NCBI GenBank assembly: GCA_003402745.1
Contig: QQND01000005.1
Location: forward strand, 1,357 to 65,356
DNA length: 64,000 bases
Source of the DNA: Verrucomicrobiota bacterium
GTDB lineage: Bacteria > Verrucomicrobiota > Verrucomicrobiia > Chthoniobacterales > Chthoniobacteraceae
Reading direction: 5' to 3'
The notes under the pieces are model-generated. The model saw nothing but the letters and a program-made list of their open reading frames with translations. It was not told the origin of the DNA and did not search any database. Positions 1-64,000 of this stretch are shown here, in pieces. A program made the position numbers and the translations under genes. The stretch's first letter is position 1. Each line of letters starts with the position of its first letter.

Positions 1-591
1 GGACTCCTCTCCCAGTTGCACGAAACCCACGGAATCAAGGTCCAGCACTACATCATTTCCAGCGGACTCAAAATCCTCATCGAAGGCAGCCGCCTCGCCC
101 CCTACGTCCAGGGGATTTTCGGCTGCGAATACGCCGAAGATGCCAGTGGTTGCATCACCTTTCCCAAACGGGTCATTTCCCACACCCAAAAAACCCAGTA
201 CCTGTTCCGCATCAACAAGGGACTGCTCTCCATGTCGCAGGATGTGAATGATCACATGCCCGCGGGAATCCGCCCTGTTCCTTTCCACAATATGATCTAC
301 ATCGGGGACGGCCCCACCGACGTCCCCTGCTTCACCGTTGTGCGGCAGAACGGGGGCCACGCCATCGCGGTATACAATCCTGAGGACGCCAGCCGCGCCT
401 CCTTCAGAAAGTGCTATCAGCTCTCCACCCATGCAGACCGCGTGCGGCATATCGCCCCGGCGGACTTTCGTTCGGGCAGCCATTTACGCCTGCTCCTAGA
501 ACAGATGGTGAGCGAAATCGGCAACCGCATCGTCGAAACTCGGGCCAGAGAACTCGAGGACGCCACGGTGCGCGCCCCGCAGCATTCCTGA
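1..591 (+). CDS. HAD-superfamily hydrolase, 5' end cut by window edge
   Basis: Frame 1 is open from base 1, and the listed ORF 16..591 starts at an internal TTG. It carries the HAD motif-IV-like 'IYIGDGPTDVPCF'. Confidence 0.6.
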   Translation, partial: GLLSQLHETHGIKVQHYIISSGLKILIEGSRLAPYVQGIFGCEYAEDASGCITFPKRVISHTQKTQYLFRINKGLLSMSQDVNDHMPAGIRPVPFHNMIYIGDGPTDVPCFTVVRQNGGHAIAVYNPEDASRASFRKCYQLSTHADRVRHIAPADFRSGSHLRLLLEQMVSEIGNRIVETRARELEDATVRAPQHS

Positions 592-693
592 TCCCGAGCA
601 GGCGTCTTCTGGACGACCGGCATCCCCTCCTGCAAAGATTACCCCAAAGTTTCCGCCCCACCGCGGATCAGCTCTCTACCAATCCTCCTTTTT

Positions 694-1728
694 ATGAATA
701 CCCCCCGCTGGATCTTACCCTCTACCGCCGTTCTCGCCCTTTTCGCCAGCGCCTCCCCCAAGGCCGGCGCCCACGACGTGGAGGCTGAAATGACCGTGGC
801 CGCGCAGCGCTTTCTCGCGACGCTCGCCCCCGAGCAAACCGCCAAGGCCTGCTTCAAACTGGAGGAAGCTGAACGCAAAAACTGGCATTTCATCCCTCGC
901 ACCCGCCTGGGGCTGACCCTCAAGGAAATGAGTCCCGAACAGCGGCTCGTTGCCCAAGCGTTGCTGTCTACCGGGTTGAGCTCCCAGGGCTACAGCAAGG
1001 CGCTCAGCGTCATGAGCCTGGAGGCTATCCTCGCAGAGCTTGAAAAGGGCCAGCAGGGCAAGGCCGTCCGCGACCCCGAAATGTACTTTTTCTCCATTTT
1101 CGGAACCCCGGAAGCCCTCAAGCCTTGGGGCTGGCGCCTTGAGGGGCACCATTTGTCGCTGAACTTCACCTGCTCAGGCCACGGAACCGCTTCCACCCCC
1201 TCTTTTTTCGGAACCAACCCCGGCGAGGTGCGCCAGGGGCCCCGCGCCGGACTCCGTTTGCTGGGCAAAGAAGAGGACCTCGGGCGAGAACTCGTGCGTT
1301 CCCTCAACGCCGAACAGCGCAAACAGGCCATCGTCTCGGAGGAAGCCCCCAAGGACATCCTCAATGACCCAAAACGCGAAGAACTCACCCATCCCGAAGG
1401 CGTGCCCGTCGCAGCACTGCAACCCGCCCAGCAAAAACTCGTCGAACAGATCGTGAGGGAATACTTGGGTACGCACCGCGCAGAGGTGGAAACCAGCGAA
1501 TGGGACCGCATTAAAAACGCGGGCTGGGACAGCGTCCGGTTCGCCTGGGCAGGAGGAATCGAGCCGGGCATGGGCCATTATTACAGAGTGCAGGGAAAAA
1601 CATTTGTGGTCGAATACGACAACACCCAAAACGGCGCCAACCATCCGCATGCCGTCTGGCGCGATCGGGAGCGTGACTTCGGCATGGACCTCCTCAAGGA
1701 GCACTACGCCAAGAGCCACTCGAAGTAG
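694..1728 (+). CDS. DUF3500-family secreted protein
   Basis: N-terminal signal peptide (ILPSTAVLALFASASPKAGA). DUF3500-like blocks 'GWRLEGHHLSLNFT' and 'HYYRVQG..FVVEYDNTQNGANHPHAVWRDRERDFGMDLL'. Confidence 0.75.
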   Translation: MNTPRWILPSTAVLALFASASPKAGAHDVEAEMTVAAQRFLATLAPEQTAKACFKLEEAERKNWHFIPRTRLGLTLKEMSPEQRLVAQALLSTGLSSQGYSKALSVMSLEAILAELEKGQQGKAVRDPEMYFFSIFGTPEALKPWGWRLEGHHLSLNFTCSGHGTASTPSFFGTNPGEVRQGPRAGLRLLGKEEDLGRELVRSLNAEQRKQAIVSEEAPKDILNDPKREELTHPEGVPVAALQPAQQKLVEQIVREYLGTHRAEVETSEWDRIKNAGWDSVRFAWAGGIEPGMGHYYRVQGKTFVVEYDNTQNGANHPHAVWRDRERDFGMDLLKEHYAKSHSK

Positions 1729-1893
1729 GCGAAACAGGCACAATCACCGGCGGCGGGCACCAAGTAAGACGGCGCCACGCCGCCGCATGATTATGGTGGC
1801 GAAGCAAATTCCTGCGTTTCGCTAGATAACGTAATGCCACGGGTTCGTCGTGGGTGTATGACTGAAGCGGCTCTCCGCTAAACCCGCTTCACC

Positions 1894-4800
1894 GTGAACC
1901 TATTCTCTTTTCAGTTCCGTCGTCGGTCGATCGCGGTGAGCTGCGCGACCCTCGCCCTTCTTCTTTCCCTATACGTGGCGGGGTTTTTTGACTCCCCTGC
2001 CCCAACGCGCAGCGCCCCTGACCCTCAGACCTCGGTGGACACCACCGCGACGCCCCAAGTCGCAGAACCCGCCCCTGAAGCTCCCTCCCCACAAAGCCCT
2101 TCGCCAGTCCACATGGCGGGCTCCCATCCGGCAGCCTCTGCAGCCGAGGCGCCCCAAGTGGCCGCCTTCCGTATCTGGCTTCAAAGCTACCTGCAGTCCA
2201 CGCCCGACCAGCAGCAGGCGACCCTTCACGAGGGAATCACGCTAGCCGAGGCCCGGCGCGGCGTGATGGCGACACTCATTCAGACCCGCCCCAAAGCGGC
2301 CCTCCAACAGTCCCTCCCTTTGGACGAATGGCAGGCGCTCCCGGCCGCCCTCAAGGCGGTGGTGGAACGGCCATTTAGCGAAGTAGCCCAATACACCCTT
2401 TTCCCCGTCTGCCCCGGCCCCAGTTCGGAAAGCACGGCCGCCCCCTCCGTTCGGCCGCCCCTCATTGAAGTCCGTTTTGCAAACGGAGATCAGGTGAAGG
2501 CCTTTGTCTACGGCGGCAAGACAGCGGTGAACTCCAAGGACAGGCTGCCTGTGCAGGGCGTCGCTTTGGACGGCGTCGCCGCTCTTTGGGATGGCGTCTT
2601 GCGCCCCCTGAGCGCAGCGGAGGCCGCCATCGCCAGGACCGCTTTTCCCTCTGGCCAACCCGACCAATCCCGAAGCTTCGTGACGGGTGAACCTATTGCA
2701 GGCAATCTGGTTACGGCCCTGGCAGGAGGCAAATGCTTCAGCTTCGCGAGCCTTAAAGAACTCTCCACCTTCGACGCCGCACTCGCAAAGCTGGATGCAA
2801 AACCCGGCCCTCGCGCGGGCTCGCACGCGATTTTCTCGCTCCCCTACAGCGCCGACGCAGCCAACAGCAACACCAACGCATTTAACTTTGCAGCCGCCGA
2901 AACGCAGGCGGAGGCCGCAGCCAAGGACTGGACCTCGACCGAAAAAAAGTTGTTCCTGATCAGGGCTGTCATTTCCGACGCGAATAACACCTCGCTGGTG
3001 GAAAAGGCCAGCGCTGAAACCGTCATCAACGGGTCTTCCTCCAGCTCGTCAGCCGCCGCGGCAATCTACAAGTTTTCGTACGGGAAGACTTCCGTAACCG
3101 CCACAGTCAGCGCCGGCGTGTATCAACTGCCCGGGACCGTCAGCGACTACGCAGGCGCACTCCCGTCGGATCCGGTTGCTTCCGGCACCTACACCAGCAA
3201 TATGGCGCGCCTCATGAACGATGCACGGGGAAAGTTCCGGCTCGAAAAAAATGCCCGCGGCGATTCCTCCATCGATATCGGCACACTGACAGCCGGAGAA
3301 ATCACGGGAGGTAGCCTGGGAGCCTACGACATCGTCGGCGTCACCTTTGTCGACATCGGGTGCTACGGAAACGGGGTCAAACTGGCGGGCTTGGCCAGCG
3401 TTGGCGGTCGAGATCTTTGGATGCAAGGCAGCAACGATCCCAAAGTTTACGTCCACGAAATGGGCCATATTTACGGCCTAGGCCACTCCAACTTTTGGCA
3501 AACCAACGACGGCTCGGTGGTCGGCGCTAACGGCGAAGAAAAAGAATATGGCGACCCCTACGACGTGATGGGTGCAGGTGCGCTGCCCAGAGGACACTTC
3601 CACCCGCAGGCCAAGCAGAAACTCGGCTGGCTGGAAGATTCACAATGGCAGGACGCCACAACCGGTGGATCCAAAACATACCGAATCTTCCAGTTCGACG
3701 ATCCCGCTACCTCCCCCACTACCGGCCTGGTTCGAGGAGTGCGCATCACGAAGGCTGGCACGAAGCAAGAGACCCCCGAATCCTCGACGGACGAGTACTA
3801 CTGGATTGGCTACCGACCCACCTACGCCGAAAATCAGCGCCTCTCAAAAAGCGCGTACCTGCTCTGGCAGCGGCCCCCGGCCGATAATTCTGGAGACAAG
3901 TCCTGCCTCCTGGACACCACCCCCCTCACCTCCGGCAACAGTGCCGTCGGGAAAGCCGACGCCGCCTTGGACATCGGCCGCACTTACTCAGATATCTCGG
4001 CCCGCGTCCACATCACACCGACCAGCCGAGGGGGGAGCGGTAGCAACCAATATCTGGACGTCTGCATCAACATCGGCACGCTCACCAGCGCTTCCTCCAC
4101 CACGCTTTCTGAAATCAGCGGGGGCACCCTTATCGAAACCGCGCGAACCGCGTCCACGTTTACCGCTCCAGCAACGAATGCAAAGGGCAACACGCTCGCC
4201 TATTTTTGGGACGCGGGAGATGGCACCGTCACAGGCGGTACCGGCGAAAGCGCCGCCAAATTCTCCCATGCCTGGACCACCGGCGGCAGTTATTCACTCA
4301 AGGTCACGGTAAGCGACATGAAAGGCGGCTCCGTCTCTCAAACGAGGCAAATCACCGTGTATGACCCTGCGCAAACCTTTGCGCCCAGCATTCGAGCGGA
4401 CCCCACCCTTGGAGACCTTAACGCCATCGCCGCAAGCCCCACCCTGCTGGTCGCCGTAGGAACCGCCTCCGGCACCGGCGCCGTAATCCGATCCTCTCCC
4501 GATGGTCTCCAATGGACGGACCGACCGATCCCAGAATCTACGCTGAATCTCCGACTGCATTCAATCACGTGGGACGGCTCGCGCTTTGTGGCGGTGGGAG
4601 AGGACTCCTATGTCACTCTCGATAAAATCGACAACCATGTACAATTCGGCGTCATTTACACCTCCGAAACCGGCTTGAATTGGACCCGCAGCTTTTCCAC
4701 AGGCACCGACGACACAGCCCTCAGGGCCGTCGCCTCGGGAGCCGGAGTCGTCCTCGCCGCCGGGGACAGGGGAACGGTTCTGCGCTCCACCAACGGAGGG

Positions 4801-7800
4801 AGTTGGACGCCTGTCGTCGGAATTCCATCCGTGACCTCAGGCGCAATGTCCTGCCGCGGCGTGGCCTTCGGAGCTGGCACGTTCGCGCTCACCGCGCGCA
4901 CCGCCGCCCTAAGCTCGGGAGGCGGCGTCCTCTGCACCTCCAGCGATGCAGGTCAGACATGGATAGAGCGGACTCCGGGCGCTGGACTGTCCACGGGAGA
5001 GGACCTTGAAAAAATCGCGTGGCTCAATGGAAAATTTGTCACCAGCGGCTGGTTTTCAAAACTCAAAACCTCCACCGACGGGGCCCAAACGTTCTCAAGC
5101 TCACTCGCCGGCTCAGAGGAGGCCTTCGTCCTCTGCTACGGCTCGGGTCTATTTTTCGCGAGCGGCGTCTCCCGCATCCAGGGCGGCACCGTGACTGAGT
5201 CACCCATAAACTTGTACTCCGCCGACGGACTATCTTGGGTGCAGAGCACGCCGCAGGCAGGCATGGAAGCGCAGAAAGACGGCGTCCTTTTCAACAACCG
5301 CCTCGTGAGCGTTGGGGCATTTGGGGCGATCTGGCAGAGCGGTTCGCTTCAAGCGGGCAACCACAGCCCCAATGTCAGCTCTATTGCGTCACAAACGACA
5401 CTCAACGCACGCAGCCCAATCTCTTTCGCAGTCACTGCCTCCGACGAGGAGGGAGATACGTTGACCTACCTCTGGGACGCGGGCGATGGAACCACTGCCA
5501 ACACGTCCCCCATATTCACAAACACCTGGCCAGATGGAGGCCCAAAAACCGTAAAGCTCACCGTCAACGACGGCAAAGGAGGCAGCGTCTCCCGCACCAC
5601 AACGGTGCAATTAAGCGACAGCGCGCAAACTTTCACAAAAGTCTCAGGAGGAATATCAACCGCAAGCGGAACGGTAACGCTCAATGGCGTTGCCTCCAGC
5701 GGCTCTCTGGTGGTTGCCGTAGGCGATAAAGGCAAAGTCGCGACTTCAACAGATGGCACAATCTGGACGAGCGGAACCATCTCTTCATCGCCAAACTTGT
5801 ACCTCAACGCCATCTCCTGGGACGGAGAGCAATTCATCACCGTCGGATTAGATTACACCACAAACTGGGTCAGCTCCATTTTTACTTCAAAAGATGGACT
5901 GGCTTGGATCAATAGATACACCTCCACCCCTTCGTCCTCGCAATACCCTTTCCGCTCGGTTGCCAGTTCCGGGGGCACAATCCTGGCAGGGGGCGATGGC
6001 GGCAGGCTGCTCCGCTCCGTCAACGCCGGAACAAGTTGGTCCACCGTCGGTATTGGAACCCTTGAAAGCACTCGCACCGTCTCCGGCCTCGCCTACGCAG
6101 GGGGCACATTCATCCTCACCACCCACCCCATGTCTGGGACGATTTCAAGCGGCACGGGTCGGGTTTACTCGACTCTAAATGGGAGCGATTTAACGAACGT
6201 GACCTCTACCGCCGCCGTTGGCTCAGGGTTTTATCTAGACCGCATTTCCCTTCTTAATGATCGGCTCGTCACAAGCGGCCGCGGCTCGGAAATACATATT
6301 TCCATAGACCAAGGAGCCTCCTTTCAAACCACAAATTCCACCACCGAACAGGCGCTCGCGCTCGCGTACGGAAACGGCGTCTACTTTGCCGCCGGCATAG
6401 ACCAGGAAGACGGCTCGACCAAGGTCCACGCAATTTCCACCGATGGCGCCCTCTGGGCACAGTCAGCCGCCCCCGCCGGCGTCGTGAGTGAAAACGCAGC
6501 AACCTTTTTCAAAAACCGATTCCTCATCGTTGGCGGCGGCGGACAAATCTGGCAAAGCGACACGATCAGCACCGGCGGACAAGGCCTCGAAATCCTCGCG
6601 CAACCCTTAGCCCTCACCGTCAACGAGGGGCGCAACGCCACCTTCACCGTTGCCGCTGTCGGAAGCGGCACGTTGTCGTACCAATGGAAAAGGAACGGCG
6701 AAAACATCTCAGGAGAAACGGCCCCCACGCTCACCATTAGAAGCACAACCACCTCCCAAGCTGGATTTTACAGCGTACTTATCACCGATTCTGCCAACGC
6801 AACCCCTCTGCTCAGCAACAGCGTTCCGCTCACAGTAAACATAACAACCATTGTGACCGACCCCTCCCTGGTCTTCAGCGGGCCGGCACAGGAAGTCTCC
6901 CTGGTTAAGGGCAGCGAGGCGACTCTTGGGATCACGCTCAAGCCCGAGGACGATGTCCTGCGAACCACCTACACCCTCTACTCAGGATCCCTCTCAACAA
7001 CCATCACCGGCACCCTCTCCACCAGTGCCGCCCCAGTCCCGCTCAAATCCATCTCCACCGCCGGCTCCTACTTCGTGCGCTTCGTGAGAACCTTCACAAC
7101 CGGTGTGAAAACTACGGCAGACACGGCCCCGTTCGTGGTCGTCTTCAAAACATGGGGCCCCACCGCTGGCAACTACGAAACCCTGCTGGCTTCCGATGCC
7201 CCAGCTCTCGCCGCGCTTAACGACAACGCCTCCTACCGGGGACTGCTCACCCTTGCCGTCACCCAGACGGGATCCGTCTCCGGACGCCTTCTCTACAACG
7301 AGGCGCCCCCTCTCCAAAACGGAACCTCAGGGGAACGTGTCTACACCCCAATTGCCCGCTCATTCGCGGGCAAATTCGTGCCAAAACCCGGGCTCCCCTC
7401 GACCTTCCAATTCACGCCAAAACTCGGCACGACCGCACAGGCAACGCATCAAAATTTGACCCTTGAGTTCGACTTGAGCGCTCCCACCCCCACCCTCAAT
7501 GCAAGACTTTCAGACGCCATTTCCCTGGCCGGCGGAACCTGCGTGAGTTCGGCACGTGACGTCTCCAAAACCACCCCCCGCCTCACCGGCATGCTGACTG
7601 CCCTGGCCGGCAAGTACCTGCTCGTCGCAGATGCCACAAACTCCGCGCAGGACGCCGAACCCCTGGCCTACGTCCAGACCCAGGTTCTGAGTACTGGCAA
7701 AGTTCTTTGGAACAGCCGCTTCAAGGGCTACGCAGGCACGGGCAGCGCCGGCTTGAACACGAACGACCCATCCACACTCGCCGCCCAATTTTATGAAGGC

Positions 7801-8454
7801 CGCCTCGCAACATCCTCCAAACTTCATCACTCCAACAGTCTGCTCGGCGTCCTAAATTTCACCCTCGCCAGCGGATCGCTCTGGGCCGCCGCCTTCGAAC
7901 AAAACGCACTCGAAAAACAGGCCAGCTACCTCACCCGGGAAACACTCTCAAACGTTCTGACCCCCGTCTACAAAGTCGAAGCCTTTGCAGCCGCCACCAA
8001 CTGGACGGGGGTAAAACATGCCGCCTTCCCACAAACCGGCTCTTCCCGCTGGAGCGGCAACACTTTTACCGCTCTCCCCGCCTTCTTCCCCGCACCCCTC
8101 ACACTCCTTCACTTGAGTGTCCTCAATCCGCAAACCACAGGCCCAGCCCTGACCTACCGCTGGACCGTCTCCGTCTCCAGCACAGGGGTTACAAAAACCA
8201 TCGCAGAGTTCGCCTCCGATGGCACGACGCCATCCCCGGCTCTGACTCTTCGCCTCGACCGCAACTCCGGACTGTGGGCCGGGGCTTATATTCTCTCCGG
8301 CAGTCGACACACCCTGGTTGGCGCTTCGCTTGACCCAGGATCAAACCGCGAAAGCGCCGCCCAGGGCTGGGTCGAATTAGGAACCTTGCCCAGTCTGAGC
8401 ACAGGCAGTTGGACAATTTCAAGCCGCAGCCGACCGATCCGCTCAGGTAACTAA
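1894..8454 (+). CDS. Giant secreted or anchored multidomain protein: metzincin-like Zn-protease motif, 2 x (PKD + BNR/Ycf48-like beta-propeller), Ig-like domain, unknown C-terminal region of about 530 aa
   Basis: GTG start followed by a hydrophobic anchor (IAVSCATLALLLSLYVAGFF). 'HEMGHIYGLGH' (HExxHxxGxxH) at 3454..3486. PKD-like 'YFWDAGDGT...YSLKVTVSDMKGGS' and 'YLWDAGDGT...KTVKLTVNDGKGGS'. Repeated 'S.DG..W' blades. Ig-like 'FTVAAVGSGTLSYQWKRNGENISGETAPTLTI...AGFYSVLITD'. Confidence 0.85.
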   Translation: MNLFSFQFRRRSIAVSCATLALLLSLYVAGFFDSPAPTRSAPDPQTSVDTTATPQVAEPAPEAPSPQSPSPVHMAGSHPAASAAEAPQVAAFRIWLQSYLQSTPDQQQATLHEGITLAEARRGVMATLIQTRPKAALQQSLPLDEWQALPAALKAVVERPFSEVAQYTLFPVCPGPSSESTAAPSVRPPLIEVRFANGDQVKAFVYGGKTAVNSKDRLPVQGVALDGVAALWDGVLRPLSAAEAAIARTAFPSGQPDQSRSFVTGEPIAGNLVTALAGGKCFSFASLKELSTFDAALAKLDAKPGPRAGSHAIFSLPYSADAANSNTNAFNFAAAETQAEAAAKDWTSTEKKLFLIRAVISDANNTSLVEKASAETVINGSSSSSSAAAAIYKFSYGKTSVTATVSAGVYQLPGTVSDYAGALPSDPVASGTYTSNMARLMNDARGKFRLEKNARGDSSIDIGTLTAGEITGGSLGAYDIVGVTFVDIGCYGNGVKLAGLASVGGRDLWMQGSNDPKVYVHEMGHIYGLGHSNFWQTNDGSVVGANGEEKEYGDPYDVMGAGALPRGHFHPQAKQKLGWLEDSQWQDATTGGSKTYRIFQFDDPATSPTTGLVRGVRITKAGTKQETPESSTDEYYWIGYRPTYAENQRLSKSAYLLWQRPPADNSGDKSCLLDTTPLTSGNSAVGKADAALDIGRTYSDISARVHITPTSRGGSGSNQYLDVCINIGTLTSASSTTLSEISGGTLIETARTASTFTAPATNAKGNTLAYFWDAGDGTVTGGTGESAAKFSHAWTTGGSYSLKVTVSDMKGGSVSQTRQITVYDPAQTFAPSIRADPTLGDLNAIAASPTLLVAVGTASGTGAVIRSSPDGLQWTDRPIPESTLNLRLHSITWDGSRFVAVGEDSYVTLDKIDNHVQFGVIYTSETGLNWTRSFSTGTDDTALRAVASGAGVVLAAGDRGTVLRSTNGGSWTPVVGIPSVTSGAMSCRGVAFGAGTFALTARTAALSSGGGVLCTSSDAGQTWIERTPGAGLSTGEDLEKIAWLNGKFVTSGWFSKLKTSTDGAQTFSSSLAGSEEAFVLCYGSGLFFASGVSRIQGGTVTESPINLYSADGLSWVQSTPQAGMEAQKDGVLFNNRLVSVGAFGAIWQSGSLQAGNHSPNVSSIASQTTLNARSPISFAVTASDEEGDTLTYLWDAGDGTTANTSPIFTNTWPDGGPKTVKLTVNDGKGGSVSRTTTVQLSDSAQTFTKVSGGISTASGTVTLNGVASSGSLVVAVGDKGKVATSTDGTIWTSGTISSSPNLYLNAISWDGEQFITVGLDYTTNWVSSIFTSKDGLAWINRYTSTPSSSQYPFRSVASSGGTILAGGDGGRLLRSVNAGTSWSTVGIGTLESTRTVSGLAYAGGTFILTTHPMSGTISSGTGRVYSTLNGSDLTNVTSTAAVGSGFYLDRISLLNDRLVTSGRGSEIHISIDQGASFQTTNSTTEQALALAYGNGVYFAAGIDQEDGSTKVHAISTDGALWAQSAAPAGVVSENAATFFKNRFLIVGGGGQIWQSDTISTGGQGLEILAQPLALTVNEGRNATFTVAAVGSGTLSYQWKRNGENISGETAPTLTIRSTTTSQAGFYSVLITDSANATPLLSNSVPLTVNITTIVTDPSLVFSGPAQEVSLVKGSEATLGITLKPEDDVLRTTYTLYSGSLSTTITGTLSTSAAPVPLKSISTAGSYFVRFVRTFTTGVKTTADTAPFVVVFKTWGPTAGNYETLLASDAPALAALNDNASYRGLLTLAVTQTGSVSGRLLYNEAPPLQNGTSGERVYTPIARSFAGKFVPKPGLPSTFQFTPKLGTTAQATHQNLTLEFDLSAPTPTLNARLSDAISLAGGTCVSSARDVSKTTPRLTGMLTALAGKYLLVADATNSAQDAEPLAYVQTQVLSTGKVLWNSRFKGYAGTGSAGLNTNDPSTLAAQFYEGRLATSSKLHHSNSLLGVLNFTLASGSLWAAAFEQNALEKQASYLTRETLSNVLTPVYKVEAFAAATNWTGVKHAAFPQTGSSRWSGNTFTALPAFFPAPLTLLHLSVLNPQTTGPALTYRWTVSVSSTGVTKTIAEFASDGTTPSPALTLRLDRNSGLWAGAYILSGSRHTLVGASLDPGSNRESAAQGWVELGTLPSLSTGSWTISSRSRPIRSGN

Positions 8455-8706
8455 TTACAATCCCAGCTGACAACAGACAGTTGGACAATTTCAAGCCGCC
8501 CTTCCAACAGCACAATCGTTTTCCCCCACCGAGGCGTTCCAAAGCCTCCCGCGCGGGCCACGCGGGTCCACAGGAGACCTGACTGAGCGGCGCCTTCAGG
8601 GTTCCAGCCAACGCATCGCGCTCCAACTCCTTCTCCAAGCTTTGATTTTACCCAGAGCCTGGCTACTATACAAAACCGAATCGATTATCCCGGTTTGAGC
8701 CACACC

Positions 8707-9540
8707 ATGAGCATCCCTCAGAAAATCTGGTTCCCTCTGCTCGCCATCACCGCGACGGTCATCGCTGTGCTTGTCAGCCACTCGGATCCGCCCGAATCCC
8801 TGTCCTCCTACCATCTCAAGGTCGAGTCTCTTGAGACTGAAAAAAGCACCCTCCTGACGCGCGTCGAGGAACTCGTCCAAGAACGGCGCAACCTAGAACT
8901 CAAACTCACTGCGCTTCAAGCGCAAAACCCCGCTGCGCAACAAGCGCTTGCAGCGCAGATCCCCGCCCCGCAAGGCGCGACCTCCAAACAATACAGCTCC
9001 CGCACCGGAACCTCTGAAAAAACAGCGTCCTCCGATGGCGAGACCCCTTTTGCAAAGGCAGTCTCAGCCCTGGCCTCGCGCGCCGGGGACTTGAACCAGC
9101 AGTTTCAAACCATGCCGGACAAGGAAATCCCCGAACTCCAATATCTCGACGAAGGAGACTGGCTGCATCTGGCCAAAGCCGCAAACCTGGACTCTCCCGA
9201 GGGCGTACGCAAGGCACTCGCCGACGTGCGCCAACAAGCAAAGGCCCGCTTCGCCCCCCTTCTCACAACCGCCCTGGCTGGCTTCTATAACGACAACAAC
9301 GCCCAGCCCCCCATTTCCATGGCGCAACTCAAACCCTACTTCTCCGTCCCCGTAGACGACGCCACCCTCGCCCGCTACAACATTGTCACCGACCCCTCCG
9401 GCAAACAAAAACTGGGCTCCTCGACCTACATCAGCGAAGGCCCCCCCGTGGACACCGTCCTAGACTCCCATTTTGAAATCGGCCTGACCGGTTGGAGTTC
9501 AAACTCCATCAACCAGAGCTACACGGAGAAAAATCGTTAA
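8707..9540 (+). CDS. Membrane-anchored coiled-coil protein of unknown function
   Basis: The ORF opens at TTG 8695, but ATG 8707 (MSIPQKIWFPLLAITATVIAVLV) is the likelier start. One TM helix is followed by a heptad-like segment (LKVESLETEKSTLLTRVEELVQERRNLELKLTALQ). Confidence 0.55.
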   Translation: MSIPQKIWFPLLAITATVIAVLVSHSDPPESLSSYHLKVESLETEKSTLLTRVEELVQERRNLELKLTALQAQNPAAQQALAAQIPAPQGATSKQYSSRTGTSEKTASSDGETPFAKAVSALASRAGDLNQQFQTMPDKEIPELQYLDEGDWLHLAKAANLDSPEGVRKALADVRQQAKARFAPLLTTALAGFYNDNNAQPPISMAQLKPYFSVPVDDATLARYNIVTDPSGKQKLGSSTYISEGPPVDTVLDSHFEIGLTGWSSNSINQSYTEKNR

Positions 9541-9565
9541 CCCCAGCCGCTAGCCCCCCGGGAGA

Positions 9566-9739
9566 CTAAGTCCCCTCCGGCTCCTCCTCGACCTCGGCTT
9601 CCCCTGAAAGCACCGCAAGCAAACCTTCCAGAAGCGCCGCCATCGGTATTTCAAACTCGGCCGCAGCTGCATCCAGCACCTCAAGCGGCTCTGGAACGGA
9701 ATCGGTGGGACTAGGGACTCTGGGGATTTTGGAAGACAT
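9566..9739 (-). CDS. Possible small acidic protein (57 aa), not in the supplied ORF track
   Basis: Hand translation of the minus strand gives MSSKIPRVPSPTDSVPEPLEVLDAAAAEFEIPMAALLEGLLAVLSGEAEVEEEPEGT*. ATG start, divergent from ORF 9880..10260. No recognisable family. Confidence 0.2.
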   Translation of the reverse strand: MSSKIPRVPSPTDSVPEPLEVLDAAAAEFEIPMAALLEGLLAVLSGEAEVEEEPEGT

Positions 9740-9879
9740 CAGAAAATCTTCACTTAGACGATTTTCTTCGAAACATCCACCAAAAAAACACCTCCAGCCC
9801 AGATTTAAAACCTTTAAGAATAATGAATTAGCTCCATTTATCCTTGCCTCCCAGACTGCGAGATATTATTGGATAATGC

Positions 9880-10260
9880 ATGGCCAATAAGCAAATGTCT
9901 GAAATAAAAATCAGGCAGACCAAAACAAGCACGCTCCAAGGATCCTCCGGCGAGATCACCGATTCCGCGCTCTTTCTCTCCGAGAAAATTGACGAATACC
10001 TTTTCAAGCTGGGCTGCTCCAGCGCCCACACTCTTGGCGTGGTCACCCAGTTGCTCAACGTCGGAAAAATCCGCCTCGATTTCCGCGATTACAACGAACG
10101 CCTGCAACTCATCAACGCCGCAGACGCTATGTCCCGCACGGATGCGATGAGCCTGACGGAGGCCTATCTTGGCTCAGTGCAGACCCAGAGCCACCCACCA
10201 AACGACTTGGATTTGACCCAAAAAGTGATCATCCAAGCCCCAAAAAGAAGCGGCTTCTAA
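9880..10260 (+). CDS. Hypothetical protein (126 aa)
   Basis: ATG-initiated ORF directly downstream of an AT-rich stretch (9740..9900). No motif recognised. Confidence 0.35.
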   Translation: MANKQMSEIKIRQTKTSTLQGSSGEITDSALFLSEKIDEYLFKLGCSSAHTLGVVTQLLNVGKIRLDFRDYNERLQLINAADAMSRTDAMSLTEAYLGSVQTQSHPPNDLDLTQKVIIQAPKRSGF

Positions 10261-10377
10261 AGCTTTCCTTAAAGCTGCGGGCCCATCCTTTCTCCGTACA
10301 GAGCCAGCGGAGCGGGGTGCAAGTTTTCCAAGAGCGCTACAGACCGGGGACTGCGCCGCGCCCTTCAAGCGCGGCCA

Positions 10378-11448
10378 CTAGATTTTCACGCCAAAGCGTT
10401 CCCCAGCCTTTACGTTCAGAGCGAAGGCGGCCAGAAGTTCAGCCGTCTGCTCGAGATCCGAGAACTGAATCATTTCCACAGGGGAATGCATATAGCGGTT
10501 GGGGACCCCGAGGGAAACAGTGGGAATCCCCCCCTTCTGTTTGAAGATCTCATCGGCGTCCGTCCCGCTCCAACGCGGATTAGCTTCCGACTGGAGGGGA
10601 ATGCCCTCCTTCTTACCCACCTCGCGCAACCGGGAGTTGACCACGGGGTGGTTAACGCTTCCAAGGCTCAGCACGGGACCCTTCCCCATGGCCACATCCC
10701 CGTGCTTGGGTTTTGAACAGTTCGGAATGTCTGTCGCATGCGTGACGTCCACGACAAGCGCCACATCCGGATGCACCCGGTATCCTGCCATCGCGGCGCC
10801 GTAGAGACCGTTTTCCTCTTGGATCGTCGACACCGCCACGATCCGGCATTTGAGCTTCTTTGCTTTGCGCGAGGCAAGACGCAACCCCTCTGCCGCGGCC
10901 CAAGCACCGATCCGGTTGTCGCACCCCCGCGCGGCAAACTTCCCACCCGCCAGCTCTTGGAACCCCGCCGAGTAGGTCACCGGATCGCCGATTCTCACCA
11001 GTTTTTCCGCCTCTTCCCGCGAGCCCACGCCCAGGTCGACATACATTAAGTGCATTTCCGGCACCTTGTTCCTGTCATCAGGTTCCTGCAGATGAATCGC
11101 AAGCAACCCGGTGACCCCCGGCACCGGCCCGTCGGCCCCGTGGACTGTCACGCGCTGGCCCCGGATCAAAGTCCGGTCCACACCGCCAATTCCCTTGAAG
11201 TAAAGAAAACCCTCCTCCGAAATAAACGAAACCATCAGCCCCAGTTCATCCACATGCCCGCTGAAAAGAATCGTAGGGTCCCCCTCAGGATTGAGTGTGG
11301 CAAAGGCGTTCCCGTAAGCATCCGTCTCCACGCTGTCCGCAAACTGGCTCACATAGTCGACCCATACCTTCTGACCCCGGGTTTCAAAGCCAGAGGGCGA
11401 GGGGGTTTCAAGCAGGGTTTTGAGAAATTCGTACGGGGTGGTTTTCAT
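10378..11448 (-). CDS. M42-family metallopeptidase (FrvX/YsdC-type aminopeptidase/endoglucanase-like)
   Basis: 'LLETPSPSGFE', 'FSGHVDELGLMV', 'RGCDNRIG', 'TIQEENGLYGA' and 'HSPVEM' are laid out as in M42 peptidases. Confidence 0.85.
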   Translation of the reverse strand: MKTTPYEFLKTLLETPSPSGFETRGQKVWVDYVSQFADSVETDAYGNAFATLNPEGDPTILFSGHVDELGLMVSFISEEGFLYFKGIGGVDRTLIRGQRVTVHGADGPVPGVTGLLAIHLQEPDDRNKVPEMHLMYVDLGVGSREEAEKLVRIGDPVTYSAGFQELAGGKFAARGCDNRIGAWAAAEGLRLASRKAKKLKCRIVAVSTIQEENGLYGAAMAGYRVHPDVALVVDVTHATDIPNCSKPKHGDVAMGKGPVLSLGSVNHPVVNSRLREVGKKEGIPLQSEANPRWSGTDADEIFKQKGGIPTVSLGVPNRYMHSPVEMIQFSDLEQTAELLAAFALNVKAGERFGVKI

Positions 11449-11628
11449 GAAAAAATGTTTCCGGGCGACAGACTTCCAAAATCGCGGAGTCCATCGCTTG
11501 CACTCTAAAAAGCCGTGGCTGAGAAGAACTGTCTAATATATTTATCTCCGAACCCTGAAGCTTTCAAGAAAGCCAGAAGTCCGGCTTAAAAAAGGCGCTC
11601 CGTCCCCCCTTATCCCCTAAAAAATCCG

Positions 11629-12987
11629 ATGCCCAACCAAAAACTAAGCCGCTTCACCCTGTGGGCATGCCTCGGCGCCAGTCTTCTCCTCCCTCCCGGA
11701 CCGCGGCTCGCTCAGGCACAGCAGGGCGCCGCCCCGGCACCAAACGGACCATTACGCACCTGGACCACCAGCGACGGACGCCTCTTCCAAGCCACCTACA
11801 TCAATGCGGACAGCACCCGTGTCGCCCTCCGAATGCCGGATGGAAAAACAACCGTCCTTCCACTCAAGTCACTCGGTGCGGAGGACCAGGCTTTTGTGCA
11901 AACCAAGGCAAAGGCGGGCGCTCCCGCCGCGGCGCCGCCACAAAACGCGCCGAACAAACAGCCCCTCCTTGCACCCGCACAAAAAAGAATCTGGCCCGAA
12001 AAGGCGATTCCCGAGGAATCCGCCCTCAACGTGCAGCAAGTCCCGGAAAGTCCTTCCATCAAGGGGTACCTGTATCGTTCAAAAAGTTTTGAATTCAACG
12101 CCTCTGAAAAACTCGCCGGCTCCGTGATTAAGGAAATCGCCCGCACCTTTGAAGCCACCCGCACCCTCACCCAAGTTTTGCCCTGGGGAATCCAACCGCA
12201 GCCTCCCGCCGATTTCGGCTACTACCGCGCCCAGCTCTACGCCGACCGCGCCGGATACCTTCAGGACGGCGGCCTCAAAAACTCAGGCGGAGCCTATTTT
12301 CCAAGATCAAAAATCTTTAAAGTTCCCTTCGAAAGCCTCGGCTTAGAGCGACGCGCCAAAACGTGGTTCAAAAACCCTGAGTACAACAGCGAAACCATCG
12401 TGCACGAAGTGACTCATCAAATGATGGATGAGTTCCTTCCCTTTCTGCCCATTTGGATCATCGAGGGGACGGCGGAATACACCTCCATGTTGCCCTTTCA
12501 AAGCGGCGCTTTCGCCTGTAGCTCTCACGAACGCGGCATCAAAGAGTACGTCAAAAACTACCAAAACCGCACGCGCAGCACGCTTTTTGAGACCAGCTCT
12601 CTTTCCGAACTGATGGCAATGACCTTGCAGGACTGGCATGCGCGCTCCGACACCGGAGCCAAGGACCAGGCCCGCCTGTATTTCTCCTCCTGCCTCCTTG
12701 TTTATTTCTTCTGCCACCTCGATGGCGACGGTCGCGGAACCGCGTTTCTGCAATACCTCGATCAAATCCGCGCCGCCCGCGACGCCTGGGTATCTTTTCT
12801 AAATAACCCCGAAGTGCGCCGGAATGCAGACGGCACAATCTCCTGCCCCTCAGGCATGACTCCGCCCTCGCAGGCCCGCTCGGAAGCCTATGGGCTCGAA
12901 CAAGGAACCCTGCTCCGCGGAAACCGCGACGAAGCACAACTCAAAAAGCAATTCTCGGAGGCCTTCAAAAAAATCGGCGTTCGCTAA
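11629..12987 (+). CDS. Secreted SHD1-domain + DUF1570-like putative Zn-metallopeptidase
   Basis: Signal peptide. SHD1-like 'RTWTTSDGRLFQATYINADSTRVALRMPDGKTTVLPLKSLGAEDQAFV'. HExxH 'VHEVTHQMM' followed by 'WIIEGTAEY', as in DUF1570 / peptidase-MA-like proteins. Confidence 0.65.
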   Translation: MPNQKLSRFTLWACLGASLLLPPGPRLAQAQQGAAPAPNGPLRTWTTSDGRLFQATYINADSTRVALRMPDGKTTVLPLKSLGAEDQAFVQTKAKAGAPAAAPPQNAPNKQPLLAPAQKRIWPEKAIPEESALNVQQVPESPSIKGYLYRSKSFEFNASEKLAGSVIKEIARTFEATRTLTQVLPWGIQPQPPADFGYYRAQLYADRAGYLQDGGLKNSGGAYFPRSKIFKVPFESLGLERRAKTWFKNPEYNSETIVHEVTHQMMDEFLPFLPIWIIEGTAEYTSMLPFQSGAFACSSHERGIKEYVKNYQNRTRSTLFETSSLSELMAMTLQDWHARSDTGAKDQARLYFSSCLLVYFFCHLDGDGRGTAFLQYLDQIRAARDAWVSFLNNPEVRRNADGTISCPSGMTPPSQARSEAYGLEQGTLLRGNRDEAQLKKQFSEAFKKIGVR

Positions 12988-13074
12988 CCCAGCAACGCGA
13001 GCGGCGCCACGCGCAAGGCTCAGGAATCGAAAACCCTTCCCCCAGGCTCGGGCCCCCAACCCAAGGACCTTTTT

Positions 13075-13375
13075 TGGGTTGCCATGGCCGCAGGATGTCC
13101 ACGACCGCGGGGGGCAGTCCGATGAGTTCCTCCAAAGGTGTGGACGTTTTCCAGGGGCGTTTGCCTTGCGCCAGAGCGACTGGAAGAATGGCGGGGAGTT
13201 TCGCGGGCGAGGGATGTTCTTGGGCGAAGCGTTCCCAGATGCGCAGAATGTAGGTGAGCAGGCTCAGGGCCATGCGCGGGTCCTCGGAGCTTTGGTGCTC
13301 GAAGAGCAGATATAGGAAGGCGCGGGCGTTCTCAGGGAAGGAGAAGGTGGCCTTCAGGAGCTTGTCGTTGGGTTG
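13075..13375 (-). pseudogene. Remnant of an Rpn/YhgA-like (PD-(D/E)xK, transposase_31-type) recombination-promoting nuclease
   Basis: Within ORF 12965..13510: 'NDKLLKATFSFPENARAFL' abuts 'YLLFEHQSSEDPRMALSLLTYILRIWERF...LPAILPVALAQGKRPW'. The segment that normally separates these blocks and the C-terminal half are missing. The ORF ends overlap both neighbouring genes. Confidence 0.6.
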
Positions 13376-13515
13376 CTGGATGGGATCCTCGGCCCCGGAA
13401 AAGGAAGGTGAGACTTGAGCGAGTGCGCGTGGATATCCAAGGACTCGGATACTGCGGGGCCTAAGGTCGTGAGGAAGGCAGGTTTGCGGTTGACTATGGG
13501 CATCATGCATTTAGG

Positions 13516-16500
13516 GTGGCGTGTATGAGGCAATGGTCGCTCACCCTGCACGACCCGACGGGTATCCTTACTCAGTTTGAATCTGGGGAGGCGCAGTTCG
13601 TCGTTGGCTCGGAGGCGGCGGGGGATGTGCTGCGTGTGGTGGCAGAGGGTGTGGCGCCTCGGCATGTGCGTGTGCGGCTCGCTAGCGAGCGCATGCAGGT
13701 GGAGGACCTCGGCACCGATCTTGGGACGCTTGTGAACGGGAACGCTATCGAGGGGCGCGTGGAGTTCGAGTATCCCGCGTCAGTGCAATTTGGGAAGGTG
13801 ACGCTGGTGGTGGAGGCCAAAATGGAGAAAGCGCAGGAGGCGCCAGACCCTTCGCTTGCGGAGACGATTCCTCAGCGAGGGGTGAGGCAAAGTGCCACGA
13901 GTTTGGATGTCACGAAACCGCAGCGGCCTCGTCGGGAGATGGAGACGCGCAGATCAGGTAATCCGGTGGCTGCACCATCTGAGAACGAGGCGCCCCTGGC
14001 CGGCAAGTATACGCTTGTGCGTGAGATCGCGCGCGGTGGGATGGGGCAAATTTTCCTCGCAGAGGATCCGCAGTTGAAGCGGCAGGTGGCGGTGAAGGTG
14101 AGTAGCTTGAGCTATGGAGGCGAAGACCCCCGCTTCTCCAAGGAGGCTGCGGTGCTCGCTCATTTGGCGCACCCGAACATCGTGCCGATTTACAACCTCG
14201 GAGTGGATGCGCAGCGCCGCCCGTTTTACTCGATGAAGTTGGTGAAGGGGCGCACGCTGCAGGCGGTCCTCGACGCTATTCGGGACGGAGATGCAGTGGT
14301 GGCGCGGGAGTATCCGCGCGCGGCGCTGCTGACGGTTTTCCGCAAGGTGTGTGATGCGATGGCGTTTGCTCACAGCAAGGGTGTGTTACACCGGGACTTG
14401 AAGCCTGAGAACATCATGGTGGGGGAGTATGGAGAGGTGTTGGTGATGGATTGGGGGCTTGCGAAGGTGCTTGGAGAGGCGGATTTGAAGGGAGTGGCGA
14501 GGTCGGTTGCATCAGATACGCGTGATTCCGGGATGACTATGGAGGGAGAGGTGATGGGCACCCCGCAGTACATGTCGCCGGAGCAGGCGGAGGGGATGGT
14601 GGCTGAACTGGATGTGCGTTCTGACATCTATTCGCTGGGAGGAATTTTGTACGCGATTCTGACGCTGCGTCCGCCGATTGACGGGACCACTTTAAACGAG
14701 GTGCTCACGAAGGTGAGGAAGGGCGAGATCAGCTCTATGCTCAGCAAGCGCCGGGGTTCGGGTTCCCTCGGAGAAGCGACGCCTGCGGTTATGGATGAGG
14801 AGGTGCCTGAGGCTTTGCGCGGTGTCACGTTGAAGGCGATGGCGCGCGAGCGTTCCAAACGTTACGCGCGCGCGGAAGAGTTTGCGGCGGACCTTGAGGC
14901 GTACCAGAACGGGTTTGCGACCACCGCCCTTCAAGTGGGTGCGTTTGGGCACTTGATCCTGCTCATGAAGCGCAACAGGGGGATCACGATTTCCATTGCG
15001 ACGGCGCTCTGTGCGATTTTTGCACTCTCCTCCTGGTTTGTTCTCAGTCTGAGGACGAAAGAACGCGTAGCCACCCGTGCTGCCGAGGTTGCGGAGATTG
15101 AAAAGGACAAGGCCGTCCAGGCGGAGCGCCAGGCACAAGCTTCGTTTGCAAAAGCGCAAATTGCTCTCGCAGAGGCCTCTTTTCGGTCCGGGGATTTCCC
15201 GGAAATGAGCAAGGCGCTTCATCTTTGCCCCGAGGAAATGCGCGACCAAACCTGGGAGTATCTCGCCTCAAAGAGCGACAGTTCCATGGGTGTGCTCAAG
15301 TTTTCCGAACTCGACAAGCCGACACTGGTGCGAGCTGTGCCGGGCGAGGCGGGGCAGTTCGCATTGGCAACATTGGGCGGTGATATTGGATTCGTGCAGG
15401 CAGGGACTGGCAAATTGTTGCGCAAATTCAAGACGGCCAAAGGTCTGAGTAATTTTGTGTTTTCTGGCGACGGACGGCTCTTTGCCGTGCTCATCGGGGG
15501 AAAGGAACTCCGGATTTACAACACGAAGACCGGTGAACCCCAGGGCAGCATGACCCTTCCCGAAGCGCCTTTGACCCTCAGCGTTGGGCAGGCTGAGCCG
15601 CTTGCGCTGAATGAAAACGGCACCGTTTTGGCTGCGATTGTCACAACCAGTGATGCAAAACCGGTTCGAAGACTGCAGTTAATCGACGTTCCCTCCTGCC
15701 TTGTCCGTTGGTATTTTGATTCGCCCGGTTTGAATGCGGTGCAATTTCATCCGGACGGGACCCGACTGCATGTGATCGCCGGAGGGGCAAGTCGTTATAG
15801 CTGGATTTTTGATGCTGCGAGTGGGAAGAAACTCAGCGAGTCGCGTGTATTTGCTTTGTGTCAGGCCTTGCACCCTGACGGCAAATCTGTGGCTGTTGGC
15901 ACGCAGGAAGGCGAAGTCTTGATCATTGACACTGCGAGCGGGGCTGTTTTGCGGAATGCGAAACTCCATTCCGGAAGATTAATCTCGCTAGCATGGACCG
16001 CGGACGGTCATCTGCTCACGGTGGGCACCGAGGGAAAGCATTATGACACGCGGTGGTTATTTAAACTCTGGGCGCCCAGAACCTTTGCGCTTCGAGCCGT
16101 GTTCGCCGGGCTGGAGCCTAAAGAACCCGTGCAATGGGGCTATGATCCTCTGAGTGGATACTTGGTGACCCTTGAAAACCCATGCAGGCTGTGGCGCATA
16201 CCAGCCGGGCGCGAACTCGCCAGGCTCAAAAATGGTTCTGAAACTGGTTACTCCGGAGATTTTCTTTCCGAAACAATCCTTCTCGGCCGCCAGGGGTGGG
16301 GGCTGACGCTTTACGAGCTCGGTCAGCAGATGCAGCTCAGCAAAATCAAGAATATCCCCGACTGGAAGGAACGGTTTTGCGCGGTCCACCAAAAAAGTGG
16401 ATTGTTTGCCATCAGCGGCGTCGAGGCTCCCATTCAGATTCGCCTCTTATCGCTGGATGCAGGAGCCGTTAAGACTCATTTTTCAAAACCCATTCCCAGC

Positions 16501-17133
16501 GCTCTGTCAGATTTGTGCTTCAACGATCAAGGGAACACTCTTGCGGCAACGTTGACTGGGGGTTCGATCCAGACGCTTGCCGTACCCTCCGGGGAATTGC
16601 GGCTGCAGATGCCCGGCAAATTTCAAAAAGCGATTTTCGCAGGTCCGGGCGATCAACTCATCGCCTCACAGGCAAATCTGGAGAAGCGCGATTTCGTTGA
16701 GTATCTGGTGCAGCAATTGGACGGAACCACCGGTGCTATATTAAAGTCTGTTTCGGTTCGGTTTAAAGTTCAGGCTCTTGCACGCTCCCCTGACCATAGC
16801 CTCTTCGCGGTGGCGGGGGTCGACCGGAGTATTTATTTTTTCAACCCTGAAACATTGGAGGCTCAGGGTGCGTTTCGTGCCCACGATGACGAGATTGGAG
16901 CCCTTGCTTTTCATCCGTCGCTTCCGATCCTTGCCAGCGCTTCCTCGGATGGTTCGGTCAAATTGTGGAATTACAAAAACAAGAAACTCTTGGATCACTT
17001 CATCGGTCTTGCCGGCGCTCCTGTGGCATTGGCCTTTAGCCCCAAGGGAAATCTTCTCTTGGCAGAGGCTCAGGAGGATACGACGCGACTTTACGATGTC
17101 AGTCATTTGAGTGCCGCAAAGTCTCCCGAATGA
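13516..17133 (+). CDS. FHA domain + Ser/Thr protein kinase + TM + WD40 beta-propeller protein
   Basis: FHA-like N-terminus. Hanks kinase motifs 'GGMGQIF', 'VAVKV', 'HRDLKPENIMV', 'DWGLAK' and 'GTPQYMSPEQ'. Hydrophobic segment 'ITISIATALCAIFALSSWFVL'. WD40-like 'AHDDEIGALAFHPSLPILASASSDGSVKLWN'. The start could be GTG 13516 or ATG 13525. Confidence 0.9.
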   Translation: MACMRQWSLTLHDPTGILTQFESGEAQFVVGSEAAGDVLRVVAEGVAPRHVRVRLASERMQVEDLGTDLGTLVNGNAIEGRVEFEYPASVQFGKVTLVVEAKMEKAQEAPDPSLAETIPQRGVRQSATSLDVTKPQRPRREMETRRSGNPVAAPSENEAPLAGKYTLVREIARGGMGQIFLAEDPQLKRQVAVKVSSLSYGGEDPRFSKEAAVLAHLAHPNIVPIYNLGVDAQRRPFYSMKLVKGRTLQAVLDAIRDGDAVVAREYPRAALLTVFRKVCDAMAFAHSKGVLHRDLKPENIMVGEYGEVLVMDWGLAKVLGEADLKGVARSVASDTRDSGMTMEGEVMGTPQYMSPEQAEGMVAELDVRSDIYSLGGILYAILTLRPPIDGTTLNEVLTKVRKGEISSMLSKRRGSGSLGEATPAVMDEEVPEALRGVTLKAMARERSKRYARAEEFAADLEAYQNGFATTALQVGAFGHLILLMKRNRGITISIATALCAIFALSSWFVLSLRTKERVATRAAEVAEIEKDKAVQAERQAQASFAKAQIALAEASFRSGDFPEMSKALHLCPEEMRDQTWEYLASKSDSSMGVLKFSELDKPTLVRAVPGEAGQFALATLGGDIGFVQAGTGKLLRKFKTAKGLSNFVFSGDGRLFAVLIGGKELRIYNTKTGEPQGSMTLPEAPLTLSVGQAEPLALNENGTVLAAIVTTSDAKPVRRLQLIDVPSCLVRWYFDSPGLNAVQFHPDGTRLHVIAGGASRYSWIFDAASGKKLSESRVFALCQALHPDGKSVAVGTQEGEVLIIDTASGAVLRNAKLHSGRLISLAWTADGHLLTVGTEGKHYDTRWLFKLWAPRTFALRAVFAGLEPKEPVQWGYDPLSGYLVTLENPCRLWRIPAGRELARLKNGSETGYSGDFLSETILLGRQGWGLTLYELGQQMQLSKIKNIPDWKERFCAVHQKSGLFAISGVEAPIQIRLLSLDAGAVKTHFSKPIPSALSDLCFNDQGNTLAATLTGGSIQTLAVPSGELRLQMPGKFQKAIFAGPGDQLIASQANLEKRDFVEYLVQQLDGTTGAILKSVSVRFKVQALARSPDHSLFAVAGVDRSIYFFNPETLEAQGAFRAHDDEIGALAFHPSLPILASASSDGSVKLWNYKNKKLLDHFIGLAGAPVALAFSPKGNLLLAEAQEDTTRLYDVSHLSAAKSPE

Positions 17134-17184
17134 GGCACCTGAAATTTTATCATCAGCATTTACTCCCTTTTAACCCCGCTTTGT

Positions 17185-19134
17185 ATGTTTATGAATCCCC
17201 CCTTCGTATCGCGCATGAAACGATGCGCGGTTTTCAGTTTCATCGTTTGCCTGAACAGCGCCGCGCTTTGCGTAGAAAATGCAGATTCTGTGATAGGTTC
17301 TTACCGGCGTCTTCCGGCAGAAAACGCGTGGCATGAGGGATCCATTTCCATAAAAACGGATAGCGATGAAGCGCTGTTGGAATGGAAAAACAAGGCGGGC
17401 GTTCGCTGGAATCTGATTCCGGATTGGGAAAAGGGCGTTCTAAACACGGACCAAGGCAACCCTTATTTTAAAAAGGGCGGAACGGAATTTAGACTGGAAA
17501 AGGAAGACGGAAAAATCATCGGGTTTGTGTTTAATTCCGACGTGTTTTATCGGGATCTTCCCGGCGGTGCAAAGGTCAGGATTCCCCAAAAATCGGGTGG
17601 ATTAAAAGGATACATCTCAATGCGTTTGGGCGCAGTTCCGGCGGGCTATGGTTACGGAGTCAGTTTTTATGTGCCCGCCTGGCCTTTGCTGGAGAAACCG
17701 CTGGCAGGCTTTCAGGTCGGGCTCCCCTCGACCTGGATTAAACCCGAGAATTCGGATTTCAAACAACCTCTCTGCCCTCCTGGAACCGTCGCGCGGGATC
17801 GGTGGCCTGAGCGCGGCCCGTATTACCGGGATGTTTTTCAAACCATCGAGGGCGGGTTGGGGTTTTGGGTGAGCACGCAGTTTGGAGCAGGAGCACCCAA
17901 GTACCGCATCAACGGGACTCCAAATGGTTACAATCATGAGATTTCCTCGCCGGGATGGGGGTTTGGCCGCACCACACCGCTGGCTGCGAAGGAGATGGGA
18001 ATCGCGCAGCTCAGCAATCGGTTGCTCCTGCCTCCTGATGGCCTGACCTTTAAGGCGGGCGCTGCTGGGGAGCTTCTAGGCAATGCGTGGATGGCTCTTC
18101 CCTTGACCAAAGCCAAGCAAAAGGACGGCGTGTCTACAGGCGAGCGCAGTTGGACGCTGTTCTTAAATGCCGAAAATTTCAAAGGCCCCGTTGCCTGTTG
18201 GATTCCTGAAACTTGGAGTCGCTTGTCGCAGAATTACCGCGAGATCGACGGACGCGGCTTGGACGCGCGCCCGGGGCTCATGAGCGGCGGCGCGATGGAA
18301 GTAAATACAGTGCCTTATCTTGAAGCGAGCGACTCCCTTGGGGTCAGGTATACGCGGGTTCCTCGCTTGCAATTCCCGGTCAATGAACGGGGGGAGTCGG
18401 TGTTAATGCAGGATGTCGTGATGTACTCTGAGGAGGCCTTGTTCAAAGCCGTTAAGACCACTGCCGCGGGCGCTCACAATAAAAGTTTGTCGTGGAAATT
18501 TCACCCGAACGCCGGGTTTCATCCCACCGTGCAAGCGAACCCACTCGTGCTCAAGCAGGGCGGCGATAACCTTCTGTTGAGTGGCATTGAGGCGTTTGTA
18601 CGGACGGAATTGCTCGATAGCGAAAAAGCTCAGATTTTTGGGTTAAAATGGAAGCAGGCTGAAAAGTGGGCGGCATTGCCGGAGTATTACCGGCAGGAGG
18701 GAGGCAAAATGGTGGCAGTGGCTGAAAATGCCGTTCCGCCGGAAACAGGGCTCACCAAGCAATCATTCCGAGCCGCGGGAAAAGGGCGGGCCTACACTTC
18801 GCCGCATCAAGGTGGCGGTGAATGGATTCAACCTGGTCCAAAGGCTGGGCCATTCAAAGTCTCCCTGAGTGATGGATCTGTTGTCACCTACGCTTGGTAC
18901 CGTTTTGTCGACCAGCCCTCCATTCGGGCAGCCGACTTGAGCGAGTCGGAACGGAACGCGGTGCAGGCGTTGATTGAGGGCTTACACGCGCAGTGGGCAG
19001 TGACGGACGAGTACCTTCCGGCGCCGAGCAGAGGGAAGTTGGTGGAGCTGGATTCCGGCTTAAAAGTCCACCCTCCGAAGGGGCTGGAAGTGGGGTACGT
19101 GCCGATCGTGATTACTCAAGAGGCACAGCCGTAA
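17185..19134 (+). CDS. Secreted protein of unknown function (about 640 aa)
   Basis: Long ORF with coding-like composition. The likely start is ATG 17215 (MKRCAVFSFIVCLNSAALC, a signal peptide). No family recognised. Confidence 0.6.
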   Translation: MFMNPPFVSRMKRCAVFSFIVCLNSAALCVENADSVIGSYRRLPAENAWHEGSISIKTDSDEALLEWKNKAGVRWNLIPDWEKGVLNTDQGNPYFKKGGTEFRLEKEDGKIIGFVFNSDVFYRDLPGGAKVRIPQKSGGLKGYISMRLGAVPAGYGYGVSFYVPAWPLLEKPLAGFQVGLPSTWIKPENSDFKQPLCPPGTVARDRWPERGPYYRDVFQTIEGGLGFWVSTQFGAGAPKYRINGTPNGYNHEISSPGWGFGRTTPLAAKEMGIAQLSNRLLLPPDGLTFKAGAAGELLGNAWMALPLTKAKQKDGVSTGERSWTLFLNAENFKGPVACWIPETWSRLSQNYREIDGRGLDARPGLMSGGAMEVNTVPYLEASDSLGVRYTRVPRLQFPVNERGESVLMQDVVMYSEEALFKAVKTTAAGAHNKSLSWKFHPNAGFHPTVQANPLVLKQGGDNLLLSGIEAFVRTELLDSEKAQIFGLKWKQAEKWAALPEYYRQEGGKMVAVAENAVPPETGLTKQSFRAAGKGRAYTSPHQGGGEWIQPGPKAGPFKVSLSDGSVVTYAWYRFVDQPSIRAADLSESERNAVQALIEGLHAQWAVTDEYLPAPSRGKLVELDSGLKVHPPKGLEVGYVPIVITQEAQP

Positions 19135-19471
19135 AAAGGCACTGTGCAGTCTGTGGTTAGAACAGGAGGGAATGAAGGATAGCGGTACGCTTTGCAGGTG
19201 CCTTCCATAGCGCCGCCTAGACACTGGGTCGCTCAAGGGGAAGCGGTGCCAGACACGGGATTACGCGAACATCCAGTGGCATCTGAGAATGGAGGCGATC
19301 GCACCCGTGGCGTCGGCGATGAGGCCCGTTGCTAGGGCATTCCGGCTCCCGCGGATCCTTAGCTCATACATTAGCCTCGTCTCCCTACCCAAAAGCTCTA
19401 TAAAACCAGTTCGATTTTCACATCCCGGCCCAACCCGCCGCCCTCCACTCATCCCCCGAACCCAAATACCA

Positions 19472-20839
19472 ATGCAAAAACCCATTTCCCGTCCTTGGTG
19501 GAGTCACCTGACCCCATACCACTGGTTCGTTGTGTGCGTCGCCTCTGCCGCCTGGTTTTTTGACTGCCTGGACCAGCGCCTCTTTTCACTGGCCCGAATT
19601 CCAGCCATTTCCAGTCTCATGAATCTTCCGGCCTCGGACACGCAGGTCCAGGGGTTTGGAAAAATTGTCACGGCCTGCTTCCTCATCGGATGGGGCGTTG
19701 GCGGCATGATTTTCGGAGCCCTCGGAGACCGCTACGGCCGCGCCCGCATGCTCACCCTCACCATCCTCATCTACTCCGCGTTTACCGGCCTGAGCTACTT
19801 CAGCCAGACTCAGCTAGATTTCACGGTATTCCGTTTTTTAACCGGTCTCGGCGTCGGCGGAGTCTTTGGGCTGGCCGTTGCCTTGATCGCGGAGACCGTC
19901 CCTAGCGAGGCAAGAGCGCAGTCACTGGGCCTCCTGCAAATTCTTTCAACAGTCGGCAATATCGCCGCAGGCTTCGCCAAAATGGGCATCGATTCCCTTG
20001 AAAAAAACGGCACGCTCGTCGCCGGAACGGGCTGGCGCTGGATGTTCCTTATCGGAGCGCTTCCCGCCCTACTCATTCTTTTGACTCGGAACAAACTCAA
20101 AGAGCCCGAGCCCTGGCTGCGTTTGAAGGAACAAGGCGGGTTACCCACGGGCGGCATTTTCGGCCCCTACGCAAGCCTCCTGGCACAAAAACGCTGGCGC
20201 AAAAACCTCCTCGTCGGTGCGCTCATTTCGGGCACGGGGGTCGTCGGCCTCTGGGCCATCGGGGAGTACGCCGTCGATTTACAGAAGGTCGTCTTCAAAT
20301 CCTTCTTTGAAAAAACCGTCGCCGCTGACGCAGTCAAGGCAAGCGTCGATGCCGCCATCACCAAAGCCTACCTGCTCCAGATGATCGGCGCCGCTCTCGG
20401 CATGACTTTGTTCACACGCATCGCCACACTCGGAAGAAAGGTCGCGTTTGGTTTCGGCTTCTCCGCGGCTCTCGTGGTCACCTTTCTCGTTTACTGGAAG
20501 ATGAACTCCCCCATGGATGCCTACTGGATGATGCCCCTCATGGGAATGGCTCAACTCAGTGTCTTCGCCGGCTTTGCCATCTACCTGCCAGAGCTGTTCC
20601 CCAGCCGTTTGCGGAGTACGGGCACCTCCTTCTGCTATAACTTCGGCCGCTTCGCCGCTGCCGCCGGAAGCTTCTTCTCCGCAAAGCTCACCGTCGATGT
20701 CTTCGGCGCCTACAAGGAAGTAGACCCCTCTTTGCCTTTGCGCTACGCCGCAATGACCATGTGCTGCATCTTCTTGGTGGCTCTTTTCACCCTCCCCTTC
20801 GCCCCCGAAACCATGGGCCAGCCGCTCCCCGAAGAGTAG
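19472..20839 (+). CDS. MFS transporter
   Basis: Multiple hydrophobic helices and the MFS loop motif 'GALGDRYGRARML'. Start placed at ATG 19472, because the upstream 61 codons of ORF 19289.. look non-coding (Pro/Arg-rich). Confidence 0.8.
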   Translation: MQKPISRPWWSHLTPYHWFVVCVASAAWFFDCLDQRLFSLARIPAISSLMNLPASDTQVQGFGKIVTACFLIGWGVGGMIFGALGDRYGRARMLTLTILIYSAFTGLSYFSQTQLDFTVFRFLTGLGVGGVFGLAVALIAETVPSEARAQSLGLLQILSTVGNIAAGFAKMGIDSLEKNGTLVAGTGWRWMFLIGALPALLILLTRNKLKEPEPWLRLKEQGGLPTGGIFGPYASLLAQKRWRKNLLVGALISGTGVVGLWAIGEYAVDLQKVVFKSFFEKTVAADAVKASVDAAITKAYLLQMIGAALGMTLFTRIATLGRKVAFGFGFSAALVVTFLVYWKMNSPMDAYWMMPLMGMAQLSVFAGFAIYLPELFPSRLRSTGTSFCYNFGRFAAAAGSFFSAKLTVDVFGAYKEVDPSLPLRYAAMTMCCIFLVALFTLPFAPETMGQPLPEE

Positions 20840-20905
20840 CACGTAACCTCTACAGTCTCGGGGAACGCTCGCCAGGCCCCCTCCAACGGCATCCGACCTC
20901 TGTCT

Positions 20906-22402
20906 ATGACTCATCCCCTCTTGTACGAAGTCAATGCGCGCCAATGGCTGGCCAGACTCTCCGAAAATCACGGCGCCGCTCTGAGCCTTCATCAGGTTCC
21001 TGACTCTGAACTGGAAGTCCTTCAAAAAATCGGGGTGACGCATTTATGGCTCATGGGAGTCTGGCCCACCGGAGAAAAGTCCCGGGCTCAAGCGCTCACG
21101 CACCCAGACCTTCGAAAAGCCTACTCCGAAGCGCTGCCCGACTGGACGGATGCCGACGTTCTCGGATCGCCCTATGCAGTCGCAGACCTTCGCGTCGCCG
21201 AATCTCTCGGAGGAGACGCCGGCCTCGCCGTCTTCCGCGCGAAACTGGCCTCCTTCAAGATCAAACTGATCTTGGATTTTGTCCCAAATCATCTCGGTTT
21301 GGATCACGAGTGGGTCTCCAAACGCCCCGAACTTTTTGTCGGGGCCCCTTCCCCCTTCCAAGATTCCTTCCCGTCTGAAACCTCCTCTCATCCCCGGTTT
21401 ATCGCCCATGGCAAGGACCCGTATTTCCCAGGGTGGACCGATACCGTCCAACTCGAATACCGCCGCGTGGAAACACGCGAGGCCATGGCCAGCCTCGTTC
21501 TCTCTCTCACCAAAAAATGTGATGGAGTCCGCTGTGACATGGCCATGCTCCTGCTCTCCGAAATTTTTGAACGCACTTGGGCGCACGTCCCTTTCGATGG
21601 CCCATGTGCGACTGGCGAATTCTGGCAGCAGGCCATCACCTCGGCAAAACAGGCCCGGCCCGACTTTCTCTTTCTAGCGGAAGCTTATTGGGGACTCGAA
21701 GGTCGGCTATGCGACCTCGGTTTTGACTACGCCTACGACAAAAGTCTCTATGACTTTATCGTCCACGATCACCCCTTCAACATCCAACCGCATCTCCTTG
21801 GGCTGGCAAACCACAATGCGAACCGCGCTCATTTTTTAGAGAACCACGACGAACCCCGCATCTCAACGGAGGTGCCGCTCGACCTGCACCGCGCCGCAGT
21901 CGTCCTCGCCTTGGGCCTGCCAGGCATGAGGTTTCTTCACGACGGACAACTCGAAGGCGTCCGCCGCTTTGCGCGCGTCCAACTCGCTCGCAGCGCCAAA
22001 GAACCCATCGACACCGCCATCCAGTCCATGTACGGCCCCTTGCTCGCCGCCTTTTCAAAAAGCGCCGTCGGTCAGGGCGAAGGCCGAATCCTCTCTCCGT
22101 TCGCTGCTTGGGAGAACAATCACTCCTTCCGTTTTTTCACCATCGTGCTGTGGCGAAAGCCCGACTCGGAGACGCATTTCGACCTCGTCGTGGTAAACAT
22201 GGCGCAACATCCCTCGCAGTGCCGCGTCCATTTCAACCCCACCGGCCTCAGTGGCAAAACGTGGCAACTCACGGACCGTATCGGCACCGAAGTCTGGACC
22301 AGGGACGGCCGCGAACTGGCTGAGAGCGGCCTCTTTTTGGACCTGCCTCCCAGAGGCGCGCAACTCTTCGCGCTCGCTCCAGTCTCTCAACCGTCGCGAT
22401 AA
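20906..22402 (+). CDS. GH13 alpha-amylase-family glycoside hydrolase
   Basis: The four GH13 regions are present: 'DFVPNHLG', 'GVRCDMAMLL', 'FLAEAYW' and 'FLENHDEPR'. Confidence 0.85.
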   Translation: MTHPLLYEVNARQWLARLSENHGAALSLHQVPDSELEVLQKIGVTHLWLMGVWPTGEKSRAQALTHPDLRKAYSEALPDWTDADVLGSPYAVADLRVAESLGGDAGLAVFRAKLASFKIKLILDFVPNHLGLDHEWVSKRPELFVGAPSPFQDSFPSETSSHPRFIAHGKDPYFPGWTDTVQLEYRRVETREAMASLVLSLTKKCDGVRCDMAMLLLSEIFERTWAHVPFDGPCATGEFWQQAITSAKQARPDFLFLAEAYWGLEGRLCDLGFDYAYDKSLYDFIVHDHPFNIQPHLLGLANHNANRAHFLENHDEPRISTEVPLDLHRAAVVLALGLPGMRFLHDGQLEGVRRFARVQLARSAKEPIDTAIQSMYGPLLAAFSKSAVGQGEGRILSPFAAWENNHSFRFFTIVLWRKPDSETHFDLVVVNMAQHPSQCRVHFNPTGLSGKTWQLTDRIGTEVWTRDGRELAESGLFLDLPPRGAQLFALAPVSQPSR

Positions 22403-22431
22403 GCACACCGCCCGACGCCAGCACCACCCCC

Positions 22432-22959
22432 ATGAAACGCAGGGAAATCATCAAACTCGCAGCCCTCTCTGCAGGCGCGCTCCTAGCTCCAGGTTCCGTC
22501 ACAAGCCTAGCAGCCTCCTCCAACGCGCACCCAGGCCCGGGTGCAACGCCCGCGCAGGAAACCCTCCTTGCGGAACTTGTGGAGGTCATCATCCCAACCA
22601 CCGACACTCCCGGCGCTAAAGCCGCGGGGGTTGAAAAATTCATCGTCCGTCTTCTTCGAGACTGTCATCAACCCGAGGAACAGGCCCGTTTCTACAAAGG
22701 GCTTGCCGATTTGGAAGCCGACGCGCTCAAGACGTTCGCTCTCCCTTTTCTTCAATTAAGCACAGCGCAACGAACGGAGTTGCTCAAACTTTGCAGCGTG
22801 CGCGACAAAGCTTTTTTCTTAAAGCTAAAGCAACTGACGGTGACCGGATATTTCACCTCGGAAATCGGCGCCACTCAGGCTCTCGTTTACCTCCCCATTC
22901 CAGGCCGCTTTGAAGGCTCCACTCCAATGGCCCCCGGCCAGAGGGCATGGGCCCTTTGA
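22432..22959 (+). CDS. Gluconate 2-dehydrogenase subunit-3-family protein (Tat-signal small subunit)
   Basis: Tat-like 'MKRREIIKLAALSAGALLAPGS'. Size and position immediately upstream of a GMC oxidoreductase match this family. Confidence 0.7.
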   Translation: MKRREIIKLAALSAGALLAPGSVTSLAASSNAHPGPGATPAQETLLAELVEVIIPTTDTPGAKAAGVEKFIVRLLRDCHQPEEQARFYKGLADLEADALKTFALPFLQLSTAQRTELLKLCSVRDKAFFLKLKQLTVTGYFTSEIGATQALVYLPIPGRFEGSTPMAPGQRAWAL

Positions 22960-22993
22960 TCTTGTAAATACACCCAAACCAAACTCCGGCTCC

Positions 22994-24709
22994 ATGGCAA
23001 ATCTCAATATCAACTCGGCCCAAGAAATGGCTTTTGACGCCATCGTGATCGGCTCAGGCGTTTCCGGAGGCTGGGCTGCCAAGGAACTCACCGAAAAGGG
23101 ACTCCGCGTTCTAATGCTCGAGCGGGGCCGAGCGTTGGAGCACGTTACCGGCTACGAAAACGCCATGAAAGCGCCCTGGGAGCTGCAATACGCCGGGCGC
23201 CTCACTCTCAAGCAGATCGAGACTCATCCCAAACTCTCCAGAGATTATCCGTACAACGAGATGACCGAGAAGTATTGGATGACCGATTCCGATTCCCTCT
23301 ACAAAGAAGAAAAACGCTTCGACTGGTTCAGGCCAAATATCGTCGGAGGAAAGTCCATCATGTGGGGCCGGCAGTCCTATCGTTTGAGCGATCTCGATTT
23401 CGAGGCGAACCTCAAGGAAGGCGTCGCCGTTGACTGGCCCATCCGCTACGCGGACATCGCACCCTGGTACTCTTATGTCGAAAAATTCGCGGGCATCTCC
23501 GGCGAAAAACTCGGCCTGCCCCAACTCCCGGATGGAGAATTTCTTCCACCGATGGACATGTTTCACGTCGAAAAAGAGGTCAAACAGCGCCTTGAAAAAC
23601 ACTTCCCCGGACGCCACTTAACCATCGGCCGTGTGGCCAACCTTTCTGAAGCTGCAAAGGAACAACTGGGCGTCGGACGGTCCCGCTGCCAATACAGAAA
23701 TAAGTGCAATCTTGGCTGTCCCTTTGGCGCCTATTTCAGCACCCAATCCTCGACTCTTCCCGCAGCCTCAAAAACAGGCCTCCTTACCCTCCGCCCAGAC
23801 TCCGTAGCCACCCAAGTCCTCTACAACAACGCCTCGCAACGCGCTACCGGAGTGCGCGTGCGCGATGCCGTCACGCTTCAGGACCGCGAGTATTCCGCGA
23901 AGATCATCTTTGTGTGCGCAAGCACCATCAGCTCCACCGCTCTTTTGATGAACTCCATTTCCGACCGTTTCCCAAACGGCCTCGGAAACGACTCCGGACA
24001 ACTAGGTCACAACCTGATGGATCACCACTTCCGCATTGGCGCGAGCGGAACCTGGGAGGGGGATCTGGATAAATATTATTACGGCCGCAGGGCCAATGGA
24101 ATTTACATCCCCCGCTACCGCAACCTCGGTTCCGAGCGCCGCAGCTATGCCCGCGGCTTCGGCTACCAAGGCTCCGCGAGCCGGCAAGGTTGGCAGCGCA
24201 ACGTTGCGGAACTCTCCTTTGGCGCAGAACTCAAGGAAGCTCTCACGCACCCCGGAGACTGGACCATGGGACTCACCGGCTTCGGCGAAATGCTGCCTTA
24301 TTTTGAAAACAAAATGACCCTCGACAACACCTCTCCCGACAAGTGGGGAATGCCAGTCGTCGTATTCGATGCCGAACTCAAGGAAAACGAAAAAAATATG
24401 CGCATCGACATGGCCAATGACGCCAAAGAAATGCTGGAAACATCCGGCCTCAAAAATGTCAAAATCTACGACAACGGCTCGTTCCCAGGCATGGCCATCC
24501 ACGAAATGGGAACCGCACGGATGGGACGCGATCCAAAAACCTCCGTCCTCAACGCCCACAACCAGCTTCATTCCGTTCCCAATGTCTTCGTCACTGACGG
24601 GGCCTCTATGACTTCCGCCTCTTGCGTGAATCCATCCCTAACTTACATGGCCCTGACCGCTAGGGCTGCTGATTTTGCGGTCCAAGAATTAAAGAAGGGG
24701 GCCCTCTAA
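22994..24709 (+). CDS. GMC-family FAD oxidoreductase
   Basis: 'FDAIVIGSGVSGGWAAKELTEKGLRVLMLERG' (FAD fold). C-terminal 'HEMGTARMGRDPKTSVLN...NVFVTDGASM'. Start placed at ATG 22994 (MANLNI). Confidence 0.85.
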   Translation: MANLNINSAQEMAFDAIVIGSGVSGGWAAKELTEKGLRVLMLERGRALEHVTGYENAMKAPWELQYAGRLTLKQIETHPKLSRDYPYNEMTEKYWMTDSDSLYKEEKRFDWFRPNIVGGKSIMWGRQSYRLSDLDFEANLKEGVAVDWPIRYADIAPWYSYVEKFAGISGEKLGLPQLPDGEFLPPMDMFHVEKEVKQRLEKHFPGRHLTIGRVANLSEAAKEQLGVGRSRCQYRNKCNLGCPFGAYFSTQSSTLPAASKTGLLTLRPDSVATQVLYNNASQRATGVRVRDAVTLQDREYSAKIIFVCASTISSTALLMNSISDRFPNGLGNDSGQLGHNLMDHHFRIGASGTWEGDLDKYYYGRRANGIYIPRYRNLGSERRSYARGFGYQGSASRQGWQRNVAELSFGAELKEALTHPGDWTMGLTGFGEMLPYFENKMTLDNTSPDKWGMPVVVFDAELKENEKNMRIDMANDAKEMLETSGLKNVKIYDNGSFPGMAIHEMGTARMGRDPKTSVLNAHNQLHSVPNVFVTDGASMTSASCVNPSLTYMALTARAADFAVQELKKGAL

Positions 24710-24810
24710 GGGCCGCGAGGAAACGTCTTCGGAAAAATTTCCAACGGCAACGCTCCTCCTGTGAATTCATTTCTTCTCTGCCGCCCGAGCTGAATTAGGA
24801 TCACAGACCG

Positions 24811-27675
24811 ATGGGCATTCCTCCTTCCCCCTCAACCCTCCATACAACCCCACGCTTTTCCCTGAGAGGGCGAGTGGCCAGCGGGGCGCTTTTGGTTTCG
24901 GCGCTGCTCGGAGCCCCCCTCCAGGCGCAGTCTCCCGTAGGCGGGCCTCAAGCCGCCGAACTCTACGTCAAGGCGATGACCGCCTTCGCCTCGAGTGATT
25001 TTTCTGCAGCTATCACCAGTCTGGAAGAAATGCTGAAGCTCGGAGTCGATGGCCCAGCCATGGAGAGCGTTCATTTCTCACTGGCCGCCGCTCACTTTAA
25101 TACGCAGGCCTTCCCAAAGGCTAAGGCAGCCTTTGAAAACTATCTTAAACTGTATCCAGCGGGAACAAAGGCAACCGACGCCCTCCTCGGCATCGCTCAA
25201 TGCCAGAAACTTTTAGGGGAAAAGGAAAAAGCGGCCGCAACTTTCGACCAGGTCGCACAAAAGGGAGGCCCTGCCAAGGAACAAGCCCTGTTTTCCAAAG
25301 CCACCCTCCTCAAAGAAACAGGCAACACCGCCGAAGCCGCAAAGACGCTTCAGTCCCTGCTTGCCGGCGGACTAAAAACGCCGGAGTCGGTTCAGGCAGC
25401 CCTTCTTCTAAGTTCCGTCGAAGCAGAACGCGGGGAGCGTACGAGCGCCCTGAAAATTCTAGAGCAGCTCCAGGGCCGGCTTCTAAACCTGGTGGAAAAC
25501 CCGCTGCAGTTGAACGCTCTCGCCTTTGAAATCGGCGATGCTTTTTTACACGCTTTCGAACTTAAACAGGCTCTGCTGGCGTATTCCATGGTCAGACGCA
25601 AAGAGGACATCGTGTCGCTTCAGCAGCAGCGCATTCAAAGCCTTGTCCGCCGGATGGAGGCCAACGTTGCCGCAGCGAAACTCGAGCCCTCTCGCACCGT
25701 CGAACTCACAAGCGCCAATGGTCGTTTAAAGGCCCAGTACGATATCGCAAAACAAGCCCTCGACCAAACAACGGCCGCCCCGGACCTCCTTTTCCCGCTC
25801 AGAGCCCGGCAGGCGTCTGCCTACCAGGAAACCGGCCGCCTAGAGGAAGCAATCCTTCTTTTTGAATCCATTCTTCTCTCCCCAGACAAAGCCGGCCGTG
25901 AAGACACTCTGCTCAATCTTGGTTCTCTTTATGCCAAAGCAGGAGAGACATCCGAGGCCGTCCGTGTTCTCACAGAGCTCCTCTCCGAATTTCCAAAAAC
26001 AAAAAGCAACGACACCGCCCTGTTCCTCCTTGGCACCCAGCAACTCCAACTGGACAAACCAGAACCTGCTGCCGCCTCTTTTGAAAAACTGCTGAAACAA
26101 TCGCCGAAAAGCTCCCATGTACCCACCGCTTTGTTTCTATTGGCGAACGTGCGTTTCGCTCAATCTTCCTACAAAGACGCACTCGCCGGATATCAAACCT
26201 ACCTGAAATCCTTCCCTGCCGCTGAATTCTCGGAAGAGGCCCAGTACCGCGTCGCGCTCTCCCATTTTTTTGCTGGTGAGTACGCGCCGGCATTGGAAAA
26301 ACTGGAGACCTATTCCAAAGAACATACCGACGGCTCATTTGCTGCAGACGCAGCGTATCGCATCGCAGCCTGTTACCAGGCAGCGCGAAAATCCGAGGAG
26401 GTCGTACGGCGCTGTGCCTTGTGGGAGGCATCCTACGGGGATCATCCAATTTCAGCGGAAGTTCTGACGCTGCATGGCGATGCGCTCACAGCGCTAAACC
26501 GCCAGGACGAATCCATCCAAGTCTATCGGAAAGCAACGCTTCGGGCTTCCTCCGATGAAGTCTCACACTACGCACTCTTTGAAGCCAATAAACAGCTTCA
26601 AAAACTCGGGCGCATCGATGAATCAGCCGAAATGTTTCAGGAATTTCTGGCCGCTAAGCCGCAACACCCCTCCAATGTTCTCGCGATGTATTGGATTGCG
26701 AAAGCCATGCACAAGTCGGGAAAAACCGATGCCGCGAAAGATTTTCTACGCGAAAAAATCGCTTCCTTTATTAACGACCGCACTCAGGACGCGGTAGAAC
26801 AACTTCTCTCCCAACTCGCCCAACTCTGCCTCAAGGCCCCACGCTCAAACGCCCCCCCCGCGTCCACCGAGTTGCCGCCCCCACCGCACAACCCAGAGGA
26901 GAATCTAAACAAATACCTTGATCCAAGCCAGTTCCCAGACACCCCCCTGACGGCCGCACGCCTCTTGTACGCACGCGCTGAGCTCGCGCGCATGCTGAGA
27001 AAACCAGCCGCCGCCGCCGCCGCTCTGGACGCGATTTGTGACAAAACACCTCCAAAAACACTCGGCGCAGCGCTCCTCGCCCAAAGCGGTGACCGCCTCC
27101 TAGAACGCCAGGAAACCAAGCGCGCCGCTGAATTTTACACGGAACTGATCCAAGCGTTTCCAAAGTCTGAAATGCTTGATTACGCATACAACGGTCGGGG
27201 GCAACTGGCACTGCTAGAGAACAAACCAGAGGAGGCATTACATTGGTTCACCGACGCAATCGACAAGGCCGGGGCTTCGACGAAACTGCGCGAGGTGACG
27301 CTGGGGCGGGCCAAAACACTTCTGCTCCTCGGCAAACCGGACGAGGCCAAGCCCATTCTAGAACAGGTCGCCTCGACGCGCGAATGGCGGGGCGAATGCA
27401 CCGCTGAGGCCGTTTTTTTACTGGGCGAAATCCTTGTTCAAAAAGGCGATCTTCCAGGAGCCATTCAATACTTCCAGCGCGTTTTTGTTGCGTACCAGCG
27501 CTACGAGCGTTTTGTTGGTCGCGCCTACCTCCGTGCAGCTGAGTGCTTTGAACAATTGAACGAGCCGGAAAAAGCACTCGCTCATTACAAAGAACTGGCC
27601 ACAAAACCGCGTCTCGCCTCTCTCCCTGAAACTAAAACCGCGCAAAAACGCCTCGAATCCAAGGACCCGAAATGA
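24811..27675 (+). CDS. Large secreted TPR-repeat protein
   Basis: Signal peptide, then many TPR/YbgF-like repeats (for example 'AKAAFENYLKLYPAGTKATDALLGIAQC'). Confidence 0.75.
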   Translation: MGIPPSPSTLHTTPRFSLRGRVASGALLVSALLGAPLQAQSPVGGPQAAELYVKAMTAFASSDFSAAITSLEEMLKLGVDGPAMESVHFSLAAAHFNTQAFPKAKAAFENYLKLYPAGTKATDALLGIAQCQKLLGEKEKAAATFDQVAQKGGPAKEQALFSKATLLKETGNTAEAAKTLQSLLAGGLKTPESVQAALLLSSVEAERGERTSALKILEQLQGRLLNLVENPLQLNALAFEIGDAFLHAFELKQALLAYSMVRRKEDIVSLQQQRIQSLVRRMEANVAAAKLEPSRTVELTSANGRLKAQYDIAKQALDQTTAAPDLLFPLRARQASAYQETGRLEEAILLFESILLSPDKAGREDTLLNLGSLYAKAGETSEAVRVLTELLSEFPKTKSNDTALFLLGTQQLQLDKPEPAAASFEKLLKQSPKSSHVPTALFLLANVRFAQSSYKDALAGYQTYLKSFPAAEFSEEAQYRVALSHFFAGEYAPALEKLETYSKEHTDGSFAADAAYRIAACYQAARKSEEVVRRCALWEASYGDHPISAEVLTLHGDALTALNRQDESIQVYRKATLRASSDEVSHYALFEANKQLQKLGRIDESAEMFQEFLAAKPQHPSNVLAMYWIAKAMHKSGKTDAAKDFLREKIASFINDRTQDAVEQLLSQLAQLCLKAPRSNAPPASTELPPPPHNPEENLNKYLDPSQFPDTPLTAARLLYARAELARMLRKPAAAAAALDAICDKTPPKTLGAALLAQSGDRLLERQETKRAAEFYTELIQAFPKSEMLDYAYNGRGQLALLENKPEEALHWFTDAIDKAGASTKLREVTLGRAKTLLLLGKPDEAKPILEQVASTREWRGECTAEAVFLLGEILVQKGDLPGAIQYFQRVFVAYQRYERFVGRAYLRAAECFEQLNEPEKALAHYKELATKPRLASLPETKTAQKRLESKDPK

Positions 27676-28457
27676 ACCGCTTTCGCCTCTGCGTCCTCAC
27701 TCTTTTTGTCCCCGGCTTCCTATGCGCGGAATCCGTCTTCCTCAAAGATGGAAAAATTCACTCCGCCAAAGAACTACGGAAGGAAGGAAATTTCCTCCTC
27801 TTCAAATCCCAAGGACAGGACGGAACGTTCTCCGACACAGTCACTCCGTTGAACCAAATCGAACGGGTCGAATTTGGAGACTTGCCTGCGCTGGCGGAGG
27901 CCCGCCAAATGGCGCGACAAGGCGATGCGGTCGGCGTCCTCGAAAAAACGGCCGCCCCAGCAGCATTTTTTCGCAGCTTTAGTGATGTCCCAGGAAACCA
28001 ATGGTCGGAGGTAATGCGTCTGCGTCTCCCTGCGCTCGCTGTGGCGGGCACGGAGGCCACCCTCTCAGAACTGCAGTCGCTCTGGACTAACACCGGAGAT
28101 ACGGAGCTCGATACGGCCTACCGCCTTCTTCTCGCCGCCAAGAACGATCCCGCAGGCGCCCATACCGCATGGAAAGCTCTCTCCCAACCCGGAGCAAGCT
28201 CCCTGGCCGCCGGAATATCCTGGCTGGAACTCGGGAAAGAGGCGCTCCTCGCCAAACAATGGAACACAGCCATTCGCGCATTCCTGTCGGTGGAAGTGTT
28301 TGTGCCAGGACAACGCCTCCTCCAGCCAAAGGCACTTCTTGGTGCCGCCGAAGCTTTTGTGCGGAAGGGCGAAAAAGCCAAGGCTGCGGCTCTGGCGGAA
28401 GACATCAAAACCGAATACCCAACGTCAACAGCTGACGCCTCAGCCCTCTTGAAGTAG
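27672..28457 (+). CDS. Secreted protein, helical repeat-like, unknown function
   Basis: The start overlaps the upstream stop (ATGA at 27672..27675). Signal peptide 'RLCVLTLFVPGFLCA'. Confidence 0.6.
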   Translation: MNRFRLCVLTLFVPGFLCAESVFLKDGKIHSAKELRKEGNFLLFKSQGQDGTFSDTVTPLNQIERVEFGDLPALAEARQMARQGDAVGVLEKTAAPAAFFRSFSDVPGNQWSEVMRLRLPALAVAGTEATLSELQSLWTNTGDTELDTAYRLLLAAKNDPAGAHTAWKALSQPGASSLAAGISWLELGKEALLAKQWNTAIRAFLSVEVFVPGQRLLQPKALLGAAEAFVRKGEKAKAAALAEDIKTEYPTSTADASALLK

Positions 28458-28514
28458 TTCCTCAAATTCTTTTTCCAATCCCGGCCACACTTTTCTTGTC
28501 AGACTTTTTTCGCT

Positions 28515-29486
28515 TCAAAAAACCCGGTCTATCAACGCCTCACCCCTTTCAAAAAGGACAAGGTTCGCCAGGAAATGCCTGACCAAAGCCTCGTCTTGAT
28601 CATGACGCCCCCCAGCCGTGTGCGGTGTGATAAAACAGTTCGGCGTCGTCCAAAGCTCATGCTCGGGAGGCAACGGTTCAGGTTCGGTGACATCCAAATA
28701 AGCAGCCGCGAGCCGCCCCGCCCTTAGTGCGTCTACCAAGGCATTCTGGTCCACGGTCGTCCCACGGCCGATATTGTAGAATTGCGCGCTGGGCTTGATC
28801 TGGGCAAACCGCTCCTGATTCATGAAATCACGGGTTGCTGCGTTGGCAGGAAGAATGTTCACCACATGGTCCGCGGTCTTCAGCGCTCCGGCGAGTGCTT
28901 CCGCACCCACAATTTCCACGCCCGCCGCCGCAAGAGCGCGGCGCCGGTAGGCAAGTAACCGAACACCGAAGGGCGCCAGCAGTTCTGCAAGGCGGCGTCC
29001 GATCGCTCCAAACCCGAGGAGTAGCACCGTCTGTCCCGTCAGAAGTCGGGAGTGATAACGGCGTTCGTCGTAATGCCACGAGTGATCCGTAATTTGATCG
29101 CGGTAAGAGGGGAGAATCTGCCGCGCAAATGCCAGCATCATGGAAAGAACGTGTTGTGCGCACGGATCCGCAAATACCCCGGACGCATTGGTAAAGGCGG
29201 CTCCTCGCGCCCTAAAAGCCGCGCCGAACTCCTCCGTGTCATAACGCGTGTAACCCGCGGAACTCACCTCGACCCACTTTAGTCGTTTGTTCTCAAAACA
29301 ATCTGCCAGGCTAGGCTGACCAAAAGCCACATCTACCAATGCAAATCCTGGGTCAGATGCGCCCGCGTTGAGCACAGAGGCGCTCGCTCGTGGAGCGCTC
29401 AAAAGCCGGTGTCCACTTGTACCCTTCTCCAAAAGTTGCAACGCAGCAGGCGCGAAAATTTCGTTGGTCCATATCGTAAGACTCAT
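28515..29486 (-). CDS. D-isomer-specific 2-hydroxyacid dehydrogenase family protein
   Basis: 'GQTVLLLGFGAIGRRLAELL' (NAD fold), 'NIGRGTTVD', 'LDVTEPEPLP' and 'ITPHTAG'. Start placed at the internal ATG (MSLTIW). Confidence 0.85.
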   Translation of the reverse strand: MSLTIWTNEIFAPAALQLLEKGTSGHRLLSAPRASASVLNAGASDPGFALVDVAFGQPSLADCFENKRLKWVEVSSAGYTRYDTEEFGAAFRARGAAFTNASGVFADPCAQHVLSMMLAFARQILPSYRDQITDHSWHYDERRYHSRLLTGQTVLLLGFGAIGRRLAELLAPFGVRLLAYRRRALAAAGVEIVGAEALAGALKTADHVVNILPANAATRDFMNQERFAQIKPSAQFYNIGRGTTVDQNALVDALRAGRLAAAYLDVTEPEPLPPEHELWTTPNCFITPHTAGGRHDQDEALVRHFLANLVLFERGEALIDRVF

Positions 29487-29562
29487 AAGCAAAAAAGAAT
29501 CCCGCGAAAGGGAGACAAAAGTCAAAAGCAGGTTCCACTTTTTACGCCGCCTCCGCAGCACT

Positions 29563-31017
29563 TCATCGAAGTTCCGCTAGCAAAACCGAGGGTTGTTTCC
29601 CAGGTGCACAATGCCGGCCGATAACTTCGATAAGGGCGCGCAGGTCACTCTCGCTAGTAAACGGATTCATCAGTGCGGTTCTTAACCAGACCTCGCCCTT
29701 TAAGACCGTTTGGACGATGTAAAACTCACCCGCGGAGACAACCGCAGCGCGAATTTTACGCTGCAACTCATTCGCTGCATCCACATCCAAACCAATGGTT
29801 TTTACGCGAAAACAAACGATATTTGATTCCGGCCTGACCGCCGTTTCAAACCGTTCGTCCTGTCTTAATATCTCATCGAATAAGACCGCGGTTGCGTGGA
29901 CGCGCCGGAGGTTCTCCACGAAAAGGCCCTCCCCATGCACTCTCCAAATCGAGGCGATTTTCAGACTCATCGCCAGCTTCGTACACTCAAACGAACGACG
30001 CCCCACATTAAACCATTCCGCTTCCCTGGAAGCATCCCACAGATATTGCGCCTTTTGTTCAAACGCCGACCACGATTGTGAACCGTCTCGGAAGACAACA
30101 GCCGTAGCCAAAGCGGGGGTGAGAAGAAGTTTGTGGAAATCTAAAACCACGGAATCTGCGCGCTCAATTCCCACAAGGCGCTCGCGTAGTTCACTGCAAA
30201 AAGCAACCGCAGCTCCGTGCGCTCCATCCACGTGAAACCATAACCCGCGGCGCTCACAAAAATCTGCGATCGCGTTCAAGTCGTCGTACGATCCAGTCGA
30301 CGTTGTGCAGGCGCTTCCCACCACAGCAACCGGCGTCCTGCCTTGCAAAACACATTGCTCAAACACCTCATCCAAAAGATCAACCCGCATTTTAAAACGG
30401 GCATCCACTGGCACCACAGCAAAGCCGTTTCGCCCCCACCCCATCACATGCGCCGCACGCGCAGAGCAGTAGTGCGCTTCCGCAGAGGCCATAATCGCCC
30501 ACTTCGGCTCGGTCCCTGACTCGATCGCACCCCCCACCTGTTTGGCGCGGGCTGCAAGGAGAGCTGTTGTCATCGCAAGCGTCCCCCCAGAAGTGAGAAA
30601 CCCGCTCCCCTGCGGCATCCCTAAAAGATCAGAAGTCCGTTCAATAATCCAGCGCTCCAAAGCAGTCGCAGACGGCCCCATCTCATAAACCGCCATCCCG
30701 TTGTTGAGCAGTTCGGAGACCAACCCCGCCAAGGCTGCGACTGGGGCCGGCGCACAAACCTGATGTCCCATATAGCGCGGGTGATGCAGGTGAATCGCCC
30801 TCTTCACAAATTCATCCAGAAACTCAAAAGCCTCTCCTGAAGGCTCCTGCATTTTTTGGGCCCAGAACGCAAATTCCACCTCAGGCCCCTCTCCGTTGAC
30901 CACTCGCCCTTTGCGTGAGAGAGCAGAAGATAGATGGTCGGCGAGGAGGTCCACCACGCGGTGGCCTAATTCACGAAATGCCTCTGGCTCAAAAGCTCTT
31001 TCCAAGGGACTTTTCAT
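29563..31017 (-). CDS. Group II PLP-dependent amino-acid decarboxylase
   Basis: Fold-type-I decarboxylase layout with 'HVDGAHGA' and the PLP-lysine context 'SVVLDFHKLLLTP'. Confidence 0.8.
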   Translation of the reverse strand: MKSPLERAFEPEAFRELGHRVVDLLADHLSSALSRKGRVVNGEGPEVEFAFWAQKMQEPSGEAFEFLDEFVKRAIHLHHPRYMGHQVCAPAPVAALAGLVSELLNNGMAVYEMGPSATALERWIIERTSDLLGMPQGSGFLTSGGTLAMTTALLAARAKQVGGAIESGTEPKWAIMASAEAHYCSARAAHVMGWGRNGFAVVPVDARFKMRVDLLDEVFEQCVLQGRTPVAVVGSACTTSTGSYDDLNAIADFCERRGLWFHVDGAHGAAVAFCSELRERLVGIERADSVVLDFHKLLLTPALATAVVFRDGSQSWSAFEQKAQYLWDASREAEWFNVGRRSFECTKLAMSLKIASIWRVHGEGLFVENLRRVHATAVLFDEILRQDERFETAVRPESNIVCFRVKTIGLDVDAANELQRKIRAAVVSAGEFYIVQTVLKGEVWLRTALMNPFTSESDLRALIEVIGRHCAPGKQPSVLLAELR

Positions 31018-31145
31018 ACCGCGTCATACTTCACAGGGTCTCCACAGTGCGAAGTCCATTTTCAAGAATCTAGAAATATCTGGCCGCTCCAAGTCATGAG
31101 TCAGCGTTAGAAGCACGCAAGAGGCCACGCCCGCCAACCCCCGAA

Positions 31146-32228
31146 CTATTCCCACGCAGGTTTCTGGTTGAGAAAATTAGGCGAATATTCCGTGGGGTCG
31201 TAGGCCCGCACCCAGAGCGGGCTCGCAGCACCAGATATCGGCGGCACAAGCCAGTCCCAACGGCCCGTCACCGGCCGTCCACAGGCTTTCTCCTCCTCCT
31301 CAAACCGAACATGCAACTGCGCCGCTGTGTGGTGGTCGATCATCCTGACTCCCGCCTCCCGGAACGAATGCAACACCGCTCGATTAAGCTCAACCAACGC
31401 TTTGTCCCTCCACAACGATCCCTCCCTTTTTTCAAAAATTCCCATCCGCTCAGCGAGTTCAGGAAGCACATCATAACGGCTCCAGTCCGCAAGATTTCGA
31501 GCCCCAATTTCCGTTCCCATGTACCAACCGTTGAACGGAGCTGCTGGGTACCGGATGCCCCCGATTTCCAAAAGCATATTGGTCACCACCGGAACCGAAT
31601 ACCAGCGCAGCTCCATTTCCTTAAACCACAAAAATTCTGGGTGTTCCATTTTTACCTCTAAAACACTTTCCGGCGGCACTTCAAATACGGCGGGCCTCGC
31701 ACCCGGCCCAGAAACCACGATGGGTAGAACATCAAACCGACCCGGACGCTCCGGCGCATTCCATCCCAGGGTCTTACAGTGCTCTGTAAAGCGAGCTTCA
31801 GCAGGGTCGCCCAAAACCTCTCCATCTTCGGCCGCATATCCTGCGTATCGCACAAGTTGATAGTTCCAGACCCGCCAGGGCACCCGGCCGCGCTGGGCGG
31901 GAAAAACCGTAACCAGCGGCCGGACCGCACCGCCATTTGTCGCCAACTTCAAGTGCTCAACACATTTTTCCGCGAGACCCTCCGCGCACTCCGTTTGCCT
32001 CGCATCGCGAACCTCCAATTGTTTCCAAAAGTAACGGCCAATACAACGGACGCTGTGCCGCCAGGCGAACCGGCATCCCCATAGCAACTCTTCAGGGGTA
32101 TGCTCGTAAAAGCGGTGCCGATCAATTTCGCGAAGAACCGCGCTTCGCCGTGCAAGGGTCACCCCCGGCCCACCCTCCTCACTTTCCAAAAGATCCAAGA
32201 AAGCTTCGGCTTTTTGTTTTAACGACAT
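31146..32228 (-). CDS. nos: Nitric-oxide synthase, oxygenase domain only (bacterial NOS)
   Basis: 'AWRHSVRCIGRYFW', with the heme-thiolate Cys codon at 32045..32043. Also 'GWYMGTEIGARNLAD' and 'WLVPPISGA'. Length (about 360 aa from MSLKQK) fits bacterial NOSoxy, and no reductase domain is present. Confidence 0.85.
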   Translation of the reverse strand: MSLKQKAEAFLDLLESEEGGPGVTLARRSAVLREIDRHRFYEHTPEELLWGCRFAWRHSVRCIGRYFWKQLEVRDARQTECAEGLAEKCVEHLKLATNGGAVRPLVTVFPAQRGRVPWRVWNYQLVRYAGYAAEDGEVLGDPAEARFTEHCKTLGWNAPERPGRFDVLPIVVSGPGARPAVFEVPPESVLEVKMEHPEFLWFKEMELRWYSVPVVTNMLLEIGGIRYPAAPFNGWYMGTEIGARNLADWSRYDVLPELAERMGIFEKREGSLWRDKALVELNRAVLHSFREAGVRMIDHHTAAQLHVRFEEEEKACGRPVTGRWDWLVPPISGAASPLWVRAYDPTEYSPNFLNQKPAWE

Positions 32229-32330
32229 TCTGCCGCGTATCTTCAGGCGGCGGTAAACAGAAGCTGACGCACCATCGCCTGAGGCGGCTCCGGGCAAGAC
32301 TAGAGGGCACTCTGGCATTGCAAACGTAAA

Positions 32331-33170
32331 CTAATTTGCCGGACCGTCCGCGCTCAGACCGGCCTCTTCCCAAAGCTTCAATTCACTTTCTTTTTGGCCC
32401 AGAGTGCGGCGCAGTTTTGCAATCGCGTACTTTCCGAGCACCAGCCGCATTGGAGCATTCTCTGAGGCAACCACCTGCAGGATCGCATGAGCTGCCCGTA
32501 CCGCGTCGCCAGGCTGTTTTCCGTCCATCCCCCCAATGATCTTGGAAAACTTGCCGACGGACGATTCGTATTCAGAAAGGTTTCCAGAAGTTTTCTCCAA
32601 AGACCGGCTTATAAAATCAGTGCGGAACGGGCCCGGCTCAATGATCGTCACCTTCAACCCAAACGCACGCCCCTCCGCCGCAAGCGATTCGCTCATCCCT
32701 TCAAGCGCACACTTAGCTGCGCCATAGATTCCAAAGCCGGGATAGTTTGCGATTGCTGCCGCCGCGCTCATGTTTAGCACATGTCCGCCTTTCTGAGCTC
32801 GAAAGCTTGGAAGCAATTCTCGGATCATATTTAGCGCACCAAAGAAATTCACTTCGAAGATTCTCCGGATCTGGTCGTCCGAACTCTCCTCCAGAGACCC
32901 AAGCAGGCCGTAACCCGCATTGTTCACCAAGACGTCAATCCGCCCGAAAATGCTGAGCGAATCCGTGACCACCGTTTTTATATGATCCGGCAGCGTGACA
33001 TCGAGTTCAGCGATGTGAGCCGTTTTAGGCCATCGGGCTGCAAACTCAGCAATCGCAGAGATGTTTCTTGCTGTTACAATCACCCGCTCTCCCCGTTCTA
33101 GAGCGGTTTGGGCTAGTGCCCGGCCAAAGCCGCTTGATGCTCCCGTAATCAGCCATACTTTTTCAGACAT
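32331..33170 (-). CDS. Short-chain dehydrogenase/reductase (SDR)
   Basis: 'WLITGASSGFGRALA' (TGxxxGxG), 'NNAG' and 'YGAAKCAL' (YxxxK). Confidence 0.85.
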   Translation of the reverse strand: MSEKVWLITGASSGFGRALAQTALERGERVIVTARNISAIAEFAARWPKTAHIAELDVTLPDHIKTVVTDSLSIFGRIDVLVNNAGYGLLGSLEESSDDQIRRIFEVNFFGALNMIRELLPSFRAQKGGHVLNMSAAAAIANYPGFGIYGAAKCALEGMSESLAAEGRAFGLKVTIIEPGPFRTDFISRSLEKTSGNLSEYESSVGKFSKIIGGMDGKQPGDAVRAAHAILQVVASENAPMRLVLGKYAIAKLRRTLGQKESELKLWEEAGLSADGPAN

Positions 33171-33248
33171 GCGCTCGAATATCTGCCATTGTTCCACACA
33201 TGGCACGCATGAATTGGACGGCTCTGCGATCCGCGCAGCGATTGGGCA

Positions 33249-34514
33249 CTATCCGCGCAGCGGTTGGGAAACCCATCCGCAAAGCCACGAACGCAGATGA
33301 GACGGCATTCCTTCACTCTGGTGCGCAACAACCACAAGACAGGGGCCTCCCCCGAATACTGAAACTCCACCGCGGGCGTGGTTGACGGTGACGCTTAAAA
33401 ACCCGTCTTGTGCTCCATGCGTCAACGAAGCGCTCTCCAGGATTTTTTCCAGCCGAAACCGCGTCGTAGCCGCTTTTGTATCAACGCCCAGTTCTCCAGT
33501 TTGCATCGCGTCGTCTCCAAGCCACAAAGCAAATCCCCGCACCTCTGGAAATCGAGAGAGCGAGAGACCCAGCTCTTCAAACCGCATTTGCTGAAGAGCT
33601 GGAGGACCCAGAGAAATCTCCCCTTGCGCGCGCCCACCACTCGCCTTTTGAGGAACATCACTCGACAACAAGTGCCCTGATGATGGCACAGCCTCAGCCG
33701 CTTCAGCCGTTTTTTCCCGTTGAACGAATCCTACTTTTTCTGTTTCAAGAATCCGCAACGTTGGCGCAATTTGCCGCACAGGAGTCTGTGCCGGTGGCAC
33801 TATCCCGCTTGCGTACGCCTCCAAGATCTTTTTTAAACGGCCGCTTGCAGGAATCCCCGGCGAGGGAACCGTCGATTCCCGTGCCGTACCTTGGCTCTCA
33901 AGCTTAGGACTTGGCGCCTCAAACACCAGTAATTCGCCAAAAGCCGAAGAATCGACATTCTTTGAAACCGGCAATTCTACACTCCGCAGAGCCTTCGCGG
34001 TTTCCCGCGCTTCCCTCGACCGGGCCCGCTTCGTCTGAGTTTCCCCCTCCCAATGGGTAAACGTCTCAGATTCTATCTGCGCCTCGTCCAAGACCTCGGC
34101 AGGCACCTCGGTCAGCGCTGGCTCCGGTTCGCGCAACGGCTCCATCGCGAGATCCACCCCGATGTCTCTCTCCTTCACTCCCGGATCTCGGAAAAAATCA
34201 GGGTAGCATTTAACCAAATAACGCAAGGAATAGGCCAGTGGCCTTTCGGCACCCGCGTTTAAGCGCCCGGCCGCCTGCAGTGTGATCATCTGCTCCGGAA
34301 CCCATTCGCCGGAGCGCCTCCAAGCAGCCGGCACGCGCGCCATAAGGTCACCAAGCGTCAAACGATGCGCAGAGCCACGGGCGGCCTCCACAGGCACCTC
34401 TAGGGCCACAGCAGGCCGCGCTCCCGGACCGTCGATAGGCTCGAAAATAATATCCTCAGCTTTGGGAGCAGAACGGCCAACAAGCCCTCCCAACATACGG
34501 CGCAAAAAACCCAT
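33249..34514 (-). CDS. Hypothetical protein (about 421 aa)
   Basis: Long ORF with no family recognised. Start placed at ATG 34514 (MGFLRRMLGG), because the longer ORF would overlap the photolyase gene. Confidence 0.5.
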   Translation of the reverse strand: MGFLRRMLGGLVGRSAPKAEDIIFEPIDGPGARPAVALEVPVEAARGSAHRLTLGDLMARVPAAWRRSGEWVPEQMITLQAAGRLNAGAERPLAYSLRYLVKCYPDFFRDPGVKERDIGVDLAMEPLREPEPALTEVPAEVLDEAQIESETFTHWEGETQTKRARSREARETAKALRSVELPVSKNVDSSAFGELLVFEAPSPKLESQGTARESTVPSPGIPASGRLKKILEAYASGIVPPAQTPVRQIAPTLRILETEKVGFVQREKTAEAAEAVPSSGHLLSSDVPQKASGGRAQGEISLGPPALQQMRFEELGLSLSRFPEVRGFALWLGDDAMQTGELGVDTKAATTRFRLEKILESASLTHGAQDGFLSVTVNHARGGVSVFGGGPCLVVVAHQSEGMPSHLRSWLCGWVSQPLRG

Positions 34515-34605
34515 GTCTTCTTTGAAAGCGTGAAAGAGTGCCGGGTGCAAGCCATGGAATTCTGGAACCGCACGGAAAAAGGGGCGGCGAACCGCACCTC
34601 GGTCC

Positions 34606-36138
34606 TCAGCCCCCTTTAATCTGGGCTGCCTGCACGCGGACTGCCTCAAGGAACTCCGGGGTGAATCGGTCTAGGTTTTTGAGCTGAAGAGCCATGCGCT
34701 GGTTGCCCCCAAGCCTCGCCCTGTTCCTCGCCAAAAAATCCCAGTAAAGCGTGGTAAAAGGACAGGCCTTCTCACCCACAGAAAGCGCAGGGTCGTAAAT
34801 GCACCCACGGCAATAATCGCTCATTCGCTGTATGTATTTGCCGCTTGCGGCATAGGGCTTTGACGCCATGACACCGCCGTCTGCGTACTGCGACATTCCA
34901 ATCGTGTTCGGGATCTCCACCCATTCCACGGCATCGATATAGACCCCCAGATACCATTCATGAACCTCAATAGGCCGGACTCCCAGAAGCAAGGCGTAAA
35001 GGCCCGTCACCATGAGTCGCTGAATATGATGGGCATATCCAAGCTTCAGAGTCTGGCCAATCGCCTGCTTGAGACATTGCATGTCTGTTTCTCCTGTCCA
35101 ATAAAAAGCAGGTAACGCAGCGTGCGCCTCCAAAGCATTCGCCTCCAAATATCCGGGCATCGAACGCCAGTAAATGCCCCGAACATATTCCCTCCATCCC
35201 AGAATCTGACGAATAAACCCCTCCGCCGCGGCAATGGGAACCAATCCCAGATTCCAAGACTTCTCCGCAGCAGTGATGACTTCCAGCGGACAAATCAGCT
35301 TGAGGTTGAGCGCTGCACTGAGTCGCGCATGGTACAACCAAGGTTGCCCAGTCCACATGGCGTCTTGATACTGCCCGAAATAAGGCAGCCGGTTCGTGAT
35401 GAAATCCGAAAGCGCCTCCAGAGCCTGGTTGCGGGTCACAGGAAAGTCAAAATGCCTGCTCGTTCCGGGGGCCTCAGGTAACTCGCGGTCCACCATTTCT
35501 ATCACACTACGGGTCGTTGAATCAGGGGCAAAAGCAATAGGCGCTGGCAACAGTTCGGGCCCGTTTTTCCCAAAACCCCCTCGGTTCAGTGCATCAAAAT
35601 TCCACGCGCCTCCGGCCGGTTTTGCGCCCTCCATCAAAACACCAAGGCGTTGGCGCATCTCCCGATAAAAAAACTCCATGCGCAGCTGCTTGCGCCCTTT
35701 AGCATGTGCTTCAAATTGCCTGTGAGAGCACAGAAAATGGGGGTCCTCGAGCCAATCCCCCTCCCCGTTTGGCCAGAGAATCAAACGGAGTCCTTCGCGC
35801 AAGCGCCACTCCCCAGGCTCTACCGCGACAATCTCCTTCGGCCTGTGTTTTTCAATAAACCGTTCCAATGCACCAGACAGACTTCCCGCGTTATCCGGCG
35901 CCTGCAGTTCCGTGTACTCCACACGCCAACCCTTCGCCAACAAGCCATCTCTAAAGTGGCGCATCGCCGCTAAAAACATCACGATGCGTGCCTTGGAGCT
36001 GACCACATGCGTGGATTCCTCCCGCACCTCCGCCATCCAAATACAATCGATTTTGGGGTCGAATTGTGAAAACGCAGGAGAAGCCTCATCAAGTTGATCT
36101 CCAAAAACTACGACAAGCCGTCTAAGCATCCCCCTCAT
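34606..36138 (-). CDS. Cryptochrome/photolyase-family protein of the Fe-S (FeS-BCP / PhrB-CryB, (6-4)-type) class
   Basis: About 510 aa. 'LVVVFGDQL' N-terminus, 'YAHHIQRLMV', and a Cys set (C..'YCRGCIYDP'..'KACPFTTLYWDFL') arranged as in the 4Fe-4S photolyases. Confidence 0.8.
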   Translation of the reverse strand: MRGMLRRLVVVFGDQLDEASPAFSQFDPKIDCIWMAEVREESTHVVSSKARIVMFLAAMRHFRDGLLAKGWRVEYTELQAPDNAGSLSGALERFIEKHRPKEIVAVEPGEWRLREGLRLILWPNGEGDWLEDPHFLCSHRQFEAHAKGRKQLRMEFFYREMRQRLGVLMEGAKPAGGAWNFDALNRGGFGKNGPELLPAPIAFAPDSTTRSVIEMVDRELPEAPGTSRHFDFPVTRNQALEALSDFITNRLPYFGQYQDAMWTGQPWLYHARLSAALNLKLICPLEVITAAEKSWNLGLVPIAAAEGFIRQILGWREYVRGIYWRSMPGYLEANALEAHAALPAFYWTGETDMQCLKQAIGQTLKLGYAHHIQRLMVTGLYALLLGVRPIEVHEWYLGVYIDAVEWVEIPNTIGMSQYADGGVMASKPYAASGKYIQRMSDYCRGCIYDPALSVGEKACPFTTLYWDFLARNRARLGGNQRMALQLKNLDRFTPEFLEAVRVQAAQIKGG

Positions 36139-37748
36139 TTCGTCCCCTTCGGCCTAGTCTTAAATAAAATCCCCTCGAACTCGGTGCGAACCTTGTCCAA
36201 ATCCTGGGATGTCGGAGCTCCAGACAAACACAGCCGTACCTCACCCTTCTGGTTCACGACAAAAACCTCAATTGAAAAGCCCGGGCTGCAGAGCTGATTC
36301 ACATTTTTGGCGCTCCAATCCATCAGTACGGGCCACTGCGTGCCATCCCGGATCATCATCCGTACGGCGCCGTGAAAAATGGACGGGATGTTTCTCACGT
36401 CGGCCAAGCCCAGAATCTCGACGTTTGCGCCAAAAACATCGTGTATGGGTTTAACCCATGCGGCTATTTTACTCGTCCCTGAGCGGGACGATGCCACAAG
36501 CAATAAAGGCCGTTCTCGGGGAAAGCGTATCTCGTGCGGTTGCCCGACCTGATCCTCAAGAACCAAATCAGGACACCGCTCCGGCACCGCCTCAACAACA
36601 GATCCTGAGAGGCATAACAACATTCCAACCATAGGGAGGACACGTCCCCGCCAACCTACCGGCCTGCCCGTCCAAAAACGCAAAGCTCCGTACCATTGGT
36701 TGAGTAAGAGCGCGCCCACCGCGACAGGTTGCAGAAGCACTCCGGCAAGCGGTTGATTAAAACGAAACGCAAGCACACCACGTCCAGCAAACCCCAGCGC
36801 AAGAGCCAACAAAGCCCACCGCCCAGAGACTTTATCAAGATGCCCAGAAAGCAGACCAAGCAGCGGAAAAACCTGCCCGAAAAAAAGCAGCAGCCCAAAT
36901 GGTAGAACGCTTTTGGGGGAAGCTAGTCCCTCGTGCGCGTTCTTCGCAAAACCCCGCCACACTTCACCCAAGCCTGTGTACATACGGCAAACGGCAACTC
37001 CGCTTGCGTCGAATAAATCTGCAATCTTACCCGCCTTCCGAAAGGCGCGCGCAAGGCCGATCCCCTCGTGGAAACTCTGCTTGGTGATCTCGTGTCCGCC
37101 CACTTCAAAGTAAGCACTCCTGCGGATAAGCATCAACTGCCCACAAGCGGCCGCAAACCTGGGATCCGCTGTCGCCCGCATCCGTTGGAGCGGCAAAAAA
37201 CCCAGGAGCACAAAGTGGATCAAAGGAATGATCATGACCTCAGATAATGTTCCAAGTCTTTGCCATGGGATACCACTTAGAAGATCAAGTTCGGGACGAA
37301 GAAATGCAGCCGCCATTCGCGCGAGCGCATCGCCTCCTCGGAAGCGCACGTCCGCGTCCATGAAAACAAGAATGTCCCCCTTGGCTGCCTGCGCCAAACT
37401 CCAACATCCAAATGGCTTTCCAGCCCATCCTTGAGGAGGAGGAGTTCCTTTGAAAAAACCGACTCGAGAATCCTCAGCAGCAAGCAATTGAACAATTTCG
37501 GCCGTCGCATCTGTGGACCCATCATCCCAGACAAGCACTTCAAAATTTAGCCCCTCACAATGCAGCACAGATTCAATGGCCGCCCGGATATTTGCCTCCT
37601 CGTTCCTCGCAGGGATCAAGACAGAAACAGAGGGAACGTCCCTCACTGACGGGTCGCCAAGGGGCCGGTAAAGGCGCAGGTTCGCCACAATCATCGCAAC
37701 TGGAAGCGCCGCTGCTACACTGCAAAACATCATTACCGCAGGATTCAT
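36135..37748 (-). CDS. GT2 glycosyltransferase (CrtQ-like) with multi-TM region and a C-terminal redoxin-like domain lacking Cys
   Basis: 'VLIPARNEEANI', 'VWDDGSTDAT' and 'FMDADV' (DxD). Start ATG 37748 overlaps the upstream stop (ATGA), and the stop overlaps the photolyase start (36135..36138). Confidence 0.75.
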   Translation of the reverse strand: MNPAVMMFCSVAAALPVAMIVANLRLYRPLGDPSVRDVPSVSVLIPARNEEANIRAAIESVLHCEGLNFEVLVWDDGSTDATAEIVQLLAAEDSRVGFFKGTPPPQGWAGKPFGCWSLAQAAKGDILVFMDADVRFRGGDALARMAAAFLRPELDLLSGIPWQRLGTLSEVMIIPLIHFVLLGFLPLQRMRATADPRFAAACGQLMLIRRSAYFEVGGHEITKQSFHEGIGLARAFRKAGKIADLFDASGVAVCRMYTGLGEVWRGFAKNAHEGLASPKSVLPFGLLLFFGQVFPLLGLLSGHLDKVSGRWALLALALGFAGRGVLAFRFNQPLAGVLLQPVAVGALLLNQWYGALRFWTGRPVGWRGRVLPMVGMLLCLSGSVVEAVPERCPDLVLEDQVGQPHEIRFPRERPLLLVASSRSGTSKIAAWVKPIHDVFGANVEILGLADVRNIPSIFHGAVRMMIRDGTQWPVLMDWSAKNVNQLCSPGFSIEVFVVNQKGEVRLCLSGAPTSQDLDKVRTEFEGILFKTRPKGTK

Positions 37749-38545
37749 AAGCAGGAAGAGTGATTGAGTGCCGCCTTTTCCTTGTTCCACATTGCCTTGA
37801 AACGCCGCCACAAATCGTATGGGACAGAAACCCCACCTCGGCCCTGGAGAAGCGTTTCAAAAAGAGTTCCCTCTCTGTTGCAGGCCTCGGCGGCGAGCGC
37901 GTCCTGAATGCTCTCCAATCCCGCTTCCAGGCTCGCTTGCACCTCCGTGAAATTCGCTCCCAGACTCCTCCCGCTTTTCGCGGGACCGAACCGTAATATC
38001 ACCTCGGGATACCGTTCCTGACCAAATCCATATTCAATGGCAAGTGGCACGAACATGGCTTCCGGTTCTCTCACAGCAAGATGAGCAAGGCCAGCCGCAA
38101 AATTGACGGGCCGCTCACGAACATCGGCAAACCGCCCCTGAGGCGTGAGCCACAGCATCGCACCCGGCTGGGCAAGCAAGGCTCGTGAAGTGCGCAGAAA
38201 CGTCCGGGCACCCGAGACGGTTCCTTTTTCCACGCCAAACACTCCAAGATATTTAAAAAAACCGTACCGTTCCAATTGGGCTGCGTCTATCGGACCGAAT
38301 TGTGGGCGCCCCGGATAACAGCGCGCACCGAGCCACATCATTACGAGGGGATCCCACCACGAGGCGTGATTCAGATAAACCACGAGGGGCGTATTGTGTG
38401 AAACAAGAGGTGCGTGTCCCCCTTGAGTCATTCTAACGGCGTGAAAATTTCCTCGCAACGCCCTCTCAATGTATCCCAAAAAGCCAGCCAACAACACCGG
38501 TACGATTCTAGCGGGCGCTTGTTGGGAATTGCGAGCCGGTTTCAT
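37745..38545 (-). CDS. PlsC-family acyltransferase (CrtO-like)
   Basis: HX4D motif 'NHASWWDP'. Start placed at ATG 38545 (MKPARNS), 5 nt after the upstream stop. Confidence 0.75.
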   Translation of the reverse strand: MKPARNSQQAPARIVPVLLAGFLGYIERALRGNFHAVRMTQGGHAPLVSHNTPLVVYLNHASWWDPLVMMWLGARCYPGRPQFGPIDAAQLERYGFFKYLGVFGVEKGTVSGARTFLRTSRALLAQPGAMLWLTPQGRFADVRERPVNFAAGLAHLAVREPEAMFVPLAIEYGFGQERYPEVILRFGPAKSGRSLGANFTEVQASLEAGLESIQDALAAEACNREGTLFETLLQGRGGVSVPYDLWRRFKAMWNKEKAALNHSSCL

Positions 38546-38550
38546 GGCCG

Positions 38551-40092
38551 TTAAACGTGCACCTTCGGATTTTTTGGAACTGCCTTGTCTGCATCGAGCG
38601 CATCGGCAGCAATCCACCCGCTCATGAGCGCCATGGGCATTCCAGGACCGGGATGAGCGGAGCCCCCTGCGAGGTAAAGCCCTTTCACATCGGGACTCCG
38701 ATTTGAAGGCTTCAAAGAACCGCTGATTCTGCCGTGACTGGCCAGTCCATAAATCGCCCCATGAAGAACCTGATAGCGGTCCTGAATGTCCTGAGGCGTG
38801 AGTATTCGTTCTGTGACAATCCTCTCCTCAAGATCCTCTAAACCTGCGGTGCGCTTAAGCTTATCGATAATCGTACGCCTGTAAGCCGGAAGAATTACCT
38901 TCCAGTCCTGTCCCGGCCGCAGATAGGGGGTGTGCACAAGAACATACAGCGCTTCTCCCCCTTCAGGAGCCACACCGGGCTCCGTTCCCGAGGGAGCGCA
39001 GACATAGCACGTCGGATCAGGCGCGGGTATTCCTTGCTCATAGATCGCATCAAACTCGAGGTGCGGATCGGCACTGAAAACAAAGTTGTGGTGCAGAAGA
39101 TGCTCGTATCGCTTTTTTAAGCCGAGATACAAAACCACCCCCGAACACGCAGGCTCGTACTTGCGCCTCTTTTCAAACTTCCCTGCAACTGGTCCGCCGA
39201 GAAGATCCCTATGGGTGAGAACACTGTCTCGATTCGAAACCACTGCTGAGGCCGCAATTTTTTCTCCGGAAGAAGTTTCCACTCCGACCGTGCGCCCCTC
39301 CTCCACTAAGATCCGGGAGACGGAGACGCCAGTTTCGATTTTAACTCCGAGCTGGACCGCCAGTTTTTCCAGTGCCGCAGGAACAGCCGCAGTGCCTCCA
39401 CGCGGGTACCAAACCCCTTCGCTAGACTGCATGTGGGCGATCCCGCAGAGCACTGCCGGCGACAATTCTGGCGAAGATCCCACATACTGAGTGAAATGAT
39501 CCAGCATCTGGGTGACGCGTTCATCCGGTACGTAGGAACGGAGAAGTCCCGAAACGGTGCGCCCTAGTCGGATGGCCAGCACGTCTTGGAGGGAACCCGC
39601 GCGGACCATATCGCGCGCCGAAAACATATCCATCATTTTGCCGATGGGCCGCCAAAAGAAAACCCTCTCTGAGATATCGGACTGCCGCTTTGAGAGCTCT
39701 AAAAACTTCACGTAGCCATCGCCACTCTTCGTGCCCGGTGAAAATGCGTCTATCCGCTTCGCCATCTCCGGACCATCGGCAACAAGATCGAGCGTTGAGC
39801 CATCCTCGAAAAAACTGCGCCACTGCGGATCGAGACGGACCAAATCCAATTTGTCCTCCAGAGCTTGGCCTGCCTCGGCAAAAATACGCCGGAGCACCGA
39901 GGGAACGGTGACGATTGTCGGCCCCATGTCGAATCTAAAACCCTGCTCCTCATGAACAGCCGCCTTGCCTCCAAGCCAGCTGTTCGTTTCCAAAAGACGG
40001 ACCGTATAGCCTCTTGCTGCTAACGTGCAGCTCGCGGCAAGTCCTCCCAACCCCCCTCCGATTACCAAAATCTGATCCGTTTTTGTCTTCAT
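38551..40092 (-). CDS. Phytoene-desaturase-family oxidoreductase (CrtN/CrtP-like)
   Basis: 'ILVIGGGLGGLAASCTLAARGYTVRLLE' FAD fold and 'GLYLAGGSAHPGPGMPMA' C-terminal motif. Confidence 0.8.
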   Translation of the reverse strand: MKTKTDQILVIGGGLGGLAASCTLAARGYTVRLLETNSWLGGKAAVHEEQGFRFDMGPTIVTVPSVLRRIFAEAGQALEDKLDLVRLDPQWRSFFEDGSTLDLVADGPEMAKRIDAFSPGTKSGDGYVKFLELSKRQSDISERVFFWRPIGKMMDMFSARDMVRAGSLQDVLAIRLGRTVSGLLRSYVPDERVTQMLDHFTQYVGSSPELSPAVLCGIAHMQSSEGVWYPRGGTAAVPAALEKLAVQLGVKIETGVSVSRILVEEGRTVGVETSSGEKIAASAVVSNRDSVLTHRDLLGGPVAGKFEKRRKYEPACSGVVLYLGLKKRYEHLLHHNFVFSADPHLEFDAIYEQGIPAPDPTCYVCAPSGTEPGVAPEGGEALYVLVHTPYLRPGQDWKVILPAYRRTIIDKLKRTAGLEDLEERIVTERILTPQDIQDRYQVLHGAIYGLASHGRISGSLKPSNRSPDVKGLYLAGGSAHPGPGMPMALMSGWIAADALDADKAVPKNPKVHV

Positions 40093-41573
40093 TGTACGTT
40101 TTTGTTTTTTAAACTTTTGCGTGCCTCCCTCCAGGCCAGCACACCACTCTTAATCAGAGAAACTACGCCCGTAAGCCTCGCCCAAATTCCGTTCCCGTGT
40201 GTCAGCCGTATCATTGCCATGGCGAGATCGGCACTGACCTCCTCCGGTTCCAAATGGGCCATTGAGCCCCCGTTGCGAACCTGCAGGACCTTGATGCGCG
40301 TGAGCTCTAGCAATCCCTCTGCTCCGCGCGTCACTCCGTAACCACTACGGCCGGAGCCTCCAAATGGAATTCGAGGATCTGCACTCGGCACAATCAGATC
40401 ATTGACCGTAACCAGCCCGGCGCGAACTTTCAATGCCATCTCGGAGGCTGCGCCAAGGTCCGTTGAAAAAACCGATGCGCCTAGCGCGTATTCACACTGT
40501 GCTGCGGCAGCAAGGGCTTCAGCATCGGAATCTACGGCAATTATACAAAGAATTGGCGAAAAAAAATCTCCGAGATCAGCCATCAGATCGGAAGGCACAT
40601 CCGTGAGCACGTAGGGAGCATCGCTTGTCTCATTTGCTGTATCGCCATAGACAATCCGGGCGCCTCGTCTTAATGCCTCCGCGCGCCATAGGCTAAGAGC
40701 GCTAGACTTCCCAGCGGAGCTCGTTGAAAAGAGCCGGCAGTTCATGGAGTCGAAAGCATCTTTTATTGCCGATTCCAATTCTGCGGCTCGTCCCCGTTCC
40801 ACAAACACCCGCCTCGGAGCCAGACAGGTGCGGCTCTGGTTGAAGGTGAGTCCAAAGCGGAGCGCCTTTGCCACAAGCGTGACGTCGGCATCGCCTCGGA
40901 CAAACACAGCGTCGCAACCCGACAACTCTAGAACCGCTGGAATCGCCCTTTGGGAAAGCGCTTGCAACACCTTTGTTCCGTTAGCAAAGCCTCCGGTGAA
41001 AACAACTTTGTCCACCGGTTCTTTTAACAAAGCTGCACCAGCCTCAACCGTGTCCTCGAGAACAATCAGCAAACCCGCTGGAAGACCGGCTTCTGCACCC
41101 AATTCCGCCAAACGCTGCGCAACGGCACCGCCCCCTGGCGCGGGTTTCCAAACCACTGCATTTCCAGCCACGAGCGCTTGAAGAACTTGGACACCACCTA
41201 GAAAAAGCGGGTAGTTCGAGGGCGAAATAATCGACACCACACCGAGAGGTTCCCTGTGAATTTCAGACCGAACTCCTCCGAGCCACCAAGGCCTGCCACG
41301 GCTCCCCAAAGAACGCCGCGCAAGAAGCTTAACAGCATTCTCTTCAAGGAACACGCAGGCCTCCAGCAACGGAAGAACCTCGGAGAGTAAGACCTCGTGA
41401 ATCGGGTGAGAACTTGAAGCCCCTGCCTCCGCTAAAACTCCACACGAATCTGAAATCCGCCCCCGCAACCTGCGCAACACAAGCAAGCGGGATTCAACCG
41501 AGCCTTGACGCCAACTCCATTGGGCTGCGCGGGCCTGTGCTACGCCTTCCGCAATGTTTGGCGCGACCCTCAT
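40089..41573 (-). CDS. Aldehyde dehydrogenase (carotenoid-aldehyde dehydrogenase-like)
   Basis: 'ELSGCDAVFV' and 'FNQSRTCLAPRRVFV' (catalytic Glu/Cys contexts). The stop overlaps the downstream start (ATGA at 40089..40092). Confidence 0.8.
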   Translation of the reverse strand: MRVAPNIAEGVAQARAAQWSWRQGSVESRLLVLRRLRGRISDSCGVLAEAGASSSHPIHEVLLSEVLPLLEACVFLEENAVKLLARRSLGSRGRPWWLGGVRSEIHREPLGVVSIISPSNYPLFLGGVQVLQALVAGNAVVWKPAPGGGAVAQRLAELGAEAGLPAGLLIVLEDTVEAGAALLKEPVDKVVFTGGFANGTKVLQALSQRAIPAVLELSGCDAVFVRGDADVTLVAKALRFGLTFNQSRTCLAPRRVFVERGRAAELESAIKDAFDSMNCRLFSTSSAGKSSALSLWRAEALRRGARIVYGDTANETSDAPYVLTDVPSDLMADLGDFFSPILCIIAVDSDAEALAAAAQCEYALGASVFSTDLGAASEMALKVRAGLVTVNDLIVPSADPRIPFGGSGRSGYGVTRGAEGLLELTRIKVLQVRNGGSMAHLEPEEVSADLAMAMIRLTHGNGIWARLTGVVSLIKSGVLAWREARKSLKNKNVQ

Positions 41574-41773
41574 GACGCCTCTCTACAAAAATGCCGGCCC
41601 GCTTGCCGCAAATGCGTCTCCGCAAGCCGGCGCCCCGCCCGGACGAACACGCCGCGGTCCCCCCGGACGCGACAGGCTCCCATGACGGGACGACGGCTTG
41701 CAGAGACAACGAGCGCGTTTCCCCAGTGCCGACGGATAACTCTTGGTGCTGATTCGATCACAGAAAATGTGTT

Positions 41774-43357
41774 CTAGCAATGGGAACCCGCTCTGGAGGC
41801 CAATTTGGAGGCGATCGAGCCCCATTCTTGCGTAATGCTGGACTCGAGGTTGAAGTGAGGCTCAGCAACAGGGCTCGGAACCCCAAAGTCTTCGCACAAA
41901 AGCCGGGAGGTGATTCGAGCCCCCTCGTAAATAACGGGCAACCCGCTTCCTGGGTGTGTGCCTCCACCCACGAGATACATTCCATCAATGTCCTCGAAAC
42001 GATTGCGGGGACGAAAATGAAGCATTTGAGAAAGCGTATGGGCCAGATTAAAGGTCGCCCCCTTGTGGATGGAAAAACCATTCTCCCATTCGTCCGGCGT
42101 CAGCATTTTCTCGTATCGGATCCGCTTCCGCAGTCCACTAAAACCCGCCGCCTCCGCGGCCACGAGAAGTCGTTCGCGGAACGCCACCTTGTCTGCCTGC
42201 CAGTTGATGTTCGCGGTTTGATGCGGAACTGGCGCGAGCAAATAAAGCGTGCTGCTACCACTGGGCGCCAGCGACGGATCGGTCACACACGCATTTTGAA
42301 CGTAAAATGAAGGCTCGGAGGGTAATACTTTTAGATCTTCGATCTCCCTCAAGTTTTGCCGGTACTGGCTGGAAATCTGGATGGTGTGATGCGGCATATC
42401 CGGATATTCCCCCTCCACTCCGAGATAGAGCATAAAGGTAGAACACGAGTACTGCTTCGTTTCCAGTTTCGCGTCTGTCCAATTCCTGCGAAGTTTGTCG
42501 GGAACCAAGTGCCCCATGGCATGCGCAAAATCAGCATTCAGCACAACTGCGTCGGCATGGTACATGCCCGCCTTGGTGCGCACTCCCGTGACTCTGCGGC
42601 CACTAAATCGGAGGTCTTCCACCGGTTCGTTGAGACGCACATCCACCCCCATGCGCTGCGCAACACGGGCCATCGCCTGACTCACTTCGCCACAGCCACC
42701 AACGGGATGCCACACCCCATAATCGTATTCCAAGTAGCTGAGAATGCTGAACAAACTGGGACACCGGAATGGAGACATTCCGAGGTACTTGCTTTGAAAG
42801 CTGAAAGCCAAACGGACGCGCTCGTCGGAGAAAAATTTATGCAGGTAACCGTCCACCGACTCCCAGGGCCGTATATGGGGCAGGGAAGAAATCACCTCTT
42901 TGGCCAAGAGACTTCCCCAACCTAAAAACGGCCGCTCCAAGCAGGATCGGATACCGTTGAACTTGGCGCGATTGTCATCCAAAAAACGCCGAAACCCCCC
43001 CTCGTCCGCCGGGCAAATCTGCGCTATTTGCCGCTCCATCTCCTCCGGATTCGGAGTCGCATCTATTTTCCCGCCCGTTCCAAACTGAATTCTGTACTGG
43101 GGATCCAGACGGATCATCTCAACTTCCTTCCGCAAATTGGTTCCCGCGGCGCGAAGGATTTCGTCGAGGATTTTGGGATATAGAAAGAAGGTCGGCCCGA
43201 GGTCGAACCGGAAACCCTCCTCCTCAATGGACGAAGTCCTTCCTCCAACAGTCGTCATTTTCTCGAGCACCGTCACCCGAAAACCGGCCGCCCCAAGGAG
43301 GATAGCAGAGGCCAAGCCACCCGGTCCGGCACCAACGATAACAATTTCTTGTGCCAT
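41774..43357 (-). CDS. Phytoene-desaturase-family oxidoreductase (CrtN/CrtI-like)
   Basis: 'IVIVGAGPGGLASAILLGAAGFRVTVLE' and 'MYLVGGGTHPGSGLPVI'. Confidence 0.8.
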   Translation of the reverse strand: MAQEIVIVGAGPGGLASAILLGAAGFRVTVLEKMTTVGGRTSSIEEEGFRFDLGPTFFLYPKILDEILRAAGTNLRKEVEMIRLDPQYRIQFGTGGKIDATPNPEEMERQIAQICPADEGGFRRFLDDNRAKFNGIRSCLERPFLGWGSLLAKEVISSLPHIRPWESVDGYLHKFFSDERVRLAFSFQSKYLGMSPFRCPSLFSILSYLEYDYGVWHPVGGCGEVSQAMARVAQRMGVDVRLNEPVEDLRFSGRRVTGVRTKAGMYHADAVVLNADFAHAMGHLVPDKLRRNWTDAKLETKQYSCSTFMLYLGVEGEYPDMPHHTIQISSQYRQNLREIEDLKVLPSEPSFYVQNACVTDPSLAPSGSSTLYLLAPVPHQTANINWQADKVAFRERLLVAAEAAGFSGLRKRIRYEKMLTPDEWENGFSIHKGATFNLAHTLSQMLHFRPRNRFEDIDGMYLVGGGTHPGSGLPVIYEGARITSRLLCEDFGVPSPVAEPHFNLESSITQEWGSIASKLASRAGSHC

Positions 43358-43371
43358 TCAATAAGATCCTG

Positions 43372-43575
43372 TTACAGGGGCGTCTTCAAGCCGCACGCCC
43401 GAGCGACGCACCAGCCTTTGAAAGCCTCAAAAAGCATGAACAAGCCGCTCCCACCCAGAGCCACCGCTGCAACCATGTGATCCCGCAAAAAAAACGCTCC
43501 GCCCAGGCAGCACAGCCCGCAAGCACCGCGAACCAAACGGCCGAGACGATCGATGTTTTGCTTGAAGAAACTCAT
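43372..43575 (-). CDS. DUF2892 (YgaP-like) small membrane protein
   Basis: 67 aa with two hydrophobic helices and the terminal 'FKGWCVARACGLKTP' typical of DUF2892. Confidence 0.6.
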   Translation of the reverse strand: MSFFKQNIDRLGRLVRGACGLCCLGGAFFLRDHMVAAVALGGSGLFMLFEAFKGWCVARACGLKTPL

Positions 43576-43637
43576 AAGAGGCGGATGCGTATTTTGAGGG
43601 TGGTCTCTGGGCCGGAAAAGGTCGATACGTTCCCAGT

Positions 43638-43670
43638 CTGCGAAAATTTTGTCAATGTATTGTTTAAGTA
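43638..43670 (-). promoter_or_regulatory. Candidate CarH-type operator: three tandem 11-bp direct repeats overlapping a TTGACA -35-like hexamer
   Basis: The minus strand reads TACTTAAACAA TACATTGACAA AATTTTCGCAG. Repeats 1 and 2 fit nAnnTnnACAn at 5 of 5 fixed positions, and repeat 3 at 4 of 5. TTGACA lies at 43655..43650. Confidence 0.55.
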
Positions 43671-43738
43671 TCTCGAGGAAATGAGTTGATATTGGTTGAT
43701 TTTGTCTATCTTACTGTTCAACTTTACGACAGTCTGAC

Positions 43739-44692
43739 ATGCCCACTTCCGTTTCCATTCAAACCGTTGCCGAACGGACCGGCCTCACGCCCCACGCCAT
43801 CCGAGCCTGGGAGAGGCGCTATGGAGCGATCGAACCGGCCCGCTCAAAAGGCCGCCATCGAATGTATTCGGATTCTGACGTGCGGAGACTGGCACTCCTC
43901 GCTCGCGCAACTCGGGCGGGCAAGTCGATCGGCCGCATCGCACGCTTGGACGACGAAGAATTGAGCGCCATTGTTGCGGAGACTTCGCACAGCACCGCAC
44001 AGTCCTTGAGTGGATGCTTGGATGGAACGCACCGGTTGGCAGAGGCCGCGTTTTTTGAGAATGCGCTGCAGGCGATTCTAGCCCTGGATACGCAGTCGCT
44101 GGACGATACGTTTCAGGCGGCGCAGGTCAAACTGGGGGATCAAGGCTTGCTGAGACGCTTGATCACCCCTTTGGCGAGGGAGGTGGGCGGTCGATGGCGT
44201 ACCGGCCAACTCACCGCGGCTCAAGAGCATTTTTTCACCGCGATGTCCAAGGTGTTTCTGTGGAATCTCACCAGGCAGTACCAACTGGACGCGCATGCCC
44301 CAAAGATCGTGGTGGGAACGCCTGCGGGACAAATCCACGACCTAGGCGCTGTGATTGTGGCTGCTGCAGCCGCAAACAACGGCTGGCGTGTTTCTTACGT
44401 TGGAGCGAGCCTGCCGGCTTTTGAGCTCGCTGGGGCAGTGCAAACGGTTGGTGCCAGGGCAATCGCCCTCAGCATCGTGTACCCCGATGATGACCCAAAA
44501 CTGGAAATAGAACTCTCAAAACTTGGGCGCTTACTCCCCGAGAACGTCCATTTTTATGTCGGTGGCCGGGCCTCGAGTTTTTACCTGCCGGCGCTCAAGC
44601 GTTGTGGAGCCCGCGTACTGGGCTCGCTCGAGGAACTCGACGAAGAATTGGACACAGCTCGAAGAACATCCAATCGCCCCTCACTACCATGA
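43739..44692 (+). CDS. carH: CarH/LitR-type light-responsive regulator (MerR HTH + B12-binding domain)
   Basis: MerR HTH 'IQTVAERTGLTPHAIRAWERRYG'. Wx9EH motif 'WRTGQLTAAQEH' (W codon 44195, EH 44225..44230). B12 lower-ligand context 'GQIHDLGA' (His codon 44336..44338). Confidence 0.85.
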   Translation: MPTSVSIQTVAERTGLTPHAIRAWERRYGAIEPARSKGRHRMYSDSDVRRLALLARATRAGKSIGRIARLDDEELSAIVAETSHSTAQSLSGCLDGTHRLAEAAFFENALQAILALDTQSLDDTFQAAQVKLGDQGLLRRLITPLAREVGGRWRTGQLTAAQEHFFTAMSKVFLWNLTRQYQLDAHAPKIVVGTPAGQIHDLGAVIVAAAAANNGWRVSYVGASLPAFELAGAVQTVGARAIALSIVYPDDDPKLEIELSKLGRLLPENVHFYVGGRASSFYLPALKRCGARVLGSLEELDEELDTARRTSNRPSLP

Positions 44693-45168
44693 TGAATTCA
44701 AAATCGAAGAGCATCCATGAGGAGCAGTGGGTGCCCTTGTCGCAGGACAAAGTATTCGCCTTTTTCTCCAACGCCGAAAACCTCGAAAAGGTAACCCCAC
44801 CTTGGGTCGGATTCCGCATTCTCACAAGCACCCCTATTGTCATGGCTGCCGGAATCATGATCGATTACGAAGTGCGAATCCACCGGCTTCCAATGCGCTG
44901 GCGTTCGGAAATTACCGAATGGGTTCCCCCGCATCATTTTGTTGACGTGCAACGCAAGGGGCCCTACTCGGAATGGAAGCACCGCCACTCTTTCCGCGAA
45001 CTCAATGGCGGGACCTTGGTGACAGATGATGTGGAGTATCTCGTTCCCCTGAGTTGGATGCCCGGGGCGGGATTAGTAGAACGGTTTTTGGTGCGCCCGG
45101 AGCTAAACCGGATTTTCGCGCACCGGCGCTCCGCACTGCGGACGCACTTTGGTTTGCCGCCGGAATGA
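44689..45168 (+). CDS. SRPBCC (START/cyclase-dehydrase-like) family protein
   Basis: About 159 aa with the start overlapping the carH stop (ATGA). 'FFSNAENLEKVTPPW', 'F.D.Q.KGPY..W.H.H.F' pattern. Confidence 0.65.
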   Translation: MMNSKSKSIHEEQWVPLSQDKVFAFFSNAENLEKVTPPWVGFRILTSTPIVMAAGIMIDYEVRIHRLPMRWRSEITEWVPPHHFVDVQRKGPYSEWKHRHSFRELNGGTLVTDDVEYLVPLSWMPGAGLVERFLVRPELNRIFAHRRSALRTHFGLPPE

Positions 45169-45347
45169 GTGCGCCACCACTCTCGACGAACAGCCTTCCA
45201 TTTTTACAGCAGAAAAGCGTCTCGCGAAAAAACAGTCCGTATCTAAATAATGCCCGACTCAAGCCGACGATTTTAGACAGATCTCCCCTTTCCTTCGGAA
45301 TTCAATACTCTCTCCGCTCCCCAAAAACGCAGCAAAACCCTTTAAGC

Positions 45348-46544
45348 ATGCACGATATCAGTCACTCCACACCACTGCCTGGAAAACTTAGCAACGCATA
45401 CAGCCACAGAACTTTCCCGCCCTTCAGCCTGAGCCGCCTGCTGAACACCGTGTTCACCCCAACTCAGGGCTTAAGCGTATGCATCCTCATCGATCTTCCA
45501 GAGCCCGCTTTGATGAAGGATTTTTCCTTTTTGAAAGAGACAAAACTTACGATTCAACGCCATGCCTATGACGTGTTTTTTCAAGGACTCAAGGAAGGCG
45601 TACTCGCAGAGTTGGGGATGTCGGGCGGAGAAATGTTCGCGTATGCTCTCACTGGAGGAAGCAACTTGGATTTACCGGAAACCTGTATCAATGCGGCTGG
45701 TGAGTCGCTTTCCTTTGAAGAAGCAGTCTACAAAAAATACAATCTTGTTCTCTGCGTTTCCACGTACTCAGCCACAGCACCTCTCACGGCCTCGGCCAAA
45801 AAATTTGGGTTCCGCGGCGCTACGCTCCACGGACTGAATGAGATCATCCTGAGCTCCGGGCTTTCGGTGGATTACAATGAAGTGAGCGTTCTGGCGGAGC
45901 GCTTTCGGTCTGGACTCACACGCGCAGACCGCGTTGAGATCGACTTCGTAGCCGGGGGCGAGGCCGCGACACTCCGGCTTGAACTTGGGGGCCAGGAGGC
46001 GCAAAAAAGCCACGGCCTGTGTCCTGGTACGGAACCCGACGTCGCAAACTTGCCTGCCGGAGAAGTCTATTTTGTGCCAGTCACTGCGGAAGGCGCGTTG
46101 CCAATGAAATACGAAGACGGAACCCTAGGCATGATGACTGTCACTGAAGGGCGGATCGTGCACGCACGCCTCCTTTCGGGTTCTGCCGCCACCATCGAGG
46201 CGCACAACGCAAAACTCGCGTTTGATCCCGTCACGGGCGAGTTGGGAGAACTTGGTTTTGGCACCCAGGAACTGCCCCCCAGCGGCCGCGACATTCAGGA
46301 TGAGAAAATCCTAGGCACGCTTCATGTCGCCACCGGACGCAGCGACCATCTTGGAGGCACGCTGACCCCCGATCGGTTCGCAAGCCGCCTGAATGCCACG
46401 CACGATGACGTCCTGTTTAGCTCGACCAAGACCCCCGAGATCCGCGTCCCTCAGGCGCGTGTTTACCGGGCGGGAGAAGTCCACTCAGTGATTGAGGATT
46501 ACTTGCCATCCGCCTACGTTAGACAGCTAATGGCAGGTCAGTAG
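45348..46544 (+). CDS. M29 (aminopeptidase T/PepS)-like protein
   Basis: 'NLPAGEVYFVP', 'ELGFGT' and 'DEKILGTLHVATG' resemble M29 blocks. Start placed at ATG 45348, because the longer ORF overlaps the SRPBCC gene. Confidence 0.5.
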   Translation: MHDISHSTPLPGKLSNAYSHRTFPPFSLSRLLNTVFTPTQGLSVCILIDLPEPALMKDFSFLKETKLTIQRHAYDVFFQGLKEGVLAELGMSGGEMFAYALTGGSNLDLPETCINAAGESLSFEEAVYKKYNLVLCVSTYSATAPLTASAKKFGFRGATLHGLNEIILSSGLSVDYNEVSVLAERFRSGLTRADRVEIDFVAGGEAATLRLELGGQEAQKSHGLCPGTEPDVANLPAGEVYFVPVTAEGALPMKYEDGTLGMMTVTEGRIVHARLLSGSAATIEAHNAKLAFDPVTGELGELGFGTQELPPSGRDIQDEKILGTLHVATGRSDHLGGTLTPDRFASRLNATHDDVLFSSTKTPEIRVPQARVYRAGEVHSVIEDYLPSAYVRQLMAGQ

Positions 46545-46560
46545 TGCCCAAGAAAGCAGC

Positions 46561-46644
46561 GGCCCGCACGCAAGTCTGGCGCGAGCGCAGGAAGGACGAT
46601 TCTTTACTGCGACGGACAGAACCTTTTGTGCGGGCCTTTTTTTT
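46561..46644 (+). terminator. Long imperfect hairpin closed by a 9-bp GC stem and followed by T8 (terminator or attenuator-like)
   Basis: GGCCCGCAC (46561..46569) pairs with GTGCGGGCC (46628..46636). Inner pairs are TCTG/CAGA and CGCAG/CTGCG. T8 lies at 46637..46644, 2 nt before the kinase ATG. Confidence 0.4.
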
Positions 46645-46646
46645 CA

Positions 46647-47834
46647 ATGAACTCAGGTTTTTTAGACAAACTGATCGAGCGCATCGGCCGTGTCCGCTCG
46701 GAAGATCTCGAAAGTTATCTGCTGCGACTGGCGGATGAAAAAGGGTTTTTAGAAACCATTTTCAATGCCATTCACGAGGGCGTGATCGTCACAGATCTCC
46801 AAGGACGCATCAGTTATATCAACCGGGGCGCCTGTGAGTTGTTCGGTTTGGACAGAGAAGGTTCCATGAACTCGCCCATCGGGGAATGTTTGCGCGGAAT
46901 TGCTTGGGGGGAGTTGCTCGGAGACGGGAAGGTTGTGTCGCGCGATGTGGAAGTTTTTTATCCGCAGCATCGGTTTGTGAATTTTTATATCGAACCGATG
47001 CGCCTCGAAAAACCGGCTGCGAGACGTTCCTCAGAGGGCTTTGAATGTGAGCCGGTAGGTTTTGCGGTCATCCTTCGCGACATTACCGAAAACCGGCGTT
47101 CCACGGAGGAAACCATCCACAGCGAACAATTGTCTGCTCTGACTTTGCTCGCGGCCGGAGTGGCTCATGAAATTGGAAACCCTCTAAATTCTCTCAACAT
47201 CCACCTCCAACTCTTAGACAGGAAACTCAAGAGAGTCGACGATCCCGTTCGGAGGGAGATGAAGGACGTGCTAGACATTGCTCGGGGTGAAATAGAGCGT
47301 CTCGATTCTATTGTCAGGCAGTTCCTTGGCGCCATCCGTCCCGCACAACTGGAGCTTGGTTTAGAAAACATCAACACCTTGATCCGCGAGACCGTGGACT
47401 TCCTGCGGCAGGAAATTGCGGACCGCGATATCCGGGTAGAGAAGCATCTTCGCGCGGATCTTCCGCTGGCAGAGGTGGACAAAACTCAGATCAAGCAGGC
47501 GTTTTTTAATGTCATCAAAAACGCCGTGCAGGCGATGCGCCCGGGCGGCGTGCTCCACATCGCTTCCACCCAGGAAAACCAATTCATCAAGATCACTTTC
47601 CGCGACACGGGCGGGGGGATTTCACCGACGGATATGAGCAAGATCTTCGATCCGTACTTTACCACGAAGAAAAGCGGATCAGGCCTGGGATTGCTGATTG
47701 TCAGGAGGATCGTTCGCGAACATGGGGGTGAAATCGACCTTGTCTCCCACGACGGAGAAGGGCTCGAGTTCACAATCCGCCTGCCAGTGAGGGATCAGCG
47801 GGCGCGCCTTCTTCCCCCCTCCACCTCCGCCTAA
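46647..47834 (+). CDS. PAS-domain sensor histidine kinase (NtrB/AtoS-like, cytoplasmic)
   Basis: PAS 'LETIFNAIHEGVIVTDLQGRISYINRGACELFG'. H-box 'LAAGVAHEIGNPLNSL'. HATPase 'FRDTGGGI' and 'GSGLGLLIVRRIV'. Confidence 0.85.
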   Translation: MNSGFLDKLIERIGRVRSEDLESYLLRLADEKGFLETIFNAIHEGVIVTDLQGRISYINRGACELFGLDREGSMNSPIGECLRGIAWGELLGDGKVVSRDVEVFYPQHRFVNFYIEPMRLEKPAARRSSEGFECEPVGFAVILRDITENRRSTEETIHSEQLSALTLLAAGVAHEIGNPLNSLNIHLQLLDRKLKRVDDPVRREMKDVLDIARGEIERLDSIVRQFLGAIRPAQLELGLENINTLIRETVDFLRQEIADRDIRVEKHLRADLPLAEVDKTQIKQAFFNVIKNAVQAMRPGGVLHIASTQENQFIKITFRDTGGGISPTDMSKIFDPYFTTKKSGSGLGLLIVRRIVREHGGEIDLVSHDGEGLEFTIRLPVRDQRARLLPPSTSA

Positions 47835-47897
47835 CAGCGAGGGGTGATCCCCGGGCCTCACAAAGGCAAGGCGGGGATCGGAACGCTTCCAAAAAAT

Positions 47898-49487
47898 CTA
47901 CTCCCACTCGATGGTCGCCGGAGGTTTCGAGGAGATGTCGTACACGACCCGGTTTACTCCTTTGACCTCGTTTATAATCCGCGTGGAGATGCGAGCCAGC
48001 AATTCATACGGGAGTTTGACCCAGTCAGCAGTCATCCCATCCTGGCTTTCAACAATGCGCAGAGCCACGGTATTTTCATAGGTCCGCTCATCTCCCATCA
48101 CACCGACGGACCGGACGGGAAGAAGCACTGCGAAACTCTGCCAGACCCGATAATACCAGTCCGATGCCTTCATCTCCGCGACCACAATGGAATCGGCCTC
48201 GCGGAGGACGGAAAGACGCTCCTTAGTGATATCGCCCAAAATGCGGACGGCAAGGCCCGGCCCGGGGAAGGGCTGGCGAAGAACCACCTCCTTGGGCAAA
48301 CCAAGTTGTGCTCCGACCTCGCGCACCTCGTCCTTGAAAAGCTCCCGCAAGGGCTCCACGAGCTGGAACTTCATGTTCTTGGGCAGGCCGCCTACGTTGT
48401 GGTGGCTCTTAATGAGCGCCGCGGGGTTTCCTGCAATGGCCACGCTCTCTATCACATCAGGATAGAGCGTTCCTTGCGCGAGAAACTTAAACTTTGGAGC
48501 CTCCGCCCGGCCCTTCTTGGACGAGAGTTTTTCAACGGCAGCCTCAAAAACGTGGATGAACTCCCGGCCAATGATGCGCCTCTTTCGCTCCGGATCCGTG
48601 ACTCCTTTGAGTTTCTTTAAAAACTGGGCGGAGGCATTGACCACCTTGAGCCTCATTTGAAAGTTATCGCCGAAAAGTTTCCTCACCGCCTCCTCTTCAT
48701 TCGCTCGGAGCAGGCCGTTATTCACGAAAACGCAGGTCAGTTGGTCTCCGATCGCCCTGTGGATCAGCGCGGCGGCGACGCTTGAGTCTACCCCGCCGCT
48801 GAGACCAAGGATGACATGATCCGTACCCACCTGTTCCCGAATGCGATTGCACGTCTCCTCGATGAAGGAACCCATCGTCCAGTCCTTCATGAACCCGCAC
48901 ACTTTGAACAAAAAGTTCGAGATGATTTCCCTGCCCTTGGGGGTGTGTACCACTTCAGGATGAAACTGCAGACCGAAGAACTTCTTTTTGGGATGTTCAA
49001 TCGCAGCGTATGGGCTGTTACCGGTTTTCGCCACCGTTCGGAACCCTGTGGGAAGTTTAGTGAGCTTGTCACCGTGAGAATTCCAGATGTCTAGGGAATC
49101 GGCGAGGCCATCAAAAAGGGCGCATTCCTGCACGAGCGCCAATTCACCCATGCCGTACTCCCGCCGTTCGGAATGCTCCACTTTCCCCCCCAAATGATGC
49201 CCCATCAACTGCATCCCATAACAGATTCCAAGCACTGGAATCCCGAGCTTGAAAAGTTCAGGATCCGGCTGCGGTGCTTTCTTACCATATACGCTGGAAG
49301 GTCCCCCTGAGAGAATAATCCCCTTGGGAGCGAGCTTCTTGATGGCCGCCGCAGAAGTGTCGAAGGGGACGATCTGCGAATAGACCTGAGCCTCGCGCAC
49401 GCGCCGTGCGATGACTTGAGTATACTGCGAGCCGAAATCAAGGATGAGTAAGCGGCTGTGGACGGTTGGGGCGGTCGAGGTAGACAT
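47898..49487 (-). CDS. guaA: GMP synthase (glutamine-hydrolysing)
   Basis: GATase 'GICYGMQL' and 'LQFHPEV'. PP-loop '[12 protein letters not shown]'. C-terminal '[15 protein letters not shown]'. Confidence 0.97.
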
Positions 49488-49503
49488 GGAAAAAATGAAC
49501 GAG

Positions 49504-49686
49504 CTAGCGGGGGGGATTCAGAGAAGCATCCTGCTCGGGGTTGGGTGTGTAAAGAGATCCCTGTCCGCGGATGCCGCGTTGCAGCTTTTCACCGAAACCA
49601 GGCTCTCGCGATGGGAGCTCTGATTCGCACGCGCAGAATCCGGTCGCCAGGAGCGTCGCGCCTAAAAGTTTAAACAGGGTCTTCAT
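49504..49686 (-). CDS. Possible small secreted protein (60 aa)
   Basis: Internal ATG gives '[20 protein letters not shown]...' (signal-peptide-like). The upstream part of ORF 49504..49863 overlaps the next gene. Confidence 0.3.
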
Positions 49687-49804
49687 CTCGGCTTTATAGA
49701 TGCAGCAGAGCGGGAAGTCTAACCGGGAAAATGGCGTTTGGAGCCTTTGTCTGGAGGCCGCGCGGAGGGAGACGACGGAAGCCCCCTTTGCGCCCCTTAC
49801 CCCA

Positions 49805-50305
49805 TCAGTGCGCCGGACCACTTTGCCGGTAGAGCACACATTTTTTGGGGAGCTGCGCAGCACCCGATACCGAGATGAGCTGCCATTTTAAACGGTCGCC
49901 CTTGATTGTAAGAAGGGCCTCTCCCGAACCGCTACTCTTGCGAAGCTGGAATTGCACCGAAGCCCTCCCGGCTGCACTCACCCGCCCGCGCACCGAGGGA
50001 GGCTCAGGATCGGTGCGCAACGCGGCCTCGATCAGGCCGGCTTGCCCCACAAGCGCCGCATGGTACCCCTCGATGGCAGTGCCAACCTGCGTCAGATCCA
50101 GTTCAAACGATGTTTTATCCGTTTCTGCAGCCACCCACAATCCGGTAAAAGACGGGTTGAGAGAAGACTTCGTCCCGATTCCGTCCGCCCCACGGGGAGC
50201 AGAACTGCACCCCGCCAGAAGCAGCACGAGAAGGAGCAGCAGGGGCCCCGGTTGCTGCTTGCCTCTCTTGAAAAAGACCCCACCAAAAAAAGCGCCCATT
50301 CCCAT
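49805..50305 (-). CDS. Lipoprotein of unknown function
   Basis: An internal ATG gives 'MGMGAFFGGVFFKRGKQQPGPLLLLLVLLLAGCSS' with the lipobox LLAGC. Confidence 0.55.
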   Translation of the reverse strand: MGMGAFFGGVFFKRGKQQPGPLLLLLVLLLAGCSSAPRGADGIGTKSSLNPSFTGLWVAAETDKTSFELDLTQVGTAIEGYHAALVGQAGLIEAALRTDPEPPSVRGRVSAAGRASVQFQLRKSSGSGEALLTIKGDRLKWQLISVSGAAQLPKKCVLYRQSGPAH

Positions 50306-50420
50306 TACCGCCGGCCTCCGCTCTGGAACCGATCTTTCAGACCCCCGACAGCATGCAGCCCTGTTTCGACCCACTCCCAAGACTGAGCCGCGGAGAAAAA
50401 ACGGGGACGAGGCGCGAGGC

Positions 50421-50474
50421 TTTTTTTCACAAACAAAAACAAAGGCGCTTTCCTCGGAAAGGAAAGCGCCTTTG
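50421..50474 (-). terminator. Rho-independent terminator of gene 50505..51242
   Basis: Perfect 14-bp stem, CAAAGGCGCTTTCC (50440..50453) with GGAAAGCGCCTTTG (50461..50474), and a 7-nt loop. On the minus strand it is followed by TTTTTGTTTGTGAAAAAAA. It begins 30 nt after the stop codon. Confidence 0.85.
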
Positions 50475-50504
50475 TGCGAAAGATGCGACGAAAACAGCCT
50501 AAAA

Positions 50505-51242
50505 TCAGACGGCGGCCGCCATTTCCTGCGCATTAAGCTCTTGATCCAACTTGTAAGTTCCGCGAGCCAGTCGGACTACCAGTTTGTTTTTCTTTCCTGT
50601 ACTGGAAAGCCAGACGTGCACCCTCCGATAGCTTGAGCCGATATTGCTGGCAATCTCGCTCACCGACAACCCCCTGGCGCCCGCTTGTTTGAGCGCGTTA
50701 ATAATACTCCTCGTGACCTCGCCGCGACGGGTGCCCGACAAGACCTGGAAGCAATCCCCGCCCACCCCTAACTTTGCGGGAAGGATGGGGACGGTGACGC
50801 TGCCGCAGAGGTGATAGTGGCTCGGACCGGACTTCCGGATCTGAGGAAACCGCTTCAAAGCAGTGTGAAACCAAGAGTGAATATTAACCGCCTTCATTCC
50901 AAGCCTCTCTGCGATGGCATGCACATTGACCCCCGCGTTTCCCGCAGACTCAAGCTGCTGTATGATTTGGGCTCGGAGCTCGCCCCTCGCCATTCTCCTG
51001 CGGTTTGACATTCTTGGGCGCCGAAGTTCTTTCAACCTGGACCGGACATGTCTATTTTCAGAAGTGAAAAGGTCGCGCTGAATAGTGTCTATTCTTTCCT
51101 GGAGCATCTGGAGAGAGTTTTCCAATCCAGTCCGCTGTTCTTCCAGGTCCATGAGTTCTTTCAGGGAGGTGATGCGTTCGCCGCCGGGATGAGCGGTGTA
51201 TGTTGATGTTTTAAAGGTGGTTGCAGCTTTATTTTGGGGCAT
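50505..51242 (-). CDS. Coiled-coil + tandem winged-helix-like repeat protein (putative DNA-binding)
   Basis: N-terminal coiled coil (LKELMDLEEQRTGLENSLQMLQERIDTIQ). Two homologous units of about 60 aa: 'RGELRAQIIQQLESAGNAGVNVHAIAERLG...' and 'RGEVTRSIINALKQAGARGLSVSEIASNIG...'. Confidence 0.6.
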   Translation of the reverse strand: MPQNKAATTFKTSTYTAHPGGERITSLKELMDLEEQRTGLENSLQMLQERIDTIQRDLFTSENRHVRSRLKELRRPRMSNRRRMARGELRAQIIQQLESAGNAGVNVHAIAERLGMKAVNIHSWFHTALKRFPQIRKSGPSHYHLCGSVTVPILPAKLGVGGDCFQVLSGTRRGEVTRSIINALKQAGARGLSVSEIASNIGSSYRRVHVWLSSTGKKNKLVVRLARGTYKLDQELNAQEMAAAV

Positions 51243-51960
51243 TTTGTTTGGGTTTGGATTTTTGCGTTGAGGGTCAGGGATAAAGTTAACGCACTGTCAT
51301 CTGAACATCGCACCCGGCACATGATGCGGATGCCGTGGACTTCTTTTATTTAGATAATGCTTAAACTTTCATTGTTTCCGGCCGAGGTATGCTGTGGCCG
51401 CTAAAGCGTTAGGAAGGTCTGCCCTAGCGGAGAAGCAGCCCCCTGGGAGCCTGAGCTGAGCCAAAGCGAACGTTCCGCCTCTTTTTATTTGACCCTTTAG
51501 CCAACCTGTGGAACTTTGTCCCTGCCTAGAGAGGGACGTCCTGAGGATGTGGTGTCCCCCTTGGCCTCCCAGCAGACGGGAAACCCGGTGACGAAGTTTT
51601 TAGGACTTAGGGGATCTCTGGACGCTTTTCATTGAGTTACGGCCGATGGGCTAGATTCAGAAAAAGTCCGGATTTTCAGAGACAATGAAGTCTTAGCGCG
51701 CTGGGGTTCTGAAATAGCTGTATGATGGCTGTATGTTACTGAGCTTTTCCGGCACGGCAGCGTGCGCGCCTAAGAAAGTGCAGTGCGCCGGCAGGGAGGT
51801 TGGCAGCCAAACATCCTCCGAAAATCCTCCGAGCCCCTCCCTTTGTTGGGATTGCGGCTGCGTGTTGACTCTCCGGCCTGAATCCACTGCCGCTGGTCTC
51901 TAGTCCGGCGGGATTGCTCAAAAAAAAAACAGCTCCGAAAAATATAAGACAAGCGTTTCA

Positions 51961-52159
51961 CGCAGCGCCGCCTCCTCGTTATTGCGTCCCTTTTCCGTCC
52001 CTTTTGCGTCCCCCAGGAACAAGCCCCGCCAGTCGCGGCTTCCCCCGATGTCCACCGCCTTAAAATGGCCCCAAGCTTCTGCAACCCTCGTCGAGGGCTG
52101 CGGAAGGCCCCGCCCCAGCATAGGCGACAAACTGACTTTCTTCTTTTCCTTTTCTCACA
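51961..52159 (+). promoter_or_regulatory. C-rich, G-poor rho leader (rut-like)
   Basis: Hand count over 51961..52060 gives 46 C against 21 G. Tandem 11-nt GTCCCTTTTCC/GTCCCTTTTGC/GTCCCCC at 51986..52014. It lies immediately upstream of the rho start. Confidence 0.4.
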
Positions 52160-54460
52160 ATGACAGAGCCCACGACTGCGCCATCCCCAGAAACCCCAGC
52201 CAAGAGCGTAAAACGCCCCGTAAAACGCAAGCCGAAGACGGAGGCAGCGGTGCCTGCACCCCAGGAACCTGTCGTCGCGACTGGGGCCGCTACCGAGGCA
52301 CCCGCCGGCAAAGCCTCCAGCGTGCGTAAGACACGTCCAAAACCCGCCTCCATGGCACAGGACACCGTCTCGACGCCGCTCGCCCCACCCGTGGTCACCG
52401 ATGCACCAAAAAAGCTGGCGACCAAAAAGCCAACCGCGAGAAAAACAGCCTCACCGCCGGAACCAACCGCTCGGATCGCAGAGCCGGTTTACAGTGCCCC
52501 AGAGCCCCCTCCAGAGCCCCCCTCAGAGAGCGGTGCGCCCGCCGGAGCCAAGCCCCGGCGCAAAAAAGCATCTTCTCCCGCCTCAGAGATTCCTTCAGCC
52601 GAACCGGAAAGTATTTTGTTGCCCAACGACGGCTCGTCTGCGCCCGTAAAGCGGGCAAAAACAGTCCCCCGAAAAAAACGGGAGGAAACTGCTGCGCCGT
52701 CCGCGCCTCCAACCCCCGCGCCCGCCTCCTCTGCTCCGGAACCCCTCTCCCGCGAAGATTCCCATGAAACCTGGTCTCCGGGTTCTCGCTCGACGACGGT
52801 TCCAGTAGAATCAGCGCGCAAGCCCTATCCCGTGTATGTACCTCTGCACATCGCCAAACAGATGGAGCAAGAGGGCAAAGCCGCGCCGTTAGCCGTTGCC
52901 GCCGACGCTCATCAGGCCGCAGAAATTCGCGCGGCATCCTACGAGAACCGCCACGGGGGCGGCCACCAACCCCAGTCGCAGGCGACAACCTATCCACGCG
53001 ATGATCAGGGCCGCGGACAACGCCGGGAACGCTCAGGGGAACGCTCAGGGGAACGCTCAGGGGAACGCTCAGGGGAACGCTCAGGGGAACGCTCAGGGGA
53101 ACGCTCAGGGGAACGCTCAGGAGAACGCTCAGGAGAACGCTCAGGAGAACGCTCAGGAGAACGCTCAGGAGAACGCTCAGGAGAACGCGTGCAGGAGAAC
53201 CGCTCGCAGGACCGCCATGAACGTCACGATCGGAAACGGAGCAGGCACGACAGAAGAAGGGACGGGCGCGATGAGCCCCATCAGCCGCATCAAAGGCAGG
53301 GCGATAGCCAGAACCAGCAAGAGCACACCCGTGAACTGCCCCCGCCAACCCTTGAGGAACTTTCTGAAGGAGAAGGAATCATTGAGATTTCGGGCAAGGG
53401 ATTCGGTTTCTTACGCGACCGCGGGCGCAATTTTGCCCAGAGCCCAGCTGACATCTTTGTTTCGCCTGAGATGGTTCGCCGATTCAATCTACGGGACGGC
53501 CAGTGGATCAAGGGAACGGTAAGAAAGAGCGGCAGAGGCCATCAGATGCATGAAATTCAATCGGTCAACGGAGATGCTCCTGAGGCGTCTCGGATGCAGC
53601 CCTCTTTCGACGAGCTGACGGTGATTAATCCGAGCGAGCCGCTCTGGATGGCGACCACTCCCGAGCGTTACACGACGCGGATCATTGATATGGTTTCACC
53701 GATAGGAAAAGGGCAGCGGGGACTCATTGTGGCCCCGCCTCGGACAGGGAAGACGACCTTGCTGCAGCACATTGCAGACGCGATGATGAAGAACCACCCG
53801 GAGGTACAGCTCATCATGTTGCTCGTTGATGAAAGACCGGAGGAAGTCACTGAAATCAGGCACACCGTGCCCAAGGCGGAGATCATGGCCAGTTCAAACG
53901 ACATGGACGTGCGCAGTCACACTCGGATTGCTGAACTTGCCATTGAGCGCGCCAAGCGCCTGGTGGAAGCAGGCAAGGATGTGTTCATCCTACTTGATTC
54001 GATCACCAGACTTGGGCGCGCCTTCAACAATGCGATGACCAACGGCGGACGCACCATGTCTGGCGGGATTGACGCTCGGGCGATGGAAACGCCTCGAAAA
54101 CTGTTTGCAGCCGCGCGGAACACGGAGGAGGCGGGGTCGCTCACCATTATTGCAACCGCGCTGATTGAAACGGGAAGCCGCATGGATGAAATCATCTTTC
54201 AAGAATTCAAGGGCACCGGAAATATGGAGCTCGTACTGGACCGTAAAATTGCTGAACAGCGGATTTACCCTGCCGTGGATATTTTCCAGAGCGGAACGCG
54301 CCGGGAAGAGCTGCTGGTGCCTGCGGACACGCTGCACAAAATCAATTTTTTGCGCAGGGGACTCGCCGGCTGCCGGCCCTCGGACGCAATCGATCGGCTT
54401 CTGTTTTATCTCAAAAAGTTTCAAACCAACGACCAGATGCTCCGCGAAATCCGCGGATAG
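52160..54460 (+). CDS. rho: Transcription termination factor Rho with an N-terminal low-complexity extension of about 400 aa
   Basis: Core from about aa 404: 'GEGIIEISGKGFGFLRD', 'IFVSPEMVRRFNLRDGQWIKG', Walker A 'APPRTGKTTLL', 'LLVDERPEEVTE', 'LLDSITRLGRAFN' and 'EFKGTGNMELVLDRKIAE'. Confidence 0.95.
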   Translation: MTEPTTAPSPETPAKSVKRPVKRKPKTEAAVPAPQEPVVATGAATEAPAGKASSVRKTRPKPASMAQDTVSTPLAPPVVTDAPKKLATKKPTARKTASPPEPTARIAEPVYSAPEPPPEPPSESGAPAGAKPRRKKASSPASEIPSAEPESILLPNDGSSAPVKRAKTVPRKKREETAAPSAPPTPAPASSAPEPLSREDSHETWSPGSRSTTVPVESARKPYPVYVPLHIAKQMEQEGKAAPLAVAADAHQAAEIRAASYENRHGGGHQPQSQATTYPRDDQGRGQRRERSGERSGERSGERSGERSGERSGERSGERSGERSGERSGERSGERSGERSGERVQENRSQDRHERHDRKRSRHDRRRDGRDEPHQPHQRQGDSQNQQEHTRELPPPTLEELSEGEGIIEISGKGFGFLRDRGRNFAQSPADIFVSPEMVRRFNLRDGQWIKGTVRKSGRGHQMHEIQSVNGDAPEASRMQPSFDELTVINPSEPLWMATTPERYTTRIIDMVSPIGKGQRGLIVAPPRTGKTTLLQHIADAMMKNHPEVQLIMLLVDERPEEVTEIRHTVPKAEIMASSNDMDVRSHTRIAELAIERAKRLVEAGKDVFILLDSITRLGRAFNNAMTNGGRTMSGGIDARAMETPRKLFAAARNTEEAGSLTIIATALIETGSRMDEIIFQEFKGTGNMELVLDRKIAEQRIYPAVDIFQSGTRREELLVPADTLHKINFLRRGLAGCRPSDAIDRLLFYLKKFQTNDQMLREIRG
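53027..53182 (+). repeat. 13 perfect 12-bp tandem repeats encoding (E-R-S-G)13 inside rho
   Basis: GAACGCTCAGGG x7 followed by GAACGCTCAGGA x6. A degenerate 14th unit (GAACGCGTGCAG) follows at 53183. Confidence 0.95.
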
Positions 54461-54516
54461 TGAGATGTTTGACGGGGATGCATTGAGAATCCGACTGGGG
54501 GCCGGAGGCGGAAAGA

Positions 54517-55242
54517 TCAGCGCGTCGACCGCGCCGAAAAGGCGGCGTCTCTCCTTGCTTGTAGAAGAGCCTCCCAGTTTTTGTCCTCCAATTTAAAATT
54601 CTCCCCGAGGATCAGCCGGAGATTGTCGAGTGCGAACGGGCCCAACGGATGCAGAGGCACGCCCGCCAGCTGCCTCAGGCTGGGGAGTGAGACCTCATCC
54701 GGACGCTCCATCAAGTCAGCGAACAGCACGCTCAAGACGCGGCCGTGTGCTTGCGGGTTGAGGAGAAAAGGCAACGCCACATCTCTCCACGCCTTGTCAG
54801 GCAGGCGTTTCAAGGCTTGCTCTGCGGCAGGCTCCAGTGCCTCTTCGGGCAGATAGCCCAGCAGCCCAAAAACAGCCTTTGCCGCCGCCGTGTCATCGAC
54901 GGCCCGGGCCACGGCCTGCTTTATCTGCAACTCCCAGGGCAGCGGTCCCCTGGAGAACTGCAGCAGGGACGCGACATTGGGGGCTGCAGGGGGGCTTGTC
55001 CCGCCTGCCACGGCAATCGGAAAATGTCCTGCGAGGAGCGCCTCGTCGGAAACGTCCTTCGGCGCAATATCCGGCGCAGCCTGCGTTGGAATCGCCCCCC
55101 CCGTAATCGATGGTGCCTCCATTGGGGTTCGCAGCGGCCCGTCGCCCGACGAAGCCTTCGGGGCAACAGCACTGAGCGACCAAAACAACAGGCAGCCCGC
55201 CAAAGATATCAGGGCGATTCGAGCTGACACGGAAAGCTTCAT
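54517..55242 (-). CDS. Lipoprotein of unknown function
   Basis: 'MKLSVSARIALISLAGCLLF' contains the lipobox LAGC. The remainder is Ala/Pro/Leu-rich with no known motif. Confidence 0.55.
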   Translation of the reverse strand: MKLSVSARIALISLAGCLLFWSLSAVAPKASSGDGPLRTPMEAPSITGGAIPTQAAPDIAPKDVSDEALLAGHFPIAVAGGTSPPAAPNVASLLQFSRGPLPWELQIKQAVARAVDDTAAAKAVFGLLGYLPEEALEPAAEQALKRLPDKAWRDVALPFLLNPQAHGRVLSVLFADLMERPDEVSLPSLRQLAGVPLHPLGPFALDNLRLILGENFKLEDKNWEALLQARRDAAFSARSTR

Positions 55243-55360
55243 GCTTTGTTCAGCCTAGCTAATTTTGCGGCAGCGATCCTTTGAAAAAACATCCTCGGGG
55301 CTATCCAGAATCACCGGTCCATAGATCTGCTGAAAACGAGCGGCCTCCGGCGGCGCGACG

Positions 55361-57454
55361 CTACTTCGCATCCATCTTCCAGACACCTCTCCAATCCGGA
55401 GGTGGGTTGAGCGCCAGTTGTTGACAACGTTCCCCGAGCGTTTGGCTCGCACCGTCAGAGTACGTCCGATGCAACCCTTCAAAGGCCGCTTGCGCCTCGG
55501 CAAAGTGTCCCTCGGAATACAGGGCATATGCGGCGGTATAGGCCTCGCACAACTGGGCATAGTTAGGAGGCGTGCAGGGATTTTCGCATTCCAATAATTC
55601 GATCGGCTCTGTCTTTCCTTTCACAATGGCCCTGTCCACCAGACGGTGGATCCCGGGATTGGTGAACTGCGAAAAAGTGTCCCGTGAAACGAGCAAGCGC
55701 ACCCCGTAGTACTTGGTCAGCGATTCGATGCGCGAGGCGGCGTTCACACTGTCTCCCACCAACCCGTAGTCCAACCGCTTTGCGGAACCCTTGTTGCCGA
55801 CGAGCACCCGCCCGCTGTGAAGCGCCACGCCGTACCCGAAGATCTCGAGAATCTCCTTTGAAAAGGAGGCCCGCAACGCTTCCATAGCTGTTATCAGTGC
55901 ATAAGCCGCCCGCAAGGCCCGGTCGGCCGCGTCCGGTTGGGGCTTCGGGGCCCCCCAATAGCTCAGGAACTGATCCCCCAGAAAGTGCTCAAGGTTTCCC
56001 TGCTCCTTCATGATGGCATTCGTCTGCGCCTCGAAGACTTTATTGAGCAGGTCAAACATCCCCTGCGGACCGAGGATCTCCGCCAGGGGCGTGGAATTTC
56101 GCAGGTCCGTGAGCAGGAGCGTCACGTCCGCGTGTTTGGGCTGCATCGAACCGGGATCCGCAAGAACCGCCTCCAGAACCGTGGGCGAAAAATAGAGCCC
56201 CATCGTGTGCTTGAGTTTCACGCGGTCGATCCGTTCCCGAAAAAAGTCATAAAAAAGGATGAGCACACCTCCCCCCATCAACGCGAAAAGGGGCGCCGCC
56301 ACAGGGACCATCCAGCCCAACTTGTCGTAACACCACTGCGCCAGCACCCAGTAGCTAGCGACACTCATGACAACGGTGCCCAGCCTCTGCATAGGCTGGA
56401 AGTTGTGGAAAGAGAGCGCCCCCGCGAGCATCCCCGACATGAGAATAATGAGCACCACAACCGCTTTGGGGGGTTCCCACAGAAACTGTTTTTGAAGCGC
56501 CGCCGCAAGGATGTTCAGATGCACCTCGGGGCCGTTCATCTGGCGCTGGGTGAAAGGGGTGTCGTGTTCGTCGTGGAAAATCCCAGCCGTCGGACCGATC
56601 AGCACGATTTTATCCCGAAAAAAGGACCCGTTTTCGTAGTTTTTTTCCCAGACTTGGGGAATCAGTACGTCGCCGATGGGATGTATTTTATAGCCCATTC
56701 CAGGCTCGCTGCCATACCGGAAGCGGGTTAGATCAAACGTGGGGGGTATCGTATCTGGCCTTCCAAATTTTTGCAGCACCCGGGAGGCGAGGGACTCCAT
56801 CACGGCGGTCTCCTCCACCACAAAACCCGCCTGCGCTCCCGTTTGGCGAAACCGGGTGCGTCTGACCACTCCGTCGGGGTCCTTGGGAATGTTCACGTAG
56901 GCGACCCTGTCGTCCTGCACGAGCGCCTCGTTGTCGGCAGCGGGCAGCACCACAGAGTTCGGGGAGATGAGGTGCAGGAAATCACCACGGTCGGCCTTCT
57001 GCGTGCTCAGCGTGCAGCCGATGACTACCTTGTCCTTGTGCTTGGCTAAGGCCTCCGCCAAGCGCGCGTCTCCCATGTTCGGCGAGCCAAACACCAAATC
57101 GAAAGCGATCACCTTCGCGCCGGCCCCGACAAGTTTGTCCGTGAGCTCCGCCCAAACTGCGCGCGACCACGGGAAATCTTTCTGCAACTCCCTTAAGATA
57201 GGAGCGCCCTCCAAATCCTCGTCCTTGAAATCACTAGCCGGATAGTTGGGTCGGTCAATCCCGATGAGTACCAGCTCAGGAGAGACCAGGGTTTTCCTTC
57301 CCAACCGGGTGCGGACATCCCCGGTAAAAACTTCCAAATCCCGCAAAGGAGCATAGGAAATGCCCTCAATCAAACCAGAGAGCAAAAGCGCCAGAATCGA
57401 ACATCCTAGGCAGATGCCGATGAAAGCTTGGCGGCGGTCGATTTCGTGACTCAT
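55361..57454 (-). CDS. CHASE2 sensor domain + class III adenylate/guanylate cyclase, with a short helical C-terminal tail
   Basis: The N-terminal TM and CHASE2-like periplasmic region is followed by 3 TM helices. Cyclase blocks 'VTLLLTDLRNST', 'FLGDQFLSYWGAP' and 'GLVGDSVNAASRIES'. Confidence 0.85.
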   Translation of the reverse strand: MSHEIDRRQAFIGICLGCSILALLLSGLIEGISYAPLRDLEVFTGDVRTRLGRKTLVSPELVLIGIDRPNYPASDFKDEDLEGAPILRELQKDFPWSRAVWAELTDKLVGAGAKVIAFDLVFGSPNMGDARLAEALAKHKDKVVIGCTLSTQKADRGDFLHLISPNSVVLPAADNEALVQDDRVAYVNIPKDPDGVVRRTRFRQTGAQAGFVVEETAVMESLASRVLQKFGRPDTIPPTFDLTRFRYGSEPGMGYKIHPIGDVLIPQVWEKNYENGSFFRDKIVLIGPTAGIFHDEHDTPFTQRQMNGPEVHLNILAAALQKQFLWEPPKAVVVLIILMSGMLAGALSFHNFQPMQRLGTVVMSVASYWVLAQWCYDKLGWMVPVAAPLFALMGGGVLILFYDFFRERIDRVKLKHTMGLYFSPTVLEAVLADPGSMQPKHADVTLLLTDLRNSTPLAEILGPQGMFDLLNKVFEAQTNAIMKEQGNLEHFLGDQFLSYWGAPKPQPDAADRALRAAYALITAMEALRASFSKEILEIFGYGVALHSGRVLVGNKGSAKRLDYGLVGDSVNAASRIESLTKYYGVRLLVSRDTFSQFTNPGIHRLVDRAIVKGKTEPIELLECENPCTPPNYAQLCEAYTAAYALYSEGHFAEAQAAFEGLHRTYSDGASQTLGERCQQLALNPPPDWRGVWKMDAK

Positions 57455-57541
57455 GGCAATAAACTTAAGGAACTCCGGCGCCGGCGCCGTAAGCCGTCTC
57501 CCGGGATCTCCGACTTCGTCCCCGGGATTGGAGAGAAGGTT

Positions 57542-58537
57542 TTAAAATTGTATCCTCAGGGACATGCCCAACCCAGTATCCACCTTCTGGTAGTCTTCAA
57601 TAGTGACGTCGCTGGAATCACGCGCCTCGAAATTCGCAAAGGTGCGTAGACTGAGGTCGTTGGTCAGGGCATAAGCAAGGACCAGTCCCACCGAATGAAT
57701 GACGTCCTTGCGCTGGTGATTGCGCGTGTACTGGGTCAACTGCGCCCGGTAAAACGGTTGGAAAACCAACCCCTGCAAAAGTTCCCGTGTGTAACTGATC
57801 GTGGCCGATTCATCCACCCGGTCATAGTGGTCCGTATACGGGGCGTCCACATGCGAGATGTGCCCGCCGACACCGAGACTTGCCGAGAACGCCGACTTCT
57901 TACCCAGTGCAAAGGACCTTTGAAGGCTCACGTTGGGGGCGAATTCGCTATAGAACTCTTCGTAGGTGCCTCCCTCAGCGCTCAGCAACCGGTTGTGATC
58001 GAGCCCCACCATGGCCACCCATTTTTCGTGAAACAGGTACCGCCACTGCATGAAAAAAGAACTCACGTCAAAATCGGAGTCATTGATGAAACTTTCGTTT
58101 CCCCCAGTTGCAATCCCGTAGTTGAACTTTTGGTGGCGGTACCCAAGCTTTGTGGACAACTCGCCTCCAGGAACCTGCCAGGCGGGGGGCGTCAAGGCGG
58201 CTTGCACCGTCGAAATCATCAGGGACGTTTCAATTTTTTCACCCTCGTACTGAGTCGCGTTTGAGGTGGACCCAAACTGGACGTCCGTGGAGGCCTCCAA
58301 CCAAGAATGGCGGGCCTTCTGGCGGATGAGCACCTGCGGGCCGACATCCTTGTCTTCGTCCTCATACAGGGAGGAAATCGCTTCGGGTGCGGGCGTTTGC
58401 AAGCGGGGGATCAAGTTCAAACGCTCGACCTGCTGGGCGGCGGAATCAATGCGGTTTTGAGCGAAACTGATTCCCGAGAGTGCGCCAAGGGCAGCGAGCG
58501 CCAGGGCGGGACCGCGGAGGGGAAAGAATGACTTCAT
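57542..58537 (-). CDS. Outer-membrane beta-barrel protein
   Basis: Signal peptide 'LALAALGALSGISFA'. Alternating amphipathic strands. The C-terminus ends in '...GLGMSLRIQF' (terminal Phe). Confidence 0.65.
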   Translation of the reverse strand: MKSFFPLRGPALALAALGALSGISFAQNRIDSAAQQVERLNLIPRLQTPAPEAISSLYEDEDKDVGPQVLIRQKARHSWLEASTDVQFGSTSNATQYEGEKIETSLMISTVQAALTPPAWQVPGGELSTKLGYRHQKFNYGIATGGNESFINDSDFDVSSFFMQWRYLFHEKWVAMVGLDHNRLLSAEGGTYEEFYSEFAPNVSLQRSFALGKKSAFSASLGVGGHISHVDAPYTDHYDRVDESATISYTRELLQGLVFQPFYRAQLTQYTRNHQRKDVIHSVGLVLAYALTNDLSLRTFANFEARDSSDVTIEDYQKVDTGLGMSLRIQF

Positions 58538-58553
58538 GAAAATACGCCCTCGG

Positions 58554-60608
58554 CTAAGGAGTTCTCTGCTGGACGCTCATGTTGGTAATTCGAGAGCCGT
58601 CGGACCGTTGAATATCATTCGTCGTAGAGGTGCTCTTGATCAGATCGCCTCCATATTTCACTCCACTGATGAAGTTAACCTGAAAAGGCCTCGAACGCTG
58701 GTTTGTGTTTGGCAAAGCTGCGAGCACTCCGTCTCTGGAGGCCAACCGAACCGTGGATCCGTCCTGAAAGTCGACGTTTGTCAGGTTGATCGTTCTCGCA
58801 TCCAGGGAAATGCTGGCCGCATTCAACTTCGTCGCAGGCACAGTGCTGGCGATGTTGATGTCCCCGCCGGCCACCATTTTCAAAGTGGAATTCGGAGCCG
58901 TGAACTCCCTCGCCCAAGCTTCATTAATGAAAATATTAGTAATGGCGCTCATCAAAACATTGCCCCTCGCGTAAACGCTCGTGTCTGCGGCGGTTATGGA
59001 GCTTCCTGCGATTTCAACCGAACCGGAACGGTTAAACACAACGGTCTTTGTGAGCTCTATCGTCGGAGACACGGAGGCGTCTGCGAGGCCAAGAACAAAG
59101 GCCTCGGATTTTATATTTAAGAGCGTTTTGTTCACCGTCACGGATCTGCCCTGGATCAAGAGCAGCTTTTCTGTCGCTACAGGTCCCTGAGCACCGGCGA
59201 GTTCAGAGGTGAGTTGTGTCAGACTGGGCCCACCCGGCTCGGAAAGGCTCATTGGCGTGGGGCCGCTCAGATTCAGGGCGGCGTCCGTTCTTGCATCGTC
59301 CAAGAGAACCGTTCCGGTGGCTGCGATGATTTTCAAGTCGATGCGCAGATCGGGGAACAGAAACTCCGCGATACTTCCACCACCGGTGAAGTGCTCTAGC
59401 AGAGGAGGCAGCGACTCACCCGGCAGCAAGGGTGTGGTTGGCGGAAGGGCGGGATCCAGTCCCCTTACCTCCAGGTTGTTTGCGAGCAGCAACCGCGCGG
59501 ATTTGTCCCCGTAATTCAGTTTCAGTTTGCTGTAACTTGACTCGCCAAAGACGGAGGCGAGGGACTGCGGCACGCTGGACCCTGGGGACAACTTAAGGCG
59601 GCTCAATAACTCGTTAAAACTCAGAGGGGTTTTCCCGGAACCAAACAGGCTCGACCCAGGCTCTTTCCCATGCTGGCCCAACACCCCCACATTCTGACCC
59701 AGGGCAAAACTGATGGCGGCGTCCATTGCAATGTCGATATTGATCCCCTTCACAGCTTCACTAGGACGCAGCACATCCGCCCTGCGCAGCGGCGGCGACT
59801 CGTTGCCCTCCTCCATCAGGTGTTCGCCCCGCACCCTGAGGCGGGTGGGTTCCGCCCGGCCGTCAGCAATCATTCGCTCTTGCTTCTCCACCGAGGCCAG
59901 CACCTTGCCTTCGGAGGCCACCGGAGCGCGAAATCCCTTCAGCAAACTAGAACCTGCCACCTGGTCTTTCAGACGGAAGTTGAGCACCGGTCCAAATTCC
60001 GCTTTCCCCGGGGAGACCACGGTTAACTGGCCCGCCGTGACGGCGATGGAATCACCGTTAGAGAGCGTGGCCTTGGCCTTGCCCTCGAGAACCAGCAGCT
60101 TGAATCCTCCGCTGGTAGTTGCTGTGACGATGAGCGTGGTTCCCATCACGGCCGCCTGAGCGCCCTCGGAGGAAATCACGCCCCCGCCCTTCCCCGTAGG
60201 TGAATGGAAAAGCAGACTGCCTTTCTGAAGCTTGACCTCTCTTTTGTCCGCCGCAAAGGAGAACACCGTGTTGGCACCGACGCGAGTCACGGTGCCGTCG
60301 GGGGCGATGAGTTCCGCCCTAGAATTTGCCCCAGTGGAGACCTGATCCGGCACTTTGAAAGCTTCGTTAACTACCGCCGGCCGTGAACGCTGGGTAGTGG
60401 CGTCAATCACCATCACCTTATCCACGACCTCGCTGAACTTGAGCGCGTTAAAATTCCCAGGCGCCGCACCAAAAGCCGGGGAGCCCAAAACGGGAAGAGC
60501 AAGCAACGCCGCGGTGATCTGACGCCGGTGAGTGGCGAGAGGGGCGATAAAAGAGAAGATCATAACGGCGAGAAAGGTTGAGCGGGTGGCGGGGCGAGCA
60601 CCAATCAT
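58554..60608 (-). CDS. FecR-domain secreted protein with a long beta-rich C-terminal region
   Basis: FecR-like 'STGANSRAELIAPDGTVTRVGANTVFSF...KLQKGSLLFHSP...AAVMGTTLIVT...LLVLEGKAKA'. Confidence 0.7.
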   Translation of the reverse strand: MIGARPATRSTFLAVMIFSFIAPLATHRRQITAALLALPVLGSPAFGAAPGNFNALKFSEVVDKVMVIDATTQRSRPAVVNEAFKVPDQVSTGANSRAELIAPDGTVTRVGANTVFSFAADKREVKLQKGSLLFHSPTGKGGGVISSEGAQAAVMGTTLIVTATTSGGFKLLVLEGKAKATLSNGDSIAVTAGQLTVVSPGKAEFGPVLNFRLKDQVAGSSLLKGFRAPVASEGKVLASVEKQERMIADGRAEPTRLRVRGEHLMEEGNESPPLRRADVLRPSEAVKGINIDIAMDAAISFALGQNVGVLGQHGKEPGSSLFGSGKTPLSFNELLSRLKLSPGSSVPQSLASVFGESSYSKLKLNYGDKSARLLLANNLEVRGLDPALPPTTPLLPGESLPPLLEHFTGGGSIAEFLFPDLRIDLKIIAATGTVLLDDARTDAALNLSGPTPMSLSEPGGPSLTQLTSELAGAQGPVATEKLLLIQGRSVTVNKTLLNIKSEAFVLGLADASVSPTIELTKTVVFNRSGSVEIAGSSITAADTSVYARGNVLMSAITNIFINEAWAREFTAPNSTLKMVAGGDINIASTVPATKLNAASISLDARTINLTNVDFQDGSTVRLASRDGVLAALPNTNQRSRPFQVNFISGVKYGGDLIKSTSTTNDIQRSDGSRITNMSVQQRTP

Positions 60609-60649
60609 TCGGCAGCAGGCCCTAGTGAGTCAGTCGACTCAGGAGAAAT

Positions 60650-63163
60650 TCATTTTCTATTCGAATCCGAATTGCCGGAGAGAACCAACTGCAGGAGTTC
60701 ATCCCCAGTATAACGATCGGCGGCATCGTGCGGGCAGGCGGAGACGCAACGCGGTTCGGGGATGTCTTTTTCCCCCTCCGCATCGCAAAGGTCGCAAGCC
60801 ACGGCCTTCGGTTGGGCCAAGCGCAGGGTCTGGCCGGGCTGAGCCGAAACCTGCTGTACCAGCGCATTTTCATTGGGCACCATAAAGATGCTGCCGTAAG
60901 GGCAATTGTTGGCGCAGAGACCGCAGCCGATGCAGTGGTCTTCAATGACGATCTGCAGATGTTTGCCCCTGTGAATGGAGTCAACGGGGCAGCCCACCAT
61001 GCAGTGGGCTTCCACGCACGAGCGACAGGAGGTCGCCACCATGAAGTTGCCCAACCGCATGCCATCTCGAAGTAGGCGAGTCACAGGCACTCCATGGGAA
61101 TGGGTGCCGTGTTGCTCCACGCAGCCTTTGGTGCATTCGTCGCAGCGGATGCAAAGGTCCATGTTCAGGGCCAGAATACTGCGCCCCTCGTAGAGCCCTT
61201 GGCCCACGTAATTGTCGAGGATCGGATCCGAATGGTTATCCCCCTTCAAGAAGTTCAGGGAACGCACAATCAGGTTGCGGCGCAACGTGGGAAAGGCGCG
61301 CAGCATGGGTAAGAAGTCCTCGCGGCTCAGCCGAGCCACCTCCAATTGTCCGAGCGCCGAGCAACTCGCCGAGCGAACTCCCTTGGGGAGTACTTTGGCG
61401 AGGTCGACCGCGTCCTGATTGAGGACCTCCACCAAGGAACGCTCCACTTCCTCCGCGCTCCGGTCGGCGTCGCCCGCGTCCAAGCCAAGCATGCCGATTT
61501 CGCCAATCAGCCCGCCCGGCCCGCGTGAAACCACCCTAGACTCCTGCTCGTAGCGGCGAATCCCGATGCGCGTATACCCCAAACGTACGATGTAAAGACA
61601 GTCTGCGGGATCCCCCTGATTGAAGAGCACCTGGCCGGGGTTAATCTTTAAAAAACGAATGCGCGGGCGCATGTAATCGATGAGCCGCGCGTATTCCTCC
61701 TTGGGAATCCCCTCGAAGATGCTCAGGGACTGCAACGCGAGGTTGAGCGAACGCTCCCGGTAGGCGGATTCAAACTTCTGGCGCTGGCTGGGCAGGCGCA
61801 TCAGACGATCCAGGACATTTCGGCGGATCTCCCAAACCTCGCCGTCCTCAAGAACCTTGAGGTCCGCGCTTCTGGGCGAACCACTCAGACAGGACATTTC
61901 GCCCACAATCACATCGGCGGGAGTGACCTCGACCTCAAAGACCACCTCCTTGCTCGACTTCGCCATCCAGGCGCTGAAAAAGCCCTTCTTGTCAGGCGCC
62001 GTAGGCTTGTAAACCGTGGTTTGATAACGGCCCGAGCGCAGGATAAAAGCCGTGTTCCCGGGTTCGCCCTGATGCACCAGAAGACTACCCGCGCTCACTT
62101 TGCGCCGCAGGACCAGTCCCTCCTGCCACAGCAAAAACTTGGGCGGCACTCCTGCAAACAAGGGGTCCTTAAGAAGTTCTGCAGCGGAAATTTTCTCCAC
62201 CGTCCCCTGCCTAGGCACCGCCTTCACCGAGGCAACCGGATTAAAGGTGATGGCGCTGGTAGGGCAAGAAATCATGCATTCCCCACACTGCACGCAGCCG
62301 CTTTCACCCATGGGTTCGTCCAGGTCAAACCCGATGGAAGCGTGGGCGCCCTTGCCAGTGCGGCCGATGATATTGTTGCCCTTCACCTCGTTGCAGGCGC
62401 GCACGCAGCGGTCGCAAAGCACGCAGGCGCTGTGATCGGTCACAAACACGGGCGACGAAGTATCAACACGCTGCCTGTGGGCAATGGCCTCCGGTTGGAG
62501 CGGTGCGAAAACTTCGCTTTTAAGGCGCGAAGGGTCGGCGCCACAGCGCGACAACAGACGGCCCAGTTCGTTGAAAGGGGCCAGCTCCTTGTCCAGTTCT
62601 GCACGGGGCGCAGGTTTGAGGTGGTCGACCGCCAGCAACTCGGTGAGCGTCTTGACAGATTTCCGCACCCGTTCACCGTCGGGACCGGCGTCCTGCATGG
62701 TGAAAACCTCCATCCCCTCCTTGACCTGGTGCTGACAGGCAGGAAGCAACTTCCGTTCGGCCGCGCGTTTGCCGCGCTTCTGCCCATAAATTTGAACCAC
62801 ACAAAGCCTGCATACCGCCACAGGCTTCATGTGCGCCTGATGGCACAACACGGGGATCGGTATTTTAACCTCGTCGCCCGGTTGTTTGACGTAAAGTTTG
62901 GTGGCTGCATCGTAAATGGTGGTGTAGCGGGGCGTGGTGCGGCCCTCCAGATCGAGGATGATGTTCCCATTGGCATCCTGAGAAGGCTCCGCCATCGGCA
63001 CCGTCACGCTCTGGCCGTCAATCTGCAAGGTGATGTTCCTGCCGTAATCCCGCTCCACAGGGGCGTCCAAACGCACCAACTGCCCGTTGATATCACGGCT
63101 GAAGAGGCCTTCGTCTTCGTCTTCGCGGGCCAGGGTCGCGGGAAAGTCGGTTGTCGGTAACAT
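60650..63163 (-). CDS. Fe-S protein: NuoG-N-terminal-like 2Fe-2S/4Fe-4S + two cNMP-binding (CAP-effector) domains + DmsB-like poly-4Fe-4S domain
   Basis: 'ITLQIDGQSV...VLCHQ...CRLCVV...LLPACQ'. 'HSACVLCDRCVRAC'. 'CVQCGECMISCP'. cNMP phosphate-binding cassettes 'GEMSCLSGSPRSADL' and 'GEIGML...VRSASCSA'. C-terminal 'CIRCDECTKGC', 'CRSCVEAHCMVGCP', 'CIGCGLCANNCP' and 'CDLCDA...CVSACP'. Confidence 0.8.
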   Translation of the reverse strand: MLPTTDFPATLAREDEDEGLFSRDINGQLVRLDAPVERDYGRNITLQIDGQSVTVPMAEPSQDANGNIILDLEGRTTPRYTTIYDAATKLYVKQPGDEVKIPIPVLCHQAHMKPVAVCRLCVVQIYGQKRGKRAAERKLLPACQHQVKEGMEVFTMQDAGPDGERVRKSVKTLTELLAVDHLKPAPRAELDKELAPFNELGRLLSRCGADPSRLKSEVFAPLQPEAIAHRQRVDTSSPVFVTDHSACVLCDRCVRACNEVKGNNIIGRTGKGAHASIGFDLDEPMGESGCVQCGECMISCPTSAITFNPVASVKAVPRQGTVEKISAAELLKDPLFAGVPPKFLLWQEGLVLRRKVSAGSLLVHQGEPGNTAFILRSGRYQTTVYKPTAPDKKGFFSAWMAKSSKEVVFEVEVTPADVIVGEMSCLSGSPRSADLKVLEDGEVWEIRRNVLDRLMRLPSQRQKFESAYRERSLNLALQSLSIFEGIPKEEYARLIDYMRPRIRFLKINPGQVLFNQGDPADCLYIVRLGYTRIGIRRYEQESRVVSRGPGGLIGEIGMLGLDAGDADRSAEEVERSLVEVLNQDAVDLAKVLPKGVRSASCSALGQLEVARLSREDFLPMLRAFPTLRRNLIVRSLNFLKGDNHSDPILDNYVGQGLYEGRSILALNMDLCIRCDECTKGCVEQHGTHSHGVPVTRLLRDGMRLGNFMVATSCRSCVEAHCMVGCPVDSIHRGKHLQIVIEDHCIGCGLCANNCPYGSIFMVPNENALVQQVSAQPGQTLRLAQPKAVACDLCDAEGEKDIPEPRCVSACPHDAADRYTGDELLQLVLSGNSDSNRK

Positions 63164-63175
63164 GAAAAAGGCCTC

Positions 63176-64000
63176 CTAGGATTGGGGTTGCGGTTTTGCC
63201 ACAGGAGCAGTGAGGTGTTTGGCGACGTCCTCTGGGAAGAAATTCACGAGCGAGCGCAAGGGCGCGGGCACCGACCGGCCAAGGCCGCATATGGAGGAGA
63301 GTTCGATCGCGCCCAGGAGATCCTTCATCAGAGGCAGCAACTCTTCCTTCCAGGTCGTGGCGTCTATCTTCCCGGCGTACAGGCTGTCCGCAAGCGAAGT
63401 CATTTTCTGGGACCCCAACCGGCAAGGCACACATTTGCCGCAGGATTCGTTCCGATAGAACTCCATCGAATAGAGCGTCTGCTCGGCCATGTCGCGCCCT
63501 TCCGCGTAGACCACAAGCCCGGCCCCCAGCGCCTGCGTCGGGCTTAGAGCGCGGAAAAGGTTCAGCTCCAGCTCGAGATCCAGAATGTCGATCTCGAGGC
63601 TGGCAGGGTCGACCCCACGGCGGGCGGCGAGGGCAATCCACGCCTTGTTGTTCACGTGGTCACGAGGTAAACCGGCCCCCGCTTTGAGTTTGGCAGGAAG
63701 GAACCCGCCAGAGGGACCGGAGGGTGCAAACGCCTTCATCGGCAAATCCCCGACGATCCCCCCACAATAGCTCTCGCCGTAGATGAGCTCGCGCAAAGTC
63801 ATCCCCATCGGAACCTCGTAGACCCCCGGCTTTTTCACATCCCCAGAAATGGAGAAGAAACGCCGCCCCTTCCATCCGTTGACCCCGAGCCCGGCATACG
63901 TGGCCCCTCCTTTGGCAAAAATGTAGGGCATCCAACCGTAGGTCTCCACGTTGCTGACGATGGTCGGAAGGTCCTGCAGTCCGTTCGTCTCTAGCTTCGG
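63176..64000 (-). CDS. NuoF-like (51-kDa NADH dehydrogenase flavoprotein-type) subunit, 5' end beyond window
   Basis: The frame stays open to base 64000 ('...VSNVETYGWMPYIF'). SLBB-like 'GDVKKPGVYEVPMGMTLRELI'. 4Fe-4S motif 'ESCGKCVPCRLG'. Confidence 0.8.
   Translation of the reverse strand, partial: PKLETNGLQDLPTIVSNVETYGWMPYIFAKGGATYAGLGVNGWKGRRFFSISGDVKKPGVYEVPMGMTLRELIYGESYCGGIVGDLPMKAFAPSGPSGGFLPAKLKAGAGLPRDHVNNKAWIALAARRGVDPASLEIDILDLELELNLFRALSPTQALGAGLVVYAEGRDMAEQTLYSMEFYRNESCGKCVPCRLGSQKMTSLADSLYAGKIDATTWKEELLPLMKDLLGAIELSSICGLGRSVPAPLRSLVNFFPEDVAKHLTAPVAKPQPQS

Follow-up and report, generated by a model that had tools for sequence, protein, structure and literature searches.

The question that is raised by this locus is why two cyclic-nucleotide-binding (CNB) domains lie within an iron-sulphur electron-transfer protein, from where such a protein receives its electrons, and to where it delivers them. 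The window, i.e. the whole stretch of 64,000 nucleotides that has been analysed, contains the target gene at 60650..63163 on the minus strand, as are all the features located below; it starts with ATG and encodes an 837-aa cytoplasmic Fe-S/CNB protein, so that the position, strand and length given by the earlier, sequence-only reading are exact. Neither a signal peptide nor a transmembrane (TM) segment is found in the protein. From the N-terminus to the C-terminus, the target consists of a NuoG/HoxU-type Fe-S part, with sites for one [2Fe-2S] and two [4Fe-4S] clusters, a tandem of CNB domains, and a HydN/HycB-type polyferredoxin with four [4Fe-4S] sites; this order, which had already been proposed, is upheld by the matches to both Pfam (Fer2_4 at residues 101-155, Fer4_Nqo3 at 238-285, Fer4 motifs at about 288-308 and Fer4 dicluster models at 707-814) and NCBIfam (HoxU, the N-terminus of group A6 [FeFe]-hydrogenase and NuoG at residues 96-316; HydN at residues 667-816). 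Neither Pfam nor NCBIfam assigns a molybdopterin or hydrogenase catalytic domain to the target, in agreement with the sequence-only reading. None of the 28 ligand cysteines varies in 72 relatives, and the clusters are predicted to occupy these sites. The AF2 model of the target (pLDDT 63, pTM 0.42) is poor in the Fe-S parts.

The target begins with an acidic N-terminal extension (residues 1-42, 63038..63163) that is strongly conserved: D15, E18, F21, R23, G27, L29, R31, D33, P35, D39 and Y40 are invariant in the 72 sequences, and the extension is also found in the split HoxU-like protein of locus L085. It is followed by a [2Fe-2S] ferredoxin domain of the NuoG/HoxU type (residues 43-160, 62684..63037), which holds a lineage-specific loop; the NuoG-like [2Fe-2S] fold that had been read at this end of the protein is supported by the Fer2_4 and HoxU profiles and by the four ligands C107, C118, C121 and C143, which fit the pattern C-x10-C-x2-C-xn-C and are invariant in the 72 sequences. 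At the place of the His-ligated N5-type cluster of NuoG, the target has a helical segment (residues 161-235, 62459..62683) whose cysteines have been lost: no match to the Pfam model of this [4Fe-4S] site (H-x3-C-x2-C-x5-C; PF10588) is found in the target, H181 is retained in 92% of the 72 sequences, and a His-ligated cluster is impossible, because the only cysteine between C143 and C247 is C207, which is present in 88% of the sequences and is not invariant. In the acidobacterial relative L091, the site is reduced to H-x3-C-x8-C; judged by its ligand pattern, the N5-type site is lost in the clade of the target and degenerate in acidobacterial relatives. The His/Cys cluster that had been claimed at HSACVLCDRCVRAC belongs in reality to a conventional 2x[4Fe-4S] ferredoxin domain (residues 236-315, 62219..62458), of which it is the first CxxCxxCxxxC motif; the domain is identified by Fer4_Nqo3 and by two complete CxxCxxCxxxC(P) motifs, with the ligands C247/250/253/257 paired with C290/293/296/300, all of them invariant in the 72 sequences. 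The HoxU-like module finishes with residue 315, close to the point (about residue 318) at which L085 is naturally divided into two genes. The HoxU profile matches the N-terminus with an E of 8.5e-29 and 100.6 bits, against an equivalog cut-off of 333, and the NuoG profile reaches 55.5 bits, against an equivalog cut-off of 470; the closest solved structures are NuoG-like subunits from bifurcating hydrogenases, both NiFe and FeFe, and from NAD-dependent formate dehydrogenases.

The two CAP-like regions in the middle of the protein clear the HMM threshold: the cNMP_binding model of Pfam (PF00027) matches two stretches of the target, with an E of 8.5e-28 and 96.6 bits against a cut-off of 27.5. 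CNB domain A (residues 325-460, 61784..62191) carries the phosphate-binding cassette GEMSCLSGSPRSA at residues 421-433, which has the canonical length, encloses the conserved C425 and pairs residue by residue with GELALIYGTPRAA of PKA RI-alpha. CNB domain B (residues 478-640, 61244..61732) carries a cassette that runs from GEIGML (554-559) to RSA (597-599), with the conserved C601 directly after the latter, in the motif VRSASCSA (596-603); the cassette motifs that had been quoted are all found, and their Gly-Glu and Arg-Ser-Ala residues are kept. The insert that had been noticed in the second cassette is also present, as a helical segment (residues 560-594, 61382..61486) of about 31 extra residues; its length is lineage-specific, with 0-32 residues in most of the diverse relatives, and it is absent in the acidobacterial L091.

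The conservation of the two cassettes has been surveyed in 70 diverse representatives of clusters at 50% identity: in cassette A, the Gly is kept in 69, the Glu in 67, the Arg in 62 and the Ala in 60, and in cassette B, the same residues are kept in 69, 61, 58 and 49, respectively. A few lineages have lost the cassette Arg. Among the acidobacterial-type relatives, cassette A is retained in 114 of 114 and two cassette-like motifs occur in 112 of 114. C425 is present in 100% and C601 in 99% of the 72 sequences, and in 57/70 and 41/70 of the diverse representatives. Both phosphate-binding cassettes are strongly conserved. The best fold matches of the tandem are the tandem CNB domains of PKA and PKG, with structures of trypanosome PKA-R among the matches, and the target aligns with PKA RI-alpha over cassette A and the interdomain helices, up to the start of cassette B. 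The target thus shares with the PKA/PKG regulatory proteins two tandem CNB domains and the Gly-Glu and Arg-x-Ala cassette residues, but it lacks a kinase partner as well as any inhibitor or dimerisation-docking segment, its tandem is located between Fe-S modules, and it differs from them in the insert of cassette B and in the conserved cysteine of each cassette.

The C-terminal part (residues 662-825, 60689..61180) is a polyferredoxin of the HydN/HycB/DmsB type, identified by profiles and by four Cys4 groups, as the sequence-only reading had described it: 671/674/677/681, 713/716/721/725, 744/747/750/754 and 790/793/806/810, all 16 cysteines being invariant in the 72 sequences, and therefore four [4Fe-4S] sites are assigned. 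The HydN profile matches with an E of 1.2e-14 and 54 bits, against an equivalog cut-off of 260, and the closest solved structures are HycB3 and HycB4 of hydrogen-dependent CO2 reductase. Subunits of this type typically pass electrons between a catalytic module and a membrane or polymeric partner; in contrast to them, the domain of the target is fused to the CNB and NuoG-like modules and has no molybdoenzyme or hydrogenase partner.

The family to which the target belongs is large, and the gene is genuine. A mis-assembly of separate genes is contradicted by at least 905 homologues at E <= 1e-5, with 120 near full length and 60-97% identical among the matches listed, by the natural split form of L085, in which the HoxU-like part and the CNB-polyferredoxin are encoded by separate genes, and by the fused form P0136 (1483 aa), in which the NuoE, NuoF, HoxU-like, CNB and HydN-like domains are joined in a single chain. 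Full-length homologues, hundreds in number, occur in Verrucomicrobiota, Acidobacteriota and other phyla, in soil and freshwater bacteria. Loci L089 and L090 encode the CNB tandem with the polyferredoxin and without the HoxU-like part; to describe the CNB domains as inserted into an Fe-S protein is therefore misleading, as the tandem and the polyferredoxin are a stable core (L089, L090 and L085). From this comparison of gene forms, the target is better read as a HoxU-like adapter fused to that core. The two Fe-S halves might contact each other directly, with the CNB tandem looped out.

The proposed electron-donating partner is encoded immediately upstream. The 274 C-terminal residues of the partner gene (63176..64000), which is cut by the end of the window, comprise the SLBB and NADH_4Fe-4S domains of NuoF; its TAG stop codon at 63176-63178 is overlapped by an AGGAGG Shine-Dalgarno sequence and is separated by exactly 12 nt from the ATG of the target, the spacing that had been reported. 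The neighbour had been called a NuoF-like protein, and its domains and its coupling to the target agree with this, but in a 97%-identical relative the partner is a 684-aa fusion of NuoE and NuoF and not NuoF alone: it has a thioredoxin-like [2Fe-2S] domain, an FMN/NADH site, SLBB, the N3 [4Fe-4S] domain and an N1a motif, with the FMN/NADH and N3 motifs intact. The NADH_4Fe-4S domain, at 585-672 of 684 residues, ends the protein, and no extra C-terminal Fer4 domain is present in the NuoEF of this relative. In 29 of the 30 loci with full flanks, a NuoEF gene is located directly upstream of the target homologue.

For the genes that lie beyond NuoEF, we have turned to the 97%-identical relative (L001/L005), from which the presence of the TM-protein and decahaem genes is predicted, as the window ends within NuoEF. 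Across phyla, relatives of the target travel with a protein of five TM segments (5-TM protein), a membrane-anchored decahaem cytochrome c and a tetrahaem cytochrome; the triad of CNB-polyferredoxin, 5-TM protein and decahaem cytochrome is kept at 24-35% identity in L001, L086, L091 and L089, and at least the pair of CNB-polyferredoxin and 5-TM protein is present in L090 before the contig ends. L001 is from Chthoniobacteraceae, L091 is of the Acidobacteria type and L089 is from Ca. Riflebacteria. Some of the triad genes overlap or abut, and in several phyla the same holds for the TM-protein and decahaem genes relative to the NuoEF-target pair. Among the 30 full-flank loci of Chthoniobacterales, the decahaem gene occurs in 19 and the tetrahaem and TM-protein genes in 18, in three gene orders, while at 11 of the 30 no cytochrome gene is found within 10 kb.

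The 5-TM protein has two H-x13-H pairs, H98/H112 and H275/H289, and none of these four histidines varies among 59 homologues, 31 orthologues taken from the loci and four distant ones. In NOX, FRE, STEAP and MsrQ, a flavoprotein oxidises cytoplasmic NAD(P)H and the electrons traverse the membrane by way of two stacked b haems, bound by two His pairs about 13 residues apart, to an acceptor on the far side; the two invariant pairs, located in two TM helices, are a likeness to these systems by functional analogy. Unlike NOX and STEAP, the 5-TM protein has no Pfam match at E <= 1, Ferric_reduct included, and its AF2 model, though confident (pLDDT 88), has no significant fold match in the PDB (best Foldseek E 0.33; STEAP1 probability 0.15); because of this, it is the histidine pattern that suggests haem b, and on that pattern the protein probably binds haem. 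The module would further differ from NOX and FRE in that its dehydrogenase is NuoEF with an Fe-S wire in place of an FNR-like domain, and in that its proposed acceptor is a decahaem cytochrome c.

On the other side of the target, as its third gene downstream on the same strand, lies a candidate for the production of the cyclic nucleotide: a 697-aa CHASE2 and class III nucleotide cyclase (55361..57454). The first gene in between encodes a FecR-domain protein (58554..60608) and the second a 331-aa signal-peptide protein (57542..58537), both of them specific to close relatives; from the target down to the cyclase, the genes are separated by 41, 16 and 87 bp, with no convincing terminator found between the two. 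A CHASE2 cyclase occurs within 10 kb at 14 of 73 loci, in three arrangements, and the cyclases of the other two arrangements are 25-29% identical to that of L001. This recurrence is suggestive of the cyclase being the cNMP source for the target.

Taken together, these observations lead us to a reading that we regard as having about an even chance of being correct: that the target is the Fe-S wire subunit of a cNMP-regulated module that exports electrons from NADH to periplasmic cytochromes. The target and the fused NuoE-NuoF would be the two subunits of an NAD(P)H dehydrogenase module in the cytoplasm, in which electrons would pass from NAD(P)H to the FMN and N3 of NuoEF, from there to the [2Fe-2S] and the two [4Fe-4S] of the HoxU-like N-terminus, and then to the four [4Fe-4S] of the HydN-like C-terminus. 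The 5-TM protein with its four invariant histidines and the decahaem cytochrome c would give the wire a destination: the former would act as a putative di-haem b transmembrane relay, and the latter, with the periplasmic tetrahaem cytochrome, would complete the chain that is encoded in the relatives. As the module is encoded with these three proteins, we propose that it is a quinone-free NADH:multihaem-cytochrome oxidoreductase working from the cytoplasm to the periplasm; the domain architecture, the conserved ligands, the partner genes and their synteny have been observed directly, and the occupancy of the cofactor sites, nucleotide binding, gating, the outward direction and the terminal acceptor are what we infer from them. 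The PKA-R-like tandem between the Fe-S modules may bind cAMP or cGMP and switch the electron flow allosterically, through an altered geometry between the Fe-S halves or an altered docking to the membrane partner, and the neighbouring CHASE2 cyclase may make the nucleotide on sensing a periplasmic signal. The fuller version, in which cAMP or cGMP from a periplasm-sensing CHASE2 cyclase directly gates the wire, the export from NADH to the decahaem cytochrome is independent of quinone, and the membrane protein has a previously unrecognised di-haem fold, is put forward tentatively, being rather doubtful as a whole.

The regulatory part of this reading would fail if the same complex and the same path existed with CNB domains that no longer bind cNMP; these would then serve as a structural spacer, promote dimerisation, or sense either a different ligand or the redox state, for which last role the cassette cysteines C425 and C601 could be used. 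The CNB fold is reused for other ligands in known families, such as FNR, CooA and the nucleoside-binding trypanosome PKA-R, the last of which is among the fold matches; moreover, each cassette holds a conserved cysteine, the insert of about 31 residues in cassette B occurs at the usual site of the phosphate-binding helix, and the cassette Arg is His, Tyr or Gln in some lineages. However, the residues that contact the ribose and the cyclic phosphate (Gly-Glu and Arg-[Ser/Thr]-Ala) are kept in most members, in different phyla and at identities as low as about 34%, which is not expected if nucleotide binding had been lost; cassette A is of exactly canonical length, cassette B is canonical and free of the insert in the acidobacterial form, which looks ancestral, and CHASE2 cyclases recur beside the gene. 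We consider the loss of cNMP binding unlikely.

Other readings keep the pair of NuoEF and target but alter its partners or its direction. That the pair is the diaphorase of a soluble enzyme (a HoxFU-type hydrogenase, an NAD-dependent formate dehydrogenase or a bifurcating enzyme of the HydABC/Bfu type), or a stand-alone NADH:ferredoxin-type oxidoreductase, with the cytochromes unrelated, accords with the closest solved structures of both Fe-S parts, but seems improbable: no hydrogenase, formate dehydrogenase, DMSO-reductase-type or other catalytic subunit is found among the gene clusters that recur at the 73 loci or in those annotated contexts that we have inspected, NuoEF stops right after its N3 domain without the additional 2x[4Fe-4S] ferredoxin domain of the bifurcating HydB, and the TM-protein and decahaem genes adjoin the pair. 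Inward flow, in which an external donor would supply the periplasmic multihaem cytochromes with electrons that the wire would pass on to NAD(P)+, appears quite improbable in spite of NuoEF-type modules being reversible in principle, since the potentials of haem c and haem b generally lie well above that of NAD+/NADH and since, as we infer, the electron would oppose the inside-negative membrane potential while the cluster encodes no proton-coupled subunit; in its favour, ptd-related clusters are reported from nitrite-oxidising Nitrospirales (bioRxiv 10.1101/2023.11.21.568154), organisms that depend on reverse electron flow. Very improbable is the alternative that the pair provides another NADH-input (N) module to an 11-subunit complex I in which nuoEFG are absent, with the HoxU-like part in place of NuoG. 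The target resembles the N-module and HoxF-HoxU in its NuoE-NuoF partner motifs, its HoxU/NuoG-like N-terminus, the tight coupling of the genes and their fused form. On one contig (L004, the same as L034) the pair adjoins nuoA-B-C-D-I and nuoH-J-K-L-M operons without nuoE, F and G; but this adjacency is seen on that contig alone, among 30 full-flank loci and more than 80 loci in total, the N5-type cluster, which in complex I connects NuoG with NuoI, is missing, and the conserved neighbours are the 5-TM protein and multihaem cytochromes. In comparison with the N-module and HoxF-HoxU, the target has no molybdopterin-like domain and no Nuo membrane or hydrogenase partners, has instead a CNB tandem and a HydN-like polyferredoxin, and scores far below the equivalog cut-offs.

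With the reading of the target as a wire for electron export, the nearest described counterpart is the ptdABCDEFG cluster, which encodes a tetrahaem cytochrome, the CNB/4Fe-4S protein PtdE, a TM 'ferric reductase-like' protein, a decahaem cytochrome and a porin, and whose function is given there as unknown; PtdE is described as cytoplasmic, with two 4Fe-4S clusters, and is paired with the FAD/NAD(P) oxidoreductase PtdC (bioRxiv 10.1101/2023.11.21.568154). The combination of a CNB and 4Fe-4S protein with a tetrahaem, a TM and a decahaem protein is shared by the relatives L001/L005, L086, L091 and L089, and the porin and further multihaem proteins near ptd are likewise found around relatives of the target. 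In comparison with PtdE as it is described, the target adds the HoxU-like N-terminus with its [2Fe-2S] and 2x[4Fe-4S] and has four C-terminal cluster sites, and its flavoprotein partner is a NuoE-NuoF fusion and not PtdC, with an FNR-like FAD/NAD protein being near target homologues at 6 loci only; the ptd examples are marine, whereas the family of the target belongs to soil and freshwater Verrucomicrobiota and Acidobacteriota. No characterised orthologue of the target has been found: the database names are all generic and just one preprint mentions a related protein, PtdE, so that the statement of the sequence-only reading that no characterised member is known still stands.

If the fuller version of our reading is true, electron export gated by a second messenger would be a common trait of Verrucomicrobiota that abound in soil and fresh water, Ca. 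Udaeobacter among them, of Acidobacteriota and of their relatives, and the module may give these bacteria an electron route out of the cytoplasm that is under second-messenger control.

The 837-aa protein encoded on the minus strand (ORF 60650..63163) begins with an ATG codon, exactly as the sequence-only reading had it, and lies 12 nt downstream of a NuoF-like ORF, the TAG stop codon of which is located at 63176-63178; an AGGAGG Shine-Dalgarno sequence ends within this gap. An exact-sequence look-up of the protein gave no match, and its 97% identical relative P0001 has been used as a stand-in. The comparison with Pfam has located Fer2_4 at residues 101-155, Fer4_Nqo3 at residues 238-285 with Fer4 motifs up to residue ~308, two stretches of cNMP_binding (E 8.5e-28) and 4Fe-4S dicluster models that span residues 707-814; the regions that had been read as CAP-like pass the HMM threshold, since they score 96.6 bits and the gathering score is 27.5. 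In NCBIfam, residues 96-316 are matched by HoxU (E 8.5e-29) and by the N-terminal parts of NuoG and group A6 [FeFe]-hydrogenase, and residues 667-816 by HydN (E 1.2e-14), all with scores far under the equivalog cut-offs; as had been noted from the sequence, a catalytic domain is absent, i.e. NCBIfam matches none in the protein. The protein has neither a signal peptide nor a TM segment.

The protein contains 32 cysteines, 28 of which are invariant in 72 homologues, and they are arranged in three areas. C107/118/121/143 form the NuoG-type [2Fe-2S] site, C247/250/253/257 and C290/293/296/300 belong to a 2x[4Fe-4S] ferredoxin domain, and four Cys4 groups at the C-terminus (residues 671-681, 713-725, 744-754 and 790-810) resemble those of HydN, HycB and DmsB. 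The His/Cys cluster described earlier is in fact the first motif of the 2x[4Fe-4S] ferredoxin domain and not an N5-type site: the canonical 'NHPLDCPxC' stretch has become 'VDHLKPAP', and C207 (88% conserved) is the sole cysteine between C143 and C247. A remnant of the N5-type site, H-x3-C-x8-C, is kept in an acidobacterial relative, with a weak match to PF10588. Since the N5-type site is absent and the cysteine groups are those listed, the protein is predicted to be loaded with one [2Fe-2S] and six [4Fe-4S] clusters.

The two cyclic-nucleotide-binding (CNB) domains are located between these Fe-S modules. The alignment with PKA RI-alpha is unbroken and takes in cassette A, the interdomain helices and the first part of cassette B, with GEMSCLSGSPRSADLKV opposite GELALIYGTPRAATVKA and GPGGLIGEIGML opposite GPSDYFGEIALL. 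In the AF2 model, which was built on a 72-sequence alignment, the CNB residues 330-640 are the sole confident part (pLDDT ~75-90), and the best PDB fold matches of the model are the regulatory tandems of PKA and PKG (E ~1e-15); the Fe-S parts have a pLDDT <50 and the whole model a pLDDT of 63 and a pTM of 0.42, so that it is unusable for cluster distances and for the domain arrangement. Cassette B contains ~31 additional residues, helical in the model; the length of this insert is 0-32 residues across most of the family, with one outlier of ~100, and the acidobacterial form lacks it. Among 70 representatives of the 50%-identity clusters, cassette A has kept its Gly in 69, Glu in 67, Arg in 62 and Ala in 60, and cassette B in 69, 61, 58 and 49, respectively; among 114 acidobacterial-type relatives, cassette A is kept in all, and two cassette-like motifs are seen in 112. 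Each cassette also contains a cysteine at a position that is Leu or Val in canonical CNB domains, i.e. C425 in cassette A (codon 61889..61891; 100% of 72 close relatives, 57/70 diverse representatives) and C601 in cassette B (codon 61361..61363; 99% and 41/70), which might be a source of redox sensitivity.

At E <= 1e-5, a word-index search has returned at least 905 homologues, and the top 120 of them are nearly all full length (806-857 aa; 60-97% identity), so that the ORF is not a mis-assembly; the named ones among these 120 are almost all from Chthoniobacterales or other Verrucomicrobiota. An exhaustive search gave 457 clusters at 50% identity (E < 1e-30). The genome scan has found 80 loci, the majority in Chthoniobacterales MAGs, Ca. 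Udaeobacter included, and others in genomes labelled Terriglobales/Acidobacteriaceae, Tepidisphaerales or Methylacidiphilales; the window itself is ~97% identical to a Chthoniobacteraceae MAG (L005). Related forms of ~720 aa are abundant in Acidobacteriota, e.g. in Bryobacteraceae, and Ca. Riflebacteria contribute one form. Throughout, the database annotation is only 'cyclic nucleotide-binding domain-containing protein'.

In locus L085, a natural split at residue ~318 yields a HoxU-like protein of 325 aa and a CNB-CNB-HydN protein of 513 aa, encoded downstream of NuoF, and in loci L089 and L090 the CNB-polyferredoxin core occurs with no HoxU-like part; because such forms exist, the stable core of the family, as judged from the sequences, is the CNB tandem with the polyferredoxin, the HoxU-like part being an adapter to the NuoE-NuoF flavoprotein (NuoEF). 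The CNB tandem does lie between two Fe-S modules, as had been proposed, but a fusion of the adapter to this core describes the protein better than an insertion does. In P0136 (1483 aa), NuoE, NuoF and the entire protein form a single chain; P0140 has an additional C-terminal NUDIX domain, and P0249 has a CNB-Fer4-FHA architecture with the FHA domain at the C-terminus. Two CNB-HydN representatives of ~500 aa (P0201, P0214) lie on contigs of 1.6-3.1 kb and may be fragments.

The upstream gene had been recognised as NuoF-like; in the 97% relative, it encodes a NuoE-NuoF fusion of 684 aa, in which the N1a, FMN/NADH and N3 motifs are intact and no additional ferredoxin domain was found. We have compared the ORFs across 73 non-redundant loci, the neighbours being counted in the 30 of them that have flanks of at least 8 kb on each side. 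NuoEF is located directly upstream in 29/30 loci, and the recurrent neighbours are a decahaem cytochrome c of ~507 aa with an N-terminal TM anchor (19/30), a tetrahaem cytochrome c554-like protein (18/30), a 302-aa protein with five TM segments (5-TM protein; 18/30), a multihaem and LVIVD-propeller protein of ~1370 aa (15/30), a porin-like protein (11/30) and an HbpS-like/FG-GAP protein (10/30). The neighbour genes occur in three different orders, which argues for a linkage that is functional and not merely inherited. In locus L001, a close relative of the window, the order is 5-TM protein, decahaem, NuoEF and the Fe-S/CNB gene, with NuoEF overlapping the decahaem gene by 4 bp. The same set recurs across phyla at 24-43% identity, in a planctomycete-like context (L086), in an Acidobacteria-type locus where the order is NuoEF, Fe-S/CNB gene, 5-TM protein and decahaem (L091), and in Riflebacteria (L089). 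The ~1370-aa protein, with homologues in 24 loci (e.g. L053:12667-16776, minus strand), is accompanied near the operon by the ~700-aa porin-like and the HbpS-like/FG-GAP proteins, and the three may make up the distal end of the pathway.

The 5-TM protein (L001:5501-6409, plus strand, beyond the end of the window; homologues P0283-P0402, every one annotated as 'hypothetical') contains two H-x13-H pairs in two helices, H98/H112 and H275/H289. All four histidines are kept without exception in 59 homologues, 31 orthologues taken from the loci and four distant orthologues; a di-haem b relay across the membrane classically shows this arrangement. Pfam gives no match for the protein, and its confident AF2 model (pLDDT 88) has no significant PDB fold match, so that its placement in the ferric-reductase family is unsupported; it may be a new fold of di-haem membrane cytochrome.

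On the same strand, the gene is followed by three others, which encode a FecR-domain protein, a secreted protein of 331 aa and a protein with CHASE2 and class III cyclase domains, with successive gaps of 41, 16 and 87 bp; around the gene, terminator and promoter scans gave counts at or under the shuffled expectation, and no terminator stands out. Cyclases of the same CHASE2 architecture occur within 10 kb in 14/73 loci (a raw count), at three different positions, those in the other two arrangements being 25-29% identical to the L001 cyclase; this raw proximity is suggestive of the neighbouring cyclase being the cognate source of the nucleotide. Its ATP/GTP specificity residues, read by eye, are non-canonical. 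The C-terminal Phe of the 331-aa protein suggests an outer-membrane protein, and the three genes (55361..60608, minus strand) may form a periplasmic sensing unit for the cyclase.

Elsewhere in the window, there are a 390-aa bacterial nitric-oxide synthase oxygenase domain (31146..32318, minus strand; PF02898, E 8e-142), adjoined by a PLP-dependent decarboxylase (29563..31017) in this Chthoniobacteraceae-like genome, a 766-aa Rho-like protein (52160..54460, plus strand) with a proline/alanine/serine-rich N-terminal extension of ~400 residues in which 'ERSG' is repeated 13 times in tandem, a Ser/Thr kinase of 1205 aa that has WD40 propellers (13516..17133, plus strand) and a 2186-aa PKD/Ig-repeat giant protein (1894..8454, plus strand). 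GC content around the Fe-S/CNB gene is unremarkable, and Rfam and tRNA scans of the window gave no match.

We propose that electrons would pass from NAD(P)H to the FMN and N3 of NuoEF, then through the [2Fe-2S] and the two [4Fe-4S] clusters of the HoxU-like part to the four [4Fe-4S] clusters of the HydN-like part, and from there to two putative b haems of the 5-TM protein, to the decahaem and to further periplasmic or outer cytochromes. The CNB tandem, sited exactly between the two Fe-S modules, would be the control element. Of this picture, the sequences show the architecture, the conservation of ligands and cassettes, the obligate pairing with NuoEF and the synteny with the 5-TM protein and the decahaem across phyla; cofactor loading, nucleotide binding, gating, flow direction and the acceptor are inferred. 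Outward flow would be downhill in potential and, as in NOX enzymes, would dissipate the membrane potential, so that tight control would be useful; inward flow is improbable.

That the CNB domains are degenerate or re-purposed is the likeliest of the alternatives, and still an unlikely one: the cassette Arg is replaced in a few lineages, but the overall pattern of cassette conservation argues for nucleotide binding being real in most members. It is considerably less likely that the pair serves a soluble enzyme as its diaphorase or works as an oxidoreductase on its own. Least probable of all is an alternative N-module of the 11-subunit complex I: in L004 (12619-22511), the NuoEF-Fe-S/CNB pair abuts nuoABCDI/nuoHJKLM operons that lack nuoE/F/G, but this adjacency is seen in no other compared locus, and we have rejected this role for that reason. 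The sequence-only reading, i.e. an NAD(P)H-fed Fe-S wire with CNB sensors between its halves, was largely right about a real finding, needed two corrections and is here extended by the membrane and cytochrome partners.

Every part of the protein belongs to a domain family that is already known, and a cluster related to this one bears a name. By published description, this system seems to be a variant of the ptdABCDEFG cluster, the function of which is 'completely unknown' (10.1101/2023.11.21.568154), and in which PtdE is the CNB and 4Fe-4S protein; it differs in that the PtdE-type protein has gained a HoxU-like N-terminus and in that the flavoprotein is NuoEF. That preprint was the sole relevant source in full-text searches of the literature; papers on verrucomicrobial and acidobacterial porin-multihaem systems (mSphere 2017; a 2026 peat preprint) concern other clusters and mention neither NuoF nor cNMP proteins. 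The earlier statement that no characterised member is known holds, given the generic annotation and the ptd description.

Respiratory and redox enzymes are usually controlled through gene expression or substrate supply, and a second-messenger-gated Fe-S wire is an unusual idea: an Fe-S electron-transfer chain under the direct allosteric control of a cyclic nucleotide is not described in the literature searched, nor is one known to us. If the CNB tandem gates electron flow, the family would be the first example of such control, and a natural, ligand-switchable protein wire. Because the family is large and generically annotated, any function found would propagate widely. The gene set points to a route that would carry electrons from NADH to multihaem cytochromes of the periplasm independently of quinone. 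The bacteria concerned (Chthoniobacterales with Ca. Udaeobacter, Bryobacteraceae, Terriglobales) are very abundant in soils and lakes but poorly understood, and the route bears on how they get rid of reducing power or use extracellular acceptors for respiration.
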